Translations under genes and position numbers: made by a program | Notes under the pieces: model-generated | Seen by the model: only the letters and a program-made list of their open reading frames with translations | The model's database searches: none | What the model was told of the DNA's origin: nothing | In this document: piece by piece, positions 1-64,000 of the stretch | Layout: each line of letters begins with the position of its first letter | How positions within the stretch are numbered: position 1 is the first letter of the stretch | From: Vulcanimicrobiota bacterium | GTDB lineage: Bacteria > Vulcanimicrobiota > Vulcanimicrobiia > Vulcanimicrobiales > Vulcanimicrobiaceae | Assembly: GCA_963767635.1 (NCBI GenBank) | Contig: CAVYEM010000001.1 | Coordinates: 81,818-145,817, forward strand | DNA length: 64,000 nt | Reading direction: 5' to 3'

Positions 1-1461
1 ATTATCCTGTTGCCTCTTTTGTTCCTCAAGCGACTCTCCGACGTTTTTGACGATGAGATCGCGCGCCTCGCCGACCAATTCGGCGAGCGTGGAACGCGCT
101 TGCAAATGCTGAAGCAGATCACTCGTTGGTGCGATTTTATCTTCCGTCCGGTAGCACGTTGGGCGTAATCAGTGGGCGTCAGCCATTCAAATGGCCGGAA
201 GGACAAAGAGCCCAGATCATCGGCGAGCAACTGACGAAAGCCATCCGGGCAGTCGCAAGCAGAATCCATCTCTCTCCGGCGTCATCGACATTGTAGATTA
301 CACGAGACCGCAACGGCGAACGCGATATCAATCCCGCGAATCTGCGGGCATCGTCGAAGACCTACTCTGACCCGCGCTATCGACTCGGCTTGCACGATGT
401 TGAGCCGGATTTCCTGGGCCGATCGTATGAATATCTTCTGCGGAAATTCGCCGAAGGCCAGGGACAAAGTGCCGGCGAGTTTTTCACGCCAACCAAGGTG
501 GGATTTCTCATCGCAGAGATCATGCGGCCGCGGCCCGGCGAAGAATGTCACGACTACGCCTGCGGTTCCGCGGATTGTTGATTAAGTTGCAGCTGGTTGC
601 GCGCGAACTCGATCCTGTTTGCCAAAGTCCCGTTCAAGCTCTATGGCCAGGAACTTCACCGATTCAGCTACGCCATCGCCTGCATGAATAAGATCATCCA
701 CGACATGGAGGTCGAAATGCTCGCGGCGATTCGATGCATAATCCGAAATTCCGAGAAGGCGACACGGGATCGATCAAAAGTTCGACATCGTCGTCGCCAA
801 TCCCATGTGGAATCAGCCGTTTGATCGGACGTTTACGAGAATGATCCGTTTGAACGTTTCCGAACAGCGGGCGGTATGACCACCGGCAAGGGTGATTGGG
901 CATGGCTGCAACACACTGTCGTGCACTGAAGGATTCCGGCCGTGCTGCTGTCGTGCTTGACACCGGCGCTGTCAGTCGCGGCAGCGGAAAAGAATGAGGA
1001 TAGGGAACGCACCATTCGCCAATGGTTCGTCGAGCACGATCTTGATGGATGGTGTAATCCTCTTGCCAGACAATTTATTCTACAACACGACCGCCGCCGG
1101 TGTCATCGTCGTTCTCAACAAACAAAAGACCACAGATCGCAGCGGCAAAATCGTTCTCGTCAACGCGAGCGAAAGATTCGAAAAGGGTAGGCCAAAAAAC
1201 TACTTATCTGACGATGTGGTTGAGTCGCTCGCCGCTGCATTCATCAAAGGGGAACAAATAGTCGGCCAGCTCGCGGTTATCACGCGAGAACAAGCCGAAT
1301 TGACCGACTACAATCTCAGCCCTAGCAGGTGGGTCGAACCTGAAACCCAGGACGCAGCGACGACTGTTGAGCAACTTCTTGTTGAGTTGTCAGACTCTCC
1401 AAAAAACCGAGAAGCAAGATCGGGCTCTTTTATCCATGCTGTCAGCGTTAGGACCGAATAG
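1..1461 (+). pseudogene. hsdM: Type I restriction-modification DNA methyltransferase subunit HsdM. It is 5' partial and multiply frameshifted.
   Basis: Frame 1 from nt 1 reads IILLPLLFLKRLSDVFDDE (HsdM N-domain). ORF 390-581 has [26 protein letters not shown]. Nt 781-825 read [14 protein letters not shown] (catalytic NPxW motif). ORF 994-1461 has [21 protein letters not shown]. The homology hops between all three frames about nine times. Confidence 0.85.
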
Positions 1462-2760
1462 TGGTTGAACGAGGCTTCGTTACGCTTGGCACGCTCATTG
1501 ACAGTGGCCAGGTGGAGGCTGTAACGGGCTTTCCGTTTGGAGATCACAGGCAATGCCACGCTGGCGTCGCACAGATGCGCCCCTACAATGTAAAGATTAG
1601 CGGTCGAATTGATCTCAGCCAAATCAAATACGTTCCGAAAGACGCGTCGGATGGGCGGCCACAGCTGCGTGACAATGACATTCTATTCAACAACACAAAC
1701 ACGAAGGAGTTGGTTGGCAAATGCGCGCTGTGGACAATTGCGAGGCCATTCGTATTTTCAAACCACATGACGAGAATCCGGGTTCAGTGCGATAATCTTG
1801 ATCCGGGTTACCTGACTTTGCAGTGCTGCATCATTGGGCATGCGGCAGATCTCGAATGCTTGCAAGAGCACGACGTTGCCCAGGCCAGTCTTATAGGACA
1901 GCGATTTCGCGAAATTCGCATTCCGGCAGTCGATTACGAAGATCAGCGCTCCATCGCTCGTGCCCTGACCACGGTGCAGCGAAGCGTCGAACTTGAGGAA
2001 CAGTCCCGGCTCTGGCGTCTGCCCTGAAAACGGCGAAGAGGCAGGAGTTGTTTGGACGCGGATTGCGAGGCGAGCCGCAAAAGGAAACTGAGGTCGGCCG
2101 AATACCCGAGAGTTGGCAATTAGCGACCATTGGTGACCATTTTAGGTTGTTTCTGGTGGTACGCCATCACGGAATAATCCGAAATACTGGAACGCGGGAA
2201 CCATCCCGTGGGTGAAGACGACTGAGATTGACTACGGCCTAATTTGCTCGACGGAAGAATTCATCACAGATCTGGGCCTTCAGGAATCGGCTGCAAAGAT
2301 GCTGCCGTATGGAACGATTCTGATGGCGATGTATGGGCAGGGCGTAACCCGTGGCAAGGTTGCAATCCTAGGGATCGAGGCGGCATGCAACCAAGCATGC
2401 GCGGCAATGATACCCCTGGACGCGGCCGTCGAACCTAAGTATCTCTTCCATTTTCTTGCATACCGATACGTGGATATTAGAAGGCTCGCACACGGGGGAC
2501 AGCAGCAAAATCTGAACCTCGACATCGTTCGTGATCTTCCGATGGCTTTCCCCAAAGATCAGAACGAACAATTGGAAATTGTTGAGATTCTCGAATCCAT
2601 CGACCGAAAGATTGAGTTACACGTGCGCAGGAAGGCGGTGCTCGATAAACTATTCAACGCGCTGCTTAATGGCATGATGACGGGTGATATCGACGTTTCC
2701 GACATAGACGTTGAAGCGCATGAGAGCGGAGAACAGCGAGAAGAAGTGGCGGCGGTATGA
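1461..2760 (+). pseudogene. hsdS: Type I R-M specificity subunit HsdS, with two target-recognition halves and frameshifts near 2015 and 2145.
   Basis: ORF 1461-2027 (ILFNNTNTKELVGKCALW, then a conserved helical spacer) and ORF 2212-2760 (ILMAMYGQGVTRGKVAILGIEAACNQACAAM) are the two HsdS halves. The linker WQLATIGDHF...GGTPSRNNPKYWN lies in other frames. Confidence 0.8.
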
Positions 2761-5728
2761 GCGAGCTCTCCATTACGGAAGCGCGCACCGTCCAATTTCC
2801 TATGGTCGCGCACGTCGCGGAGATTGGCTGGACGCGACTCACGCCAGATGACGCAAAGGCAAAGCGTGGTGCCGAAGACGCGATGTTCTTTCGAGATGAT
2901 CTCTCGGCGAAACTGCGTGAATTCAACCCTTGGCTCAACAATGACTCGCTTCGGCAAATTGTCGAGAAACTCGAAGCACTGCGGCCGAGTATCGAGGGAA
3001 ACCGTGAGATGCTTCAGTGGCTCCGCGGCGAGCGGAGCTGGTACGACGAGGAAGAGAAGCGCCATCGACCCGTGAAAGCTCATCGATTTCGATCGGCACG
3101 GATGCAAACATGCTTTCACGTTACATGGGAATGGAAAATCAAGCCTCCAGCGCGTAAGGGCAATCGTGCGGATGTAATGTTCGCTGATCAACGGCATACC
3201 TGTCGTGCATCGTGGAGCACAAGAATCCGAAGGACGGCGATGCGATCGATAGAGGTATCGTGCAACTCCGGCCGATACGAGAAGGAAACACCAGAACTAA
3301 TGGCCGCTGCCGCAGATATTCAATGTAACCCATCTGCTGGATTACTGGTACGGCGTGACCTGGAATGCCACGCGACGCGGGATGACGCGATGGAAGGAGA
3401 GCGCCGGATGAAACTTATCGCTTTGCAGTGCAGTCATTTTTCGAGCGAACAGAGCTTCTTACGGACTCTGCAGCAATGGATATTGTTCTATGTTGAGGAC
3501 GACGAACTCCGCAAGTCCGTACTTCGCCAGCACCAGCGCCGTGCAGATCGACGCGAGTCATCGATCGTTGTGCCGACCGGCGAAAAGGCGCGGCCTCGAT
3601 GTGGCACACGCAAGGGTCAGGGAAGACTTTCACGCTGCTCACCGCGGCGCGGCTCGTTACTTGAAGATAAGAGACGATTCGCCAATGCGACAGTGATCGT
3701 CGTCGTGGACCGGACCGAGCTCGAAGGGCAGTTGAAGGGATGGGTGGACCGTCTGCTTGGTGAGATGCAGCAGCTGGACATTGCCAGTCGAGCGTGCCGA
3801 CGAGCAAGGCGGATCTTCAAGCGACTACTCGATCGCGGACTTCCGCGGCCTTAATCATTTCGATGATTCACAAGTTTGAAGAGGTCCGCAAAGCAGAGCT
3901 CGGAGCGAGACAACATGTTTGTCTTCATCGACGAGGCGCACCGCTCGGTCGCAAGGAACTGGGCACCTACCTTATGGCGGCCGCTTCCAAACTCGCACAA
4001 TCATTGGCTTCACTGGAACCCCAATTGCCCGAGGACAGCGCAAGGTCGAAGGAACGTTCAAGATTTTCGGGGCGGACGATGCAGACGGCTATCTCGACAA
4101 ATATTCGATTGCAGGAAACCATCGAGGACGAAACGACCGTGCCGATAAGGCACATGCTGGCGCCGAGTGAGATGACGGTCCCAGTGGAGCGAGCTGGATA
4201 AGGAATTCTTCGAGCTGGCTGGTACGAAGGGGTCACTGACGTTGAGGAGTTAAACAGCGTGCTTGAGAGTGCGGTTGCCCTTCGGACCTTCTTGAAGGCG
4301 GATGAGCCGAATGCGAGAATGTGGCGAAGCTTTATCGCGGAGCACTTCAAGCAAAATGTGCTTCCATTGGGATATAAGGCGTTCGTCGTTGCGGTCAATC
4401 GCGAAGCTTGCGCGAAGTATAAGCGCGAATTGGACAAGTTGCTTCCACCGAATGGTCGTGCCTATATACTCACAGAATGCCGCCGACATGATCGATCGTC
4501 CGCTTGTTGCCAAATATGCAGCTTTCCGAACGGGGCCAGGAAGACGAACATTCGGCGTCCTTTTCAAGAAGCCAGATCGAAGATCCGAAGATTGCTGATC
4601 GTCACTGACAAGCTGTTCACTGGCTATGATGCGCCGCTGCTCTATTGCCTGTATCTGGACAAGCCAATGCGCGACCACGTGTTGTTCCAGGCGATCGCGC
4701 GCGTCAACCGGCCTTACGAGGACGATGCGGCGAGCGAAGAAGGTTGGGCTGGTAGTGGATTTTGTCGGCGTACTGCGCGAACTGAAGAAGGCATTGCAAT
4801 TCGACTCTTCGGACGTAAGTGGCGTTATTGAAGGTCTCGACCTGCTGCATGGCGGAGTTCCTCAAGAAGATCGCGTGGCAAAGCGAAACATACTTGAAAT
4901 CGGCGATGGCGGAAGCGCGACGGACGAGCGGCTGGAAAAGCTTGTGTATGGGCCGCTTCCGAGATCCAGAAGCTCGAAAGACGTTTTTCGAGCGTACAAG
5001 GAGATCGAAGGATCTGTGCGAGATTTTGTCTCCTTCGCCGGAGCTGCGCGACCACATTCCGAGACGTACAAGCGGCTAGCGAAACTCTATGCCGCGGTGC
5101 GAAACGCATAGTCGACGAAAGTCGGCTTTACGGCCGATTTCGCTCACAAGACGCGCAAACTGATCGAGGAGAGCGCCGAGCACGCAAGGTCTGGAGCGAT
5201 TCAGTAAGAGCGTTACCTTCGATACCGCAACTTTGAATGTCTTCGGCGCGAGACCGGTTCAGACGAAGGTAAGGTCGTCAATCTTGTGAGAGGCTTGCAA
5301 AACGAGATTGAGGAGCATCCGGCGCAGTCGCGCCGTGCTCCAGTCTCTCAAAGACCGCGCCGAACGGATTCTCAAGAATGATGATCGGACGGACTACGAG
5401 CGCCAAGGCCGCGATGGAGCGAGCTGGAACGGCTCACCACGCAGAAAGCGGATGCAGAAAGAGCGGCTCGGAAAGCGGACTGTCGCCCCGGGCGTTCGGC
5501 GTGTTCTGGTCGTTGCGAGACGATGTGTCTCTCTCCGCGGCTGGAATCGACCCCATGCAAGTCGCGCGCGAGGCTCAGGCACTGCTGGAACGCTATCCCA
5601 ACGCCGCAGTGAACGCCGACGAACAGCGTCTCTTACGAACAGGGTTATATCGGCCGCTCCTTGCACTTTCGGCCGCCGACCTTAAGCGCATCGTGGAGCG
5701 TGCAATGTCGGCGCTCGCGATAGCGTAA
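2757..5728 (+). pseudogene. hsdR: Type I R-M endonuclease/helicase subunit HsdR, heavily frameshifted.
   Basis: Five pieces of HsdR lie in different frames. The N-terminus is ORF 2757. The DEAH box [10 protein letters not shown] is at 3918-3947. GFTGTPI is in ORF 3919-4170. [40 protein letters not shown] is in ORF 4259-4831. The C-terminal domain is ORF 5378-5728. Confidence 0.85.
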
Positions 5729-5734
5729 AGAACA

Positions 5735-6113
5735 TTGCGATCGTTCTCTTGTCATTTGTTCGACTCGTCGCGAATTAGGTATGTGAAGCAATCTGAGCGG
5801 CAGGCACTTCTGCGCCTTCGGCGCCGCGTTGTGCATTGGAGTGAGAAACTGGGCCTTACGCCGCGAGTCTTACGAATTCAACGCATGACTAGAAAATGGG
5901 GATCATGTTCTCCGGCAGGAACGATCACACTCGCCCGGGATCTCGCCAACCTCACTGAGTCGCTTCAGGACATCGTAATTGTGCACGGAGCTCCTTCATC
6001 TCCGAATGCGTAACCATGGAAGAGTGTTCCGCGCTTTAATGACTGCACACGTCCCGCATTGGCGGTCATTCGCAGCCTCAACAAGCCACGTCAAGCGCAC
6101 GAAAGTTGCGTGA
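5735..6113 (+). pseudogene. DUF45/YgjP-type zinc metallopeptidase remnant (an R-M-associated family). It is N-terminally short and has a frameshift near 5986.
   Basis: The ORF reads [18 protein letters not shown]. After a +1 shift it continues [28 protein letters not shown], which contains an HExxH motif. The stop is at 6111-6113. Confidence 0.6.
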
Positions 6114-6208
6114 AGAAATGGCGGCCTACAAACGGGTCGCCTCGAGCGGCCGGGTGCTTCGCTTCCTAGTTGCGTTGCTTTCGCCCAACCAATTTAACGG
6201 AACGCTAG

Positions 6209-6682
6209 TTGCTGATGTTCAGTACTAAGCTGTGGGCAAACACAGTGAGAAAGCGCGTGCTGCTAGATGAGCACCTGTCTGAAGATATTGCCGGAGTATT
6301 CGGCCCGCGTGACCATGTATATTTGGCGAAGGACGTGGACCTCAAGGGAAAGCCCGATCGCGACGTTATTGACTTCGCAATCAATAAAAAATGCCTGATC
6401 ATCACAAACGACGCGGGTTTGGTGAACGACTACCGCAACCATCCGCAGCGGCGCTCGAAACGCGGCATCCAGTTTTTCTACGGCCTGATTTATGTGCGCG
6501 CGGACTCTGACGTCGCACGTAAGCGACACATCGCCATTGCTGTAAGAGAAATGGCGTGGGGCGAAAGTCGACAGCATGATGATCTCGTGATCGTGTCGCG
6601 CGACGGGAAGACGGAACACTATCGGCTTTGTCACGCAGAGTGTGCCGCGGAGTTTGACAAGCGCGAAGGCAGAAGCGGGTAG
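6209..6682 (+). CDS. DUF5615/Mut7-C-like PIN-like domain protein, with no DUF433 partner.
   Basis: The motifs LLDEHL...DVIDFAINKKCLIITNDAG are typical of the DUF5615 family. It resembles the second copy at 17367-17741. Confidence 0.5.
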   Translation: MLMFSTKLWANTVRKRVLLDEHLSEDIAGVFGPRDHVYLAKDVDLKGKPDRDVIDFAINKKCLIITNDAGLVNDYRNHPQRRSKRGIQFFYGLIYVRADSDVARKRHIAIAVREMAWGESRQHDDLVIVSRDGKTEHYRLCHAECAAEFDKREGRSG

Positions 6683-6722
6683 CAGATGGCATACGGCGGG
6701 GTTGTTGCCGATACTCGGGCAC

Positions 6723-6974
6723 ATGGACTACGAAATGACGGAAGGCGAGGCTGCCTTACTCGACTGGGTTCTTGGGCCGTTTGACGGGATCGAGATTGAG
6801 CCAGGACTTTACGCCTTCAAGACAACTAATCAAAACGGCCTCGTCCAGTATTGTGTCGAGACGGAGGAGCGTTTAATCTGGTCTGCGCTCGACCTATACT
6901 ACAGTGATGAGGCTATCGAAGACTTCATCAAAGCCTATTCACTTCGTAAGAATGCCGATATGGTGGGCGCCTGA
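6723..6974 (+). CDS. Hypothetical small acidic protein.
   Basis: ATG-initiated ORF (MDYEMTEGEAALLDW...) inside ORF 6642-6974. I recognise no family. Confidence 0.3.
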   Translation: MDYEMTEGEAALLDWVLGPFDGIEIEPGLYAFKTTNQNGLVQYCVETEERLIWSALDLYYSDEAIEDFIKAYSLRKNADMVGA

Positions 6975-7149
6975 ACGCCGTGAGGCATGGGCCGTCGTTA
7001 CCCGTTCCGGCGGAACAACCGTCATATGCTACACGGAGTCCGAGGAAGAGGGGCGCGCAGCGTTGGAGCGCCGCGGTCTGAACGACGGCGGAGTACGCTT
7101 AGCGCGCGTTCGAGCAGACCTTAGTACGGGAAATGAAGTCGAGGTGTAA
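6952..7149 (+). CDS. Hypothetical small protein.
   Basis: ORF MPIWWAPERREAWAVVTRSGGTTVICYTESEEEGRAALE... overlaps the end of the previous ORF. I recognise no family. Confidence 0.25.
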   Translation: MPIWWAPERREAWAVVTRSGGTTVICYTESEEEGRAALERRGLNDGGVRLARVRADLSTGNEVEV

Positions 7150-7335
7150 TGATATGGCTTCGAACCGAAGCTCTGCCGTAGAAGGGCTCGTAAATGCGTG
7201 CGCATTGCTCGTGTGAGCCCTGCCAACTTTCGCGACCCGCGTGTCCGTAATTTTACTTTCCACGAACCTATCGCAGCTTAGAAAGCGCGCCGTGTGTTTC
7301 TTTTCCCTGCGCGCTAGGGTTCCGCACCGCGCGTC

Positions 7336-7373
7336 GGTCCGTCCGCAGTTTTATGCGGCGGACCGCCGCGCTA
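7336..7373 (+). repeat. Copy 1 of a conserved hairpin element (ggtccgTccgca-gtttta-tgcggcggacc, then cgcgcta).
   Basis: It is near-identical to 8496-8534. Both have an 11-bp stem with a 1-nt bulge and a 6-nt loop. Confidence 0.8.
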
Positions 7374-7415
7374 CCACGGCCGATACAATGACGCACGCTC
7401 CAGGAGGGCAACAAG

Positions 7416-7665
7416 TTGACGGAAACCGGCAATACCCCAGTGAGATCGGCCGCTGAGCTGCTCATCGCTCGACCATGCTAGGATTTGAAACGGCAAAGCG
7501 AATTGGAGAGTGGAAGACTTCACTAGACGATCTAACGGGCAAAAGTATCGTCTCAGCGCAGGTGAATAACCGGCACATGGAACTCGTGTCGGGCGACGGC
7601 CTTACGTGTCGTTCTACGGCTTGATCGAGGCCGTGCCGCCAGGCGGGACAAGTCTCTACGACTAC
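7416..7665 (+). pseudogene. Decayed paralog of the small ORF at 8560-8811, with two frameshifts.
   Basis: The SD caggagg is followed by TTG at 7416. The segments GKSIVSAQVNNRHMELVSGDG and RFYGLIEAVPP align with GKTIVLARVDRRHIELVTNDG and RFAFYGLIEAVAP of the intact copy, but they lie in different frames. Confidence 0.6.
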
Positions 7666-8009
7666 GCCTCTGCGAACTCGCGCTATAGGTGCTCCTTGCG
7701 GCCCTCTTCGCGAGAATTGTTTTTCAGGCGGTATTAACGGCAAAAAAAGCCTCGCCAAACCACTCGTGAAAATCCGCGAAAAGTTGTGGAAGACGCGCGC
7801 AAAGCGTCTCCTCTCGCGCGCTCAAACTGAGGCCGTGCTTTTGGGTTCTCAGAGACCAGAAACGTTCGTCCTCGTTTCCTCGATTTAGCTAGTCGAGATA
7901 GACGAAATGGCGGCAAACCGCGTTTCAGCCCGATGGGCGGCGCCCGGACGTACAAAAGAAAGACAGGAAGGATTGGCGGCAAAGTTGGACCTCAGCCGAT
8001 ACTCGCGCT

Positions 8010-8276
8010 ATGAAAAAGGGAGCGAGAATCGATGTGCGCCTCAGCGCAGCAGAAAACCAACGGTTCGAACGACGGCGGAAAGCCGCACCGCAGGGGTTTA
8101 ACCGGGCTAAATATGCGCGGTCGCTACTGCTGGCGGACCGCCTGATTCCGGCCGAGCACCTCGTGAACGAAATGCGCGAACTACGGTTGGCTCTGGCGCA
8201 TCAGATTCCCCAGTCGGTAACAGCGCGCGTAGAGGAGCTTTACTGCGCTGCACTTGATGCGGTCATCAAGAAGTAG
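8010..8276 (+). CDS. MobC-like ribbon-helix-helix mobilisation accessory protein.
   Basis: RIDVRLSAAENQRFERRRKAAPQGFNRAKYARSLLL matches the MobC pattern RxxxIxVRLSxxE...YxRxxLL. An XRE-HTH-like remnant (QEGLAAKLDLSRYSRYEKG) lies just upstream in another frame (7907-8040). Confidence 0.5.
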   Translation: MKKGARIDVRLSAAENQRFERRRKAAPQGFNRAKYARSLLLADRLIPAEHLVNEMRELRLALAHQIPQSVTARVEELYCAALDAVIKK

Positions 8277-8495
8277 TAAGGGTATGGGCGCAGCGCGTTG
8301 GCGACTGGGCCAATAGTTCGGAAATTCCGCGGCGACCGCAACGGGCCGGTAAAGGCATCGCGGGCACCTGTCGCGGCCGCGATGGCACATCGCTTATCAT
8401 GTCGAGACCGGCAACTCGGATGTCGGCGCTAGTGCTGTGTGGAGCTCGCTCCTAACTCAGCGTTCCAAACGGAGCACGTTAGTACCGTAGCGCGA

Positions 8496-8534
8496 GGGTC
8501 CGCCCGCAGTTTTATGCGGCGGACCGTCGCGCTA
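8496..8534 (+). repeat. Copy 2 of the conserved hairpin element. It is followed by TATAGT (8533-8538) and an SD.
   Basis: The sequence is gggtccgCccgcagttttatgcggcggaccgtcgcgcta. It has the same arms and loop as 7336-7373. Confidence 0.8.
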
Positions 8535-8559
8535 TAGTCCTACTACAGGAGGTGCTGAA

Positions 8560-8811
8560 TTGGACGAATCCCTTGAACCTGGAACCGGCTCGCGGTCAGA
8601 GCACCTGATCCGCCAGGCATCCTACGACTTTGAGCGCGACGCCGCACTTCGGCGCTCGGCTATCGAAATACAGAAGATTGCCGGCAAAACTATCGTCTTG
8701 GCCCGAGTCGATCGCCGGCACATCGAACTCGTCACCAACGACGGCTGTCGTTTTGCGTTCTACGGGCTCATTGAGGCCGTTGCACCTGACGAAGCGGGCC
8801 TGTTTGACTAG
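8560..8811 (+). CDS. Hypothetical 83-aa protein, the intact copy of the duplicated cassette.
   Basis: The SD caggagg lies 8 nt upstream of a TTG start. A decayed paralog at 7416-7665 argues that this is a real gene. Confidence 0.5.
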   Translation: MDESLEPGTGSRSEHLIRQASYDFERDAALRRSAIEIQKIAGKTIVLARVDRRHIELVTNDGCRFAFYGLIEAVAPDEAGLFD

Positions 8812-9381
8812 CAACGTCCGTTACGGCATTTGAGCACGAACAAGCCAAAGAAATACCGCATTACCGCTGGGTCGCAGCCGGGCACCTCCGCGGATTCCGA
8901 CACGGCACACGGCGACTCCAAACTTGTGCCGATACTCGGTCCACAATGAACGACAAGCACAGCGTACGAAGCCGCGGTTTTAAACTTAAGGTTCGGGTCT
9001 GTTTCCGGAGCCGGCCGACATGCCGCACAATCCTGGTTGATGTCCATGCAGCGTACTGGCACTTCCTCGATTTGGCGTTTTCGTTGGGGGAGCGCAATGA
9101 GCCCGGTTTCATCCGGAGTCACGAATCAAGACGGGTTCCACCTGCACTTCAAAACGATCTGAAAGAACCGATGCTCTACTTGCTCGATAACGGCAGACCT
9201 GGCGCGCCATACGACATCTATCTGAGCGACGCCTCGTTTCTCATCGACGATGTGACTTCATGCAGTTCGTCGCCGGTCACTAACTCCGAGCAGCCGCGGC
9301 TGCCCGGCTTTTCACTTGAGTCGACGCAACTGCCAAACCAAACGCGAGCGTTGGCGCTCGCGGCGCCATGCCTGAGAAACC

Positions 9382-9924
9382 ATGGAAACTAAAAAAGCAA
9401 ACCTTCAAGCGGAGTTCACGCAAGCGCCAGACGTTGTTAAACCGCGTACTTTGGATGACGCGCTCTTCTGCGAATCGAGCGATCCAGGAATCGAAGCTGC
9501 AGCCGCGGTCCAATCGACGCGGAGCATTCCGGAACGCAAGTTTCTGGACATCGATGAGGCTGGAGTCTACCTCGGCTGTTCAAAACGCACGATCTACAAG
9601 CTGTGTGCGTTGAGGAAACTCGCGTACCACGAAGCCGCAGGCGTTCGTTGGTTTCTAAAAGAGGACTTGGACGAATACATCGCCAGTGGACGCGTGGACG
9701 TGTTATGGTGGCCGGCGGCACTCGAGGAAAACCGCGTGAGCGCGAGCAGTTTGCCTTCGTGGTGGCAAAAAGGTATGCGCCGGAAAAGCGGTGGCCGAAT
9801 CGAGTGGCGATTCTATGTTGTAACGCCAGACCGGCTCAAAACAGGTGTCGGCTTACGGACGTACCATCACGGAACTGAAGGCGGAACGGAAGCGCTTGGA
9901 GCGTCTCTACGAGTTTGCTCCTGA
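9382..9924 (+). CDS. Excisionase-family (MerR-like) helix-turn-helix DNA-binding protein. Its tail runs into the integrase arm-binding region.
   Basis: FLDIDEAGVYLGCSKRTIYKLCALRKLAYHEAAGVRWFLKEDLDEYI is a typical excisionase-type HTH. The same frame continues to RKSGGRIEWRFYVVTPD. Confidence 0.55.
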   Translation: METKKANLQAEFTQAPDVVKPRTLDDALFCESSDPGIEAAAAVQSTRSIPERKFLDIDEAGVYLGCSKRTIYKLCALRKLAYHEAAGVRWFLKEDLDEYIASGRVDVLWWPAALEENRVSASSLPSWWQKGMRRKSGGRIEWRFYVVTPDRLKTGVGLRTYHHGTEGGTEALGASLRVCS

Positions 9925-10927
9925 GCGTATCACGCTAAATGACCTGCTCGATCGCTACATTGATGAGAAGCGTTCAAACAAGAAGATCGATCAACGTAAA
10001 GTCGCCGATACCGAAAGCCGCTTCGAGCGGTTGATTCGGCCTCAACTCGGTCGCCTGACCATCGGTGCCCTGTGTATGAACTGGGCCGTCTTAGGCGAGC
10101 ATTTTCGGTCGCTCTGTAACAAGCATCCGAACAGCTACGTAGTCCGGCGCGTTTTTGATGAATTAAGGGGCGCGTTCAAGTATGCCGTCGCGCGTCAATT
10201 GTGCGCGATCAATCCGGTTCTACACTTGGAGCGTCCGAAGTACGCAGCGCAAAAGAAGCGCCAGCCTTTCACACTCGATCAGGTCCTGGATCTGCTCATC
10301 AAAGCCGTCGGACGGGACCGGGTTATCATCGCCTTCTTAGTTATGACCGGCGTGCGGACGTGGAGCGAGATGAGCGGCCTTCGTGTCCGGGACTGCAACT
10401 TATTAAAGAAAACCGTGCAACTTAGTACGTTTGTCCGCCGCGATGAGAAAGGGCGGCCGGTTGAAAAGCCAGAGATCGCCGGCGAACCGCGCGGCAAAAC
10501 ACAACGAGCCGAGCGGGAGATACCGCTGATTGAACCGCTAATCGATATGTTGGAGCCTTACATCCGTTCCGCCGGCCTCGGGCCTGATGACTACTTATTT
10601 CCGAATAAACGTGGCGGTCTTCTCAGAGGCAACAACTGGTGTCGGCGCGTGTGGAAGGATCTCGCAGAGGCTGTTGGTAGGCCTGAAGCCGTGCCATACG
10701 AGCTTCGGCACACGACCAATACGTTGCTCGCCGCACTTGGGGTCGACGTAGGGACGCGGGCGGCAATATGTGGTCACTCGACGGCGGTTAACGAATCCGT
10801 ATACACAAAGAGCACTCTCGAAGCCAAACGCGAAGCTCTGGACAAGTTAGGCGTGCTCTTTCCGAAGATTGCGTCGATGCCTACGGCACCTGACGAGCGA
10901 GAAAGTGGCGCAGAAGGCGCCGCATAG
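9845..10927 (+). CDS. Tyrosine recombinase / phage-type integrase. The true N-terminus probably lies upstream in another frame.
   Basis: Catalytic-domain signatures are present: RxxxL region (GLRVRDC), ELRHTTNT, ICGHS and VYT (R..H-x-x-R..H..Y). Confidence 0.9.
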   Translation: MSAYGRTITELKAERKRLERLYEFAPERITLNDLLDRYIDEKRSNKKIDQRKVADTESRFERLIRPQLGRLTIGALCMNWAVLGEHFRSLCNKHPNSYVVRRVFDELRGAFKYAVARQLCAINPVLHLERPKYAAQKKRQPFTLDQVLDLLIKAVGRDRVIIAFLVMTGVRTWSEMSGLRVRDCNLLKKTVQLSTFVRRDEKGRPVEKPEIAGEPRGKTQRAEREIPLIEPLIDMLEPYIRSAGLGPDDYLFPNKRGGLLRGNNWCRRVWKDLAEAVGRPEAVPYELRHTTNTLLAALGVDVGTRAAICGHSTAVNESVYTKSTLEAKREALDKLGVLFPKIASMPTAPDERESGAEGAA

Positions 10928-11397
10928 CAAAACACGTACAGCAAAAGAGGAAATGTGTTGAAGACCATCATCGAAGCAATCGTAGAATTTTTTGGATCGC
11001 TTCTGGGGATTCGAAGCGTAATCGATCGACCTCTGCGCAGGTCGTCAGACTCGCGATCACAAGGATGAGTAGTAGTTCCGAGTTTGAGGGAGATACTACG
11101 TGGACTGTGGGACCTAATCGAGGGTCTCTGGAATGAAGAACGCGTCCTCGCTCGTAACGCGGAGCCGCCACTTAATCGCGTTCCGACGGCCGATGGACTG
11201 AGTTATCGAAGATAACTATCGCCGGCGTCTGCCACGTCGGATAGAGCGTACCGCAATGTCCTCTCACTGCTGTCGTTTTGCGGTACTTTGCGAACGTCGC
11301 CTCAATGAGGTTATCTCCGGGGGTGCGAGACGGACGCTCAGAGGTCGAAAAATGCGTCTCCCGCGTCCTCCCGGCCCCTTTCATTGTCGCCAAACGG

Positions 11398-11426
11398 TTG
11401 ACAGCAGTTCGAAAGCTGCATAACCT
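11398..11426 (+). promoter_or_regulatory. Sigma70-type promoter candidate for the XRE/ImmA pair.
   Basis: TTGACA (11398-11403), a 17-nt spacer gcagttcgaaagctgca, and TAACCT (11421-11426). The ATG of the XRE gene is only ~11 nt downstream, so the transcript would be nearly leaderless. Confidence 0.4.
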
Positions 11427-11436
11427 ACGGGACAGC

Positions 11437-11771
11437 ATGAAAACTCTTGGTGAGCGAATTCGGGAGTAAGGGAGCAAAAGGACATTTCGCTCCGTGAACT
11501 CGCTAGGGTCATTGGCACGTCGGCAGCGTTTCTTTCCGACGTAGAACTTGGCCGAAGGCACCCCTCACCGCCGGTGCTCAAGGATTTAGCGAAGCGGTTA
11601 GGGACGACCGACAAGGATCTTGAGCAGTTCGACCGACGGCCGCCTATAAAGGATCTGCAACGTCGAGCTGCCATCAATCCCGCGTACGGCGTTCTCCTTC
11701 GAAGAGTTCTCGAGGACGACGATCCTGAAGCCGTGATTAACTGGCTTGAGAAACGTCGCAAGAAATCATGA
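11437..11771 (+). CDS. XRE-family HTH transcriptional regulator (ImmR/CapH-like), with a 1-nt frameshift near 11467.
   Basis: MKTLGERIRE is followed, after the shift, by REQKDISLRELARVIGTSAAFLSDVELGRRHPSPPVLKDLAKRLG. That is a canonical HTH_3 domain. ORF 11574-11771 is the downstream part. Confidence 0.75.
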
Positions 11772-12463
11772 GGACACGTAGCATAGCCGACGGGCCATTC
11801 AGGGAGCGGCCGTACTACTCGCTTGATGAAATCGAGCAAATGTGCTGGGATGAACTCCATAAGGCTGGGCTCTATCCAGAAACACCGTCCCGGATTCGTA
11901 TTGATCGCTTTGTTGAAAAGCGGTTTAACGTAAGCATCACTTACGATGATCTACCCAAGGGCCTGCTCGGCTTTACAGAGTTTGGCCCGAAAGGTGTTGT
12001 TGCCGTGGTCGTTTCTAAGACGCTCGATGACGGTTATCAGAGTTCCGAACGCCGAATCCGTACCACACTGGCGCACGAATCTGGCCACGGCCTTCTGCAC
12101 ACCTATCTCTTGGCGCTTGGCGCTGAGACGCGGTCAATGTTTGAGGGTGCCGTCGATGATCGTCACCGGCTATTATGTCGCGAGGACGCGTCTTCGAACT
12201 GGAAGCCTGGCAAGTACGACGGCAAATGGTGGGAGCATCAGGCTAATCTTGCAATGAGCTCGTTGCTATTACCGCGCGGGCTCGTGGATCTCGCGCTTGA
12301 TCGGATGTTGAACTCGAGCGGTTCGCTTGGTGTTAAGACCGTTGCAAGCGACCGCCGCAACGACGCGGTGAATACGTTAGCAGGCGTATTCGATGTAAAT
12401 CCAGTGGTCGCTCGGATTCGGCTCGACGCCCTCTACCCGGAGAGCGCGCAGTTGACGCTCTAA
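11768..12463 (+). CDS. ImmA/IrrE-family (COG2856-type) zinc metallopeptidase.
   Basis: HExxH motif LAHESGHGLLH. There is a 4-nt start/stop overlap with the XRE gene, which is the classic HTH-plus-metallopeptidase pairing. Confidence 0.85.
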   Translation: MRTRSIADGPFRERPYYSLDEIEQMCWDELHKAGLYPETPSRIRIDRFVEKRFNVSITYDDLPKGLLGFTEFGPKGVVAVVVSKTLDDGYQSSERRIRTTLAHESGHGLLHTYLLALGAETRSMFEGAVDDRHRLLCREDASSNWKPGKYDGKWWEHQANLAMSSLLLPRGLVDLALDRMLNSSGSLGVKTVASDRRNDAVNTLAGVFDVNPVVARIRLDALYPESAQLTL

Positions 12464-12500
12464 AATTTTTTCGCTATACTGTAAGCTGACGGAAGCTTAC
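12452..12500 (+). promoter_or_regulatory. Strong sigma70-type promoter plus a downstream inverted repeat (operator candidate) for the Ubl operon.
   Basis: TTGACG (12452-12457, inside the last immA codons), a 17-nt spacer, and TATACT (12475-12480). A perfect 7-bp inverted repeat follows immediately: gtaagct-gacgga-agcttac (12481-12500). Confidence 0.5.
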
Positions 12501-12598
12501 GATGTTGCCCGCGTGCGGCGTGATGGACCGGCTGATTCAACGGGTCTTTGCTTGTCGCCACAACTACCTGTAACGCCACCCCTGTAAAGGAGTAAAGC

Positions 12599-12867
12599 AT
12601 GTCTGAAGAACCCCATGTCCTCGGCGTCTCAGTAATTACCCCGAAGGGGCTGTATCCGAACAATGAGGACTATCGCCGGGTCCATTCCAACGAGAAGATT
12701 CAGGCTCTCCTCGATTTAGTGAAGGAAGAGCAAAAGATTACCAATACCGATGGCTGGGTCGTTACGGTTGGCGAACGGGACGTCAACCCGGCCAAGACGT
12801 TCAAGAAGAAGACTTGAAGTGCGTGGTCGACATGGAATGGCACAAAGGCGAGGGTGGCGGTGGCTAG
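12599..12867 (+). CDS. Ubiquitin-like beta-grasp protein (BilA-like). It is ~89 aa after correcting a 1-nt frameshift near 12800, and it ends in GEGGGG.
   Basis: The SD aaggag lies 6 nt upstream of ATG 12599. The annotated frame stops at 12817 (..FKKKT*). The adjacent frame reads QEEDLKCVVDMEWHKGEGGGG* with its stop at 12865-12867, overlapping the next gene's start. Confidence 0.6.
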
Positions 12868-13315
12868 TGAAGCGATCGCGCGCCCGCTCTTCGAGCAAGA
12901 CGTAGGTCACCTCACGGAGGCAGCAGCGAAAGTAATGGGCGTAGTCGTAAATGCAAGAGAGTGGCCTGTGTTTGACGTCACGATCTTGCACAAGACGCCC
13001 GTGCGGCTCCGCTTCACGTGTAAGGAGTGGGACGCATTACCGCCGTCGATTGCATTCCTAAATCCGGACGGGAGTCCTTACACGGGCAATGTGCCGCCGG
13101 GTAACATTTTCAATAAGAACTTAGGGGACGTTTTCATCTGCATGCCGGGATCTCGCGAGTATGAGACCGTTGGGAACCATCACGCCGATGACTGGGAGAA
13201 CTATCGTGGCAAAGACGATATGACGATCCTCGGAATTTTTCAAAAGCTCGTCGCGCATGGCTTAGAGGGATTTGAAACTCCGTTGCCCGCGCGCGGTGCT
13301 GCATTGCACGATTGA
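12854..13315 (+). CDS. E2-like (UBC-fold) ubiquitin-conjugating enzyme homolog (BilB-like).
   Basis: Size, operon position, and the arrangement FLNPDG...GDVFICMPGSREY (an HPN-like motif followed by a candidate catalytic Cys). The call rests on context and pattern, not on a strong motif. Confidence 0.5.
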   Translation: MAVASEAIARPLFEQDVGHLTEAAAKVMGVVVNAREWPVFDVTILHKTPVRLRFTCKEWDALPPSIAFLNPDGSPYTGNVPPGNIFNKNLGDVFICMPGSREYETVGNHHADDWENYRGKDDMTILGIFQKLVAHGLEGFETPLPARGAALHD

Positions 13316-13736
13316 GCTGATGCAGGAAGCTGGGCGGTCCGAAATGGAGCGCGTGGTTTTTTGGCTTGCGCACAGCCCGACCGACCTCGGTCTTATTGTT
13401 CAGGCCTATTCGCCTCAACAAACGGCGGCGTTTGATTTCTTTCACATTCCGAAAGAGGCAATGCGAGCGCTGATGCAGCACCTTCGCAAAGGACACCTCT
13501 CGTTGGTTGCGCAGGTGCATTCGCATCCGCTAGAGGCTTTCCACTCTCGGGCCGACGATCGCGAAGCGATCGTGCGTCACGAGGGTGCCCTCTCGATTGT
13601 CGCGCCTCATTTTGCACTATCGTTGACCGCCCAGTCTTTTAAAGATGAGTGTGCGTTCTTTGTGCTAACGAAGGAAGATAATTGGAGAGCGATTCCTGCT
13701 AGCGATCGTGATTCGTTTTTCGAGGTTTTGGCATGA
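13272..13736 (+). CDS. JAB/MPN (JAMM) metalloprotease (BilC-like deconjugating or maturation peptidase).
   Basis: The JAMM signature is present: conserved Glu (SEMERVVFWL) and then QVHSHPLEAFHSRADD (HxH...SxxD). Confidence 0.85.
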   Translation: MKLRCPRAVLHCTIELMQEAGRSEMERVVFWLAHSPTDLGLIVQAYSPQQTAAFDFFHIPKEAMRALMQHLRKGHLSLVAQVHSHPLEAFHSRADDREAIVRHEGALSIVAPHFALSLTAQSFKDECAFFVLTKEDNWRAIPASDRDSFFEVLA

Positions 13737-15100
13737 ACGCGCAGCGCGAGAACCGCCTGATGGTCGCGCATCTCTTAGGAATTGCTGAGGAAGATGCTTC
13801 AACTCGTCTTGCAGCGACGGTAGCAATAACGACCGATGGCTCGTCGGAAATAGCGTATGAGTTTACTGAAATCATTGGAAGAACGTTGACCGTTGTAACT
13901 GATGGTCGGGCCGACGTCGAGGTCGTGTTTAGCTCCGAATCATCGTCTCGATCCGAAACACGATTCTTTGTATCTTTAGATGCCGACGGTCTTGTAGTAT
14001 CGCGGGAAGGCCCATCTGTGATAGAGCCGTGCCACCCGTTACTTGCTGCGATCGCGTCTTGTTACGTCGCAGGAGTTGTTGTCTCGGCTGCGGTGGGAAT
14101 TCATATGGGACAACCCTCACCATTCCGCGTCGACTTCAAGAAACTTGGTATTTCGGCCGATATGCTGCAGAAACGTCCATTTCTAGAGGACGCTGCGCTC
14201 GCTGGGGCGGGAGCGGTCGGTAATGGATTTCTTCGGGCCTTGCGGCATATCGACGTGCATGGGTCGCTCGCAGTTGTCGATCCCAAAAAAGTCTCAGATG
14301 GCAATACCAACCGATGCCTTTATTTTACGGATGAAAGCATAAGGAACGAGAAGGCTGAGGAGCTTTCGCAACGAGCGCAGGCCGACTTCAAAAATCTGAA
14401 ATTGATGTCGTATGTTGGGGATTTTCAGACTATGTTGAGAGTAGGGATCCGAAACGGGTGCGACGGGTCTTTGTGGGAACTGACAGCCGTCGGGTTCGTC
14501 GCCGTATTCAGGAAGAGCATCCCCTTGAGGTGATCGACGCCTCTACAAGCGATGCTTCGGAAATAATTGTCCATTCTCACCGCTACCCTACGCCGTATGC
14601 GTGTCTTGGATGTATCTATAAGCACACACCGGTCGAAGATAGTCGTGAGCTGGAAATTTCTGCCGCACTGGGCTTAACCGTTGATGATGTTCGCAAGGAC
14701 CGAATCGATGCTGAAATGGCTGAGAAGATCCTCAACAAGTATCCTCACCTCACCATCGAAGACATCGTTGGTACGGCATGCGATAGTCTGTTCCGTAGCC
14801 TATGCAGCGAAATGGCATTGCAGCTTCCGGGTCAGGAGCAGGTTCTCAGCTCCCTTTGCTTTCGTTTCAGCCCTTGCTGGGTGCTTGATGGTCGTCGAGT
14901 TGTTGAGATTTGAGAGTCGTGATTTCCAATTCAACTACTTCTTCACCGACCCATGGATGCCGCCGCATTTAGAAACACGCATTAGGAGGCTGAAGGCTCA
15001 GAATTGCATGTTCTGTTCTCGGCCGGCGAACTTCGAGGTAATGGACGCGCTTTGGGCGGACATCCTAGGCCGTCTGATGTTGAATGAGGGTACTTCTTGA
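13733..15100 (+). CDS. E1-like ThiF/MoeB-family adenylating enzyme (BilD-like), with frameshifts near 14429 and 14850.
   Basis: GAGAVGNG (GxGxxG), VVDPKKVSDGNTNRCLYF (DxxxVxxxNxxR), two CxxC pairs (CLGC and CMFC), and SAPFAFVSALAGCLMVVELLRF. The pieces are ORFs 13733-14533, 14458-14913 and 14681-15100. Confidence 0.8.
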
Positions 15101-15218
15101 CGTAGCGCGCGCGGCGCTACAATGGTTTTCTGCGCCGTTTGCTGCACGCAGGAGCCCCAGACCCACCAGCCGTTCGACGTTCGATCGACGGGTGGCAGTC
15201 ATCCGGCGATTCGGAGCC

Positions 15219-15452
15219 ATGACGACCGACCCGCCGCCGATGCATTGGGCTCCGTGCCATGCGAACACAATCAAATACTTCAAGGCGTCGCTGACCTGCA
15301 GCAATGGACACTCAATGACATTACGCGGGCACAGCGTTTCTGCAGCCGGAATTGTCCGACCCAGTGTAGTGTGTCCCGCCATAGGCTGCGATTTTCACGA
15401 CTATGTACGTCTCGATGAATGGAGTTTTGGTGATGTCGCCGCTCGGAGGTAG
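15219..15452 (+). CDS. Hypothetical 77-aa Cys/His-rich (zinc-ribbon-like?) protein downstream of the E1 gene.
   Basis: The ATG at 15219 opens MTTDPPPMHWAPCHANTIKYFKASLTCSNGHSMTLRGHSVSAAGIVRPSVVCPAIGCDFHDY. A TTGACG/TACAAT promoter-like element lies at 15097-15123. Coding status is uncertain. Confidence 0.25.
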   Translation: MTTDPPPMHWAPCHANTIKYFKASLTCSNGHSMTLRGHSVSAAGIVRPSVVCPAIGCDFHDYVRLDEWSFGDVAARR

Positions 15453-16515
15453 ACCCGAATGGCCTGAACGCTCGTTTCGCGTCGGCAGAAAGAAGCGTCA
15501 ACGATGCCTTCTTGGGGATTCAGAAAGAGCGGGTGGACGCTGTCGAGCTTAAAGCGTGCGGCGCCGCTATTGGTAAACGGATACCCAACGCTCGTGCTCC
15601 ACTTTGAGCGATGAAACGACTTCGGCAATGAGATTGTCGTCGATAGACTCCTGGATTGCCGTTGCCGAATGGGTTCTTTGTTCGGAGTGCGCCGTACCGG
15701 CCCAGCAACGTCGGCATATTCCCGAAACTGAAGATCGTTGTGATACTGAATATCTGGATGGAATGATTCGTGGCGATACCGATGTTGTGAGTCTGCGGCG
15801 CCGGAAGATGAGGTGAATAAGCGCGCGGCCAACACGCCCGTTGCCGTCGATGAAGGGGTGGATCGTTTCGAACTGGGCATGCGCGATCGCGGCTTGCGCT
15901 ACCGTCGGCAGCGAGGAATCGTTGCAAAATGCGCATAGATCATCGAGAAGCGGATCGACCATTTCCCACGGTGGGGAACGAAGGATGCAGAGCACGGATC
16001 GTAACTGCTGCCACCGATCCAATTCTGTTGCGTGCGGTCTGTCCGCCGTGCTCTTTGAGCATTGGTGGTTCGAGCAGACGTCGATGCGTTTCGCGAAGGA
16101 GCGCAGGCGTGATCGAACTACCCCTGTTTCCCGCTTGTATTGCATAAGCCATCGCATCAATATTTGCGAGCACTTCGGCCGCGGTTGCATCGCCTGAATC
16201 GTTGCCTTGTTGCCGCGCAGCGTCGGCTAATAGCAGCCGACGAGGGTCGACTACAAAGCCTTCGATATGGGACGAAACAACCGATTCCGCACGCAACAAG
16301 AGGCGAGCCAGCGCTTCCACGTCGGCCAGCACGGTTGCCGTTCGATCGAGGTCCAAGATGGTGTGCTCGGCATCGGCAACGTCAGCCGCTTCCTCGCCGC
16401 CGATTGAAAGGTGGGTTTGGCCAGACCCATCGGGGATATAGACCGAGTAGGGGCTGCCTTGGTCATGCCGGGGGTACTCCCGTTCCGCGGGTAGGCCGCC
16501 AGCGGCCCAAGCCAA
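15401..16515 (-). pseudogene. Fic/DOC-family protein, with at least four frameshifts. The 3' end is uncertain.
   Basis: The Fic_N region is LLLRAESVVSSHIEGF. RTQQNWIGGSSYDPCSASFVP lies in a third frame. The intact core motif HPFIDGNGRVGRALIHLI is in ORF 15567-16190. Confidence 0.8.
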
Positions 16516-16587
16516 AGAATCCGGTTATTAAATCCGTTCGGACGTCAAAGAACCTTTTAATGTTCTAGAGGCTACCGTTGGAGTACA

Positions 16588-17145
16588 ATGGGAGCCATGG
16601 ACAAAGAAGAAGCCGATGTCCGAAGAACTGCAGCGGTCCGAATGCTAGAGAAGGCGGCGGCAACCTACGCAAGTCACCCTGTGGACTTCGTTGCCTACTT
16701 GCGGACGGTGCAGCAAAAGTATCCGGATGTCGCGATAGTCGCCGAGATCAAGTCGCTGGTAGACAGTTCCGAGCGCCACGAGGAGGCTTTGGGAAAGGTC
16801 CGTTCTTTGCTAAAGAGCGCCTCAGAGGTGACCGAGCGACTACGTGTCGAGGTGAATGCGACCACTGAGCGGGCGCTTGCGGAACGCCGACGTCGCCGTC
16901 GGCTGCAAATAGAGATTCGTCCGACGGAAGAGCATATAGTCGCGCGATTGATGGAAGCATTCAGCACAAACGAATCCGATGCAGGGCGGCAGATGCTGCA
17001 GATCGTTGGGCGTCTCGATAGATCTCGTCGACCGTGGTTTCATAATCGCGGCCCACCCCGCGACAGACGAGACTGCTGTAGATGCGCTACCCGACCTCAC
17101 CCGCGCGATGCGTCGCGACGTCTACCAATACCGCCATCTCGTTGA
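16588..17145 (+). CDS. Hypothetical protein. The C-terminal Arg-rich tail is probably not real.
   Basis: The ORF has a plausible helical N-terminal ~130 aa. I recognise no family. Confidence 0.3.
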   Translation: MGAMDKEEADVRRTAAVRMLEKAAATYASHPVDFVAYLRTVQQKYPDVAIVAEIKSLVDSSERHEEALGKVRSLLKSASEVTERLRVEVNATTERALAERRRRRRLQIEIRPTEEHIVARLMEAFSTNESDAGRQMLQIVGRLDRSRRPWFHNRGPPRDRRDCCRCATRPHPRDASRRLPIPPSR

Positions 17146-17398
17146 ATTACCCCATCCATGGAGGCGACGACTGTATTTCAAGGGCCGCCGTCTTACGGTG
17201 TCACAAGTGATCGATCAGATGCGAGCGAATGGATGGAGCGTCGATCAGACGGCGGACGAGTTCGATCTTACCTCCGCTGCCATTGCCGAAGCGCTTGAAT
17301 ATGCTGTGCGGAATGAGTCCTTGCTGAGGGAAGAAGCAGCGGAAGAGCGGCGCCGCGCGCGAATGGGTGCCACGCAACGTGCGTCTGCTGCTGGATGA
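17108..17398 (+). CDS. DUF433-domain putative antitoxin.
   Basis: RRLYFKGRRLTVSQVIDQMRANGWSVDQTADEFDLTSAAIAEALEYA matches the DUF433 pattern. The start is uncertain (the ORF opens at 16979). Confidence 0.6.
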   Translation: MRRDVYQYRHLVELPHPWRRRLYFKGRRLTVSQVIDQMRANGWSVDQTADEFDLTSAAIAEALEYAVRNESLLREEAAEERRRARMGATQRASAAG

Positions 17399-17741
17399 AT
17401 GCTGCGCACACAAGGCGCTTGTCAGCGAACTAAAAGCGCGCAACTATGATGTGGCTCGAAGCATCGATCTTGTTGGTGAAGGCGCGACCGATCCGATGGT
17501 TTTCGCGTGCGGAATTAGCGAGAATCGAATCCTGATCACTGCGAACTGTGGCGACTTCATCGCGCTCGCGGAAGCGAACGACGAGCATCCCGGCCTGATG
17601 CTGATATATCCAGACGACGGCGGAAATGCCATGCCCACGGCTGCAATAGTGAAGGCTGTAGTGAACGTGCGGCAAAGCTTCGGTGAAGACTTTGCCGCGC
17701 TCCGTGGACAGCGCATTCCGCTGCCGCAGTACGTCTGGTAA
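17367..17741 (+). CDS. DUF5615 PIN-like putative toxin, paired with the DUF433 gene.
   Basis: VRLLLDECC...DPMVFACGISENRILITANCGDF. It overlaps the DUF433 gene end, which is the usual TA-style arrangement. Confidence 0.6.
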   Translation: MPRNVRLLLDECCAHKALVSELKARNYDVARSIDLVGEGATDPMVFACGISENRILITANCGDFIALAEANDEHPGLMLIYPDDGGNAMPTAAIVKAVVNVRQSFGEDFAALRGQRIPLPQYVW

Positions 17742-17924
17742 GGCGCCCGAAGGCTAAAACGGCCGCGAGTCAGGCCGGCGTCGCCGCCAATTGTCTGCAC
17801 GATTCGGTGCGAAGCGCGTTCGGGAGTGCAAACGAAAAAAGGTCGTCGACGCTTAGCAATGGAGGCCAAAGTAGACATACTCCGCAAACTAGGCATGCTC
17901 TTTGGGCCCTTTCACAGTGGGAGG

Positions 17925-17948
17925 GGACAAGGGTCAGGACAAGGGTCA
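17925..17948 (+). repeat. Tandem duplication of the 12-mer ggacaagggtca (x2), upstream of the tRNA.
   Basis: Read directly: ggacaagggtca ggacaagggtca at 17925-17936 and 17937-17948. Confidence 0.9.
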
Positions 17949-18002
17949 AGAGCTGATGAAGGGTGTAGTGCTATGGGAATCCGTCATATAAAATAACGTC
18001 AC

Positions 18003-18078
18003 GGGCGATTAGCTCAGCTGGGAGAGCGCCTCCCTTACAAGGAGGATGTCGGCGGTTCGAGCCCGTCATCGCCCACCA
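18003..18078 (+). tRNA. tRNA-Val (anticodon TAC) with an encoded CCA.
   Basis: GGGCGATTAGCTCAGCTGGGAGAGCGCCTCCCTTACAAGGAGGATGTCGGCGGTTCGAGCCCGTCATCGCCCACCA folds as a cloverleaf. The anticodon loop is CTTACAA and the T-loop is GGTTCGAGCC. Confidence 0.95.
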
Positions 18079-18123
18079 TGTGCGGCGGCGTTGCCTCCGG
18101 CCCCGGCTCCAAGGAACGATTTC

Positions 18124-18936
18124 GTGGAAACAGCAGCCCAGCATCGATTCATTCGCGTCGCGCACGAAGACGACGGCGCCATCGCGACCATTACCCTGGA
18201 CCGCCCCGACAAGCGCAACGCCCTCTCGCTGGAGGTAATGCGCGAACTCATCGCCGCGTTTCGTGCCGTGGGCGACGACCCGCGAGCACGGGCCGTGATT
18301 CTGCGTGCCGAAGGCCCCGCGTTCAGCGCCGGCCATGACTTGCGCGAGCTGCAGTGCGGACCCTTGGACGACCCCGAGCGTGCCCTGCGGGACTACCGCG
18401 AAATCTTCGCCGTCTGCGTCGACCTCATGCAAACCATTCAGGCCATCCCCCAGCCCGTTATCGCCGAAGTCGCTGCGGTGGCAACCGCGGCGGGGTGCCA
18501 GCTCGTGGCGACGTGCGACCTGGCGCTGGCGGCCCCCCAGGCCAAGTTCGCCACGCCGGGCGTGCGCATCGGCTTGTTCTGCAGCACGCCCATGGTAGCA
18601 CTCACGCGTGCAATCGGCCGCAAGCGCGCCATGGAGATGCTCCTGACCGGCGATTACATCGACGCCGGCACCGCCGCCGAATGGGGGTTGATTAACCGCG
18701 TCGTTCCGGCCGAACAGCTGCACGAAGCGGCCGCAAATCTGGCACGCAAGATCGCCCAGGCGGGACGCAGCACGGTCCGGCTGGGCAAGAGCGCCTTCTA
18801 CCAACAGATCGAGATGGATCAGGCCGGAGCATACGCCTTCGCCGCGGAAGTCATGTCCCAGAACGCCCGCAGCGACGACGCGCGCGAGGGCATCGGCGCG
18901 TTCATAGAAAAACGCGCGCCCATCTGGCGCGATTGA
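18124..18936 (+). CDS. Enoyl-CoA hydratase/isomerase (crotonase family).
   Basis: ITLDRPDKRNALS...ILRAEGPAFSAGHDLRE...GGGCQL-type region (AAGCQLVATCD). The GTG at 18124 is chosen because the ORF's first start (18046) lies inside the tRNA. Confidence 0.9.
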   Translation: METAAQHRFIRVAHEDDGAIATITLDRPDKRNALSLEVMRELIAAFRAVGDDPRARAVILRAEGPAFSAGHDLRELQCGPLDDPERALRDYREIFAVCVDLMQTIQAIPQPVIAEVAAVATAAGCQLVATCDLALAAPQAKFATPGVRIGLFCSTPMVALTRAIGRKRAMEMLLTGDYIDAGTAAEWGLINRVVPAEQLHEAAANLARKIAQAGRSTVRLGKSAFYQQIEMDQAGAYAFAAEVMSQNARSDDAREGIGAFIEKRAPIWRD

Positions 18937-19120
18937 AAGACTTTTGCTATTATCGACTTCCGGCAAACCATTTCCGGCCTCGGTGCTGCATCGTGGGCAG
19001 CGGCCTGAGCGAATCGAAAAAGCGTCGCCCACACCCGGTATGCGGGCAACCGCATACGCGACGACAGTGAGGGCTCGCTCTTAGCGGGCCTTCCTGTTTT
19101 TTGCTCGAATCGGACGGCTC

Positions 19121-21206
19121 GTGAATCGTATCGACTCGCGAACGCGGTACGCTGCGGTGATACTCGCGATCGCGCTGCTCGCTTCGCTCTTCGTAGCGAT
19201 CAGCCGCGTGAAGATCGAGCAGGACACGCGCCGGGTCGAAATCGCGATGGACTACAACGACTTCCTCGCGCTCTCGCGCTCGTACAACTACAACCCCAAC
19301 GCGTTTCTCCTGCGGCTACGCCGGGCCGGGCTTACCTCGCTTGCGCTGACCGAAGAGCTGGGCGGCTCGCTGACCGGTTCGAGCAGCAAAAACGCCTACG
19401 CCGTTTCGGGCATCGCGCTGCTCAATACGGCGCGCGTTTCACCGTTGGCGCAGCCGACGCTCGCGGCTCTGGTACGCAACGGATCTGTGCGCGAGGGCTC
19501 GGTCTACCTGCTGGTCTACGACCGGCAGACGTTTGCGCGCTACCTGCAACAGCTGCCGCTGCACTTCGAGCGTTCGGGGATCGACGTGCTGCGTTCTGCA
19601 CTCGCCTTACGTTATCGCCATCCGCACGCAGATCGATTACTTCAACGCGATGGGCCTGGGGATTCCGGCCGATCAGATTCGCCTCGCTCGCAGGCTCGGA
19701 TTCTTCGTCGTACCGCGCTTTCAAAACGACGAGCGGCTGCAGGACGGACAAATCGCCTCGATGTTCTCCGATTTGCACGCGGGCAAATGGGTCTCGACGG
19801 TTATTTTCTTCGGGCTGCGCAATCAAGTGCTGGGCTTTCCCGATCATTTGCAGGATACGGCCGGCGTCTTCAACGCGCGCAAGAACATGAACTTCGGCGA
19901 GATCGAAGTGTACGATCAAAGCCAAGTGCAAAAGGGAAACGCCGCGCTGGCCAACCTCATTCCGGGCCGCACCGTGCGCGTTCAGGCGATTGGCAGAGTC
20001 GGACTCGATAAGCTCACGCTGCCGGACATCGTCGCGCGCTACGAGCTGGGCGTGCGCGAGCGCAACGTGCGCGTCGTGTATCTGCGGCCGTTCGCGCACG
20101 AGTACAACAAGCTCTCGATCGAACAGACGAACGTCGAGATGGTGCGGCAGATCGCCGCCGATCTGCGGCGTTCCGGCTTCGAACTCGGGCGCGCTTCGCC
20201 CATTCCGCTCTATCGCGGCAACGGCCGCGTGCTGATCGGGATCGCGGCGCTCGCCGTGCCGTCGCTGTTCGTGTTGCTGCTGGGCTGGTACGGCTGGTAC
20301 GGCCGCCGTGGTCCGCTGCTCGCCGCCATTGCGTATGCGGCCACGATCGGTGTCTACGCCGCCGGCATCGCGTCGCACCACGATCTGCTCGGGCGTTCGA
20401 TCATTGCGCTTACCGGCGCGCTGCTGTTCGCGGTCGCGGCGTTTACCGCGCTCGCCGGGGCGTTTTTCGAAGAACCGGCCTCCTCGACGCGGCGGCAGCT
20501 CGCGCGCAGCCTGGGCTGGACGCTGCTTGCAACGGGCGTTGCGCTGCTGGGCGCGCTGCTCGTCGTAGGCGTCATGAGTTCGCCGCTGGCGATGGAGGAA
20601 GTGGAGCCGCTGCGCGGCGTGAAGCTCATTCTCGCAGCTCCGCCGGTGCTCGCGCTGGCGCTCTATCTGTTCACCGATCGCTTCAACTCGGGCATGCGCG
20701 GAGCGCGTGAAACGCTGGTCGCGCCGATTCGCATCTATCAGTTGATTCTGGCCGCCGTCGTGCTGGGCATCGGCGCCCTCGTCTTGATGCGCAGCGGCAA
20801 TCAGAGCGACATCTCGCCCTCGCCGTTCGAACTAACCCTGCGCCATCACTTGACCGAACTGCTCAGCGTGCGCCCGCGCTTCAAAGAATTCGTCGTCGGC
20901 TTTCCGTTTCTCATGCTGCTGCCGGCGCTGCGTTGGGATCATCGGCGCAGCGTGGGCATCTTGCTCTCGCTGGCGATCGGGATCGGCATCGGCGACGTCA
21001 TCGACACGTTTTCACATCTGCATACTCCACTACTCATCTCGCTGCTGCGCGTGTTCAACGGGCTGGTCATCGGCGTCATCATCGGCGCCATCGCCGTCGC
21101 CGTCTATCGCCGCTTGATCGGCCGGCGCCAACGCCCGGATCACGGATCGTTCGGCGCATCCGCCCGTGAAACGGAATTCCTCGGCGCGCCAACCGTCGAG
21201 GTGTAG
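19121..21206 (+). CDS. Large polytopic membrane protein (DUF5693-like, linked to csaB), with a frameshift near 19604.
   Basis: ORFs 19121-20011 and 19533-21206 join at GIDVLRS / PYVIAIRTQIDYFNAMGLG. The C-terminal half has many transmembrane segments. The family name is from memory. Confidence 0.55.
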
Positions 21207-22309
21207 TGCGGCTGCTCATCTGCGGCTATTACGGGTTTGGAAATTTGGGAGACGAAGCGTTGCTGGAAGTGATCGTTTCGCAGCTCAAAACGCGCTATCC
21301 GTACGCGACGATCGACGTGCTCTCCGCAAAGCCCGACGAAACGGCGCACGAGTTGCGTGTGCTGGCAACCTCCCGCTGGGACGCGCGCGCGGTGCGCGGG
21401 GCGATCGATCGTGCCGACGTGCTGCTCTCGGGCGGAGGCGGGTTGCTGCAAAACGCGACCAGTTTGCGCAGTCTGATCTATTATGCGGGCATTATCCGTG
21501 CCGCCGGACGAGCGAATAGGAAAGCGATGATCTTCGCGCAATCCATCGGTCCGCTCGATTTTTGGGGCAAGGCGATGGTCAGAGAGTGCTGCAAACATCT
21601 CACGGCCGCCACGGTGCGCGACCGGCGTTCCGTGCGCGTGCTCGATACGCTCGTGCCGCCGGAAGTGAACGTCGAGCAGACCGCCGATCCGGTCTTTCTG
21701 TACGATGCTGCGCAAGAACCGTTCGACCTCGAACCCGAAGGCCTGGGACCGCAGAGCGATCCGTTGGTCGTGTTCAGCGTGAGAAAGGCGAGGGGCATCA
21801 CCGATCGCGTCGACGTGCTCGCGCGCGCGGCGGACCGCTTCGCGCAAGCGCACGGCGCTCGCGTAGCCTTTTTACCGCTGGGCGGCGCGGCAGATGCCGA
21901 GCTCTCGACGATGGTGATTCGCAAATGCAAGACCGCGCCCGTGCTGCTGCCCGAATATTCGCTGGCGCGCGCTGCCGCGATCATCGCGCGCGCGAAGGCG
22001 CTCGTCGGCATGCGTCTCCACGCGCTGATCCTCGCAGCACGCTACGCTGTCCCCTTTTTGGCGATTCCGTACGATCCGAAAGTCTCGGCGCTCTGCGAAG
22101 AACTCGCCTACACGCTGCCGCCGTTGTTTACGCTCGAGTCTGACGCCCGCAAGCCCGATTTCGCGCACATCGACACGCTGGTGGATCGCCTGTGGTCGGA
22201 GCGCGAGTCCCTCTCGCAGCAGCTGCGCGAGGCGGCGGAGCGCCTGAGAACGCTCGCGCTGCGCAACTTCGATGTGCTGGACCGCGTCGTGCAAGGAAAG
22301 AGCGTATGA
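21206..22309 (+). CDS. csaB: Polysaccharide pyruvyl transferase CsaB.
   Basis: MRLLICGYYGFGNLGDEALLEVI...LLSGGGGLLQNATS...IFAQSIGPL is the CsaB signature. Confidence 0.85.
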   Translation: MRLLICGYYGFGNLGDEALLEVIVSQLKTRYPYATIDVLSAKPDETAHELRVLATSRWDARAVRGAIDRADVLLSGGGGLLQNATSLRSLIYYAGIIRAAGRANRKAMIFAQSIGPLDFWGKAMVRECCKHLTAATVRDRRSVRVLDTLVPPEVNVEQTADPVFLYDAAQEPFDLEPEGLGPQSDPLVVFSVRKARGITDRVDVLARAADRFAQAHGARVAFLPLGGAADAELSTMVIRKCKTAPVLLPEYSLARAAAIIARAKALVGMRLHALILAARYAVPFLAIPYDPKVSALCEELAYTLPPLFTLESDARKPDFAHIDTLVDRLWSERESLSQQLREAAERLRTLALRNFDVLDRVVQGKSV

Positions 22310-25070
22310 GCGATACCACCGCGCAGCGCGACTATCGCGAGACGTTGAATTTACCCAAAACTGCGTTTCCGATGAAAGCGGATCTGCCCAAACGCGAACC
22401 CGAACGCGTGGCGTGGTGGCGCGAGCAGCGGGTCTACGAGCGGCGCTTGGAGCGCAACGGCGGGCACGCTCCGTGGATTTTGCACGACGGGCCGCCCTAT
22501 GCCAACGGTCAGCTGCACATGGGTCATTTCTTGAACATGGTGCTCAAAGACGTGTTCGTGAAAATCGCGCTGCTCGAAGGGAAATGGGCGGAGTTCGTGC
22601 CGGGCTGGGATATGCACGGCTTGCCGATCGAGCTCGAAACGCTCAAGCACTTGAAGATCAAGGACTTCCACGAAATCGATCCGCTCGAACTGCGTGCCAA
22701 GTGCAAGGAGCGCGCGCTGCACTGGCTGGGCGAGCAGCGCGCAACGCGCACGCGCATGGGGAACTTCGGACAGTGGGATCGGCCGTACCGAACGATCGAC
22801 CCGGAGTTCGAAGCCACGATCGTCGAAGCGCTGGCGGATCTCGCGCAGAACGAGCAAATCTACAAGGGCCTGCGTTCCACGCTCTGGTGCATCCACGATG
22901 AAACGGCGCTCGCCGAAGCCGAGATCGAATACAAAGAAAAAATCTCCCCCTCGATCGTCGTGCGCTTTACCGCGACGCCGGCACAGCAGCGCGAGCTGCT
23001 GCGGCGCTTCGGCGTTTCTGATCCCGAGCTGCAGCGCGTCTCGGTGCTGATTTGGACGACGACGCCGTGGACGCTCCCCGCGAACGTCGCGATCGCGCTC
23101 AAGCCCGACGCCGCGTACGGCTTGTACCGGCACGGCACGGAAGCGTTGATCGTGGCGCAACCACTTGCTTCGCACACGCTCGGCGAGCATTTCGGACAGA
23201 TGCGCGAGCTCGGCGTGCGCAGCGGCGCGAGTTTGGACGGCGCGGCCGTGCAGCATCCGTTCTTCGATCGCGAGTCGCGGCTGGTGCTCGCCGACTACGT
23301 CGATCTGGAAACCGGCACGGGCGCGGTGCACACGGCTCCCGGACACGGCGCCGACGATTTTGAAACGGGCTTGAAGAACAACTTGCCGATTATCGGCCCG
23401 GTAGACGAGCGCGGCATCTTTACCGCGCAAGCCGGCCCGTATGCGGGCATGCACATTTGGAAAGCGAATCCACAGATCGTTGCGGACTTGCGCGCGAGCG
23501 GCGCGCTGTGGACCGCGTCGGAATACACGCACAGTTACCCGCACTGCTGGCGCTGTCACAATCCGGTAATTTTCCGTGCCACGGCGCAGTGGTTCATTGC
23601 GATGGATCAAAACCGTCTGCGCAAGCGCTGCTTGGACAACATTCGGGACGTCGCATTTACGCCGCAGTGGGGCCAAAACCGCATGGCGCAGATGCTCGAG
23701 AACCATCCGGAGTGGTGCATCTCGCGCCAGCGCACGTGGGGCACGCCGATCCCGGCGGTGCGCTGCACGCAGTGCGGAGAGCCGATGCTCGATCCGCGCG
23801 TCGCGCGCAACGCCGCAAAAATTTTTCGCGAGCGGGGCGCCGACACGTGGTGGAGCGAACCCGTGGAGACGTTTTTGCCGCAAGGCCTGCGCTGCCGAGC
23901 GTGCGGCGAGGCGTCGTTTGAAAAAGAGCGCAACATCGTCGACATCTGGTTTGAATCCGGCGTCACGCATCTGGCGGTGCTGGGCAAGAACGGCATTCCG
24001 TGGCCTGCCGATCTGGTGCTGGAAGGCGGCGATCAGTACCGCGGTTGGTTTCGCAGTTCGCTCGTTACCGCAACGGCGATCAAAGGCGGCGCGCCGTACA
24101 AACACGTCGTCAAAAACGGCTGGGTGAACGACGAGCACGGCCGCCCGATGAGCAAGTCGCTGGGAACGGGCATCGATGCCAAGGACGCGATGCAGAAATG
24201 GGGCGCCGACGTGTTGCGCTTGTGGGCCGCGTCCGTCGAGTTCATCGACGATGTGCGCTTCGGCCCAACCGTGATCGATCAAGTCGGCCGCGTGTACCGG
24301 AACATTCGCAATCGCGTGCGCTTCATGCTCAGCAATCTGGACGACTTGCCGGCGCGCGACCTCGTGCCGCCGGATCGCATGGCGTGGATCGATCGCCTTG
24401 CGTGCGAGGCGTGCGATCGCTGGGTGGCCCGCGTGCACGATCTGCTCAAAGACTACCGGCTCCACGACGCCTACTTGGAAATCGTGCGGTTCGAAGGCGA
24501 AGACTTGTCGAGCTTTTATCTCGACGCGCTCAAGGACCGGCTCTATTCCAGCGCGGCGCAGTCGTCGCGCCGGCGCAGCGCGCAAAGCGCGATTCTGCAC
24601 ATCTTGACGCAGTTTTTGACCGTCGTCGCGCCGCTGCTCTCGTTCACCGCCGAAGAGGCGTGGCAGTCGCTATCCGCGGCGCTGCGCGGCGAGAACGCGA
24701 GCGTGTTCGATCTCACGCTGGGCGCGCGCAAACACCGCGATCCCGAGCCGCCCGCAACGTGGGAAAAACTGAAGGAGCTGCGCGCATGGGTCGCGGCCAG
24801 CGAGGGCAAGCGCGACTACGAACTGCAGGCGCACTTGGCGCTGCCGCCCGTGTGGTGCGATCGGTTTGCACCACATCTCGACGACGTGCGCGAAGCGCTG
24901 GTGGTATCGGCTCTCACGCTGGAACCGGATGCGTCGCTCGGCGAGCGCGACACGCGTGGTTCGCTCGCACCTGCGGACGGTGCGAAGTGCAGGCGATGCT
25001 GGAAATTTCTGCTGCTCGGCAGCGATCCAGAGCATCCGGCACTGTGCGCCCCCTGCGCCGCAATCGTGGG

Positions 25071-25074
<4 letters not shown>
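22306..25074 (+). CDS. ileS: Isoleucine--tRNA ligase.
   Basis: PPYANGQLHMGH (HIGH) and a KMSKS variant (RPMSKSLG), with zinc-finger cysteines at the C-terminus. The ATG at 22306 overlaps the csaB stop (ATGA). Confidence 0.97.
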
Positions 25075-27322
<2,248 letters not shown>

Positions 27323-27345
<23 letters not shown>

Positions 27346-27841
27346 GGCTTGCTAGAATGAGCAAAATGACGCCGGTCGTAATGCACGCATCCGCTACGTT
27401 GAAAATGTTAGGCCAAATGCGGTAGAAGTCCACGAAATCCACGACGTAGCGCAAGTGCACGCGATCGACGATGTTGCCGATGGCGCCGCCCAGAATCATG
27501 CCGAAGGCCACGCGCACGACCGGCGATTTCTGCGCCTGGTCGCGAAACGAAAACCAAAACACGAGCAGCACCAGCAGCGCCATGCCGATGAGCAATGCCG
27601 GCGAAGAGCCGAACATGCCGAACGCGCCGTGCTCGTTCTGCTCGTACGTCCAGCGCAGCAGATGCGGAATGACCAGCCGGCTCTCGCCGGGCAGAAAGTG
27701 CGTCGCGATCGCGCGCTTCGTCAGCTGATCCAGCGCGACGACAATCGCCGCGACGCCGAAGAGCTGCGCGGTCTCAAAGCTTCGGCTGCGGGACAAACTG
27801 ATAGAACCAGCCGGCGATTCGTAGGAACGAGTTGGTGGCAA
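27323..27841 (-). CDS. lspA: Lipoprotein signal peptidase II.
   Basis: NEHGAFGMF, LGGAIGNIVDR, VVDFVDF and FNVADACI. The start may be downstream of 27841, because that start overlaps ccdA. Confidence 0.9.
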
Positions 27842-28514
27842 GAACGACTCCCGTGGCGATCATGAAGGCTCCCGCGGCCATTTCGAGGGCCGGCATGAAG
27901 CGCTTGATGCGGTTGAGCGCAGGCAGTATTGCGCCCACGGCCAGCGCGGTTACGAAGAACGGCACCGCCAAACCCATGGAATAGACGAAGAGCAGCCACG
28001 CTCCCTGCTTGACGCCCTGTTCTTGTGAAGCGAGCGTCAGAATGCCGGCCAGAATCGGGCCGATGCAGGGCGACCATCCGGCCGCAAACGCCAGGCCGAC
28101 GATCACCGACGCAACCACCGTGCGGCGTTCGCTGTGCACCTGCAGGCGCGTGTCGCGCGCGAGCACGCGCATGCGCAAAACGCCGATCATCTGCAACCCC
28201 AGCACGATGACGACGACGCCGCCGATGCGGGCGATCAGGACTTGGTTCTCGCGCAGCGCGCCGCCGATGGCGCTCGCCGAAGCGCCCAGCGCGACGAACA
28301 CGATCGTGAAGCCGAAAATGAAGGCCAGCGCGTGCGCAAGCGTACGGGCGCGCGCGTCGGCGCCCGCGTTTTCGCGCAGCTCGTCTACGGTCGATCCCGT
28401 CAAGAAGGAAAGATATGCCGGCACCAGCGGGAGGACGCACGGTGAAACAAATGAAACGAGCCCGGCCAGGAAGGCGATTCCGACAGTCAAATGCGTGGTG
28501 CCCACACCGCTCAT
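27774..28514 (-). CDS. ccdA: Cytochrome c biogenesis / thiol-disulfide transporter CcdA (DsbD family).
   Basis: FLAGLVSFVSPCVLPLVPAYLSFL and a second SPCIGPIL motif. Confidence 0.85.
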   Translation of the reverse strand: MSGVGTTHLTVGIAFLAGLVSFVSPCVLPLVPAYLSFLTGSTVDELRENAGADARARTLAHALAFIFGFTIVFVALGASASAIGGALRENQVLIARIGGVVVIVLGLQMIGVLRMRVLARDTRLQVHSERRTVVASVIVGLAFAAGWSPCIGPILAGILTLASQEQGVKQGAWLLFVYSMGLAVPFFVTALAVGAILPALNRIKRFMPALEMAAGAFMIATGVVLATNSFLRIAGWFYQFVPQPKL

Positions 28515-28570
28515 TTAGACTTTGCCGTTGGTCATCCTCGAAGGGCCGTAGAAGGGCACACTAGCGCCGC

Positions 28571-29398
28571 ATGCATCATTGGTTCGTCTACCCGAACATC
28601 AACCCGATCGCGATCCATGCCGGGCCGATCAACATCCATTGGTACGGCATTTCTTACTTGGTCGGGTTTATCGCCGTGTATTTGTGGATGAGCCGGCCGC
28701 AGGGGCGCCTGCGCTTGGGCCTCACGCGCGAGCAAATTCAAGATTTTTTGGTGTACGCGCTCGTGGGCGTGCTGGTCGGCGGCCGCACGTTCTTCGTGAT
28801 CAACGACATCATCAGCAAACACGATCTCTCGATGTACGCGACGAATCCGCTCGACATCGTCGCGGTGTGGAACGGCGGCATGGCGTTTCACGGTGGCCTG
28901 GTCGGCGTGATCGTCGCGATCTTGTTGTTCCTGCGCAAGCATCCCGGCCTGACGTATCGCATGCTCGGAGACGAGGTCGTCGTGCTGCTTCCGGTCGGCA
29001 TTACGCTCACCCGATTGGTCAATTTCATCAACGACGAGCTCTGGGGAGACGTGTGCATCCCGGATCACCCGTGGTGCATCATTCCCGGCAATACCGCGGA
29101 CTGGGGCACCAGCTACCGGCATCCATCGCAATTGTACGAAGCGATTCTCGACGCGATCACGCTCCCAATCGTGCTGTTCATCTACAAGCGGCGGCCGCCG
29201 GACGGCGTGGTGGGCTGGAGCTGGTTTACGATCTACGGCATTACGCGATCGGTTGCGGAATCGTGGCGGCATGCCGACTTCATGTGGCACGGCATCACCG
29301 GGGGCCAATTGTATGCGCTGCCGATGATCCCGATTGGGCTTGTAGGACTGCTTGCCTGCTGGCGGCGGCATCAGCGGACCGAAGCTCGCGTCGCGTGA
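28571..29398 (+). CDS. lgt: Prolipoprotein diacylglyceryl transferase.
   Basis: IHWYGISYLVGF...VWNGGMAFHGGLVG...HPSQLYEA. Confidence 0.95.
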   Translation: MHHWFVYPNINPIAIHAGPINIHWYGISYLVGFIAVYLWMSRPQGRLRLGLTREQIQDFLVYALVGVLVGGRTFFVINDIISKHDLSMYATNPLDIVAVWNGGMAFHGGLVGVIVAILLFLRKHPGLTYRMLGDEVVVLLPVGITLTRLVNFINDELWGDVCIPDHPWCIIPGNTADWGTSYRHPSQLYEAILDAITLPIVLFIYKRRPPDGVVGWSWFTIYGITRSVAESWRHADFMWHGITGGQLYALPMIPIGLVGLLACWRRHQRTEARVA

Positions 29399-30055
29399 GC
29401 ATCGCCGAGCGCTACGCCCGGTTGCGTGCAGAAGTGCCGCCCGGCGTGATGATTGTCGCGGTCTCCAAGTTGCAGCCGGCGCAGGCCGTGCGTGAAGCGA
29501 TCGACGCGGGTGTGGAAAACATCGCCGAAAATTACTTGCAGGAAGCGCGCAAAAAGTTTCAAGCGCTGCAGCTGGGCAACGGCGCGCGCAAGCATTTCGT
29601 CGGCCACGTGCAGACGAACAAAGCCAAGGCGATCGCGACGCTGTTCGATCTCGTGCAGAGCGTCGACCGGCCCGAAGCCGGCGCCGCGTTGGCCAAAGCG
29701 GCCGGCGCGCTGGGCAAGCAATTGCCGGTGCTGCTGCAGATCAACATCTCGCCGACCGAGCGCTACGGATGTCCGCCGCCGCAGGCGCAGCGTCTGAGCT
29801 GAACAGCTGCGATCCTATTCGACTCTGCGGCTCGACGGAGTGATGGCCATCGGACCGATGACCGCAGATCGCGCCGCCATCGCGCACGCCTTCGCGCTCG
29901 CTGCTGCCGTGTGGCGCAACGTGGGCGGTCCCGTGCTTTCCATCGGGATGTCCGACGACTGGCGCGAGGCGGTTGAGGCAGGGTCGACGATGATTCGGCT
30001 GGGAACGAGCCTCTTCGGACCAAGACCCGGGCGCCCGGTGTCGAAGAACGCATGA
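29395..30055 (+). CDS. yggS: YggS-family pyridoxal-phosphate homeostasis protein, with a frameshift near 29797.
   Basis: VAVSKLQPAQAVREAIDAGVENIAENYLQEA...HFVGHVQTNKAK is followed, after the shift, by AEQLRSYSTLRLDGVMAIGP...LSIGMSDDW...GSTMIRLGTSLFG. There is a GTGA overlap with lgt. Confidence 0.85.
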
Positions 30056-30116
30056 ATCTCTCTCACTGTTGACACGCCGCCGAGCTTGGACGGGTGTCAT
30101 CGTGAGGTACGAGGCT

Positions 30117-30533
30117 ATGAGCATGTTCAGCAAAATCGGATCGTTCTTTTCGATGAACGACACGGAAGAAGACCTGTACGAAGAGGAACCCACGGGAACG
30201 CGGACCGTCGTTCCCTTCAGCAACGCGACGCGCCGCGGCGGAACCGAAGTAAGCGTGTACGCGCCGCGCGCATTTTCGGATGTCACGGAAATTGCCGACG
30301 CTTTGCGCAGCCGGCAAGTCGTGATCGTAAATCTGCAGAACGCGGATCGAACGCTGCTGCAGCGCGTGGTGGATTTTACGTCCGGCGTCGCGTACACGAT
30401 CGACGGAAGGATTCAAAAGCTGGCGGAGTCGATGTACTTGATCGTCCCCGCCGGAATCGTGGTGAACGCGCAAGGTCTGCGCGACACCATGCTGGCGGAC
30501 GGTTCGTTAGACTTTCTTTCCAACCGGGGCTAG
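30117..30533 (+). CDS. sepF: Cell division protein SepF.
   Basis: VYAPRAFSDVTEIADALRSRQVVIVNLQNADRTLLQRVVDFTSGVAYTIDG. Confidence 0.9.
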   Translation: MSMFSKIGSFFSMNDTEEDLYEEEPTGTRTVVPFSNATRRGGTEVSVYAPRAFSDVTEIADALRSRQVVIVNLQNADRTLLQRVVDFTSGVAYTIDGRIQKLAESMYLIVPAGIVVNAQGLRDTMLADGSLDFLSNRG

Positions 30534-30575
30534 CGCCCCGAGCGCGCAAAAACGGACTTCGGTACGAGGAGCGAT

Positions 30576-31125
30576 ATGCAAAAAGTTGCGCCGATAGACA
30601 TTCAGCACAGATCCTTCAAAAAAGCCTTGCAAGGCTACGATCGCGCGGAAGTCGATCAGTTTCTCGACGAGATCATCGAAACGCTTGAAGACGACGCGCA
30701 GCAAGCTGCCGCGCTGCAGGCGGAAGTCAACGATCTCAAGGAGCGAATCAGTCACTTCAAAGCGATGGAAGAATCGCTGCAGAATACGCTGGTGCTCGCG
30801 CAGCGCACGGCGGACGAAGTCAAGGCGTCGGCGCACAAAGAAGCGGACCTCATCAAAGAACAGGCCCGCATCGCCGCCGAACGCGAGATTGCGACGTTTA
30901 CCGATTCGGCTGCGGAAGCCCGGCGCGAGCACCAGCGGGCGAACGAAGTCTGCGGAAAAGGCGCGCAGCGAACTGCGCAGTCTGCTCACCACGCATCTTG
31001 CGCTGCTGGAACGCACGACGAGCAACGGCGCCGCGCACCGGGACGCGCCGCCGCAGACGGCAACCCCCGAATCGGAGCAGCAGGCTGACCCGATAGTGGA
31101 AACTCAGCGCATCACCGTGTATTAG
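30576..31125 (+). CDS. divIVA: DivIVA-domain protein, with a frameshift near 30947.
   Basis: IDIQHRSFKKALQGYDRAEVDQFLDEI is the DivIVA N-domain. The C-terminus continues in the frame of ORF 30685-31125 (SAEKARSELRSLLTTHLALLE). Confidence 0.8.
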
Positions 31126-31137
31126 CGGGAGCCCGTA

Positions 31138-32211
<1,074 letters not shown>

Positions 32212-32238
32212 CGAAACTGGGTCGCGCGGGGAACATCG

Positions 32239-32632
32239 TCACACGCGCGTGGAATCGCCGGTTACTTCGGTCCCGTAGTAGTCGCGCAGACTGAGCCGCA
32301 AAGTGGCGTGCCGGTGCGGATGAGCGGCCGTCCAAATACGCTTCCACTGCGCGAGCGTCTGTGCGCGGAGCGCGATCTTCGCTGTCTTCGTCCATCGAAT
32401 TCAAATTGTCGACGTCGACGTAGACGATCAGCATCGTGCCTTTCACGTCGGTTCCCATCACGACGTCTTTGTAGCGGCGTTTCAGGCTCAGCGCATCGAC
32501 GGCGTGCTGTTCCCGCGCGGTGAGCGAATCGGTCGAGTTCGCCGGCCGGGACGCCGGACCGGAACAGCCCGCTGCGAAAAGCAACGCGAGCGCCATTGCA
32601 GCGGCAACCACCGCGTTGCGCGAGATCGACAT
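32239..32632 (-). CDS. Hypothetical lipoprotein, with a frameshift near 32378.
   Basis: Signal peptide with lipobox LLFAAGC. After ..NSMDEDSE the sensible continuation IALRAQTLAQWKRIWTAAHPHRHATLRLSLRDYYGTEVTGDSTRV* is in another frame and ends at 32239. Confidence 0.5.
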
Positions 32633-32676
32633 ACGCCGGTCAACGTTCGGTCACAAGCGGCCGCTATCATGCGCGC

Positions 32677-33282
32677 ATGGATGGAATCGGATGGGCTGCC
32701 GGCGCGATGTCGGCAGCGCGAACGCGGCTGGACGTCGCGGCAAACAATCTCGCCAACGGCTCGACGGACGGCTTTCGCAAACGGACGCTTCGCGGCACGT
32801 TGACGCGCTTTGGAATCTCTATGCAGGCGGACGTTGATGCGACGCAAGGCCCGCTGCGCCGCACTGGGCGCGCGTTCGATCTAGCGATCGTCGGTGCGGG
32901 CGCATTTCGCCTTCGAGGTGCCGGCGCAAGCATAGAGAGTACGCGCAACGGTGCGTTCGTGCGCGATCGGTTCTACCGGCTCGTCGATGCGGCGGGACGC
33001 GTGGTGATGGGAGCACGCGGACCGCTGTGCGTTCCCGACGGCGCGACGATCGATGCAACGGGAGCGGTGAGACGAAACGGCGAGGTGCTCAATCGCATCG
33101 ACCTGCCCAAAGGCTCGGCGATCCGCAGCGGATTCTTGGAGAGTTCCAACGTCGACGCGATCGGCGAGATGATCGACGTTCTAACCGCACAGCGATCGTT
33201 CGAAACGGCGCAGAAGGTGCTGTCCGCGATCGATCAAACGCGCGAACGCGCCGCGACGCAAGTGGCGGAGCTCAAATCGTGA
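32677..33282 (+). CDS. flgF: Flagellar basal-body rod protein (FlgF-like).
   Basis: N-terminal LDVAANNLANGSTDGFRK and C-terminal LESSNVDAIGEMIDVLTAQRSFETAQKVL are rod-protein signatures. Confidence 0.8.
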   Translation: MDGIGWAAGAMSAARTRLDVAANNLANGSTDGFRKRTLRGTLTRFGISMQADVDATQGPLRRTGRAFDLAIVGAGAFRLRGAGASIESTRNGAFVRDRFYRLVDAAGRVVMGARGPLCVPDGATIDATGAVRRNGEVLNRIDLPKGSAIRSGFLESSNVDAIGEMIDVLTAQRSFETAQKVLSAIDQTRERAATQVAELKS

Positions 33283-34007
33283 ACCGCGCGCTCTTCGCGG
33301 CCGCCAGCGGCATGGCGGCGCAGCAGCAAAGTTTGGAGATCATTGCCGAGAATCTCTCGAATGCCGACGTCGCGGGATTCAAAGGCGCCTGCGCGACGTT
33401 TTCCGATATCGCCTCGCCTGCGGGCGGTTCGCTGGGAACCAGCGCGGTGTCGACGCACACCGTTTTTACGCAAGGACGGCTGGTGCACAGCGGCGGTCCG
33501 TTCGACTTGGCAATCGACGGGCCCGGATTTTTTGCGGTGATTGACGGCCGCGGCAATCGCGCGTACACGCGCGACGGCGAGTTTTCGCGTTCGCCCGACG
33601 GCAGGCTGCGCAACGCGCAAGGCTGGCGCCTTCAAGGCGTTCGCATTCCGGAAAACGCGCTCTCGGCGTCAGTTTCGGCTGACGGCATCGTCACCGCGGC
33701 GACGAACAAGGGCGCCGCGATCTGCGGACGCATTCGTCTGGCGCAGTTTGCTTCTCCGGAGTCGCTGCAGTCCAGCGGCGGAACGCTGTTTTTTGCAACG
33801 CACGCGTCGGGCAATGCGCGCTTCGTGCAGCCGGGCCAGCCCGCCGGACCGGCGGTAAAGTTCGGCATGCTCGAGCAGTCCAACGTGACGATCATCGAAG
33901 CGATGATGCAAATTTTGGCTGCGCAGCGCGCGTATGAAGCCAATGCCAAAGGCGTCCAAGCCGCGGACGAAATGATGCGCATCGCCAACAACCTGAGCCG
34001 TGGATAG
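33279..34007 (+). CDS. flgG: Flagellar basal-body rod protein FlgG.
   Basis: SLEIIAENLSNADVAGFK...LEQSNVTIIEAMMQILAAQRAYEANAKGVQAADEMM. There is a GTGA overlap with flgF. Confidence 0.9.
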   Translation: MNRALFAAASGMAAQQQSLEIIAENLSNADVAGFKGACATFSDIASPAGGSLGTSAVSTHTVFTQGRLVHSGGPFDLAIDGPGFFAVIDGRGNRAYTRDGEFSRSPDGRLRNAQGWRLQGVRIPENALSASVSADGIVTAATNKGAAICGRIRLAQFASPESLQSSGGTLFFATHASGNARFVQPGQPAGPAVKFGMLEQSNVTIIEAMMQILAAQRAYEANAKGVQAADEMMRIANNLSRG

Positions 34008-34008
34008 C

Positions 34009-34161
34009 GTGATCGCGGCTCGCGTGCGCGCGCAGTTCGAGTCGCTGCTGCTGCAACCCGTGCTCGAGCCGTTGACCGCGGCGTTCGGCGAGTACGGCGA
34101 GATTGCGACGCAAGGCTTTGCGCAAGCACTGGCAACGGCGCTGGAGTGCGGGCGTGAATGA
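34009..34161 (+). CDS. Small rod-binding (FlgJ N-terminal-like) protein, 50 aa. It is absent from the ORF track.
   Basis: Manual translation from GTG 34009 gives VIAARVRAQFESLLLQPVLEPLTAAFGEYGEIATQGFAQALATALECGRE*. The FESLLLQ...L pattern resembles the Rod-binding domain. Confidence 0.45.
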   Translation: MIAARVRAQFESLLLQPVLEPLTAAFGEYGEIATQGFAQALATALECGRE

Positions 34162-34838
34162 TCTCCAGGACGATCGCGAAGCGCGAATTCGAGCGCTCCT
34201 GCCGCTCGTAAAGCGAATTGCGCGCCGGGTGCATCGCATGATTCCTGGAAGCGATCCGGACGATCTGGTGGGCGAAGGTTCGGTGGGTTTGCTTCGCGCG
34301 GTGGACACCTACGATGCCTCGCGCGGGCCGACGCTGGAAAACTACGTTGCCAAAATCGTTACGGGCGCCATGCTCAACGGTTTGCGGCGCCTCGATCCGG
34401 TTTCGGAGCGCGTGCGGCGCGAAATCCGGGAGGCGGAACGCGAACGCTTTTCGATTGCCACGCAAGCCGGCGCCATGCCGTCGCAGTCCGAGATGGAACG
34501 CCGCCGTCCCGGCCTGCGGCGCGCGAACGTCCATGCATATAGGTACACGCCGCTTTCACTGGATGGACCGTTGCCGCCGAACGAGCGGCTTGCGAGCGAT
34601 TGGGCGGCGGACCCGGCCGCAATCGCCGGCGAACGCGCAGAGCGAGAAGGGGTGCGTGCGGCGCTGAGCGCGTTGCCGGAGCGCCAGCGCCATGTGCTGA
34701 CGCTGCACTATATGCGCGGCGTATCGCTGCAGCAGATCGGAAAAACGCTCGCGATCTCGCCGCAGCGCGCTTCGCAGCCTGCATTTGGCTGCGCTGCGCA
34801 ATCTCAAAAAGGCCTTATATGCCGCGCATCGAGCCTGA
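34154..34838 (+). CDS. fliA: Flagellar sigma factor FliA/WhiG (sigma-28 family), with a 1-nt insertion near 34778.
   Basis: Region 2 is DDLVGEGSVGLLRAVDTYDASRGPTLENYV. Region 4 is LPERQRHVLTLHYMRGVSLQQIGKTLAISPQRASQ. After the shift it continues LHLAALRNLKKALYAAHRA*. Confidence 0.85.
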
Positions 34839-35115
34839 AAGCACGCCGGTGCTGCTTGCGCCGGCATTCAATGTCGGCGTACCTGCGGTCGCGCTCGTTC
34901 CCGACGATGAACTAGAGACGCCTGCGCTTCCGCGCGAACATCCGAAATGGGTCAAAGATGCCGTTGCGGTTTCGCAGCGCGCACGGCGTCTTATGGCGCG
35001 GCTGCGTCCGGTCATCGTGCGCGTGCTGACGTTTTGGGATCATCGCGTGCGCGGAATCATCGTGAACGGCCGCAGCCTGGGCGTGGACTCGAGCGGCAGT
35101 TACAAGCTCGATTGA
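34819..35115 (+). CDS. Hypothetical protein downstream of fliA.
   Basis: ATG-initiated ORF within 34600-35115. I recognise no family and see no FlgM signature. Confidence 0.3.
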   Translation: MPRIEPESTPVLLAPAFNVGVPAVALVPDDELETPALPREHPKWVKDAVAVSQRARRLMARLRPVIVRVLTFWDHRVRGIIVNGRSLGVDSSGSYKLD

Positions 35116-35306
35116 GGGCTGAAGACGTAAACGCGAGTAGACAAAAGCCTGACTTCCAGAGACGACCGGCACGAAACTATGGAATAACGCTGCAGCGAGC
35201 ACAAGAAATCATCGGCCCATTTAAAAGATCGTATTGAGATCGTGGTGAGGCCCCGCAAAAGAAGCGAGACCTGAAACCTTGGCCACGCAGGCTCCGTATA
35301 TCAGCC

Positions 35307-36122
35307 ATGGTCCGTATCATCGCAAGCGTGTCGCTTGCGGCATGCCTCCTCCTTACGATAACGTGGGTCAATGCGGCCCCCGTGTCGAAGCCGCAAGTGA
35401 TGATTCTCGGTGTCGCGCATCTGGCAGCGCGGCGCGACATCCACAACGCCGTATTCCAAGACAGCCCGCTCACGCCAAAGCGTCAAGTACAGATTACCGA
35501 GGTGGTCGAGCGGCTCACGCAATTTCACCCCACGAAGGTGCTCGTAGAAGCGCCGATGGGCGATCAAAAAATCCTACAACAATACCGCCGCTATCTCGTG
35601 GGAGACTTCTCGCTCCCCGCGGACGAAGTTTATCAATTCGGTTTCAAAGTCGCGGCGCATGCGCGTAACAGCACGATCTACCCGATTGATACCTGGGGAC
35701 CGACGCTCATAGACGACAACAGCGCAAGCGGCAAGCTCATCAATTCCTATCTCAAAGATCACTTCACGGATGTGCGCGACCCCCGCTTCAATGCTTTCCT
35801 CGCACGCGAAGACGCGCTCGAACGAAACGGGACCTATCTAGATCTGCTGCGCTATCTCAACACGGATGCGGCGATACGGGCGAACGCGTCGTGGTATAGT
35901 ATATTCGACGGGATGGGGCGTGAGGCGGATTTCGCCGGAAGCGCATACACGGCGCAATGGTACGTAAGGAATGCTTACATCTTTTCCAACATTCTCAGCG
36001 TTATTCGGCCCGGCGATCGCGTCATCGTCATGATGGGGCAGGGACACGAGTACCTCTTGCGCGAGTTCACGCGTCTCAATCCCAACGTAACGTACGTGGA
36101 TCCTCTACGGTACTTGAAATGA
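35307..36122 (+). CDS. Secreted DUF5694-like protein (TraB/GumN/ChaN-type fold).
   Basis: A signal peptide is followed by QVMILGVAHLAA...KRQVQITEVVERLTQFHPTKVLVEAP and later VMMGQGHEYLL. The family name is from memory. The local GC is lower. Confidence 0.5.
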   Translation: MVRIIASVSLAACLLLTITWVNAAPVSKPQVMILGVAHLAARRDIHNAVFQDSPLTPKRQVQITEVVERLTQFHPTKVLVEAPMGDQKILQQYRRYLVGDFSLPADEVYQFGFKVAAHARNSTIYPIDTWGPTLIDDNSASGKLINSYLKDHFTDVRDPRFNAFLAREDALERNGTYLDLLRYLNTDAAIRANASWYSIFDGMGREADFAGSAYTAQWYVRNAYIFSNILSVIRPGDRVIVMMGQGHEYLLREFTRLNPNVTYVDPLRYLK

Positions 36123-36233
36123 ACTGCTCCGCCTGCTGGTTCGGCGATAAAGCGTCCAGCCGCATTAAAATTGATTACCCGTACAGCTGGCCTTTTGCTT
36201 GCGCCTGCGATCGCCTTACGCTATGCTTCGCGC

Positions 36234-36518
36234 ATGAAACTTACAAGCACAGGTCGGCTCTTCGGTATCAGCCGCGAAGCCGCGAATGAATGGTTCAGCA
36301 GAGGCGTGCCGGTGGACCGCATGGCTGACGTTGGCCGCATCGCCGATCTTGCGGATGCGCTGCAACGGCGGTTCAAGGCGGAACGAATGCCACAAATCGT
36401 GCGCTCTGAACTGCCCGGGTTGGGAGGCCGCAACATTCTTGAGATCATCGGCGAACAGGGCACGGTCGCCATCTTTGACCTGCTGGACCGCGCCTTTTCA
36501 TATATACCGCGATCGTAA
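36234..36518 (+). CDS. Xre/MbcA/ParS-like antitoxin (HTH plus a DUF2384-like C-terminus), with no toxin partner.
   Basis: GRLFGISREAANEWFSRG (HTH) and RMPQIVRSELPGLGGRNILEIIGEQGTVAIFDLLDRAF (DUF2384-like). No RES or MbcT gene follows. Confidence 0.45.
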   Translation: MKLTSTGRLFGISREAANEWFSRGVPVDRMADVGRIADLADALQRRFKAERMPQIVRSELPGLGGRNILEIIGEQGTVAIFDLLDRAFSYIPRS

Positions 36519-36556
36519 AACCTGCGGTACCGCGGCGTGAAATCAGCGCCCCCGTT

Positions 36557-37297
36557 CTAGCAGCGTTCGATCAGCGCATCGAGCACGTTTGCCAGACGCG
36601 GTGCCGCCGCGGCGGCGGCCTGCGTCACGTCGGCGTGCGAGGTTTGCGGTGCCGCGACCTGGTTGGTGATGAGGCTGATGCCAAAAACTTCCAATCCACG
36701 CGAACGAGCCGCAATCGTTTCAAGAACGGTGGACATGCCGACCGCGTCCGCGCCGATCGTCCGCAGATAGCGCGCTTCAGCAGCCGTTTCGTAGGTCGGG
36801 CCAAGCAGCCCGGCGTACACGCCTTCGCGTAAATCGCCATCGATGTCGTGCGCAAGCGCGCGCAGGCGCGCACTGTACGCATCGGCCATGTTGACGAACG
36901 GATCGACCAGACCGCTGCGCGCGAGCGGATTCATTCCGCTCAAATTGATATGATCCGCAATGACCATCAAATCCCCGGCCCGGAACTGCGGATTGAGCGC
37001 GCCTGCCGCATTAGTCAGCAGCACGGCCTTGGCGCCGCGATCCGCTGCGATGCCCACGTTGCGCGCGATCTCCGCTGCCGTAAACCCCTGATAGCCGTGC
37101 ACGCGTCCGGCAAACGCGAGCACGCGCTTTCCGCGGTGCCGTCCCACGAGCGCGTGGCCCGCATGTCCGGCAAGCATCGCCGCCGGCATTCCGATCTCCG
37201 CATACGGAACGCGCTCGAAGCGCGCACGCTCCCCTAAGAGTTCGGAAAGACCGCTGCCCAGAACGACGCCGAGGTCGATTTCGCCGAGCTTATCCAC
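36557..37297 (-). CDS. Purine nucleoside phosphorylase (PNP/MTAP family).
   Basis: GVVLGSGL...GRVHGYQG...LLTNAAGALN...GLLGPTYETAAEARYLRTIGADAVGMSTV. Confidence 0.9.
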   Translation of the reverse strand: MDKLGEIDLGVVLGSGLSELLGERARFERVPYAEIGMPAAMLAGHAGHALVGRHRGKRVLAFAGRVHGYQGFTAAEIARNVGIAADRGAKAVLLTNAAGALNPQFRAGDLMVIADHINLSGMNPLARSGLVDPFVNMADAYSARLRALAHDIDGDLREGVYAGLLGPTYETAAEARYLRTIGADAVGMSTVLETIAARSRGLEVFGISLITNQVAAPQTSHADVTQAAAAAAPRLANVLDALIERC

Positions 37298-38841
37298 GCA
37301 GCGCTGCGGCCGGCGTAAAAAGATTTTGGCCGGTCATGCTATCCGGCACAGGCAGATCCATCAAGCGCAGCAGCGTCGGCGCAACGTCGCCGAGCTTTCC
37401 ACCCGCGCTGAGTCTGCCGTCGATATGGTCGCCGACGAGCAAAAACGGCACCGGATTGGTCGTGTGCGCGGTGAGCGGACTCCCGGCTGCGTCGATTTTC
37501 TCTTCGGCGTTGCCGTGATCGGCGGTAATCGCGAGCAGTCCGCCGGCATCTAAAACCGCCCCGCTCAAACGCTCCAGGCATGCGTCCAATATCTGTACGC
37601 TTTCGATCGTCGGCTCCCACTTGCCGGTATGCCCTACCATGTCGGCATTGGCATAATTCATGATGATGACGTCGTACGCACGCGCTTCGATCTGCTCGAT
37701 TGCAAAATCGGTGATCTCGCGCGCGCGCATCCTCGGCGCCAAATCGTACGTCGGCACGGTACGGTCCGACGGAATGAGCCGGCGATCTTCGCCTTCGAAC
37801 ACGTCTTCTCGCCCGCCGTTGAAAAAGTACGTGACGTGGGCGTACTTTTCGGTTTCGGCCAAGCGCAGTTGCCGCAGTCCGCTGCGCGCCACGATTTCGC
37901 CGAACGTCTCGGACTGCGGGCGGGGCCCGAACAGGACCGGGTTCGCAAACGTCTCGTCGTATTTGGTCATCGTGGCGAAGATGAAGTCGGCATAGTGGTG
38001 CGTCGGAAATGGTACGGCGCTTGCATCTTGCGCATTGAAGGCCAGCGTGAGCTGACGCGCGCGATCGGGGCGAAAATTGAAGAAGATGCACGCATCACCG
38101 TCGCGGACGGGCGCCGGCACTCCAACGATCGTCGGCTTGACGAATTCGTCGTCTTCGCCCCTCTCGTATCCTTGCTGCAGCGCATCCAATGCCGTGCGAG
38201 CGGCGTAGGGCGCTTGACCCCGCGCAATGGCATCGTAGGCGAGTCTGCGTGCGCTCCCAGCGATGGTCTCTATCCATGGCGTAATACCGCCCGGTGACGG
38301 TTTTGACGGTTCCTGTGCGTCCCAGCTCGGCGAGGCGATCGTCCAGCGCCGAAAGATAACGCTGCGCGGAGCGCGGCGGCGTATCCCGGCCGTCCAAGAA
38401 TGCGTGAATCGCTACCTCAACGCGGGCGGCGTGCGCGCATGTGATCAACTCAAGAAGATGTGCGAGCGAACTGTGCACGCTGCCGTCCGAAAGCAGGCCC
38501 ATCAGATGCAGAGTCCCACCGGTGCGCTGCACGTGCCGCTCGCACTCGCGCAGCGTGGGATTATCGGCAAAGGCACCCGAGGCGATGTCCGCATCGATGA
38601 TCACCACGCCTTGCGGAACGACGCGCCCGCTCCCCAGATTCATGTGGCCGACTTCGCTGTTGCCCATGATGCCTTTGGGTAGTCCGACCTCTTCGCCGCT
38701 CGCCTCGAGCATCGTCCACGGATACGTCGACAAGAGCGCATTCCAGTGCGGTAACGTGGCTGCTGCGATGGCGTTGCCGTGCGTACGTTCGCTGCATCCC
38801 CAGCCGTCCAGCACGGCAAGCACGATCGGACGGTACTTCAT
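37290..38841 (-). CDS. gpmI: 2,3-bisphosphoglycerate-independent phosphoglycerate mutase, with a 1-nt insertion near 38245.
   Basis: N-terminal ILDGWG...GNSEVGHMNLGSGR and LHLMGLLSDGSVHS are in ORF 38095-38856. The C-terminal part (ADHGNAE) is in ORF 37290-38189. The junction is WERTQ / LAYDAIARGQAPY. Confidence 0.9.
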
Positions 38842-39590
38842 GCGGCGCTCGCACACAATTCAGCGAAGCCGTCGGGATCGAGCGATGCGCCGCCGACCAG
38901 CGCGCCGTCGATGTCGGGCTGGGCGGCGTACTGCGCGATGTTTTGCGCTTTGACGCTGCCGCCGTACAGGATCGAGGTCTCGCGCAACTGCGGCAGGCAC
39001 GTGCGTATCGCGAGCATCAGGTCGTTGGCTTGCGCAGCATCGCAATTGTGTCCGGTTCCAATCGCCCAAATGGGTTCGTAGGCGATCGCAAGGTGTGCAA
39101 ACGCATCGTTCGGCAGGTCCGCGAGCGCGGCGTGCACCTGAGCGATGACGTACTGCGTTGCGCTTCCCGCTTCTCGCACGGCAAGCGGTTCGCCCACCGC
39201 CACGATAGGCCGCAAACCGTGGGCCAGGGCGGCCTGCGTTTTGCGGCGCACCGCTTCGTCCGTCTCACCGAAATACTGCCGGCGTTCGGAATGACCGAGA
39301 ATGACGTACTCGACGCCGACGTCGAGCAGCATTGGCGCGGAGATTTCGCCGGTGTACGCGCCGCGATCTTCCCACTGCATGGTCTGCGCTCCCAGCTTCA
39401 CGCGTCCCGCCGCTCCACCGGCGCGCAGCGCTTTGCCGGCAGTCTGCAGCGAGGTGAACGGCGGACAGAGCGCAATCTGGACGTGCTCCGGTACGGTGCG
39501 CGCCAGCGACAAAAAACGCTCGATGTATGCGAGCGTCTCACCGGTGGTTTTGAACATCTTCCAGTTCCCCACGCACAACCGCGCCCTCAC
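38838..39590 (-). CDS. tpiA: Triosephosphate isomerase.
   Basis: CVGNWKM...ILGHSERR...IAYEPIWAIGTG...YGGSV. Confidence 0.95.
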   Translation of the reverse strand: MRARLCVGNWKMFKTTGETLAYIERFLSLARTVPEHVQIALCPPFTSLQTAGKALRAGGAAGRVKLGAQTMQWEDRGAYTGEISAPMLLDVGVEYVILGHSERRQYFGETDEAVRRKTQAALAHGLRPIVAVGEPLAVREAGSATQYVIAQVHAALADLPNDAFAHLAIAYEPIWAIGTGHNCDAAQANDLMLAIRTCLPQLRETSILYGGSVKAQNIAQYAAQPDIDGALVGGASLDPDGFAELCASAA

Positions 39591-40804
39591 AGGAAACCGG
39601 TCTTCTCGCGCAGCCGATCTTTGGCTTCTTCCAAGGCCTTGATCCCGGGAAGCTCTTTGCCTTCGAGAAACTCCAGCGTCGCGCCGCCCCCGGTGCTCAC
39701 GTGCGTCATGCTCTCGGCAAACTTGAGTTCCTCCGCCGCTGCGGCCGCATCGCCGCCGCCCACGATCGTGGTCGCTCCCCGCTGCGTGGCGATCTTCATC
39801 GCCTCGCCGATCGCGCGCGTGCCCTCCCGATACTGCGGTTTTTCATACACGCCCATCGGTCCGTTGAATACGACCGTGCGCGCGGTTTCGATCACTTTAC
39901 CGTATTCGGCCGCGGTTTTCGGCCCGATGTCCAAGATCATGCTCGTGGCCACCTGTGGCAAATCCACGACGTGCGCGCCCGAATCGTTGTCGAAGTCCGT
40001 CGACACGACGGCGTCGATGGGCAGCAGGAGCGATACGTCGCGCGTTCGCGCGAGTTCCAGGATGGCGGAGGCAGGCTGCAGATCCGAATCGCGCAGCGAC
40101 TTGCCGACGTCGATGCCCTTGGCTGCAAGAAACGTATTCGCCATGCCGCCGCCAATGCAAAAAGCGTGTACTTTCTCCATCAGTTTGGTGAAGACGCCGA
40201 CCTTGTCTTTGATCTTGGCGCCGCCGATGACGCAGACGTACGGCTGCGGCGGATCGTTCACGAGTTTGGAGAGTTCTTCGATTTCCGATTGCATCAACAG
40301 CCCGGCATAGCTCGGCAGATAATGGGCGACGCCTTCGGTCGAGGCGTGCGCCCGGTGAGCGGTGCCAAACGCATCGTTGACGTAGATGTCCGCGAGCTGC
40401 GCAAGCTGCCTGGCGAAATGGGGATCGTTTTGTTCTTCGCCCGGCTCGAACCGAACGTTTTCGAGCATGACGATATCGCCGTCGTGCATCTGCTCGACGG
40501 CTTCGTGCGCGGACGGCCCGACCACGTCGGTCGCAAAGGTCACGTCCATGCTCAGTCGCGTAGAGAGGGCATTGGCAACGGGTTTCATCCCGTATTTCCC
40601 CTCGGGTTTGCCGTCGGGGCGGCCCAAGTGCGAAACGACGATCGTTTTTGCGCCGCGGTCCGCCAGATAGCGCAGCGTATCGAGCGACGCATCGATGCGC
40701 TTGTAATCCAGGATGTCGCCCTCGTGCATCGGTACGTTCAAATCTTCGCGCAGAAGCACGCGCTTGCCGTGCACGTTCACTTCCTTGAGCGTATGAAATT
40801 TCAT
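39587..40804 (-). CDS. pgk: Phosphoglycerate kinase.
   Basis: [13 protein letters not shown]...SHLGRPDG...GGGMANTFL...FNGPMGVYE...STGGGA. The start is set at MKFHTLK (40804). Confidence 0.95.
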
Positions 40805-41814
40805 ACGCCCGCGGGAATCTTCTCCAGAACCATCGCGGTGAGGTCGGCCAGCCGGCACGAGTACCCCCACTCGTTGTCGTACCAGGCGCCGATTTGGATC
40901 AGATCGCCGTTCGCGGCGGTGAGCGAGGAATCGACGATGGAACTGTACGGCAAATGCTTGAAGTCGCTCGAAACCAGTTCTTCCTCGGAGAACTTCACGT
41001 ACTCTTTCAGGCTGCCGGCCGCTGCGCGTTTGAGAATAGCATTGAGCTCCTCTTTCGTGGTGTCCCTTTTCACCTGAGCGACAAGATATACCATCGAAAC
41101 CGTCGGCGTCGGCACTCGCAGCGCGAATCCGTCAAACGTGCCTTTGACTTCCGGTATGGTCAAATAGAGCGCTTTGGCGGCGCCGGTCGAGGTCGGGATG
41201 ATGTTCGTCGCGGCACTGCGGGCACGGCGCAGATCTTTGTGCGGCGCATCCAAAATATTTTGGTCGTTCGTATAGGAGTGGATGGTCGACATAAAGCCCT
41301 TGACCCATCCCAACTCGTCGACGATCGGTTTGACCGCCGTCGCCAAGCAATTCGTCGTGCAGGACGCGTTCGAAATGATGTGATGCTTATCGGGATCGTA
41401 GTTGGCGTCGTTCACGCCCAGGACGATCGTAATGTCCTCACCTTTGGCCGGCGCGGAAATCAAAACTTTTTTGGCTCCGCCGCCGTCGATATGCGCGCGC
41501 GCTTTGCTCGCGTCGGTGAACAGCCCCGTGGATTCGATGACGACGTCGACGCCGAGATCCTTCCAGGGCAGTTTGCCCGGGTCTCGCTCGGCGAGCACGC
41601 GGATCGTTTGCCCGTCGATTGCTATCGCGTTGCCTTCGGCGCCGACGCTGCCTTCGTACGTGCCGTAGTTCGAATCATACTTGAACAGGTGCGCGCATTC
41701 GGCCGCGCTGGTCAGGTCGTTTACCGCGGCAATCGCAATGCCGGGATGGCGCTCGATCAGCGCTTTGGCAAAGTTTCGTCCGATGCGGCCGAAGCCGTTG
41801 ATCCCGATGCGCAT
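40801..41814 (-). CDS. gap: Glyceraldehyde-3-phosphate dehydrogenase.
   Basis: [14 protein letters not shown]...[11 protein letters not shown]...WYDNEWGYS. Confidence 0.95.
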
Positions 41815-41830
41815 GCACGTCAACTCCCGT

Positions 41831-42733
41831 CTAAAAACGCAGGCGCGCGCGGCCTGTAAGCGGCTCTTTACGAGCCGTCCGGCTAGTTTCCCCGCGCAAA
41901 CGGGCGGCCAATCGGCCTAGTGCCGCCAGACGGCTGCTCACGGTCGGTTTGCTCACGGCGGGATTGCAACGGCGGCCCAGCTCGCTCAGACTTTCGTCCG
42001 GATGATCCACGCGCAGCTGCGCGATCTCGCGAAGCGCCGGTGAAAGGCGTTGCAGACCGTACGCGGCGGCCAGGTATTCGATGACGGCACTCTGCGCGGC
42101 GGCGGCTGCGGCGGTGCGCTCTACATTGGCCGCTTCGGTATTGACGAGCCGGTGAATGCGGTTCTTCGTCTCTTTGAGCGCGCGCACGTCTTCGAGCCGA
42201 AGGACGGCGCCGTGCGCGCCCACGATGGTGAGCAATTCCACGATCGCTTCGAAGTCCTTGAAATACAGCACGCAGCGGCGTTTTCGCTGCATCGCTTTGG
42301 GCGCGATGCTCAGCGCGCGCAGCATCCAGCTCAGCCGTGCTGCGAGCGCTTCGTCCGCAAGCACGAACTCCAAATGATAGCCCTGCGTGGCGGCCGAGAG
42401 GGATCCGCATGCCAGAAATGCCGCGCGCGATTCCATGATGCGGTCGCAGCGATGCAGGGGCTTGCGCGGCAACTGCGTGCCGGCCGGCGGCAGCGCCAGA
42501 CGATAGATCGGCGCTCGCCACAGCCGCGTTTCCGCGATCTTTTCGATATGGTTCTCGCTGCTGCCCAGCAGCGTTCGAAAAAGCCTGGCAACGGCGTTGC
42601 GGCGCGTGACGAAATAGCCGCCGCTGCGTCCGTACAGCGACAGGCCGTCGAGCAGCGCGGCGCGGCAGTGGAGTGCGGGGGGAATATCGCGCGCGAGCGC
42701 GTCTTTGGTATCCGCACTCAAACTTACAGCCAC
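41831..42733 (-). CDS. whiA: DNA-binding protein WhiA.
   Basis: Its position upstream of gap-pgk-tpiA is the common whiA context. The C-terminal HTH is [24 protein letters not shown]. The LAGLIDADG-like middle region is degenerate. Confidence 0.85.
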
Positions 42734-42999
42734 TGCGCCGGTTCATCCTTACGCTGCTCGACGATCTCGTATAGATCCGCAGCTTTGATGCCGGGCGTCA
42801 TCCGCAGTGGCACTTCACGCACGCGCACGGTGACGTATTTCGTCGCGTAGTGAATTTCCAACACGTCGCCCGGACGCACGTGGTACGCCGGCTTGAGCGC
42901 CTTGCCGTCCTTGGTGATGCGCCCGTGCTCCAGCGCCTCGTGCGCTTCGCTGCGCCGCTTGCTCAAGCGGGAAATTTTCATGAATTTGTCGAGCCGCAT
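42724..42999 (-). CDS. S4-domain RNA-binding protein (RqcP/YabO/Hsp15-like).
   Basis: MRLDKFMKISRLSKRRSEAHEALEHGRITKDGKALKPAYHVRPGDVLEI is a canonical S4 domain. The protein is ~91 aa. Confidence 0.8.
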   Translation of the reverse strand: MRLDKFMKISRLSKRRSEAHEALEHGRITKDGKALKPAYHVRPGDVLEIHYATKYVTVRVREVPLRMTPGIKAADLYEIVEQRKDEPAQWL

Positions 43000-43090
43000 G
43001 CGCAGAGGTATTGCGGCGCGGGCGCAGCGCGCTCATGCTTCGGATCTGCCGCGGCAGGCGCGCGGCGTGCCGCATGCCAAGCAAGGCCGC

Positions 43091-44482
43091 ATGGCAGAGG
43101 CGCAACCGCGCGTGGGACGCGGTTCGATCGACATCTTTGACCGGAGCCGCCCGATGTGGCGGCTTTTTTTGGTGTTCTTGATCCCGCTGATGCTGAGCAA
43201 TGCGCTGCAGTCGGCCTCGCAGACCGTGGCCAGCATCTTTTTGGGGCGGCTCATCGGGGTCAACGCGCTGGCCGCCGTCTCTGCGGTCTTTCCGATTATC
43301 TTCCTGCTGATTTCATTCATCATCGGCCTTTCCAGCGGAAGCACGGTGCTGATCGGTCAGGCCTTCGGCGCCGGCAATTCGGCGGCAATGAAGCGCGTGG
43401 CGGGAACGACGCTTTCAGTGAGCCTGGTTCTCGGGTTCGCGCTGGGGCTAATCGGCGCCCTGGCCACGGAGCCGCTGCTGACACTCGTGCGAACGCCGGC
43501 GAATATCTTGAACGATTCGGTTTCCTATGCGCGCGTGTTGTTCGCCTACCTCCCGATATTTTTTCCATACATCGCCTACACGACGTTTCTGCGCGGCACC
43601 GGTGATTCCAAGACGCCGTTCTACTTCCTGATCGTGAGCACCGCGCTGTCGATTTTCTTCACGCCGGCGTTCATTTTGGGGTGGTTCGGGCCGCATTTGG
43701 GCGTTACGAGCGCAGCATTTTCAGGGCTGATCGCCAATACGGTCGGCTTTGCCGCGTTCCTGGCGTACTTGTACGTCATTGGTCATCCGCTGCGGTTCGA
43801 TGGAGAAATGCTGCGCGACATGCGGGTGGACTGGCGCATCTTGGTGGCCGTCGTGCGCATCGGCATACCAACCGGCGTGCAAGTCATCATGGTGGCGCTC
43901 GCCGAGATCGCAGTCATTTCGTTCGTGAATTATTTCGGCTCGGACGCGACTGCAGCGTACGGCGCGGTCAATCAAATCGTGGGTTACGTGCAGTTTCCGG
44001 CCATCAGTATCGGCATCACCGCGTCGATTTTCGGGGCGCAGTGCATCGGCGCTCGCCGCGAAGACAAGCTCGAAGGCGTGATTCATTCGGGCGTCGCGCT
44101 GAACTATGCCGTCGGCGGCATTTTAATTCTGCTTTGCTACGTGTTCGCGTGGGACATTCTGGGCTGGTTCATTACGCAATCGCATACGCTGCACATCGCC
44201 CACACGCTGCTCATGATCACGTTGTGGAGCTACCTGCTGTTCGGGAACAGCAGCGTGCTCAGCGGCGTGATGCGCAGCAGCGGCACCGTGTTTTGGCCGA
44301 CCGCGATCACGATTTTTGCAATCTGGGGCGTAGAAGTCCCGGCGGCCTATCTGCTGATGAAGCATTACGGCATCGACGGCGTCTGGATGGGATATCCGAT
44401 CGCATTTGCCGCGTCGCTCGCGCTGCAGTTTACGTACTACGCGCTCGTGTGGAAAAAAAAGACGCACGAGCGGCTCATTTGA
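43091..44482 (+). CDS. MATE-family efflux transporter.
   Basis: About 12 transmembrane segments. The N-terminus is LFLVFLIPLMLSNALQSASQTVASIFLGRL, and FLRGTGDSKTP is present. Start choice: ATG 43091. Confidence 0.85.
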   Translation: MAEAQPRVGRGSIDIFDRSRPMWRLFLVFLIPLMLSNALQSASQTVASIFLGRLIGVNALAAVSAVFPIIFLLISFIIGLSSGSTVLIGQAFGAGNSAAMKRVAGTTLSVSLVLGFALGLIGALATEPLLTLVRTPANILNDSVSYARVLFAYLPIFFPYIAYTTFLRGTGDSKTPFYFLIVSTALSIFFTPAFILGWFGPHLGVTSAAFSGLIANTVGFAAFLAYLYVIGHPLRFDGEMLRDMRVDWRILVAVVRIGIPTGVQVIMVALAEIAVISFVNYFGSDATAAYGAVNQIVGYVQFPAISIGITASIFGAQCIGARREDKLEGVIHSGVALNYAVGGILILLCYVFAWDILGWFITQSHTLHIAHTLLMITLWSYLLFGNSSVLSGVMRSSGTVFWPTAITIFAIWGVEVPAAYLLMKHYGIDGVWMGYPIAFAASLALQFTYYALVWKKKTHERLI

Positions 44483-44527
44483 ACCTTTCCACAGGAAAAA
44501 TCAATTCCGCGCTGCTATCTTCTTCCG

Positions 44528-45712
44528 GTGCGAACCCTCGCCGTCTTGTGCGAAGTCGTCGGCCGGTTCGGCGGAACCGAGCGGTACTGGGAAACCGTCT
44601 TGCCCGTGCTTGCGCAGACGTACCGTGTCCGGCTGTTCGCGCGGACCGTGCTCGAGCCCGATCGCTTCGGCGTCCCCGCAGTCCGAATTCCGTGGTCCGA
44701 TGAAAACAGCGCTCCTTCACGCGAGCAGGCCGCGGTCGTCGCGCGCCGCATTGCCGACTGCGATGCCGTCATAACGGCAAGCGTTTTTGACGCGCTCGTT
44801 CTGGCGGCGGCGCGCTGCCGTCCGCGATGGATTGCGCGCGTTCACGATTACCGCGCGTTCTGTCCCAACGGCAACAAGGTTTTTCCGCAGTTCGCTTCGG
44901 TGTGCACGTCGCCGATGGGCGGCGCGTGCGTCGTTAATGCGTTCGCGCGCGGGTGCGTGAACGGTGCGCACGCCCGATCGCTGCGCCGCATCGGCAACCG
45001 CATGCGCGTTCGCACGGAGCTTTTGAACGCCGATCGCGTGCTCGTTTCCAGCCGCTACATGGCAGTGGTTTGCACGCAGAACGGCATCGACGATGCAGCG
45101 CTGGCCGTCACGCCTCCGCCATTACCGGACGAGGCGTTCGCCGATCCGGTCAGAGCGCCGTCAACGAACGCCGTCATGTTCTTCGGGCGGATGAACGAGA
45201 AGAAGGGCTTGCCCTCGCTGATCCGCGCGCTCGGACGCGTCGCGCCGGAACTTCGCCCGCCGCTCGTCGTTGCCGGCGCTGGTGATGCGGGCGAGGAGAG
45301 CGCGGCACGCCACCTTGCAAAGCGGCACGGCATAAACGTGACTTGGCGCGGTTGGCTTACGGCGGCCGAGTTGCGCGAGGCTCTCGATACGGCGAGCATC
45401 GTCGCCGTTCCGTCTCTCTGGCCCGAGCCGTTTGGTTTGACGGGGACGGAAGCGCTGGCGCGCGGACGTCCCGTAGCGGCGTATCGCGTCGGTGGCGTGC
45501 CCGAGTGGATCGAAGGCGCCGGCATAGCGGTACCGCGCGGCGATGAAGTCTGCGCTGGCCGAGGGGATCGTGCGGCTGAACCGTGACGCTTCATTGTGGA
45601 ACGCGCTTTCCACTGCGGCGCGGGAAAAAGCCGAGCAGTACCGCCTCGAGCGCCACGTAGCGATCCTCAAAAACCTTTTGGAGCACAACCAGTCTGAGGT
45701 AATGGCGTCATG
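44528..45712 (+). CDS. GT4-family glycosyltransferase, with a frameshift near 45548.
   Basis: FFGRMNEKKG...PSLWPEPFGLTGTEALARGRPVAAYRVGGVPEWI is the E-x7-E region. After the shift it continues SALAEGIVRLNRDASLWNALSTAAREKAEQY...VMAS* to 45712. Confidence 0.8.
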
Positions 45713-46892
45713 AAAGTGGTGATTATCGGCGGTGACGGCTACTGCGGCTGGGCGAGCGCGCTGCACCTTTCTTCGCTCGGGATGGACGTGATCGTCGCGG
45801 ACAGTTTGGTGCGCCGCCAATGGGACGCGCAGCTCGGCGTCGCCTCGCTTACGCCCATCGAAACGATGGAACGCCGCCTCGCGCAGTGGACCGCGACTTC
45901 GGGCCGCCGGATCGATTTCGTGGAACTCGACGTCACGCAGTACGATCCGGTCTGCGAACTGCTCGAGCGTGAAGCTCCCGATGCCGTCGTTCACTTCGGC
46001 CAACAGCGAAGCGCCCCATACTCGATGATCGATCGCGATCACGCGGTGCGGACGCTGGTCAACAACACCGTCGGCAATTTGAATTTGCTCTGGGCATTGC
46101 GTGAATGTTCGCCGCAGACGCATCTGGTGAAACTGGGCACGATGGGCGAGTATGGTACACCCAACATCGATATCGAAGAAGGGTTCATTGAAATCACGCA
46201 CAAGGGGCGCACCGACACGCTGCCTTATCCCAAGCAGCCGGGTTCGTTCTATCACCTGACTAAAGTGCACGACAGCGACCAGTCTGTATTTCGTTTGCCG
46301 CACCTGGAAATTGCGCGCGACCGACTTGCATCAGGGCGTCGTGTACGGCGTGCACACGCCGCAGACGTCGGCATCGCCGGCGCTCGTCAACCGCTTCGAC
46401 TACGACCACGTTTTCGGCACCGCGCTCAATCGTTTTTGCGTACAGGCGGCGCTGGAGCACCCGCTTACGGTGTACGGCAGCGGCGGTCAGACGCGATGCT
46501 TTTTGAACATCCGGGATACCGTGCGCTGCGTGGAGTCGGCTGTCCGAAATCCGGCCGAAGCGGGCGAATACCGGGTGTTCAATCAGTTCACCGAAATATT
46601 TTCGGTTCTGCAACTCGCGCATGAAGTGCGCCGCGTCGCTAAGACGATGCGCTTGAACGTGCGGATCGAACATCAGGAAAATCCGCGCGCCGAGCGCGAG
46701 CGGCACCACTATTCGACCATCAACGCGAATCTTCGCCGGCTCGGCTTCGACCCCACGCCGCTGACGGACGCGACGCTGCGCGAGCTGATCGAGGTCGCGC
46801 TGGAACATCGCGATCGCGTCGACGGCGAGGTGATCCGTCCTAGAATTTCATGGAAGCCGCCGCGCCGGCGCGCCTCCTCGCTGTCCGCATAA
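45710..46892 (+). CDS. sqdB: UDP-sulfoquinovose synthase (SQD1/SqdB), with a frameshift near 46285.
   Basis: IIGGDGYCGWASALHLS...SLTPIETMERRL...VHFGQQRSAPYSMIDR...VKLGTMGEYGTPNIDIEEG...SFYHLTKVHDS is followed, after the shift, by CRTWKLRATDLHQGVVYG. Confidence 0.85.
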
Positions 46893-46917
46893 AAAAACGG
46901 GGCGTTTGCGCGCCCCG
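46891..46917 (-). terminator. Rho-independent terminator for the minus-strand small gene.
   Basis: The minus-strand RNA is CGGGGCG-cgcaaa-CGCCCCG followed by U7. Confidence 0.7.
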
Positions 46918-46942
46918 CTTGACCGTTGGTTGTCGTTCGCCG

Positions 46943-47140
46943 CTACTTGCGGCAGTATCCGTTGACGTGCTTGCCGTTGCGCATGTAGCCCTTGACCCAA
47001 TGCTCTCCGGAGGGACAAGAATGTTTCATTTTGCTATGGTGCGTGGTGCTCGTGCCGTGCGCGTAGACGGCGGGCGCTCCCGAAAGCGTGAATGCGAACA
47101 GTGCCGCCGATGAAAGTAGAGCGATAAAAAGACGTTTCAT
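46943..47140 (-). CDS. Small secreted His/Lys-rich two-Cys peptide (65-aa precursor).
   Basis: SD ggagg, signal peptide MKRLFIALLSSAALFAFTLSGAPAVYA, mature sequence HGTSTTHHSKMKHSCPSGEHWVKGYMRNGKHVNGYCRK, and its own terminator. Confidence 0.55.
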   Translation of the reverse strand: MKRLFIALLSSAALFAFTLSGAPAVYAHGTSTTHHSKMKHSCPSGEHWVKGYMRNGKHVNGYCRK

Positions 47141-47186
47141 GATTACCTCCTGCCGTGCCGAAAGGCCGGCGTGCAGGTCTTTCGCT

Positions 47187-48746
47187 TTACTTGCGCTTTT
47201 TCTCTTTTGGCGTCACGCAGGTGCCGGTGGCGCGGCATACCACTACCGGCGTTGCCAGCACGTCGGCCGCGCTCTCGCTTACGTCGGGTCGAGCGGCGAT
47301 GACCTTGCGCGCCTCGAAACCCATGCGGCGGGAGGTATTTCCAACACGTTCGATGCGGCCTTCCGCCTCGATGTAGTCGCCGGCAAACACCGGTGCCAGG
47401 AATTCCACGCTCTCGTACGCCACAAACAAGCCCTCGTCGCCGTCCATGCGGATCAGCAGTTCGGTGGCGACGTCGCCGAAGAGCGCAAGCATGCGCGCGC
47501 CGTCGACCAGATTGCCGCCGTAGTGCGCATCGTGCGCGCTCATCCGCAGGCGGATCAGGCTGCCTGGATCTTCGCCAGTCTGCCACAATTCCTCGAGTTC
47601 GTCCAACGTCATGTCCGCGAGTGCTCTGCCCTCTTTGGCGGCGCGCTGTTCCATGAACGAAAAGCGCTTATGGAATTTTTCGTTCGCTTCCCGCATCGCC
47701 GTTTCCGCATCGATCCCCATGGCGCGTGAAAGGTTCACGATCGTAAACAGCACATCGCCCAATTCCTCGCGCACGTGGGGATCGTCGTGCCGTTCTCGCC
47801 GCGCCTGTGCGAGCTCGCTCAGTTCTTCGTGCAGTTTGTCGAGAATCTCGCTCGTGCCAGGCCAATCAAAGCCGACGCGCGAGGCTTTTTCCTGCATGCG
47901 CTGACCGCGCTGCAGCGCCCCAAGGTGTCTCGGAATGCCGTCCAGGCGGCTCTTGCGGGCGCGGCCCGTTGCCTCTTGGGATTTGAGGGATTCCCAACTC
48001 TTCCACTGCGCTTCGACATTTTCGATCACGGCATCGCCAAAGACGTGCGGGTGGCGGCGCACCATTTTGTTGGCAAGCGCGTCGACCACGTCGGCTACCG
48101 TAAACGTGCCGGCTTCTACGCCGAGCTGCGCGTGAAAGACGATTTGCAACAGCAGATCTCCCAGCTCTTCGGACAACGCCGGCGCGTCGCCGCTTTCGAC
48201 CGCTTCGACCACTTCGTACGTTTCTTCGATCAGATACGGAACCAGCGTGCGATGCGTTTGCTCGCGATCCCACGGACACGACCCGCGCAGACGCGCCATG
48301 ATCTCGATGAGGTCTTCCCACGCGTATCGGGCGGAGGCCGGCGGCAACGGCACGAGCGGCATGCTCATCGAGGCAGCGAGTGCGGCCTTCGGCATGCCGG
48401 GGACGATCTCGGTGCGCGCGCCGCGCGCGTGCAGCTCGCGCAGCAGCAGCGGCAATCCCGGAAAATCCGAGAGAGGATTGCCAAGCACGCCTATTCCCAA
48501 GTCCGAGCCGCCGTCGCAAATGCGGTCGACGCAACGCGCGATCGCGTCGGCACTGCCGCGCACGAACAGCGCGGCGTCTTCGATAACCGCGGCTTCGATC
48601 GCGATGCCGCGCGATTGCAGGGCTCCGGCCAGTTCGGGCGGCGCGAGCAGGGTTGCCGCGCGGCCGATCGTACGCAGCGCTTCAACGCCCCCGAACGTCA
48701 GCAGCTCGGGATCGCCCGGCCCCAGTCCGACGATGCGCACGAGCAT
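47187..48746 (-). CDS. mazG: Three-domain fusion: a short tetrapyrrole-methylase-like domain, tandem MazG NTP pyrophosphohydrolase domains, and a C-terminal hotdog-fold domain.
   Basis: [17 protein letters not shown] (methylase-like). [26 protein letters not shown] and [15 protein letters not shown] (two MazG repeats). [32 protein letters not shown]...[15 protein letters not shown] (hotdog, 3-aminobutyryl-CoA ammonia-lyase-like). It is a single uninterrupted 519-aa ORF. Confidence 0.85.
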
Positions 48747-48773
48747 GTTCGTGCCGGTTCGCCGCCGCTAACG

Positions 48774-49736
48774 TTACTTCGTCGGCGCAGTGGTCGGCGC
48801 GGCCGCCGGTGCGGCGGCTTGGGCGGCGCTCGCCGCCGGCGAGGGGTAGAGACCCGCAAAGCGTTGATCGTGGATGTCGATCTTCGCGTTCGCCTGCAAC
48901 TGCTGCAGAAACGCGGGAATGAGCGGCGCTTCCTGCTGCTGGCGCAGCTGCGCCACGATCTGGTCGCGTGCGCTGGCGATCGTCGCCGTCTGGCCCGGCT
49001 TGCGTTCCTCGACTTCGATGACGTGGTAGCCGAACGGCGATTTCACCGGCGGGCTGACTTTTCCGATCGGTCCCTTGAAGGCGTACGCCTCGAATGCCGG
49101 CACCATCTGACCTTTTCGGAACCAGCCCAGTTCGCCGCCTTTGTCGCGGCTGCCCGGATCGATCGAATACTGCTTGGCTTCGGCCGCGAAGTCTTTACCG
49201 CTCTTGAGGTCGGCTTCGACCTTCTGCGCCGTTTTCAGATCGGGCACCAGGATATGGCGCGCGCGCACCATCGGCGGCTTGTCGAACTGCGTGTGGTTTT
49301 TCGCAAAATACGCGGCGATCTGTTTGTCGGTGATGTGGACGTTCGAACCGACTGCCTTGTCGAGAATGATCTGCCGCCGGATGAGGTCCTGCACGTCTTG
49401 TTCGCTCAAGCCGCGCGCTTTGAGCAGCTCGTCCCACTGTCCGTTGGGATACTGCGCTTTGTATTGATCTTCGACCTTGTTGATCTCGGCCTGCGAAACG
49501 GAGATGTTCTTGTCCTTCGCATACTGATCGATCAAATTGTTGGTGACCATCTGCTGCAGCACCCCGCGCGCCGCGGGGCTGCCTTCCAGTTTCTGATCCA
49601 GGTCGGCATGGCTGATCGCCTGGCCGTTCACGGTTGCGACGTTGCCGCCGGCGGTGCCGCCGCCCCCGCACGCGGCGAGCGTAACGGTCAACAGTGCGGT
49701 GGCAAAACCCGCAAGGACTCGGTGGGCTTTCAACAT
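48774..49736 (-). CDS. Parvulin-type peptidyl-prolyl isomerase lipoprotein (PrsA/SurA-like).
   Basis: Lipobox LAAC, then RARHILV...GGELGWFRKGQMVPAFE...SPFGYHVIEV. The tail is Ala/Pro-rich. Confidence 0.85.
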   Translation of the reverse strand: MLKAHRVLAGFATALLTVTLAACGGGGTAGGNVATVNGQAISHADLDQKLEGSPAARGVLQQMVTNNLIDQYAKDKNISVSQAEINKVEDQYKAQYPNGQWDELLKARGLSEQDVQDLIRRQIILDKAVGSNVHITDKQIAAYFAKNHTQFDKPPMVRARHILVPDLKTAQKVEADLKSGKDFAAEAKQYSIDPGSRDKGGELGWFRKGQMVPAFEAYAFKGPIGKVSPPVKSPFGYHVIEVEERKPGQTATIASARDQIVAQLRQQQEAPLIPAFLQQLQANAKIDIHDQRFAGLYPSPAASAAQAAAPAAAPTTAPTK

Positions 49737-49796
49737 TCTGCGCTCCAGTTCAAGGGAATAACCGCCGCCCGTTTCGCGGCAACCGTTCGCGGTCCT

Positions 49797-52700
49797 TCAC
49801 ATCGCTTCGAGCAAACTCCGAAGCAGCGGCATCCACACCTCTTCGGCGCGCAGGCCACCGCGCAGCGCCGGCAAATCGACCAGCACCTTTCCTTCCGCGA
49901 ACCGAAAGCGGTTTTTTGTCAGCGACTGCAGCTTGGGTATGGCGCTGGGCTGCAGCTCGAAGCCGCTGCCGACGCCGAGCGTGAGCCGTTTCTCGTCGAC
50001 GATGACGCGCGTGACGTGCTTGTGCAGGGCGATGGTGCGCAGTTTCGTGAGCTCGACCAGATTCTCGAGCGGCGTGGGAAGCGGCCCGAAGCGATCTCGA
50101 ACGCCCGCGGCGATGTCTTCGACTTGCGTTTCGCTGCGCGATTTGGCGAGCTGCTGATAGACCGCGATCTTTTGAGAGACCTGCGGAATGTAGTCGCCCG
50201 GTATGTAGGCGTCGATCTTCACGTCGATTACGGCCTCGCGCTGCTCTTCCAGCGCAGCTTGCCGTCCTTGGCGCTGCGCGATCGCTTCGGCCAGGAGCTG
50301 ACAGTACGTATCGAAACCGACCGACGCGATGAACCCCGATTGCGCCGAGCCTAGCAAATTCCCCGCACCGCGAATCTCCAAATCCCGCATCGCGATCTGC
50401 AAACCGCTGCCCAAATGCGTGAACTCGCGAATCGCCTCGAGACGCGCTTTGGCTTCTTCGGTGAGCGCTTTGTGTCCCTGGTAGAGCAGATACGCATAGG
50501 CTTGATGGTTGGAGCGGCCCACGCGCCCGCGCAGCTGATAGAGCCTGCGCCAAGCCGAAGTTGTCGGCATCGTTGACGACGATCGTGTTCACGTTCGGAA
50601 TGTCGATGCCGTTTTCGATGATCGTCGTCGCCACGAGCACGTCGATCTCGCCTTCGATGAACGACTGCATGATCGGTTCGAGTTCGTGCTCGTTCATCTG
50701 CCCGTGCCCGATCGCGATGCGTGCGCGGGGCACCAGCTGCTGCAAGGCATTCTTCACGGCATAGATCGATTCGATCCGGTTGTGCAGGTAGTACACCTGG
50801 CCGCCGCGATCCAGTTCCGCCGCGATGGCGCGCTGTACCACCGCGTCGCCGGCCGGAACGACCACGGTCTTGATAGACATGCGGTTCTTGGGCGCGGTTT
50901 GGATCAGCGAGAGATCGCGCACTCCGATGAGCGACATGTGCAAGGTGCGCGGAATCGGCGTTGCCGAGAGCGTAAGGACGTCGACGCTGGCGCGCAGCTG
51001 CTTGAGCCGCTCTTTGTGCATGACGCCGAAGCGCTGCTCCTCGTCGACGATGATGAGGCCCAGATCCGCGAACGCGATGTCTTTTTGCAGCAGGCGATGG
51101 GTGCCGATGACGATGTCGACTTTGCCCTCGGCCAATGCGCGCACGGTCTCGCGCTGATCTTTCTTGCTCTTGAAGCGCGAAAGCTCTTCGATGAGCAGCG
51201 GGAAACCGGCAAAGCGAGCGCGCAGCGTGCGGTAATGCTGGTCCGCCAGCAGCGTCGTGGGGACCAGGATGGCGACTTGCTTTTTGTCCGCCACCGCCTT
51301 GAAGGCCGCGCGGATCGCGACTTCCGTTTTGCCGTAGCCGACGTCGCCGCATACAACGCGATCCATGGGGCGCGCGCGCTCCATGTCGGCCTTCGCTTCC
51401 TGGATCGCTTTGCGTTGGTCGGGCGTTTCTTCGTAGGGGAACGCTTCTTCCAACTCTGCCTGCCACGGCGTATCGGGCGCGAACGCATGGCCTTTGGCGA
51501 GCTCGCGCTCCGCGTACAGATCGACCAAACCTTCCGCGATTTTTGCCAGCGATTCCGAAACGCGCGCTTTCGTGCGCACCCAATCCGAGCCGCCCATTTT
51601 GGAAAGGCGCGGCGTCGCGCCTTCCGCTGCACCGTATTTGGTAACTTGATGCATCTGCGTGACGGGGACCAGCATGCGATCGGTGCCTGCATATTTGAGG
51701 TCCAGATAGTCCTGCGTCGCGCCAAGTATCGTTTCGGTGCGCAAACCCAGATATTGGCCGATCCCATGCACGGCGTGCACGACGTAATCCGCGACTTTGA
51801 GGTCCGCGAGCGTAACGGGAACGCCTTCTTTGACGGCGCGCAGCTTTACGCGTTTGGGCGGTTGCCCGTAGATTTCGCGATCGCCCAGCACGCGCAGTCG
51901 CAGCTGCGCAGCGGTGAAGCCCGCTTCGATGCTGCCGTGGTCAATCAGCACGCGTCCGCTTCCCGATCCCAGCCCGGCCGCATGCACGATGTCGGCGGTG
52001 CGCGCGGCGCCCGACGTCACCAGCACCACGGTATCGCCGGCGGCGACCCATTCGCGCAACGCCTGCGTGAATAGCTCGATTTGCCGGTTGAAGTGGTGCG
52101 CGGGCTGCATTTGCAGCACGGCGTTCTCGAGAATGGGCGGCATCCACTCGACGGACTGCGCGCTTTCGATGCCGGCGGGGAAAACGAGCGCCGCATGCCG
52201 CGAGAGCGCCGGCGCAAGATCGCGCAGACGGGGATACGGCGCGGCAACTTGCGCGAGCAGGCTTTCCTCGACTTCGGCTGCGTCGACTGCCAGCTCGCTC
52301 GCGGCCGCGCCCGCCAGCACTTGCTCCTCGCGCGAACGCTCCTCGTCCAAGCTTCCTCGACGGTTGCGAGCATGCCGGGTTCGTCGATGACGATTCGCGC
52401 GTGCGCACTCAGATAGTCGAGCACGGTTTCGCGCTGTTCGAACGCAAACGGAAGCCACGCTTCAGGGACGTCCGCGCCTGAAGCCAGATACGCGCGCAAC
52501 GACGCCAAAACGTTCTGCGGCCCCTCGAATCGCCGTAAGACGTCCTCGCGCAGGGCAGCGTCGCGGGGAATCTCGGTCCACGGCGCGATCTCGAGCGCGT
52601 CCAGGGAACCCTCGCTGCGCTGCGACTCGACCTCGAATGGTCGAATGCTTTCCACTGCGTCACCGAAAAATTCCAGCCGCGCGGGCTTGTCGGCGGACGC

Positions 52701-53354
52701 CGGAAACACGTCCAGGATGCCGCCGCGCACCGCGTACTCGCCCGCAGCGCTCACGACGTCGCAGCGCCGGTAGCCCAAGCGGTGCAGGCGGGCAATCGTC
52801 GCATCCCACCCGGCATCGCGATCGCGCGCAAGCGTGAACCGCGCGCGCGCAAACTCCTCGCGCGGAACGACGTACTGGCGCAGCGCCACGAGCGGCGCAA
52901 GAAAAATTCCGGGGCCGCCGTCCACGAGTTCGGAAAGCAGCGTCATGCGCGCGCTGCGCTCCGACGGCGAATCGATGGCCCCGGCCAGGTCCTCGCGTGC
53001 GCGCAGCAAGCGAACCGCGCTGGGTTCGCTCTCTTCGAGATAATAGAGCAAATCGGCGAACAATCGCTCTGCCGCGTCCGGGGTCGCGACGATGACGAAC
53101 AGTTGCCCCCCAAGGGCGCGATATGCAGCCGCCAGCAGCGCCGGACGCGCTGCGGGGATCGTTTCGTGCAGGGCGTGCGCGCCGACGCCTCGCCGCAGCG
53201 CTTCCACGAGGCGCGCCATGGCGCGAGTCTCGGACAGCCGCTGGACGAGAGTCCCCGCGAACATCGGCCTTCGGGGGCTCGCGGCCGCCGAGCCCACACG
53301 CTGGTCGGCAAGAGGGGACTCCGGCGGGACCGGCATACGGAGAGTCACAGCCAT
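49797..53354 (-). CDS. mfd: Transcription-repair coupling factor Mfd, with single-base frameshifts near 52352 and 50545.
   Basis: The UvrB-like N-terminus is ORF 52017-53354. The RNAP-interaction and helicase core (GDVGYGKTEVA, DEEQRFGV, TLSATPIPRT) is ORF 49750-52458. LYQLRGRVGRS and the C-terminal domain are ORF 49797-50570. Confidence 0.95.
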
Positions 53355-53406
53355 ACGATGATAACCGTCGAGCGCAACCCCTTGCGCCGCTCCGGAGTTT
53401 TTAGCA

Positions 53407-53433
53407 TTAGCAGTCTAACGACTTGAGTGCTAA
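53407..53433 (+). promoter_or_regulatory. CIRCE-like HrcA operator upstream of hsp20.
   Basis: TTAGCAgTC-N9-GAGTGCTAA has one mismatch to the consensus TTAGCACTC-N9-GAGTGCTAA. It is embedded in a longer inverted repeat, TAGCATTAGCA...TGCTAATGCTA (53402-53438). Confidence 0.6.
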
Positions 53434-53464
53434 TGCTAGTAAAAATCCGGAGGTTACGAACCGC

Positions 53465-53854
53465 ATGAACAACCTGACGCAACAAAACTCGACTCGGAAC
53501 GGCGGCAGCTTGCTCCGTCCGTTTGCCGACCTGTGGGGCGCCGATCCGCTGCGGACGCTGTTTTCCCCGATGGGCGCCTACGGCGGCATCGACATTTCGC
53601 GCACAGACAGCGGCTACTCGATAGAGATGCCCGTGGCCGGCTTCACGCCGCAGGACATCGAGGTCACCCTTGAAGACGGCGTGCTGAGCGTCGCAGGCAA
53701 GAACGAGAAGCGGTCCTTCTCGCGCTCGATCGCGGTTCCCGAAGAAGTCGACGCCGAGCACATCGAGGCGAATGTCGAGCACGGCATGCTTACTTTGACG
53801 CTGGCGCTTCTTCCCAAGGCGCAGCCGAAGAAAATCGAAGTCAAGAGCAAGTAA
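53465..53854 (+). CDS. Small heat-shock protein (Hsp20/alpha-crystallin family).
   Basis: The SD ggagg lies upstream of ATG 53465. The alpha-crystallin core is YSIEMPVAGFTPQDIEVTLEDGVLSVAGK...IEANVEHGMLTLTL. Confidence 0.9.
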   Translation: MNNLTQQNSTRNGGSLLRPFADLWGADPLRTLFSPMGAYGGIDISRTDSGYSIEMPVAGFTPQDIEVTLEDGVLSVAGKNEKRSFSRSIAVPEEVDAEHIEANVEHGMLTLTLALLPKAQPKKIEVKSK

Positions 53855-53885
53855 CGGCGCGCGGGAGCGCAGCCGCCCGATCGAC

Positions 53886-53918
53886 AAAAAGTCCCGCCAT
53901 CGCGGGACTTTTTGTTTT
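53886..53918 (+). terminator. Rho-independent (potentially bidirectional) terminator after hsp20.
   Basis: AAAAA-GTCCCGC-catc-GCGGGAC-TTTTTGTTTT. Confidence 0.8.
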
Positions 53919-54304
53919 GACGGCGCCGCTGGCGCAGTTTGCGCTTTTTGCGGCGTTCAACGCAGCATCGTGCGCGGGAGTCCATCCGGCGTTTGCGCTC
54001 GCGCCGGTCGTTTCGGCGCGCATCTCGCGGCGAAGCGGAAACGAATACCACGCCTTTGCAACGCTGCGTTTTCGCGTCGTGCCGCGAACCACCGCAACGC
54101 TCCCCGCGAACGATCGATCGTTGCTGGAACACGCGCGCGGCCACCGGAGCATCGCCGAACGTGTCGCGCGCGCTTCGGCGGGACGCGTCGAGGCGATTGG
54201 AGCAACGCAACCGCAAACCGCTGCGCGGCTCAAGCAGGGCATCGCGCGTCTTGCGCACGATGCGCAGACGGAGCTGGATCGCGAAGAGCGCGTGTACGAC
54301 TCCG

Positions 54305-55581
54305 TCACAGAGGACGGAGCGGCCCAAAGTCAGGGACCGGTCTACGGGTTTCCCGGCGGAAAAGACGCGCAATCCGCGTGTACGACGCCGCGATCGTGAG
54401 CGCGATCGGTGCTCCGAACATCAGCGCCACGATCGCTGCGCTCGCGCCCGGCGGCATATAGGAAACGGCATCGCCGTAATAGCGGAAGATGCTGAGCAGG
54501 CAGGCCGATATCAGCGCCCATTTCATGCGGGCGTCGGTTGGGGCAAATGCGAGCGGAAGCATCCAAACCGTGTACCATGGGTACGGATTGGGCAGCGCGA
54601 TCCACGCGGCGAATGCAATGTATGCCGCGCCGCCGGCGCGCCGCGTGAACAAGTCGCGCGTCCCCACGGCGATGAGAAAAAGGACGAACAGCGCGACGAT
54701 CGCCGTCGAGATCGGCGACGCCGATGCGGACACGGACTGCAACGAAAATTGCGGCAAATAGCGGCCGCCCGGCGCCAAATGCGCGCGCACGCCGTGCAGC
54801 AGCGGCGTCGCGATGCCGACGACGAGCGCAACTCCGGCAAGCGCGCCGATCGCAGCGTGTAGGCGCTGCTGTCGCTCGCTCCACGTATGCACGACGAATC
54901 CCGCGGCGACGGCAATAGCCGGCGCTTTGAGCAGTGCGCACAGACTCATCGCGAGCGCGCCGGAAAAGGCGCGCCGCGCGCGGCCAGAACGAACGCGCCC
55001 AGCAAACATGCAACGACGAGCGCATCGTTGTGCCCTTCGGCGCTGACCCATATTGCAACCGGGTTGAGCGCGATGCCGGCGGCAGCCGTTAGGCGCTGCT
55101 CGCGCGAAAGCGGATAAAAGGCGGCATACGCCAGCGGCGCGCATGCCACGAGCGATGCGCACGCGACGGCGCGAAACCCCCAAAGTGGAGCGCCGGTGCC
55201 GAGCGGAAGAAATGTCGCAACGATCGCTTTAGCAAGCCAAACGAAGGCCGGACCGTACACGCATATCGGCGGCGGATTGCCCCACTGCCAGAGCACCGCG
55301 TCCATGAGCGGACCGCGCGCCGCAATCGCCGAGTGCGCGTACGGATCGATGCCGACGAGCGCCATGTCGCCGTATCCGGCGTATGCGTAAACATCACTGG
55401 AGAATATAACGGGAAAGGCAAGCGCGCATGCGCATGCGAGCGCGCTCGCGAGCATGGTCGCGGGAAGACGGTTGGGAATCGACGCTCGCAACACGGCGAC
55501 ATAACCCACGGTCGCAACGGCAACGGCTGCGGCGAGCAGCAGCCACAGCAGCGCGCCGAAATGCTGCCAATAGGTCACCAC
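54305..55581 (-). CDS. Polytopic DUF2029/GT87-like glycosyltransferase, with a frameshift near 54968.
   Basis: The N-terminal half (FSSDVYAYAGYG, NPPPICVYGP) is ORF 54946-55581 and the C-terminal half is ORF 54305-55183. There are many transmembrane segments. Confidence 0.6.
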
Positions 55582-55692
55582 GGGCAGCGGCTGCCGCAGA
55601 TCGATGTCGACGGCGCGGGGCGCATGCTGCAGCGCGACTGTGCAGGCTGCTGCGCCGAATGCGAAAGCTGAGCGGAACGATCGCCGCGGGTA

Positions 55693-56967
55693 TTAGGCGC
55701 ATGCGGGGCGGCTGACGCGAGTGAATGCTCCGAGCTCTGCGGCGCCCAACGCCAGGGCGATCCACCATTCTCCGCCGACTTTGGGATAAAACGTCAAGAA
55801 ATCGACGACTTGATGCAGTGCGAGCGCGATGCCGGCTGCGAGCGCGGCGAGCACGAACGGCGATTGCCGCGCTTCGCGCACGAACGTTGCGATCGAAACG
55901 TAGACCAGCCAAAGCGTTGCCGCGAACAACGGCAGTCCGCCTTCGACTAACGACTGAAGATACAAACTATTCGCGTGCGTGCGCACGCCGCGCAATCCGG
56001 TCAGCGGAATCTCGCGTTCGAAATTGCCGGCGCCCACGCCGAATACGGGATGCGCGCGCCAGAGCGTCCAGGCAGCTCGCCACAATTCCGGACGCGTCCC
56101 CACTCCGCCGGCGTAGTCCGACTGCCGGAAGTCCCAGAATCGTTCCAGGCCGATGGTATTTGCGACGATGCCCCAAGAAACCGCGACGCCTAAACCGGTT
56201 GCCGCGCCGGCACCCATCGCCGTGAGCGCAACGCGTAAGTTTTGCCGGGCGATGAATGCAACGGTTGCGATGGCGGCGATTGCGCCGATTGCGCCGCCGC
56301 GTGAAAAGGTGAGCACTTCGGTGGTCAGCATCGCGAACAGCGCCACGTTCGCGAGCGCGGACGGCGCCGCAACGGCGAGCGCGAACGTGAGCGGAAGCGC
56401 GACGTCAAAATATCCAGCCAGCTGGTTCGGACCTTCCAGCGGTCCTGCGATGCGCGGAATCGGATGCCCGTTGAGCAGCATCGCGGACGGCGCGCCGATA
56501 ATCTCTTGCGCCAAAGCAAGAACGGCGACGGCGATTGCGGTCGCAAAGATTGCCGTCCGTACCGGCGCCTCGTCGCGGTCTAGACGGAACGCAGCGACGA
56601 CCACGCAAAAAAGAACCAGATACTCCAGCATTTTCAGCGTTTCGCGCAGCACCGCGCCGTGATAGGCGGCGTGCGCAAGCGATCCGAGCGTTGCAGCCAA
56701 GACCAGCACGCCGGCGACCAGTATCCCTCGCGCGGCGCGTTCGCGCAGCGGTAAGAACGCGTTGCGATATGCCGCCACGCCGAGCAGCGCGCCGAGCAAC
56801 GCAACTTTCGGAAGCGTGATCGTCGTGGCGCTTACGCCTTGATAGAACGCGAAGGGCTGGACGATGATCAGCGTGCAGACGGCGTAGATCGGCCTGCGCA
56901 TCGTCATCAGAGCCACGGCGATCAAAAAGGCGACGTAGACGATCGCGGCGAGCGGGTCGAGGATCAC
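55693..56967 (-). CDS. O-antigen ligase / polymerase-like (Wzy_C) membrane protein.
   Basis: At least 10 transmembrane segments and a periplasmic loop with RTHANSLYLQSLVEGGLPLF (Wzy_C motif). Confidence 0.8.
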   Translation of the reverse strand: MILDPLAAIVYVAFLIAVALMTMRRPIYAVCTLIIVQPFAFYQGVSATTITLPKVALLGALLGVAAYRNAFLPLRERAARGILVAGVLVLAATLGSLAHAAYHGAVLRETLKMLEYLVLFCVVVAAFRLDRDEAPVRTAIFATAIAVAVLALAQEIIGAPSAMLLNGHPIPRIAGPLEGPNQLAGYFDVALPLTFALAVAAPSALANVALFAMLTTEVLTFSRGGAIGAIAAIATVAFIARQNLRVALTAMGAGAATGLGVAVSWGIVANTIGLERFWDFRQSDYAGGVGTRPELWRAAWTLWRAHPVFGVGAGNFEREIPLTGLRGVRTHANSLYLQSLVEGGLPLFAATLWLVYVSIATFVREARQSPFVLAALAAGIALALHQVVDFLTFYPKVGGEWWIALALGAAELGAFTRVSRPACA

Positions 56968-57008
56968 GCGGCGGGCTTCGATGGCAAGGACGCGAAACCC
57001 ACGCCGCG

Positions 57009-58262
57009 ATGGACGAGCACGCGATGCAAGGTTGCATCAGGCGCAAGCGCGACGGCGGTGAACTGGAGGCCGAGGAATGGAACGGCATCGTGGGCGCGCT
57101 GATGGACGGGAGGATCGACGAAGCGCAGATGGCCGCGCTCTGCATGGCATGCGTGTGGCGCGGCATGTCGATCGAGGAATCCTTCGCGCTCACGCGCGCG
57201 ATGGTTCGCAGCGGGGAAACGATCGCGTTCGACCCGTCCGGAGCGACGATCGTCGACAAGCACAGCAGCGGCGGCGTGAGCGATATCGTCTCGCTTTCAG
57301 CCGTCCCGCTCGCAGCCGCCTGCGGTGCGCACGTCGCCAAACTGTCGGGGCGCGCATTGGGTCATACCGGTGGGACGATCGACAAGCTCGAAAGCATCCC
57401 CGGCTTTGACGTGGAGCTGACGCCGCGCGCGTTCGTGGAACAAGTGCGTCGCGTCGGCTGCGCGATCGCCGCGCAAAGCCGAACGCTCGTCCCGGCCGAC
57501 AAGCGGATCTACGCGCTGCGCGATCGCACCGGCACGGTGCCCTGCGTCGGTCTCATCGCCTCGTCCATCGTATCGAAAAAGATCGCGGGCGGCGCGCACG
57601 CGTTCGTGTTCGACGTAAAAACCGGCGCGGCGTCGTTCGTTCCGCATCCCGCGCAAGCGCGGGAACTCGCGCGGTCGCTCGTCGCGATTGCACAGCGATT
57701 CGAGCGGCGCGCGATCGCGTACGTCACCGACATGAGCCAGCCGCTCGGGCGCTGCATCGGTAACGGCATCGAGGCGATCGAGGCGCGCGACTTTTTGCGT
57801 GGAGACGGCGATCCGCGCGCCAACGAAGTCGTACTGGAGATTTCCGCTGCGCTGGTTGCCGAATGCGGCATCGACGAGGCGCACGCGCGCGTTGGGCGGG
57901 CGCTCGCGAGCGGCGCCGGCTACGAAAAGTTCCTGGAGATGATCGCCGCGCAGCACGGCGATCCGGCGGCGTTCGCCGCGATGCGTCCCGGCGATGCGAT
58001 CGAACTGCACGCGCCGGCATCGGGATACGTGCGCGAGATCGACGTGGTGGCGTTGGGCCGCGCTGCGCGGGAATTGTGCGAGCACGACCGCCTCGGCGGC
58101 CTGCGCGTGAACGCGCGCATCGGCGATTTCGTCGAACGAGGGCAGCCGCTGCTGCACGCGTACGGCGCCCGGCGTGAGCTCGCACGCGATCTCTGCGCGA
58201 CGTTCACGTTGAGCGAGGAGATCGTCGAAGCACCGCCGCTATTTTACGAGTTGTCACCCTGA
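57009..58262 (+). CDS. pdp: Pyrimidine-nucleoside (thymidine) phosphorylase.
   Basis: KRDGGELEAEEW...VDKHSSGGVSD...SGRALGHTGGTIDKLESIPGF...ADKRIYALRD. Confidence 0.9.
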   Translation: MDEHAMQGCIRRKRDGGELEAEEWNGIVGALMDGRIDEAQMAALCMACVWRGMSIEESFALTRAMVRSGETIAFDPSGATIVDKHSSGGVSDIVSLSAVPLAAACGAHVAKLSGRALGHTGGTIDKLESIPGFDVELTPRAFVEQVRRVGCAIAAQSRTLVPADKRIYALRDRTGTVPCVGLIASSIVSKKIAGGAHAFVFDVKTGAASFVPHPAQARELARSLVAIAQRFERRAIAYVTDMSQPLGRCIGNGIEAIEARDFLRGDGDPRANEVVLEISAALVAECGIDEAHARVGRALASGAGYEKFLEMIAAQHGDPAAFAAMRPGDAIELHAPASGYVREIDVVALGRAARELCEHDRLGGLRVNARIGDFVERGQPLLHAYGARRELARDLCATFTLSEEIVEAPPLFYELSP

Positions 58263-58367
58263 AATAAATGGGTATTCGGAATAGGCGTTGATTGATAGGT
58301 ATGCAGCTGAGTGGAAAGGGCGTGTCGACTCAGATCACCGGTTGGCCGCCTTGCTGCGTGACACGCT

Positions 58368-58649
58368 ATGATGGCTCGGAATAAGCGGTTGGTTTCTTCC
58401 GCTTCGAAGGACCCGGTGAAGAGCCTGAACGTTAGCCTGCCCGAACCGCTAGAGCAGTTCATCCAAGACAAAGTCGCAACTGGCGGCTACTCGTCGGCAA
58501 GTGACGTTGTGCGGGAGGGCTTGCCTCTGTTGCAACAGCACGACGATGAACGGCTACGGTCATTACGCGCGGCAATCCGCGAAATGGATAGTCACGCTGT
58601 GTACTGCGTCTGGAGGCGCGTATTCGGTCGGCTTCAAATAACGCAGTGA
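58368..58649 (+). CDS. parD: ParD-type (CopG/RHH) antitoxin with an aberrant C-terminus. No ParE gene follows.
   Basis: LNVSLPEPLEQFIQDKVATGGYSSASDVVREGLPLLQQHDDERLRSLRAAI matches the ParD pattern. Confidence 0.6.
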   Translation: MMARNKRLVSSASKDPVKSLNVSLPEPLEQFIQDKVATGGYSSASDVVREGLPLLQQHDDERLRSLRAAIREMDSHAVYCVWRRVFGRLQITQ

Positions 58650-58735
58650 AACGGCGACTGCGCCGGCTGTTCCTTTTTGGTGAACGGTCGATGGGCATAA
58701 TGGGCAGCTGTCCGGCAATTTGCGAGGAGGTTGCC

Positions 58736-59740
58736 ATGGCATTGTGCCCTGCTATCGTGTTTTTTTCAGCACTGAAGGAAGTGGACGATGCGTCACAGGT
58801 TGTGCCCGCTGACCTGCGCAATCAGGCGCTTCAATTGACAGCGAAACGACTTCGCGCGAGTGACGCGGACTTCAAGCCTCAACTTGCTAAAATGATGGAA
58901 GTACTCGAGGCGTGGGTTCGCGCAGGCGACTTTGATTTCGTCACGCCGGTTGCGTTACTGAAAGCATCCGCCGCTTGCGATTGGGACGCGCTTGAAGCCG
59001 GATTTCGTGCTGTGGGATTACGGCTAGACATCATCTTAAACCGCATTGAGCGAGATCCGGCCGACAATCTCGCAGACAAACTTCCGGGGCCTATTCCACG
59101 GGTAAGGGCCCCAAAGTACGCAGTTATCATCGAAGGTCCAGGTTTTAGAGACACACGTAACCGTTACTCTTCGATAGCTAGGGCCAAATACGTCGCAGAA
59201 CTTCTCGACTGCACGATCAAAGGCGCAACTCACAAAGGCCCTTCTCAGTCGGTTTCCTATTCGCGACCACCGGAGCTCGAAAGAGCAACAAGGATTTATG
59301 TGGAGAAGTTGCAAAACCGCAGTGAAACGCTGTCGTTAGCGCTGCGGCGCAATATGCTACCACGGCTTCTGCGTTTAATAAACTGGGGGCGATATCTGCC
59401 GCCGGAACCTTTAGTATGTCCAAATTTGCGGCCAGAGATTCGTTCTGGCGGATTCTGCGCCGAGTCCTCGAGCGCGTTGGTACTGGAGCCGGCCCAATTG
59501 GTTCCCGTTGCAGCGCGCCAACCGAACTACACTCCGCGGCGGTGTGGAAATGCAGCCGATATCTGGCGCCGGAACCCGCAGTTTATTCAAAATTTGGGAG
59601 CACGGATTCGCTCTAACCGTGCCCTGCGCCCGCTCCTCAGAAATCGCGAAGGGCGCGGGGCCCGCGGCCTTCGGCTCCCAAATTTAGATTTTTGGCGCGT
59701 GGCCCTTCAGGGCCATTGCTTACTTAGCCATTTTTTGTGA
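58736..59740 (+). CDS. Hypothetical protein in a low-GC islet. The last ~110 codons are probably non-coding.
   Basis: This is the long ORF 58646-59740. I recognise no family. The 3' third contains DNA-level direct repeats that are out of frame with each other. Confidence 0.3.
   Translation: MALCPAIVFFSALKEVDDASQVVPADLRNQALQLTAKRLRASDADFKPQLAKMMEVLEAWVRAGDFDFVTPVALLKASAACDWDALEAGFRAVGLRLDIILNRIERDPADNLADKLPGPIPRVRAPKYAVIIEGPGFRDTRNRYSSIARAKYVAELLDCTIKGATHKGPSQSVSYSRPPELERATRIYVEKLQNRSETLSLALRRNMLPRLLRLINWGRYLPPEPLVCPNLRPEIRSGGFCAESSSALVLEPAQLVPVAARQPNYTPRRCGNAADIWRRNPQFIQNLGARIRSNRALRPLLRNREGRGARGLRLPNLDFWRVALQGHCLLSHFL
59390..59442 (+). repeat. Direct repeat copy A (~53 bp) containing the palindrome CAAATTTG.
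   Basis: cgatatctgccgccggaacc...ccaaatttgcgg...gattcg. About three quarters of positions are identical to copy B, by eye. Confidence 0.7.
59557..59610 (+). repeat. Direct repeat copy B.
   Basis: cgatatctggcgccggaacc...tcaaaatttggg...gattcg. It starts 167 nt after copy A, so the two copies are in different reading frames. Confidence 0.7.
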
Positions 59741-60745
59741 CCCCTGATCTTTCGACAACTCAGGACTTTGGTTCATCGAAGGGTCGCTGCGTTCCACGTC
59801 CGCAATCAAATACAGCGGGCGCCCTTTGACCTCGTCGTAAATGCGCCCCAAGTACTCTCCCAGAATACCGATGCCGATCAGCTGCACGCCGCCCAAAAAC
59901 AGGATCACGACCATCGTGGAAGCCCAGCCGCGTGCGTATTCGGGCGTTCCGAGATGAAACGCGCGGAAAATGATGATCACAAGCGCATAGATGAAGGCCG
60001 CGGCGCTGACGGTGAAGCCTAGGTACGATGCGAAGCGCAGCGGCACGTCGGAAAACGACGTAATGCCGTCGATCGCGAACTTGAGCATTTTGCGCAGCGG
60101 GTACTTCGTGGTTCCCGAGAAGCGCTCTTCGCGGTCGTACTCGATGCCGATCTGCTCGTAACCGGCCCAGCTCACCAGCCCGCGCAAAAAACGGTGACGT
60201 TCGCGCGAACGTTTGAGCGCTTCGACCACCCGGCGGCTCATCAAGCGAAAGTCGCCCGTGTCGACCGGGATCGACACATTCGTCAGGCGCTTTATCGTGC
60301 GATAGAAGATGCGCGCCGTCAGCAGCTTGAACGCGCTCTCGCCTTTGCGCGTTCGGCGCACCGCGTACACGACGTCGTGTCCTTCTCTCCAGCTCTCCAC
60401 GAAGCGCGCGATCAGTTCGGGCGGATCCTGCAGATCGCCGTCCATCAGTATGACGGCGTCTCCGCGTGCCACGTCCAGCCCAGCCGTCGCCGCCAGCTGG
60501 TGCCCGAAATTGCGCGACAGGTTCACCAGCACGATGTTCGGCCGAACGCGCATTTGGTCGCGTATGCGCGAGAGCGTGGCATCGCGGCTACCGTCGTTGA
60601 CGAGCACGATCTCGTAGCTCGGCCGGCCGGGCAATTGCTCGACGATAGCGGCGATCCGCTCGACGAGCGCTGCCACATTGCCCTCCTCGTTAAATAAAGG
60701 GACGACGACGCTGAGCGTAGGCGCGCCGGATGCGGGAGCGTCCAT
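59720..60745 (-). CDS. GT2-family polyprenyl-phosphate glycosyltransferase (ArnC/GtrB/DPM1-like).
   Basis: LSVVVPLFNEEGN...LVNDGSRD...LMDGDLQDPP (DxD motif) and two C-terminal transmembrane helices. The start is set at MDAPASG (60745). Confidence 0.85.
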   Translation of the reverse strand: MDAPASGAPTLSVVVPLFNEEGNVAALVERIAAIVEQLPGRPSYEIVLVNDGSRDATLSRIRDQMRVRPNIVLVNLSRNFGHQLAATAGLDVARGDAVILMDGDLQDPPELIARFVESWREGHDVVYAVRRTRKGESAFKLLTARIFYRTIKRLTNVSIPVDTGDFRLMSRRVVEALKRSRERHRFLRGLVSWAGYEQIGIEYDREERFSGTTKYPLRKMLKFAIDGITSFSDVPLRFASYLGFTVSAAAFIYALVIIIFRAFHLGTPEYARGWASTMVVILFLGGVQLIGIGILGEYLGRIYDEVKGRPLYLIADVERSDPSMNQSPELSKDQGSQKMAK

Positions 60746-60822
60746 GTGCCGCCCCGTTCGCCGTGCGTGCAATCTTTTCGTGCAGGGAACGGCGTTGCTT
60801 GCGCCGACCGTTGAGGCACAGA

Positions 60823-61401
60823 ATGGGGTCGGGCCGCAGTATCGCGCTTTTTTTCGCCGCACTGATCGTTGCGTGCGGCGTCGTGGCTTTGGAGTGGTAC
60901 GGCCACGTGGGCCAGAGGGGAACGAAGGCGACCGTGCCCCTACAAGCCGCCACGCCTGCACCGACCGCGCATACTTCAATTTTGCTGCCTTCTCAGCCGC
61001 CGGTAGTCTACGTTCCGGCGCAACCCTCAGCCTCGGAGCAGGCTTCCCCGGAGGCGTCCCTTGCGCCGACGCTCGCGCCGAGGGCCAGCCTTCCTCCCGT
61101 CGTCCGCGAGTCGCCCGCGGCGCCGCCGCGCATTCTTGCCATGTCGTTGAGCGCCCCCGTGGTGCATGGCGGCGAGGTGGTTTCCGGCATGGTCGAAACG
61201 TCTTCCAACGTCGCCAGCGTAGAGGCGCGCATCGGCGGGTACGCCGCTTCCATGCGCAAGGTCGGCGTCGGACGGTTCGCACTTTCGTATCGCGTGCCGC
61301 CGGTGCCGTTCTTTTTGCGCCGCACGTACATGGTCCGCATCATCGCGCGCAGCGCCGGCGGCCAGGCGGCAACGTCGGCCGTACCGATCACGATTCGGTA
61401 G
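60823..61401 (+). CDS. Membrane-anchored Pro/Ala-rich protein with a conserved ~90-aa C-terminal domain (paralog A).
   Basis: N-terminal transmembrane helix SIALFFAALIVACGVVAL, a Pro-rich linker, then PPRILAMSLSAPVVHGGEVVSGMVETSSNVASVEA...VPPVPFFLRRTY. The domain aligns with the next gene. Confidence 0.5.
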   Translation: MGSGRSIALFFAALIVACGVVALEWYGHVGQRGTKATVPLQAATPAPTAHTSILLPSQPPVVYVPAQPSASEQASPEASLAPTLAPRASLPPVVRESPAAPPRILAMSLSAPVVHGGEVVSGMVETSSNVASVEARIGGYAASMRKVGVGRFALSYRVPPVPFFLRRTYMVRIIARSAGGQAATSAVPITIR

Positions 61402-61408
61402 CCTCACA

Positions 61409-61849
61409 ATGCTGAATCTGCTCCTGGCGATGGCGCTGGCCTGCGCCACTCCCTCTCCGACGCCCGTTATGACGGCGACACCGCAGCCGTCCGCAACGCC
61501 GTTGCCTACAGCAACACCGCAGCCCACGGCAACGCCGCTGCCCACGCCTCTGTTGTTACCGCCGGAGGCGCCGCCGCAGATTCTGGCGGTGCAATTGAGC
61601 GATCCGGTGTTTCACAGCGGCGAAAAAGTTTCGGGCACGATCGTTACTTCGACGAACGTCACCAGCGTGGAGATTCACCTAGCCGGCCACGTCGCGCACG
61701 TTCCCCGCTCGGAAGCGGGCGTGTGGCAATGGACGTATCAGCTGCCGCGCATCCCGTTCTTCTTGTGGGGCCGTTACACCGCGGGCGTCGTGGCGCTAAA
61801 CGCCTGGGGCGCGAGCGCCGAGCGGGACGTGCAGATTTCCGTTCGGTAG
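61409..61849 (+). CDS. Lipoprotein with a Pro/Thr-rich linker and the same C-terminal domain (paralog B).
   Basis: Lipobox LAMALAC, the repeat TPQPSATPLPTATPQPTATPLPTP, then PPQILAVQLSDPVFHSGEKVSGTIVTSTNVTSVEI...LPRIPFFLWGRY. Confidence 0.55.
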   Translation: MLNLLLAMALACATPSPTPVMTATPQPSATPLPTATPQPTATPLPTPLLLPPEAPPQILAVQLSDPVFHSGEKVSGTIVTSTNVTSVEIHLAGHVAHVPRSEAGVWQWTYQLPRIPFFLWGRYTAGVVALNAWGASAERDVQISVR

Positions 61850-62631
61850 CGGCGAGGGACGCGGCGGCGGCGGGCTGGGGAGATTGGGAAACGGTGCGGG
61901 GTTGAACGGCGTCGGGAAGCGACTGCGGAATCTGGCTGTTCGGCCCGCTTTGTTCGTCCGCCCACCGGTAGACGACGCTGCGAAACGCCTGCGCGTCCTC
62001 ATCGCCGATGCACAGCAGATACGGTTGCTGCTCGATGCCGTTTTCGCCCACTTGAATCGATTGCGTCGAGCCGCGATCGAACAGCACGTGCATGACCGTG
62101 CCCGAATAAAATTTGAGCACGGTGCGATAGTGCAGCGCATCGACGCGGTCCAGGCGATACGCCTGGGCGTTCCAGCCGCTTTGGTCGCTGGTCATGTAGA
62201 TCGTATCCGTGAGCGCGGTCGCCGGCGGCACTTGAACGTTGATCGTGACGGCTACCAATTTTCCGGTGCGCGTGCGCGAGCAGCGGTTCGAGATCGGTAG
62301 GTGGCGCCAAATCCGGATTGGGAGCCGGCGTGGAAAGCGTGATTGCAAAGTGCCGAACTGCGTCGAGGTCGCCTTCCGGCGGCAGTTTTGAACGCGAAAC
62401 TTCGATGCGCGTGATCGTGCCGGTGGGATCGAACGTTATGCGGGCGTAGCGGCGGGCTTGCGGCGCACCGCCGACGATCGCAGCGTCCGGCGCAACGCGA
62501 AAACCGTCACCGGTCGTGAGGAATAAATAGCCTTTTTCGTAGTCTAAAATCTGTGCCGTCAGCGTGGTCCCGCCCGCTGCCGCTCCGGCAAGCAGCACGG
62601 CGGCCAGAACCGCCGCGAGCAGACGCTTCAC
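61659..62631 (-). CDS. Secreted protein with a beta-sandwich-like domain. There is a frameshift near 62260-62300 and the 3' end is uncertain.
   Basis: The signal peptide MKRLLAAVLAAVLLAGAAAG is in ORF 61999-62631. The continuation KLVAVTINVQVPPATALTDTIYMTSDQSGWNAQAYRLDRVDALHYRTVLKF is in ORF 61659-62348. No frame stops before overlapping the convergent gene. Confidence 0.4.
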
Positions 62632-64000
62632 TGCGCGACCTGAATGACGAATTGCGGGCTCCAGCGCCGATTGCCGAAGTTGAAGTAGTACGCGCGCGAG
62701 ACGTCCACCGACATGTGCGAATTCAGGCGCACCCGCACGTCCGCCGTCACGTCGTACGGCGGCTCGCCCAAATAGTTCTCCCCGGCGATCTCGCGGCCCA
62801 GAATGTCCAGCGGCGGGGACGCGAACAGCAAGGGAATGGGTGCCGGAAAATCGTCGTGCTTACGCAAGAGTATCGACGCAGCGACGTTGCCCGCATTCTG
62901 GTAGTTGATTCCCAGCGCCAGCTCGCGAAACGTCGCCTTGCCTTCGAACGCGGCATAGCCGGGATACGCCACGCCGCCGACGACCGGCACGAACGGCGCG
63001 TACACCGCGGTTTGCAGCGCGCCGTAATAGTCGCCGGTGTTCTGTACCGAGTAATTCAAAAAAGAGAGGAAGTGGCGATCGAAGATGCGGCTCAGGCTCA
63101 GGCGCGTCGTCGTGAGATCGACGTAGTGCGGCACCGACGCCCACGTCCGGCTCTTATCAAACGTGGCGTTGACGTAATAGTTCTTCGTTTCGATGGCGCT
63201 GTTGCCGAGTTTGAGAGAAGGAACGTAGGCTTGAAGGTCGACCCCGTGCTGCCAGATTGTCGTGTAGGTGGCGCCCTGGAGCGTTTGCAGGCCGATGCTG
63301 TCGTGCGTATATCCCAGCGTGTAGCTCGTGCGCTCGTAGAGCGGCAACTTGCCGATGCGGTGATCGAAGCTCTGCGCGGTGAGCGACATTTGCCACGGGT
63401 GATCGATCACCGGGACCAGGCCGTTGTAGCCGCCGGGCGCAGGCGGCAGGAGCGAAAAATTGGTATCCGTCACGTTCAGCTGCAGAAACGACTGGGGCAG
63501 CGCTTGAACGGCCTGCAACACGGTGAACTGGCGCGCTTCGTCGGGCTGCGAGAGCCAATGCTGAAACGTGTGCAGCTGCGTGAACGTGCGCACCTGGAAT
63601 TTTTGCGAAGGGCGATCCGAGAGCACTAAATCCCAAAACTTCGAGGGGCGCGTCATCGGATTGACTGAAAAAACGGCATACGCCTTCGAGCCGCTCAGGT
63701 GCTGCTCGAACGAGAGATACGTTTTGTTCACCGTGTCGTACCGGAAGTGCAGCGCGCTGATGGCGTGCGCGCCGCCCGCGAATTCCCACGTCGCGTCATA
63801 ATTGGCGCCCGCCAGCGAGTTGTCGCCCAAATGCTGATCGTCTGAAAAATTGACGTAGTACGACGGCGTGGGAACGTATGCGCCCAGGCCGTTGGCGATG
63901 TCGATGCGGTTGCCGCCGAAGCGCACGAACGAGCGCGTTCCGACGACCGCGCTGGTCGCAGTCAGAAACGGCGCGCTTCGGCTCAAATCCGGTAGGAAGA
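62628..64000 (-). CDS. Beta-strand-rich putative outer-membrane protein. It probably continues beyond the window.
   Basis: The 452-aa ORF is rich in alternating aromatic/polar residues (YYVNF, YTLGYTHD, YYVNATF, FLNYSVQN, INYQN). I recognise no specific family. Confidence 0.45.
   Translation of the reverse strand, partial: FLPDLSRSAPFLTATSAVVGTRSFVRFGGNRIDIANGLGAYVPTPSYYVNFSDDQHLGDNSLAGANYDATWEFAGGAHAISALHFRYDTVNKTYLSFEQHLSGSKAYAVFSVNPMTRPSKFWDLVLSDRPSQKFQVRTFTQLHTFQHWLSQPDEARQFTVLQAVQALPQSFLQLNVTDTNFSLLPPAPGGYNGLVPVIDHPWQMSLTAQSFDHRIGKLPLYERTSYTLGYTHDSIGLQTLQGATYTTIWQHGVDLQAYVPSLKLGNSAIETKNYYVNATFDKSRTWASVPHYVDLTTTRLSLSRIFDRHFLSFLNYSVQNTGDYYGALQTAVYAPFVPVVGGVAYPGYAAFEGKATFRELALGINYQNAGNVAASILLRKHDDFPAPIPLLFASPPLDILGREIAGENYLGEPPYDVTADVRVRLNSHMSVDVSRAYYFNFGNRRWSPQFVIQVAQ

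Follow-up and report, generated by a model that had tools for sequence, protein, structure and literature searches.

What kind of system is encoded by the seven-gene set found among the open reading frames at 11438-15452, on the plus strand of the 64,000-nucleotide stretch of DNA analysed here (the window)? A preliminary description had listed seven ORFs and read them as a Ubl-E2-JAB-E1 conjugation operon of the Bil type, adjoining a pair of XRE and ImmA-like genes and set in a defence island. All seven are found in their places and on that strand (Table 1), the operon and the adjoining pair are supported by the Pfam, PADLOC and PDB matches given below, and the surroundings are indeed a low-GC island with Type I restriction-modification, Fic and toxin-antitoxin genes. 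The set occurs in other genomes as well: among 82 related loci, JAB is present in 82, E2 in 77-78 and Ubl in 76. The Ubl-E2-JAB-E1 set is far beyond chance; it recurs in 76-82 of these 82 loci.

Table 1. Features of the locus, in window coordinates.
Feature	Coordinates	Strand	Evidence
capH-like XRE helix-turn-helix repressor gene, broken	11438..11771	+	Pfam HTH_31 6e-15, HTH_3 5e-14; PADLOC capH 1e-12
capP-like ImmA/IrrE (M78) zinc metallopeptidase gene, intact, HESGH	11768..12463	+	PADLOC capP 1e-8
promoter-like TTGACG-17 nt-TATACT, then palindrome	12452..12500	+	consensus scan, 10/12 matches
bilA, single-domain ubiquitin-like protein, ~90 aa, end EGGGG-stop, broken	12599..12867	+	frames, L001 alignment
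bilB, CEHH-type E2, catalytic Cys96, FICMPG, broken	12854..13275	+	Pfam Metal_CEHH 28.3 bits, cut-off 25
bilC, JAB/JAMM deubiquitinase-like peptidase, intact, TTG start, HSHP...SRAD	13272..13736	+	PADLOC BilC 4e-15
bilD, multidomain E1, broken, GAGAVGNG, CLGC, CMFC	13733..15100	+	Pfam E1-N 2.5e-19, ThiF 2.5e-12
ORF5, accessory gene (122 aa) at Type II Bil loci, intact	15084..15452	+	homologues at Bil loci, AF2 model

The locus is very probably a CapH/CapP-regulated Type II BilABCD (CEHH/6C) operon to which a fifth linked gene, ORF5, has been added. Type II was defined with the same architecture (Chambers et al., bioRxiv 10.1101/2023.09.26.559546); that definition covers the order of genes seen here, a Ubl of one domain and the association with CapH/CapP, and the best PDB sequence matches of the E1, E2 and JAB are BilD, BilB and BilC of Ensifer aridi.

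Consider the regulator pair first. The capH gene has lost one nucleotide near 11467 (TT to T), and the frame-0 ORF ends at the stop at 11468-11470; the tblastn alignment with the CapH of a related locus (L003), at 70% identity, starts at 11466 and lies in a frame other than that of the ATG. The capP product aligns with its L003 homologue over the full length in one frame (59% identity), and scores 21.0 bits against Pfam Peptidase_M78, just under the cut-off of 22. The palindrome GTAAGCT-N6-AGCTTAC (12481-12500) lies directly after the promoter-like site. The arrangement of promoter and palindrome recurs in L003: counted from the capP stop of that locus, GTAAGCC-N6-GGCTGAC lies at an equal offset, with a matching change in both arms, and we infer that the palindrome is a candidate CapH operator for the bil genes.

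Among the core proteins, BilD matches BilD of PDB 8tyz_A at 4e-6 and is 63% identical to two intact proteins (P0001 and P0002). It consists of an inactive adenylation domain (E1-N) and an active one (ThiF) with a Cys-bearing insertion, and has four zinc cysteines. BilC matches Pfam Prok-JAB (31.4 bits) and BilC of 8tyx_B (1.8e-10), and aligns with its L001 counterpart over the full length in one frame with the JAB residues preserved. The 153-aa ORF with FICMPG had been called E2-like, and the profile searches and PDB sequence matches bear this out: besides the Metal_CEHH score above cut-off, it matches BilB of 8tyz_C at 5e-4 as a single sequence and at 4.7e-12 as a family profile. Its extent has to be corrected, however. 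A 1-nt deletion near 13249 makes the ORF as read continue to 13315, while the C-terminus ...RRAWLRGI* is recovered in another frame; the true end is probably 13275 (...QKLRRAWLRGI*), with the stop overlapping the TTG start of the JAB. This E2 also carries H104E and H106V, unique among the 77 members of the family, where both His are kept in 76 of 76 others; E104 takes the place of the first His of the CEHH motif and V106 that of another invariant His.

As for the Ubl, a 1-nt deletion near 12812 breaks bilA, with which the L001 Ubl aligns in two frames (65-69% identity). The C-terminal GGG is invariant in the family, and in at least 8 other loci the Ubl likewise stops right at the Gly run. The window protein does not match E. 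aridi BilA significantly (hhalign P = 0.11), nor any PDB chain, and its AF2 model is of low confidence (pLDDT 53, the only such model). Weak matches of family members to Ufm1 and TUG-UBL1, together with the gene context, tentatively suggest a beta-grasp fold for BilA.

The next question is whether this copy works. The preliminary description had been unspecific about frameshifts. Three-frame translation together with tblastn of the closest homologues places five 1-nt shifts: the three given above, in capH, bilA and bilB, and two in bilD, a deletion near 14428 and an insertion near 14848. As sequenced, the copy could not work, because these shifts break capH, bilA, bilB and bilD. It is either decaying or mis-assembled, and we hold the chances to be about even. 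That the shifts are assembly or base-calling errors in an intact, functional operon falls a little short of an even chance. Each of the five lesions adds or removes a single nucleotide, mostly within a run of 2-3 identical bases, and in-frame nonsense codons are absent. The JAB residues, 20 of 20 conserved ORF5 positions and all invariant E1 residues (45 of 45 in the family, among them the catalytic Cys, and both CxxC pairs) are kept. Breaks occur at about 1 per kb throughout the low-GC island, including hsdM/S/R and Fic, and four core genes (7.7 kb together) are intact, which fits an accessory island assembled at low coverage; a related metagenome contig (L002) likewise has a frameshifted E2. 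Breaks confined to the island would, however, be equally expected from relaxed selection on it. Moreover, the two lost E2 His, as well as A310S, a substitution unique to this E1, are not changes that indel-prone sequencing makes. Finally, the NCBI-derived protein collection holds a 266-aa fragment (from a 2.47-Mb contig) identical to the first piece of the E1, an indication that this break is also present in the deposited record.

We turn to the small Cys/His-rich ORF downstream of the E1. Its existence stands, whereas its start at an internal ATG does not: ORF5 begins at 15084, overlapping the E1 stop, and this N-terminus is conserved in the L002 homologue. Nor is it a simple zinc ribbon, as had been proposed. 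A hydrophobic N-terminal extension is followed by an all-beta Cys/His domain of ~80 residues, modelled confidently by AF2 (pLDDT >= 95 over residues 40-120), with invariant Ser94 and His105. Across 117 sequences 15 columns are invariant, including W55, C72, G75, H76, H83, S94, C97, C102 and H105. That this ORF lies outside the described Bil architecture holds, and more strongly than before, as the gene is conserved and tightly linked to Bil. A homologue is present in 38 of the 82 related loci; 44 lack it, and therefore it is not essential to the pathway. In the reverse direction, three of three independent look-ups from ORF5 homologues lead to Bil neighbours, and all 21 metagenome loci found through ORF5 that extend 5 kb or further on each side of it have the Ubl, E2, JAB and E1 genes. 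ORF5 is thus a real, conserved accessory gene of this clade of Bil systems. Its family (261 clusters) has neither a name nor a Pfam family: ORF5 has no Pfam match even at E up to 10 and no Foldseek match in PDB or BFVD, and we found no description in the searched literature on Bil and Bub systems.

What ORF5 does may be approached through BubE/DUF6527 (PF20137), the serine peptidase of Bub (6E) systems. Ye et al. (bioRxiv 10.1101/2024.11.21.623953) describe it as a beta-sandwich protein of ~110 aa that has a zinc cluster, a Ser-His dyad and a hydrophobic extension. The two are alike in size (~110-120 aa), in standing beside Ubl, E1 and E2 genes, in having a hydrophobic terminal extension and then an all-beta domain with a Cys-rich zinc-type cluster, in an invariant Ser and His (motif PS[VI]-x6-7-C-x2-H), and in that Foldseek finds structural neighbours for neither. 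In sequence, ORF5 resembles BubE weakly but consistently, making this a candidate relationship. Against DUF6527, hhalign gives P values of only 0.0016 to 0.02, varying with the alignment used, and there is no match to the Pfam model; the alignment at 0.0016 is collinear and brings the Ser, the Cys and the His of one family onto those of the other. In a column-shuffle control the observed score is reached by 1 of 200 shuffles, and the two families are mutually enriched among their weakest matches (47 of the top 100, with 2.7 expected). There are also differences from BubE: the candidate zinc ligands of ORF5 are C/H/C/C and not C4, it has an extra invariant His83 and a W55/C58/H59 segment, it goes with a thioester-type (Cys) E1/E2 and a separate JAB and not with oxyester Bub enzymes, and it has shorter stand-alone relatives in viral contigs. 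Most likely ORF5 acts as a peptidase or a regulator: a small, zinc-binding relative of BubE that carries a Ser/His pair and may be attached to the membrane through its hydrophobic N-terminus. It could instead be an E3-like adaptor, a sensor or a conjugation substrate, such as a phage-derived domain that recruits or mimics a target. An E3 gene is missing from Bil operons, no targets have been reported for Type II Bil, the ORF5 core occurs as a stand-alone protein of 70-95 aa in 68 viral contigs, the Cys/His cluster could be a merely structural zinc site, and the homology to BubE is only suggestive. We consider this doubtful nonetheless: the invariant Ser and His are spaced as in E. coli BubE (PS-x7-C-x2-H), which is hard to explain for a pure adaptor, and ORF5 has neither a RING or U-box-like pattern nor a Foldseek match to any E3 fold.

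Does the locus represent a Bil subtype of its own? The preliminary description had suggested so from the pairing with regulators, from a minimal Ubl whose Gly tail is free, and from the extra ORF. The first two features do not hold as distinctions, since both are published for Type II: CapH/CapP stands at 25 of 162 operons (15%) and the structure of a single-beta-grasp BilA is solved (Chambers et al.), while 105 of 134 Type II operons (78%) have one beta-grasp domain (Gong et al., 10.1101/2024.11.21.623966). A truly distinct, undescribed subtype is therefore improbable. The proteins are far from the characterised E. aridi set, and ORF5, absent from the published architecture, occurs in most of the subclade of the window (L001-L054). 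Every core feature, however, is that of the published Type II, the sole difference is the added ORF5, and the E1 is ~42% identical to homologues from Methylobacterium, Rhizobium and Bradyrhizobium, genera that figure in the catalogue of Type II operons. It is hardly credible that the adenylation serves a sulfur carrier (ThiS/MoaD-type) in place of protein conjugation. In favour are the ThiF-family adenylation domain at the core of the E1 and the Gly-Gly end of the small protein. Against it, the E1 bears an E1-N domain in addition, and its insertion with the conserved catalytic Cys aligns to BilD; a JAB peptidase and a UBC-like E2 that has a catalytic Cys stand alongside in 77-82 of 82 loci; the ThiG, ThiH, MoaE and rhodanese families are absent from the most conserved neighbour clusters and from the genes of the loci examined; and the Ubl and E2 genes, whose lack had been named as the mark of such a pathway, are present in 76 and 77-78 of the 82 related loci.

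For the Type II operon a mechanism can be proposed by homology with the biochemically characterised E. aridi system. The CapH-like XRE repressor would bind the palindrome at the promoter just upstream of bilA, and the CapP-like M78 peptidase would remove it upon DNA damage or infection. BilD would then adenylate the C-terminal Gly of the single-domain BilA, load this Ubl on the Cys (SLC358) in its own mobile insertion and hand it to Cys96 of the CEHH-type E2 BilB, which would attach it to target lysines; BilC would trim or remove the Ubl. For Type II Bil, published work has yet to prove a role in defence against phages (Gong et al.).

How does the locus compare with the known systems? Known CapH/CapP pairs of CBASS and other systems (Lau et al. 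2022), to the extent that Chambers et al. and Gong et al. cite them, likewise consist of an XRE HTH repressor and then an M78 HExxH peptidase adjoining a defence operon, and PADLOC capH and capP are the top matches of the window pair. Set against those same citations, the window pair (like that of L003) is co-directional with the bil genes and not divergent, its capH is frameshifted and its peptidase falls just below the Pfam cut-off. Type I BilABCD (Collimonas sp. OK412; Hor et al., bioRxiv 10.1101/2023.09.04.556158) shares the four functions and the gene order, and its PADLOC BilC model matches the window JAB. The Type I Ubl, in contrast, has two beta-grasp domains (ISG15-like), the PADLOC BilB model gives no match to the window E2 at E up to 1, and the BilD model matches the E1 at E = 0.003 only, over the nucleotide-binding core. 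The closest system is the Type II BilABCD of E. aridi TW10 (Chambers et al.; PDB accession codes: 8TYX, 8TYZ, 8TZ0), with the same order of Ubl, CEHH-type E2, JAB and E1. The two E1s share the N-terminal inactive adenylation domain, the Cys-bearing insertion and the four-Cys zinc site, the E2s the active-site stretch FxCMxGxREY...H...W, and the Ubls the size of a single beta-grasp domain and the conserved C-terminal Gly; CapH/CapP (in a subset of Type II) and the defence-island location are also in common. The window E1 is, however, only ~25% identical to that of E. aridi, the Ubl has no detectable sequence similarity and stops at the Gly run so that it would need no trimming, E and V replace two conserved His in the E2, and five frameshifts and ORF5 set the window copy further apart. 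What is new here is thus a five-frameshift copy whose E2 lacks two His, and, outside the published description of Type II, ORF5 as a conserved gene linked to Bil.

The operon runs along one strand of the window and contains seven genes, namely capH, capP, bilA (encoding the ubiquitin-like protein, Ubl), bilB (E2), bilC (JAB), bilD (E1) and a terminal 122-aa Cys/His-rich ORF, here called ORF5. The preliminary description had read these genes as co-directional and tightly packed, and all seven are confirmed by translation and by alignment of homologues. The four central genes follow the order Ubl, CEHH/E2, JAB and E1, with ends that overlap or abut, and the identical order is found in L001 (the closest ENA homologue), L002 (the closest JGI metagenome homologue) and other related loci. 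The reading frames are interrupted by single-base frameshifts, which were placed by three-frame translation and then confirmed with tblastn, using the nearest homologues that are intact: for the Ubl and E1 genes the alignment is spread over two or three frames, for capH and E2 it misses the gene ends, and capP, JAB and ORF5 each remain one uninterrupted frame. After frame correction, the E2 acquires the C-terminus ...QKLRRAWLRGI and a TGA stop that overlaps the TTG start of JAB, the same arrangement as in L001. The positions are collected in the table.

Positions of the operon, its frameshifts and candidate signals, and neighbouring features of the island (window coordinates)
Feature	Gene or location	Position
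Operon, capH to ORF5	+ strand	11438-15452
Ubl, CEHH/E2, JAB and E1 genes	within operon	12599-15100
ORF5	end of operon	15084-15452
Frameshift, single-base	capH	near 11467
Frameshift, single-base	Ubl gene	near 12812
Frameshift, single-base	E2 gene	near 13249
Frameshift, single-base	E1 gene	near 14428
Frameshift, single-base	E1 gene	near 14848
Promoter-like site	directly 3' of capP stop	12452-12480
Palindrome GTAAGCT-N6-AGCTTAC	directly after promoter-like site	
GC-rich hairpin with weak T-run	just after E1 stop, inside conserved 5' part of ORF5	15102-15120
Type I R-M, hsdM/hsdS/hsdR	in at least 8 pieces	994-5685
Second DUF5615 ORF		6209-6682
HTH_17 (excisionase-like) ORF and tyrosine integrase	mid-island	9382-10927
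Fic	in two pieces, minus strand	15567-16515
DUF433 and DUF5615 pair	toxin-antitoxin-like module	16979-17741
tRNA-Val	right edge of island	18003-18078

With five 1-nt indels over 3.7 kb, the operon is densely broken. Breaks are just as frequent elsewhere in the low-GC island (55% GC; bases 1-18,000 of the window), where hsdM, hsdS, hsdR and Fic are fragmented; the four genes examined in the core, which has 64% GC, are intact over a combined 7.7 kb. Real decay and an assembly artefact are about equally probable as the source of the indels in this copy of the operon. An artefact is favored by the presence of single-base indels only, with nonsense codons absent, and by the retention of conserved residues in E1, JAB and ORF5. 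The related metagenome contig L002 has a similar break: its E2 gene (2307-2657) is also frameshifted and gives 116 aa with an unrelated C-terminus, so single-base indels occur in such assemblies too. Real decay is favored by the window E2, the most deviant among 78 family members, which has Glu and Val (H104E and H106V) where 76 of 76 others keep His, and such substitutions do not arise from indel-type sequencing errors. A local double frameshift behind the two changes is rejected, and we treat both as substitutions, because no alternative frame gives the histidines back; a third apparent change, W136G, is an artefact of the E2-gene frameshift and not a substitution. The Glu, unique within the family, stands at the equivalent of His146 of the Ensifer aridi BilB, a residue described as structural and not catalytic (Chambers et al., bioRxiv 10.1101/2023.09.26.559546).

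Leaving the frameshifts aside, the core of the operon is a damaged copy of an already known system, namely Type II BilABCD with CapH/CapP. The ATP-dependent joining of Ubl to lysines and the defence phenotype expected of Type II would here depend on genes that, as read, are frameshifted. In the profile searches that the preliminary description had proposed, the three enzymes match Pfam families. The E1 matches E1-N (2.5e-19) and ThiF (2.5e-12), the E2 matches Metal_CEHH (PF14455, 28.3 bits vs a gathering cut-off of 25) and the JAB matches Prok-JAB, while the best PADLOC models for the operon are BilC (4.2e-15), capH (1e-12) and capP (1e-8). The sole significant matches among PDB sequences are to the Type II proteins of Ensifer aridi: E1 to BilD (4e-6), E2 to BilB (5e-4) and JAB to BilC (1.8e-10). 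With a family profile of 46 homologues, the E2 match to BilB (8tyz_C) reaches 4.7e-12, and E2 residues C96, E102 and H109 align to BilB C138, E144 and H151. The JAB aligns to 8tyx_B with its HSHP...S..DD motif. The alignment of E1 to 8tyz_A spans the Cys-bearing insertion, where SLC358 is the counterpart of the AIC of BilD; C291, C294, C358, C426 and C429 are invariant (21 sequences), and the window E1 has lost none of the residues that are invariant among the 21 homologues, the catalytic Cys of the insertion and the two CxxC pairs included. A catalytic Cys is present and invariant in both the E1 and the E2 families.

Related E1 loci were obtained with an alignment-based scan of genome contigs, the scan with the single E1 sequence having returned no relative; the nearest of the genomic relatives is an Eremiobacterota MAG, with an E1 identity of 52%. 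The sulfur-carrier pathway, which the preliminary description had set as the alternative should homologous loci lack Ubl and E2, is excluded by the E1-N domain, the catalytic cysteines and the presence of E2 and JAB in 77-82 of the 82 related loci.

The Ubl has a putative beta-grasp fold that is less directly supported. It has no PDB match, either as a single sequence or as a profile, and its alignment to the Ensifer aridi BilA is not significant (hhalign P = 0.11). Its AF2 model from the single sequence (pLDDT 53) has the order beta-beta-alpha-beta-beta, and family members give sub-threshold matches that are mainly to ubiquitin-fold families, including Ufm1 (1.8e-5), TUG-UBL1 (9 members), RA and Rad60-SLD. 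The C-terminal GGG is invariant in 48 family members, and a Ubl ending exactly at the Gly run is found in at least 8 other loci.

The reading of a Bil-type operon with an XRE/ImmA pair stands, and the suggestion that the regulator pair and the minimal Ubl mark a distinct subtype does not, because both features are already published. The CEHH/6C operons have been renamed Type II BilABCD, with the order Ubl, CEHH/E2, DUB and E1; the structure of a single-beta-grasp Type II BilA has been solved, and CapH/CapP occur at 25 of 162 Type II operons (Chambers et al.). One beta-grasp domain is present in 105 of 134 Type II operons (Gong et al., 10.1101/2024.11.21.623966).

The regulator pair itself gives HTH_31 and HTH_3 matches, with HESGH lying within a Peptidase_M78-like region. 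The palindrome that follows the promoter-like site, at 12481-12500, has a counterpart in L003 (an Eremiobacterota MAG, the nearest genomic relative to have this regulator pair), where GTAAGCC-N6-GGCTGAC is located at the identical offset and both arms are changed to match. Judging from the two sequences, this palindrome is a plausible candidate for the CapH operator. In a CapH/CapP pair, DNA damage would trigger cleavage of CapH by CapP and so lift repression; the promoter-like site and its adjoining palindrome are the only signals in the window that bear on this. We assign no role to the terminator-like GC-rich hairpin after the E1 stop, since it lies inside the conserved ORF5 coding region and such sites are not enriched over shuffled sequence, their count in the region being below the shuffle expectation.

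Is the last gene of the operon a real one? ORF5 is a real gene. It is 56% identical to its L002 homologue over the full length, N-terminus included, and the L002 copy likewise starts at the E1 stop. Checked for co-occurrence in other genomes, the neighbourhood noticed at first recurs in 76-82 of the 82 loci for Ubl-E2-JAB-E1 and in part for its flanking genes: an ORF5 homologue lies within 7 kb of E1 in 38 of the 82 related loci, from many phyla, and some HTH and M78-like pair, one of three types, is present in 41. The ORF5 homologue is directly downstream of E1 in 5 loci, as in the window, and upstream in 33, where it either closes a divergent regulator unit or precedes an embedded RES/Xre toxin-antitoxin pair. 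In the reverse direction, the 3 ORF5 homologues picked irrespective of context all adjoin Ubl-CEHH-JAB-E1, and a metagenome scan seeded with the ORF5 family alone gives 21 loci flanked by 5 kb or more on each side, every one of which carries the four Bil genes. At 90% identity the family falls into 261 clusters, all of them unnamed and lacking a Pfam domain, and a full-text search of the Bil/Bub literature finds no description of an ORF5-like gene.

Several arrangements around these loci are recorded here as observations. The RES/Xre (ParST/MbcTA-type) pair lies between ORF5 and bilA in 13 of the 82 loci, and ORF5 is always present there (L086-L091, L083, L084; e.g., Rhodopseudomonas palustris BisB5, whose Bil locus lies around RPD_0029, and Methylobacteriaceae). 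In several genomes Tn7-like transposition genes (TnsA-like, rve, TniB, TniQ) are found immediately upstream of the ORF5-RES/Xre-bil block; because of this position directly 3' of the Tn7-like genes, the block may be transposon cargo. A different unit, divergent and upstream of bilA, is found in 14 of the 82 loci (L026-type) and encodes a ribbon-helix-helix protein together with a conserved protein of 224 aa that has no Pfam family; in 10 of these 14 loci ORF5 shares the strand of the unit and is located farther upstream. In L001, the ORF5 homologue is followed by a 150-aa ORF (9952-10404) that has a metallopeptidase-like motif (HEFGH) and no Pfam match. In the window, the GC content rises at the tRNA-Val, and no repeat of this tRNA of at least 12 nt is found in bases 1-17,950.

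The core domain of ORF5 extends beyond the Bil loci. An HMM search with the ORF5 profile over 1.8 billion representative proteins gives 1849 matches at E <= 1e-3, most of them 70-95 aa long and consisting of the core domain alone, a form that is also seen in hundreds of representative clusters. In an IMG/VR scan seeded with a 9-sequence alignment, 68 stand-alone core genes are found in viral contigs (L093-L160) with no Bil genes nearby. In the stand-alone proteins (P0399-P0504 among them) the core domain follows the pattern W...TC.NGH...DH.I..DG.V.PSVVCP..GC.FHE.V.L.GW, and they belong to no Pfam family. A tblastn search of the INPHARED phages with a short protein of this type gives no match.

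The next question is what fold ORF5 adopts. With a 117-sequence alignment, AF2 predicts an all-beta domain at residues ~40-120 (pLDDT >= 95) after a hydrophobic, low-confidence N-terminus, and 15 columns are invariant in the 117 sequences, including W55, C72, G75, H76, H83, S94, C97, C102 and H105. The preliminary description was right to set this extra Cys/His ORF outside the described Bil architecture; its label of zinc-ribbon-like gives way to the all-beta domain. Searches for known relatives are negative: Foldseek with the model returns nothing at E < 1 in the PDB and BFVD, the family profile has no match among PDB sequences, and Pfam scans of ORF5, 21 relatives and 10 short relatives have no match, PF20137 (DUF6527) being absent up to E 10 for ORF5 and the 21 relatives. 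Over the 82 loci, a DUF6527 HMM has no match.

A known protein of similar description is BubE, the DUF6527 peptidase of Bub (6E) operons, reported to be a beta-sandwich of ~110 aa that bears a zinc cluster, a Ser-His dyad and a hydrophobic extension and is without structural neighbours (Ye et al., bioRxiv 10.1101/2024.11.21.623953). The predicted all-beta domain, the hydrophobic N-terminus, the Cys/His residues and the invariant S94 and H105 of ORF5 fit this description, and the motif PSVVCPAIGCDFH in ORF5 agrees with PSIGNWQFPCRSH in E. coli BubE. Profile-profile alignment of ORF5 with DUF6527 is collinear over 89 columns and matches the Ser, Cys and His positions of the one family to those of the other (hhalign P = 0.0016), and two other alignments reproduce the register (P = 0.021 and 0.0094). 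In a column-shuffle control, the mean score is 12.8 (sd 3.0) vs 26.2 observed, and a score as high as the observed one came up in 1 of 200 shuffles. When the DUF6527 HMM is run over 13.8 thousand ORFs, 47 of the top 100 non-self matches carry the ORF5 domain vs 2.7 expected, and the reverse search gives a similar enrichment. The P values are inflated, because the members of each family are mutually related. From these profile comparisons, homology between ORF5 and BubE/DUF6527 appears likely, if only somewhat so. More tentatively, and with a chance that we put at around one in three, ORF5 could be both an unrecognised fifth functional component of a large Type II Bil clade and a small zinc-binding Ser/His peptidase or regulator of divergent BubE/DUF6527 fold.

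The core operon adds only one more, damaged, example of a system with solved enzymology. The useful result is ORF5, as a small protein found only beside Type II Bil operons, in about half of them, provides a handle on the targets and the biological output of Type II Bil. It may govern deconjugation, localisation or the choice of target, and the existence of related proteins in viral contigs points to a possible viral counterpart. If the kinship with BubE is true, it joins two families of bacterial Ubl pathways that have been treated separately, and it extends a peptidase fold without structural neighbours. Should the more tentative reading of ORF5 as a fifth component also hold, the thioester Bil and the oxyester Bub systems have an accessory enzyme in common, and the stand-alone homologues in phage genomes might serve as viral counter-measures by stripping Ubl conjugates.

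Among the known systems, Type I BilABCD has a Ubl of two beta-grasp domains, whereas the window Ubl (~90 aa) has the size of a single domain; of the Type I models in PADLOC, BilA and BilB have no match and BilD reaches only 0.0029 over 117 residues of the window E1. In Bub operons the E1 and E2 lack the catalytic Cys (oxyester), Ubl-E2 or E2-E1 fusions occur and a DUF6527 protein is present; in the window operon, by contrast, both E1 and E2 have the Cys, the genes are separate and ORF5 has no PF20137 match. The gene order, the CEHH E2, the multidomain E1 (with its inactive N-terminal and active ThiF adenylation domains, a mobile insertion bearing a Cys, and four zinc-site cysteines) and the JAB that define Type II BilABCD are all present in the window operon.

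Follow-up and report, generated by a model that had tools for sequence, protein, structure and literature searches.

Does the ubiquitin-like protein (Ubl) gene of this locus encode a protein that ends on a conjugatable glycine and, if it does, why does the assembled DNA place that glycine out of frame with the rest of the gene? The window, meaning the whole 64-kb stretch of DNA that was analyzed, carries at 12599 an ATG preceded by an upstream AGGAG and opening a 72-codon ORF. Read directly, its 3′ codons are ACG TTC AAG AAG AAG ACT TGA, so that the annotated product stops at NPAKTFKKKT (TGA at 12815–12817) with no terminal glycine, just as an earlier note on this DNA had described. That note had also pointed to the neighboring frame, and direct reading of the −1 frame from 12799 does give VQEEDLKCVVDMEWHKGEGGGG, closed by TAG at 12865–12867. 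The codons from 12799 are GTT CAA GAA GAA GAC TTG AAG TGC GTG GTC GAC ATG GAA TGG CAC, and the same frame finishes with AAA GGC GAG GGT GGC GGT GGC TAG. To pass from the ORF frame to the tail frame, either a base has to be added or the reading has to slip by −1. The gene and its lesion can be set out as follows.

12599–12867, + strand: Ubl (BilA-type) gene, with residues 1–68 in the frame of ATG 12599, residues 69/70–89 in the −1 frame, and a GEGGGG-TAG end
12800–12812, + strand: interval bearing the missing base, from alignment A1 and from codon comparison with the related loci L006 and L001

When 1.84 billion representative proteins were scanned exhaustively by phmmer with the repaired 89-aa model, 78 proteins were returned at E ≤ 1e-3, 16 of them at E ≤ 1e-10, the window's own 72-aa product being P0001; word-indexed searching, whether with this model or with the E2, returned the window's own proteins only. 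In 74 of the 78 the alignment crosses the shift and reaches query residue 89. When the closest homolog, the L001 Ubl, was used as a tblastn query against the window, two HSPs were obtained, one in frame +2 (12605–12811) and one in frame +1 (12802–12864), the second with 16 of 21 residues identical (76%). In an alignment of 59 sequences (A1), P20 and G87–G89 are invariant and W53 and L73 nearly so, and in A2, the set of the 12 closest sequences, W81 never varies. The family C terminus has the motif W(H/G)(K/P)xEGGGG, and every aligned homolog carries W-x-x-x-E-GGGG with 0–10 further residues after it (A1). Comparison with homologous Ubl genes, which had been suggested as a check, finds the tail frame conserved, and the aligned homologs carry the GGGG tail. 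These comparisons show that the hidden tail does belong to the Ubl gene, an agreement far beyond chance. The proposal that restoring one base near 12800 yields an 89-aa protein holds good, and the restored tail is the conserved C terminus of a real family.

The missing base can be placed closely. In all homologs exactly four residues separate the conserved TF from the conserved L (A1), which confines the lesion to 12800–12812. Over this stretch L006 reads ACC TTT CGA GAA GAA GGG TTA and L001 reads ACG TTC CGT GAG GAG GGC CTG; with the best placement, the window reads ACG TTC [N]AA GAA GAA GAC TTG, and the missing base would thus lie directly 3′ of TTC 12800–12802. The lost base was probably an A, AAA having contracted to AA. 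The site near 12800 given in the earlier note therefore stands, and the glutamine (CAA) that it restored there is a little less likely than lysine (AAA), since the homologs carry arginine at this position; sequence alone does not decide between the two, and AAA appears only slightly the more probable. If the shift is an artifact, the expected sequence at 12800 is TTCAAAGAAGAAGAC.

The restored protein is predicted to fold as anticipated. An AlphaFold2 model of the repaired Ubl, built from A1, has a mean pLDDT of 92.3 and a pTM of 0.80, and runs through a β hairpin, a short strand, a helix, three strands, and a flexible tail. Foldseek searches of the PDB matched it to FAF1-UBX, ISG15, SUMO, and ubiquitin with probability 1.00 and TM scores of 0.6–0.7. 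The β-grasp fold that the earlier note had predicted for the corrected peptide is thereby borne out at the level of a confident model, and, given the AlphaFold2 and Foldseek results, the objection that the corrected peptide might fail to adopt this fold falls away. The product of the gene, real or ancestral, is accordingly modeled as an 89-residue β-grasp protein with the end EWHKGEGGGG.

Pfam, NCBIfam, and PADLOC contain no family for this Ubl, and TUG-UBL1 gives a weak match in 6 of the 59 family members. The BilA of Ensifer aridi, as represented among PDB sequences, was matched neither by the 59-member profile nor by P0018 alone (at E ≤ 1 or E ≤ 10); because Type II Ubls are described as highly diverse (PMC10557695), this missing similarity is not a strict exclusion. 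The family also includes longer proteins: the P0024/P0025 set contains one 3621-aa protein with eight Ubl-matching stretches, and in several other homologs, of ~240 aa, the Ubl forms the C terminus of a longer protein. Proteins of the P0024/P0025 types may be multidomain or fused Ubls, as reported for Type II BilA.

What kind of system does this Ubl serve? Type II BilABCD operons, formerly CEHH/6C, are defined by the order Ubl–CEHH/E2–DUB–E1 (Chambers et al., PMC10557695), and CapH/CapP regulators are associated with 15% of them (PMC10557695). The window contains, around the Ubl gene, the following features.

11437–11771, + strand: CapH-like XRE-family HTH regulator, with a one-base frameshift at ~11464–11470
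11768–12463, + strand: CapP-like M78/ImmA metallopeptidase (HExxH), intact (PADLOC capP, 1e-08)
12854–13315, + strand: E2 (BilB, CEHH/Y4jH-like), intact, with a GTG start (Pfam PF14455)
13272–13736, + strand: JAB/JAMM peptidase (BilC), intact, with HSHP...S..D (Prok-JAB, 1.8e-07)
13733–15100, + strand: E1 (BilD), comprising E1-N, a ThiF adenylation domain, and two CxxC pairs, with two frameshifts
15084–15452, + strand: small Cys/His-rich ORF of 122 aa, directly 3′ of E1, with no Pfam family

The order Ubl–CEHH/E2–JAB DUB–E1, all on the + strand, is that of the published definition, and the locus is a Type II BilABCD operon, just upstream of which lie CapH/CapP-like regulators. Since the system has already been described as Type II BilABCD, the finding is correct rather than novel. 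The same gene order is present in five related loci (L001, L003, L004, L005, and the JGI 3300050821 locus), in three of which the E1 gene is contained whole and encodes an intact protein of 451–472 aa. A1 was too diverse to serve as the query in the search for related loci; the 12-sequence subset worked. A further locus, L006, from an Eremiobacterota metagenome-assembled genome (MAG), is syntenic with the window in its M78 gene, its intact 447-aa E1, and its 120-aa Cys/His-rich ORF. With L006 included, E1 is intact (447–472 aa) in the four loci that hold it whole, and the Ubl lies in one frame in L001, L003, L004, L005, and L006.

The individual assignments rest on the following evidence. Three-frame translation of the CapH-like gene shows that MKTLGERIRE, followed by a stop, continues as REQKDISLRELARVIG in the −1 frame, a shift that corresponds to the loss of a single base near 11465; in the 111-aa protein obtained on repair, residues 4–63, a stretch that includes the junction, match HTH_31 (6e-14) and HTH_3. 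The CapP-like protein scores 21.0 bits (3e-04) against Pfam Peptidase_M78, just below the 22-bit cutoff, and is 59% identical over its full length to its L006 homolog. For PF14455 the E2 reaches 28.3 bits (cutoff 25) through a match confined to the last 47 residues of the model, and it was also recovered by tblastn with the L001 and L006 E2 proteins. Against the E2 (BilB) of PDB 8tyz_C/8tz0 (E = 5e-4), its FICMPGSREY aligns with FLCMAGVREYH, the segment that holds Cys138, and the cysteine of FICMPGSREY is a putative catalytic residue. The JAB gene matches PADLOC BilC at 4.2e-15 over model positions 13–164 of 168 and the DUB (BilC) of PDB 8tyx_B at 1.8e-10, with HSHP...HS..DD aligned. The E1 contains Pfam E1-N (1.2e-19) and ThiF (6.7e-07) and its CxxC pairs lie in ACLGC and NCMFC; its N-terminal 236 aa have no PDB sequence match, BilD included. 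One base is missing from the E1 gene at ~14440–14455 and one is extra at ~14849–14862. Because these shifts are of opposite sign, the middle 410 nt are out of frame, with the segments on either side of them in one common frame; tblastn with the intact E1 proteins of L001 (472 aa) and L006 (447 aa) accordingly gave three collinear HSPs in frames +2/+1/+2, without internal stops, and the catalytic and zinc motifs are kept in all three segments. The 122-aa ORF, with the pattern PPPMHW.PCH...C..GH...CP..GCDFH, is 44% identical (E = 8e-34) to an ORF of ~120 aa in the same position in L006 (7503–7865) and may represent a fifth, zinc-binding component of the operon within this Bil subclade.

The overlap between the Ubl tail and the next gene, which the earlier note had recorded, proves to involve a CEHH-family E2 whose start codon, the GTG at 12854, falls within the GGGG codons, and it recurs in relatives. 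Within 12854–12867, GGT GGC GGT GGC is read in the +1 frame of the Ubl as GTG GCG GTG GC, giving M-A-V-A. A nested E2 start is likewise found at 8275–8288 of L001, at 6272–6294 of the JGI 3300050821 locus, and at ~313–347 of L003, where an upstream GTG is in frame with the called TTG at 348. This recurrence in several relatives suggests a conserved translational coupling of Ubl and E2.

By inference from the characterized E. aridi system, the biochemical function of the operon can be outlined. The E1 (BilD) would adenylate the terminal glycine of the Ubl and hold the Ubl as a thioester, from which it would be transferred to the cysteine of the CEHH-type E2 (BilB) and then conjugated to target lysines within an antiphage defense; the JAB peptidase (BilC) would strip the conjugates. 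In Type II systems the Ubl has a universally conserved glycine, and BilC trims the residues beyond it, which are variable and number at most nine (PMC10557695). A conserved C-terminal glycine with 0–9 residues after it appears in the window Ubl only when the missing base is restored. Of the 58 A1 homologs, 12 have no residue beyond the last glycine, 18 have one, 12 have two, and 16 have 3–10, and a Ubl that ends on glycine is therefore a common natural state. Since the stop codon of the window Ubl directly follows the last glycine, no C-terminal trimming would be required, and the idea that this Ubl could do without JAB processing is a plausible one. In the one operon of this kind that was examined, that of L004, whose Ubl (P0019) ends in GGGG, the JAB gene is retained, which fits the second published role of BilC as a deconjugase.

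Why, then, is the tail out of frame? The Ubl gene is not alone in the window in this respect. Split genes were detected by a codon-usage scan followed by Pfam checks, GC3 frame plots being too noisy, and homology confirms at least 13 frame splits across the 64 kb. Among the island genes, one shift falls in the CapH-like gene, one in the Ubl gene, two in the E1 gene, and at least two in the neighboring Fic gene. The affected features outside the operon are these.

15567–16515, − strand: Fic/DOC gene (Fic_N + Fic, HPFIDGNGR) with at least two frameshifts; the C-terminal part looks scrambled
19121–21206: DUF5693 gene, split (Pfam model positions 1–100 and 112–607)
26433–27345: S4/pseudouridine synthase gene, split (Pfam coordinates contiguous across adjacent frames)
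About 29400–30060: yggS, probably split
37290–38856: gpmI, split (iPGM_N positions 1–130 and 138–217)
45710–46892: NAD-dependent epimerase gene, split (Pfam coordinates contiguous across adjacent frames)
49797–53354: mfd, in three ORFs and hence with two shifts (Pfam coordinates contiguous across adjacent frames)

This distribution points to an assembly-wide indel problem, at roughly one per 5–6 kb. The genomic setting also has to be considered. The operon lies in an island with a GC content of 0.55 versus 0.63, which occupies positions 1–18000 of the window and is bounded by a tRNA-Val gene at 18003–18078; no attachment-site repeat of this tRNA gene was found elsewhere in the window. Besides the Bil operon and the Fic gene, the island contains fragmented type I restriction-modification genes (1–5 kb), a tyrosine integrase (9845–10927), and DUF433/DUF5615 toxin–antitoxin-like pairs.

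We favor an assembly indel error over a biological cause as the origin of the Ubl shift, with a probability of about 70%, because many genes of the window, housekeeping genes included, show similar one-base shifts. The combination of indels alone, their reach into housekeeping genes, and shifted segments that look selected is the signature of an indel-prone (long-read) assembly, and the 2.47-Mb length of the source contig fits a long-read assembly. The main competing explanation, that the mutation is genuine and that the Bil operon and its island neighbors form a recently inactivated, decaying defense island, is in our judgment unlikely, and it nonetheless draws on several observations. Under it, the cell would make only the 72-aa, tailless, nonconjugatable Ubl and no full-length E1. 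The density of shifts peaks in the horizontally acquired, low-GC island, with six events in a ~5-kb stretch at the Bil and Fic genes against about one per 6–7 kb in the core, a ~5-fold excess that could have real island decay as an alternative source; the type I restriction genes at 1–5 kb likewise look fragmented, and defense islands turn over quickly. Moreover, the shifts that can be localized lie in runs of 2–4 nt, none in a long homopolymer, and one E1 insertion falls outside any run. Such sites are not the textbook long-read signature and weigh against an artifact. Against decay, gpmI, mfd (twice), the pseudouridine synthase gene, and probably yggS are split alike outside the island, and a free-living genome would be unlikely to tolerate splits in such housekeeping genes. 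Neutral decay should also produce substitutions and stops far in excess of indels, and yet at least 13 frameshifts are accompanied by no stop within a gene: the codon-model scan of the window for in-frame stops, whose training set was core genes and whose sensitivity drops in the lower-GC island, flagged two ordinary gene ends only. Furthermore, the out-of-frame segments retain 45–54% identity to intact homologs and keep their motifs, and the M78, E2, JAB, and 122-aa ORFs are all intact. An independent view of the locus was sought by searching metagenome contigs for the exact DNA pattern spanning the shift; there was no match, and so no sister strain that shows the unshifted sequence. The databases searched contained no second assembly of the locus, and an intact copy was never seen.

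A third explanation keeps the DNA as assembled and makes the shift functional: programmed −1 ribosomal frameshifting at AAG AAG AAG would yield full-length Ubl at low frequency and so gate the conjugatable amount. The needed shift is indeed −1, the triple-lysine AAG repeat (12803–12811) occurs only twice in the window, and a 6-bp hairpin, TTCAAG/CTTGAA, brackets the site. The sequence G ACG TTC AAG AAG AAG ACT TGA nevertheless contains no X XXY YYZ slippery heptamer, and the local fold of −22.8 kcal/mol is close to the shuffle mean of −20.2 (z = −0.98). In addition, the Ubl is single-frame in the five loci examined and all 77 homologs (the window ORF excluded) are single-ORF, the E1 of the same operon would need two shifts of opposite sign, and frames are also shifted in unrelated housekeeping genes. 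Lacking a slippery heptamer, significant structure, and conservation, programmed frameshifting was rejected as a very improbable account of the site. A variant, in which the Ubl and E1 shifts are real and the Ubl shift is passed by low-level −1 slippage at AAG AAG AAG, is to our minds just as far-fetched; were it true, conjugatable Ubl would be rare, and recoding would act as a safety catch on a ubiquitination defense that is potentially toxic to the cell itself.

Collectively, these analyses add one more Type II BilABCD operon, probably carried by an Eremiobacterota-like genome; the Ubl of this operon belongs to a W-H-K-x-E-GGGG clade and, in the window, ends directly on the reactive glycine. 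On the favored reading of an assembly error the consequence concerns annotation: here automatic annotation mis-calls the Ubl as a 72-aa tailless protein and splits the E1, and a survey would therefore count the operon among those without a conjugatable Ubl. No Ubl was found in 17% of the operons surveyed by Chambers et al. (PMC10557695), and some of these could reflect similar annotation losses. If instead the shifts were real, the operon would be a dead defense system.

Among the closest known systems is the Type II operon of E. aridi TW10 (PMC10557695; PDB 8tyx, 8tyz, and 8tz0), which shares with the window the gene order Ubl–CEHH/E2–JAB DUB–multidomain E1, a single β-grasp Ubl with a conserved terminal glycine, and an E1 that carries E1-N (an inactive adenylation domain), ThiF, and two CxxC pairs. 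The E2 and DUB of the window are detectably homologous to BilB and BilC. CapH/CapP-like regulators, present in 15% of the published operons, and a defense-island setting are further features held in common with Type II operons. The two systems also differ in several respects. The window Ubl belongs to the W(H/G)(K/P)xEGGGG clade and has no detectable sequence similarity to BilA, and, whereas E. aridi BilA ends in Gly97-Ala98 and is trimmed by BilC, the window Ubl ends exactly on glycine. The published CapH/CapP genes are divergent, whereas those of the window are codirectional and upstream. The closest genome match of the window Ubl is L006, an Eremiobacterota MAG and not one of the Rhizobiaceae. 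In the window the E1 is followed by a conserved Cys/His-rich ORF of 122 aa, and the Ubl and E1 are frameshifted as assembled.

The Type I BilABCD (Bacterial ISG15-like) system (Hor et al., bioRxiv 10.1101/2023.09.04.556158) agrees with the window in gene order and in its four-component logic. Its Ubl, however, consists of two β-grasp domains, and its E2, E1, and DUB fall in clades apart from the CEHH type (PMC10557695), while in the window the E2 belongs to the CEHH family and the Ubl consists of one domain. Eukaryotic ubiquitin, ISG15, and SUMO share with the window Ubl the β-grasp fold (Foldseek TM 0.6–0.7), partners of the E1, E2, and DUB types, and a flexible C-terminal Gly-Gly for adenylation by E1, even though sequence identity is only 10–24%. 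The eukaryotic tail is (L)RGG, and the protein is made as a precursor; the window Ubl has GGGG instead and is made with this tail already exposed.
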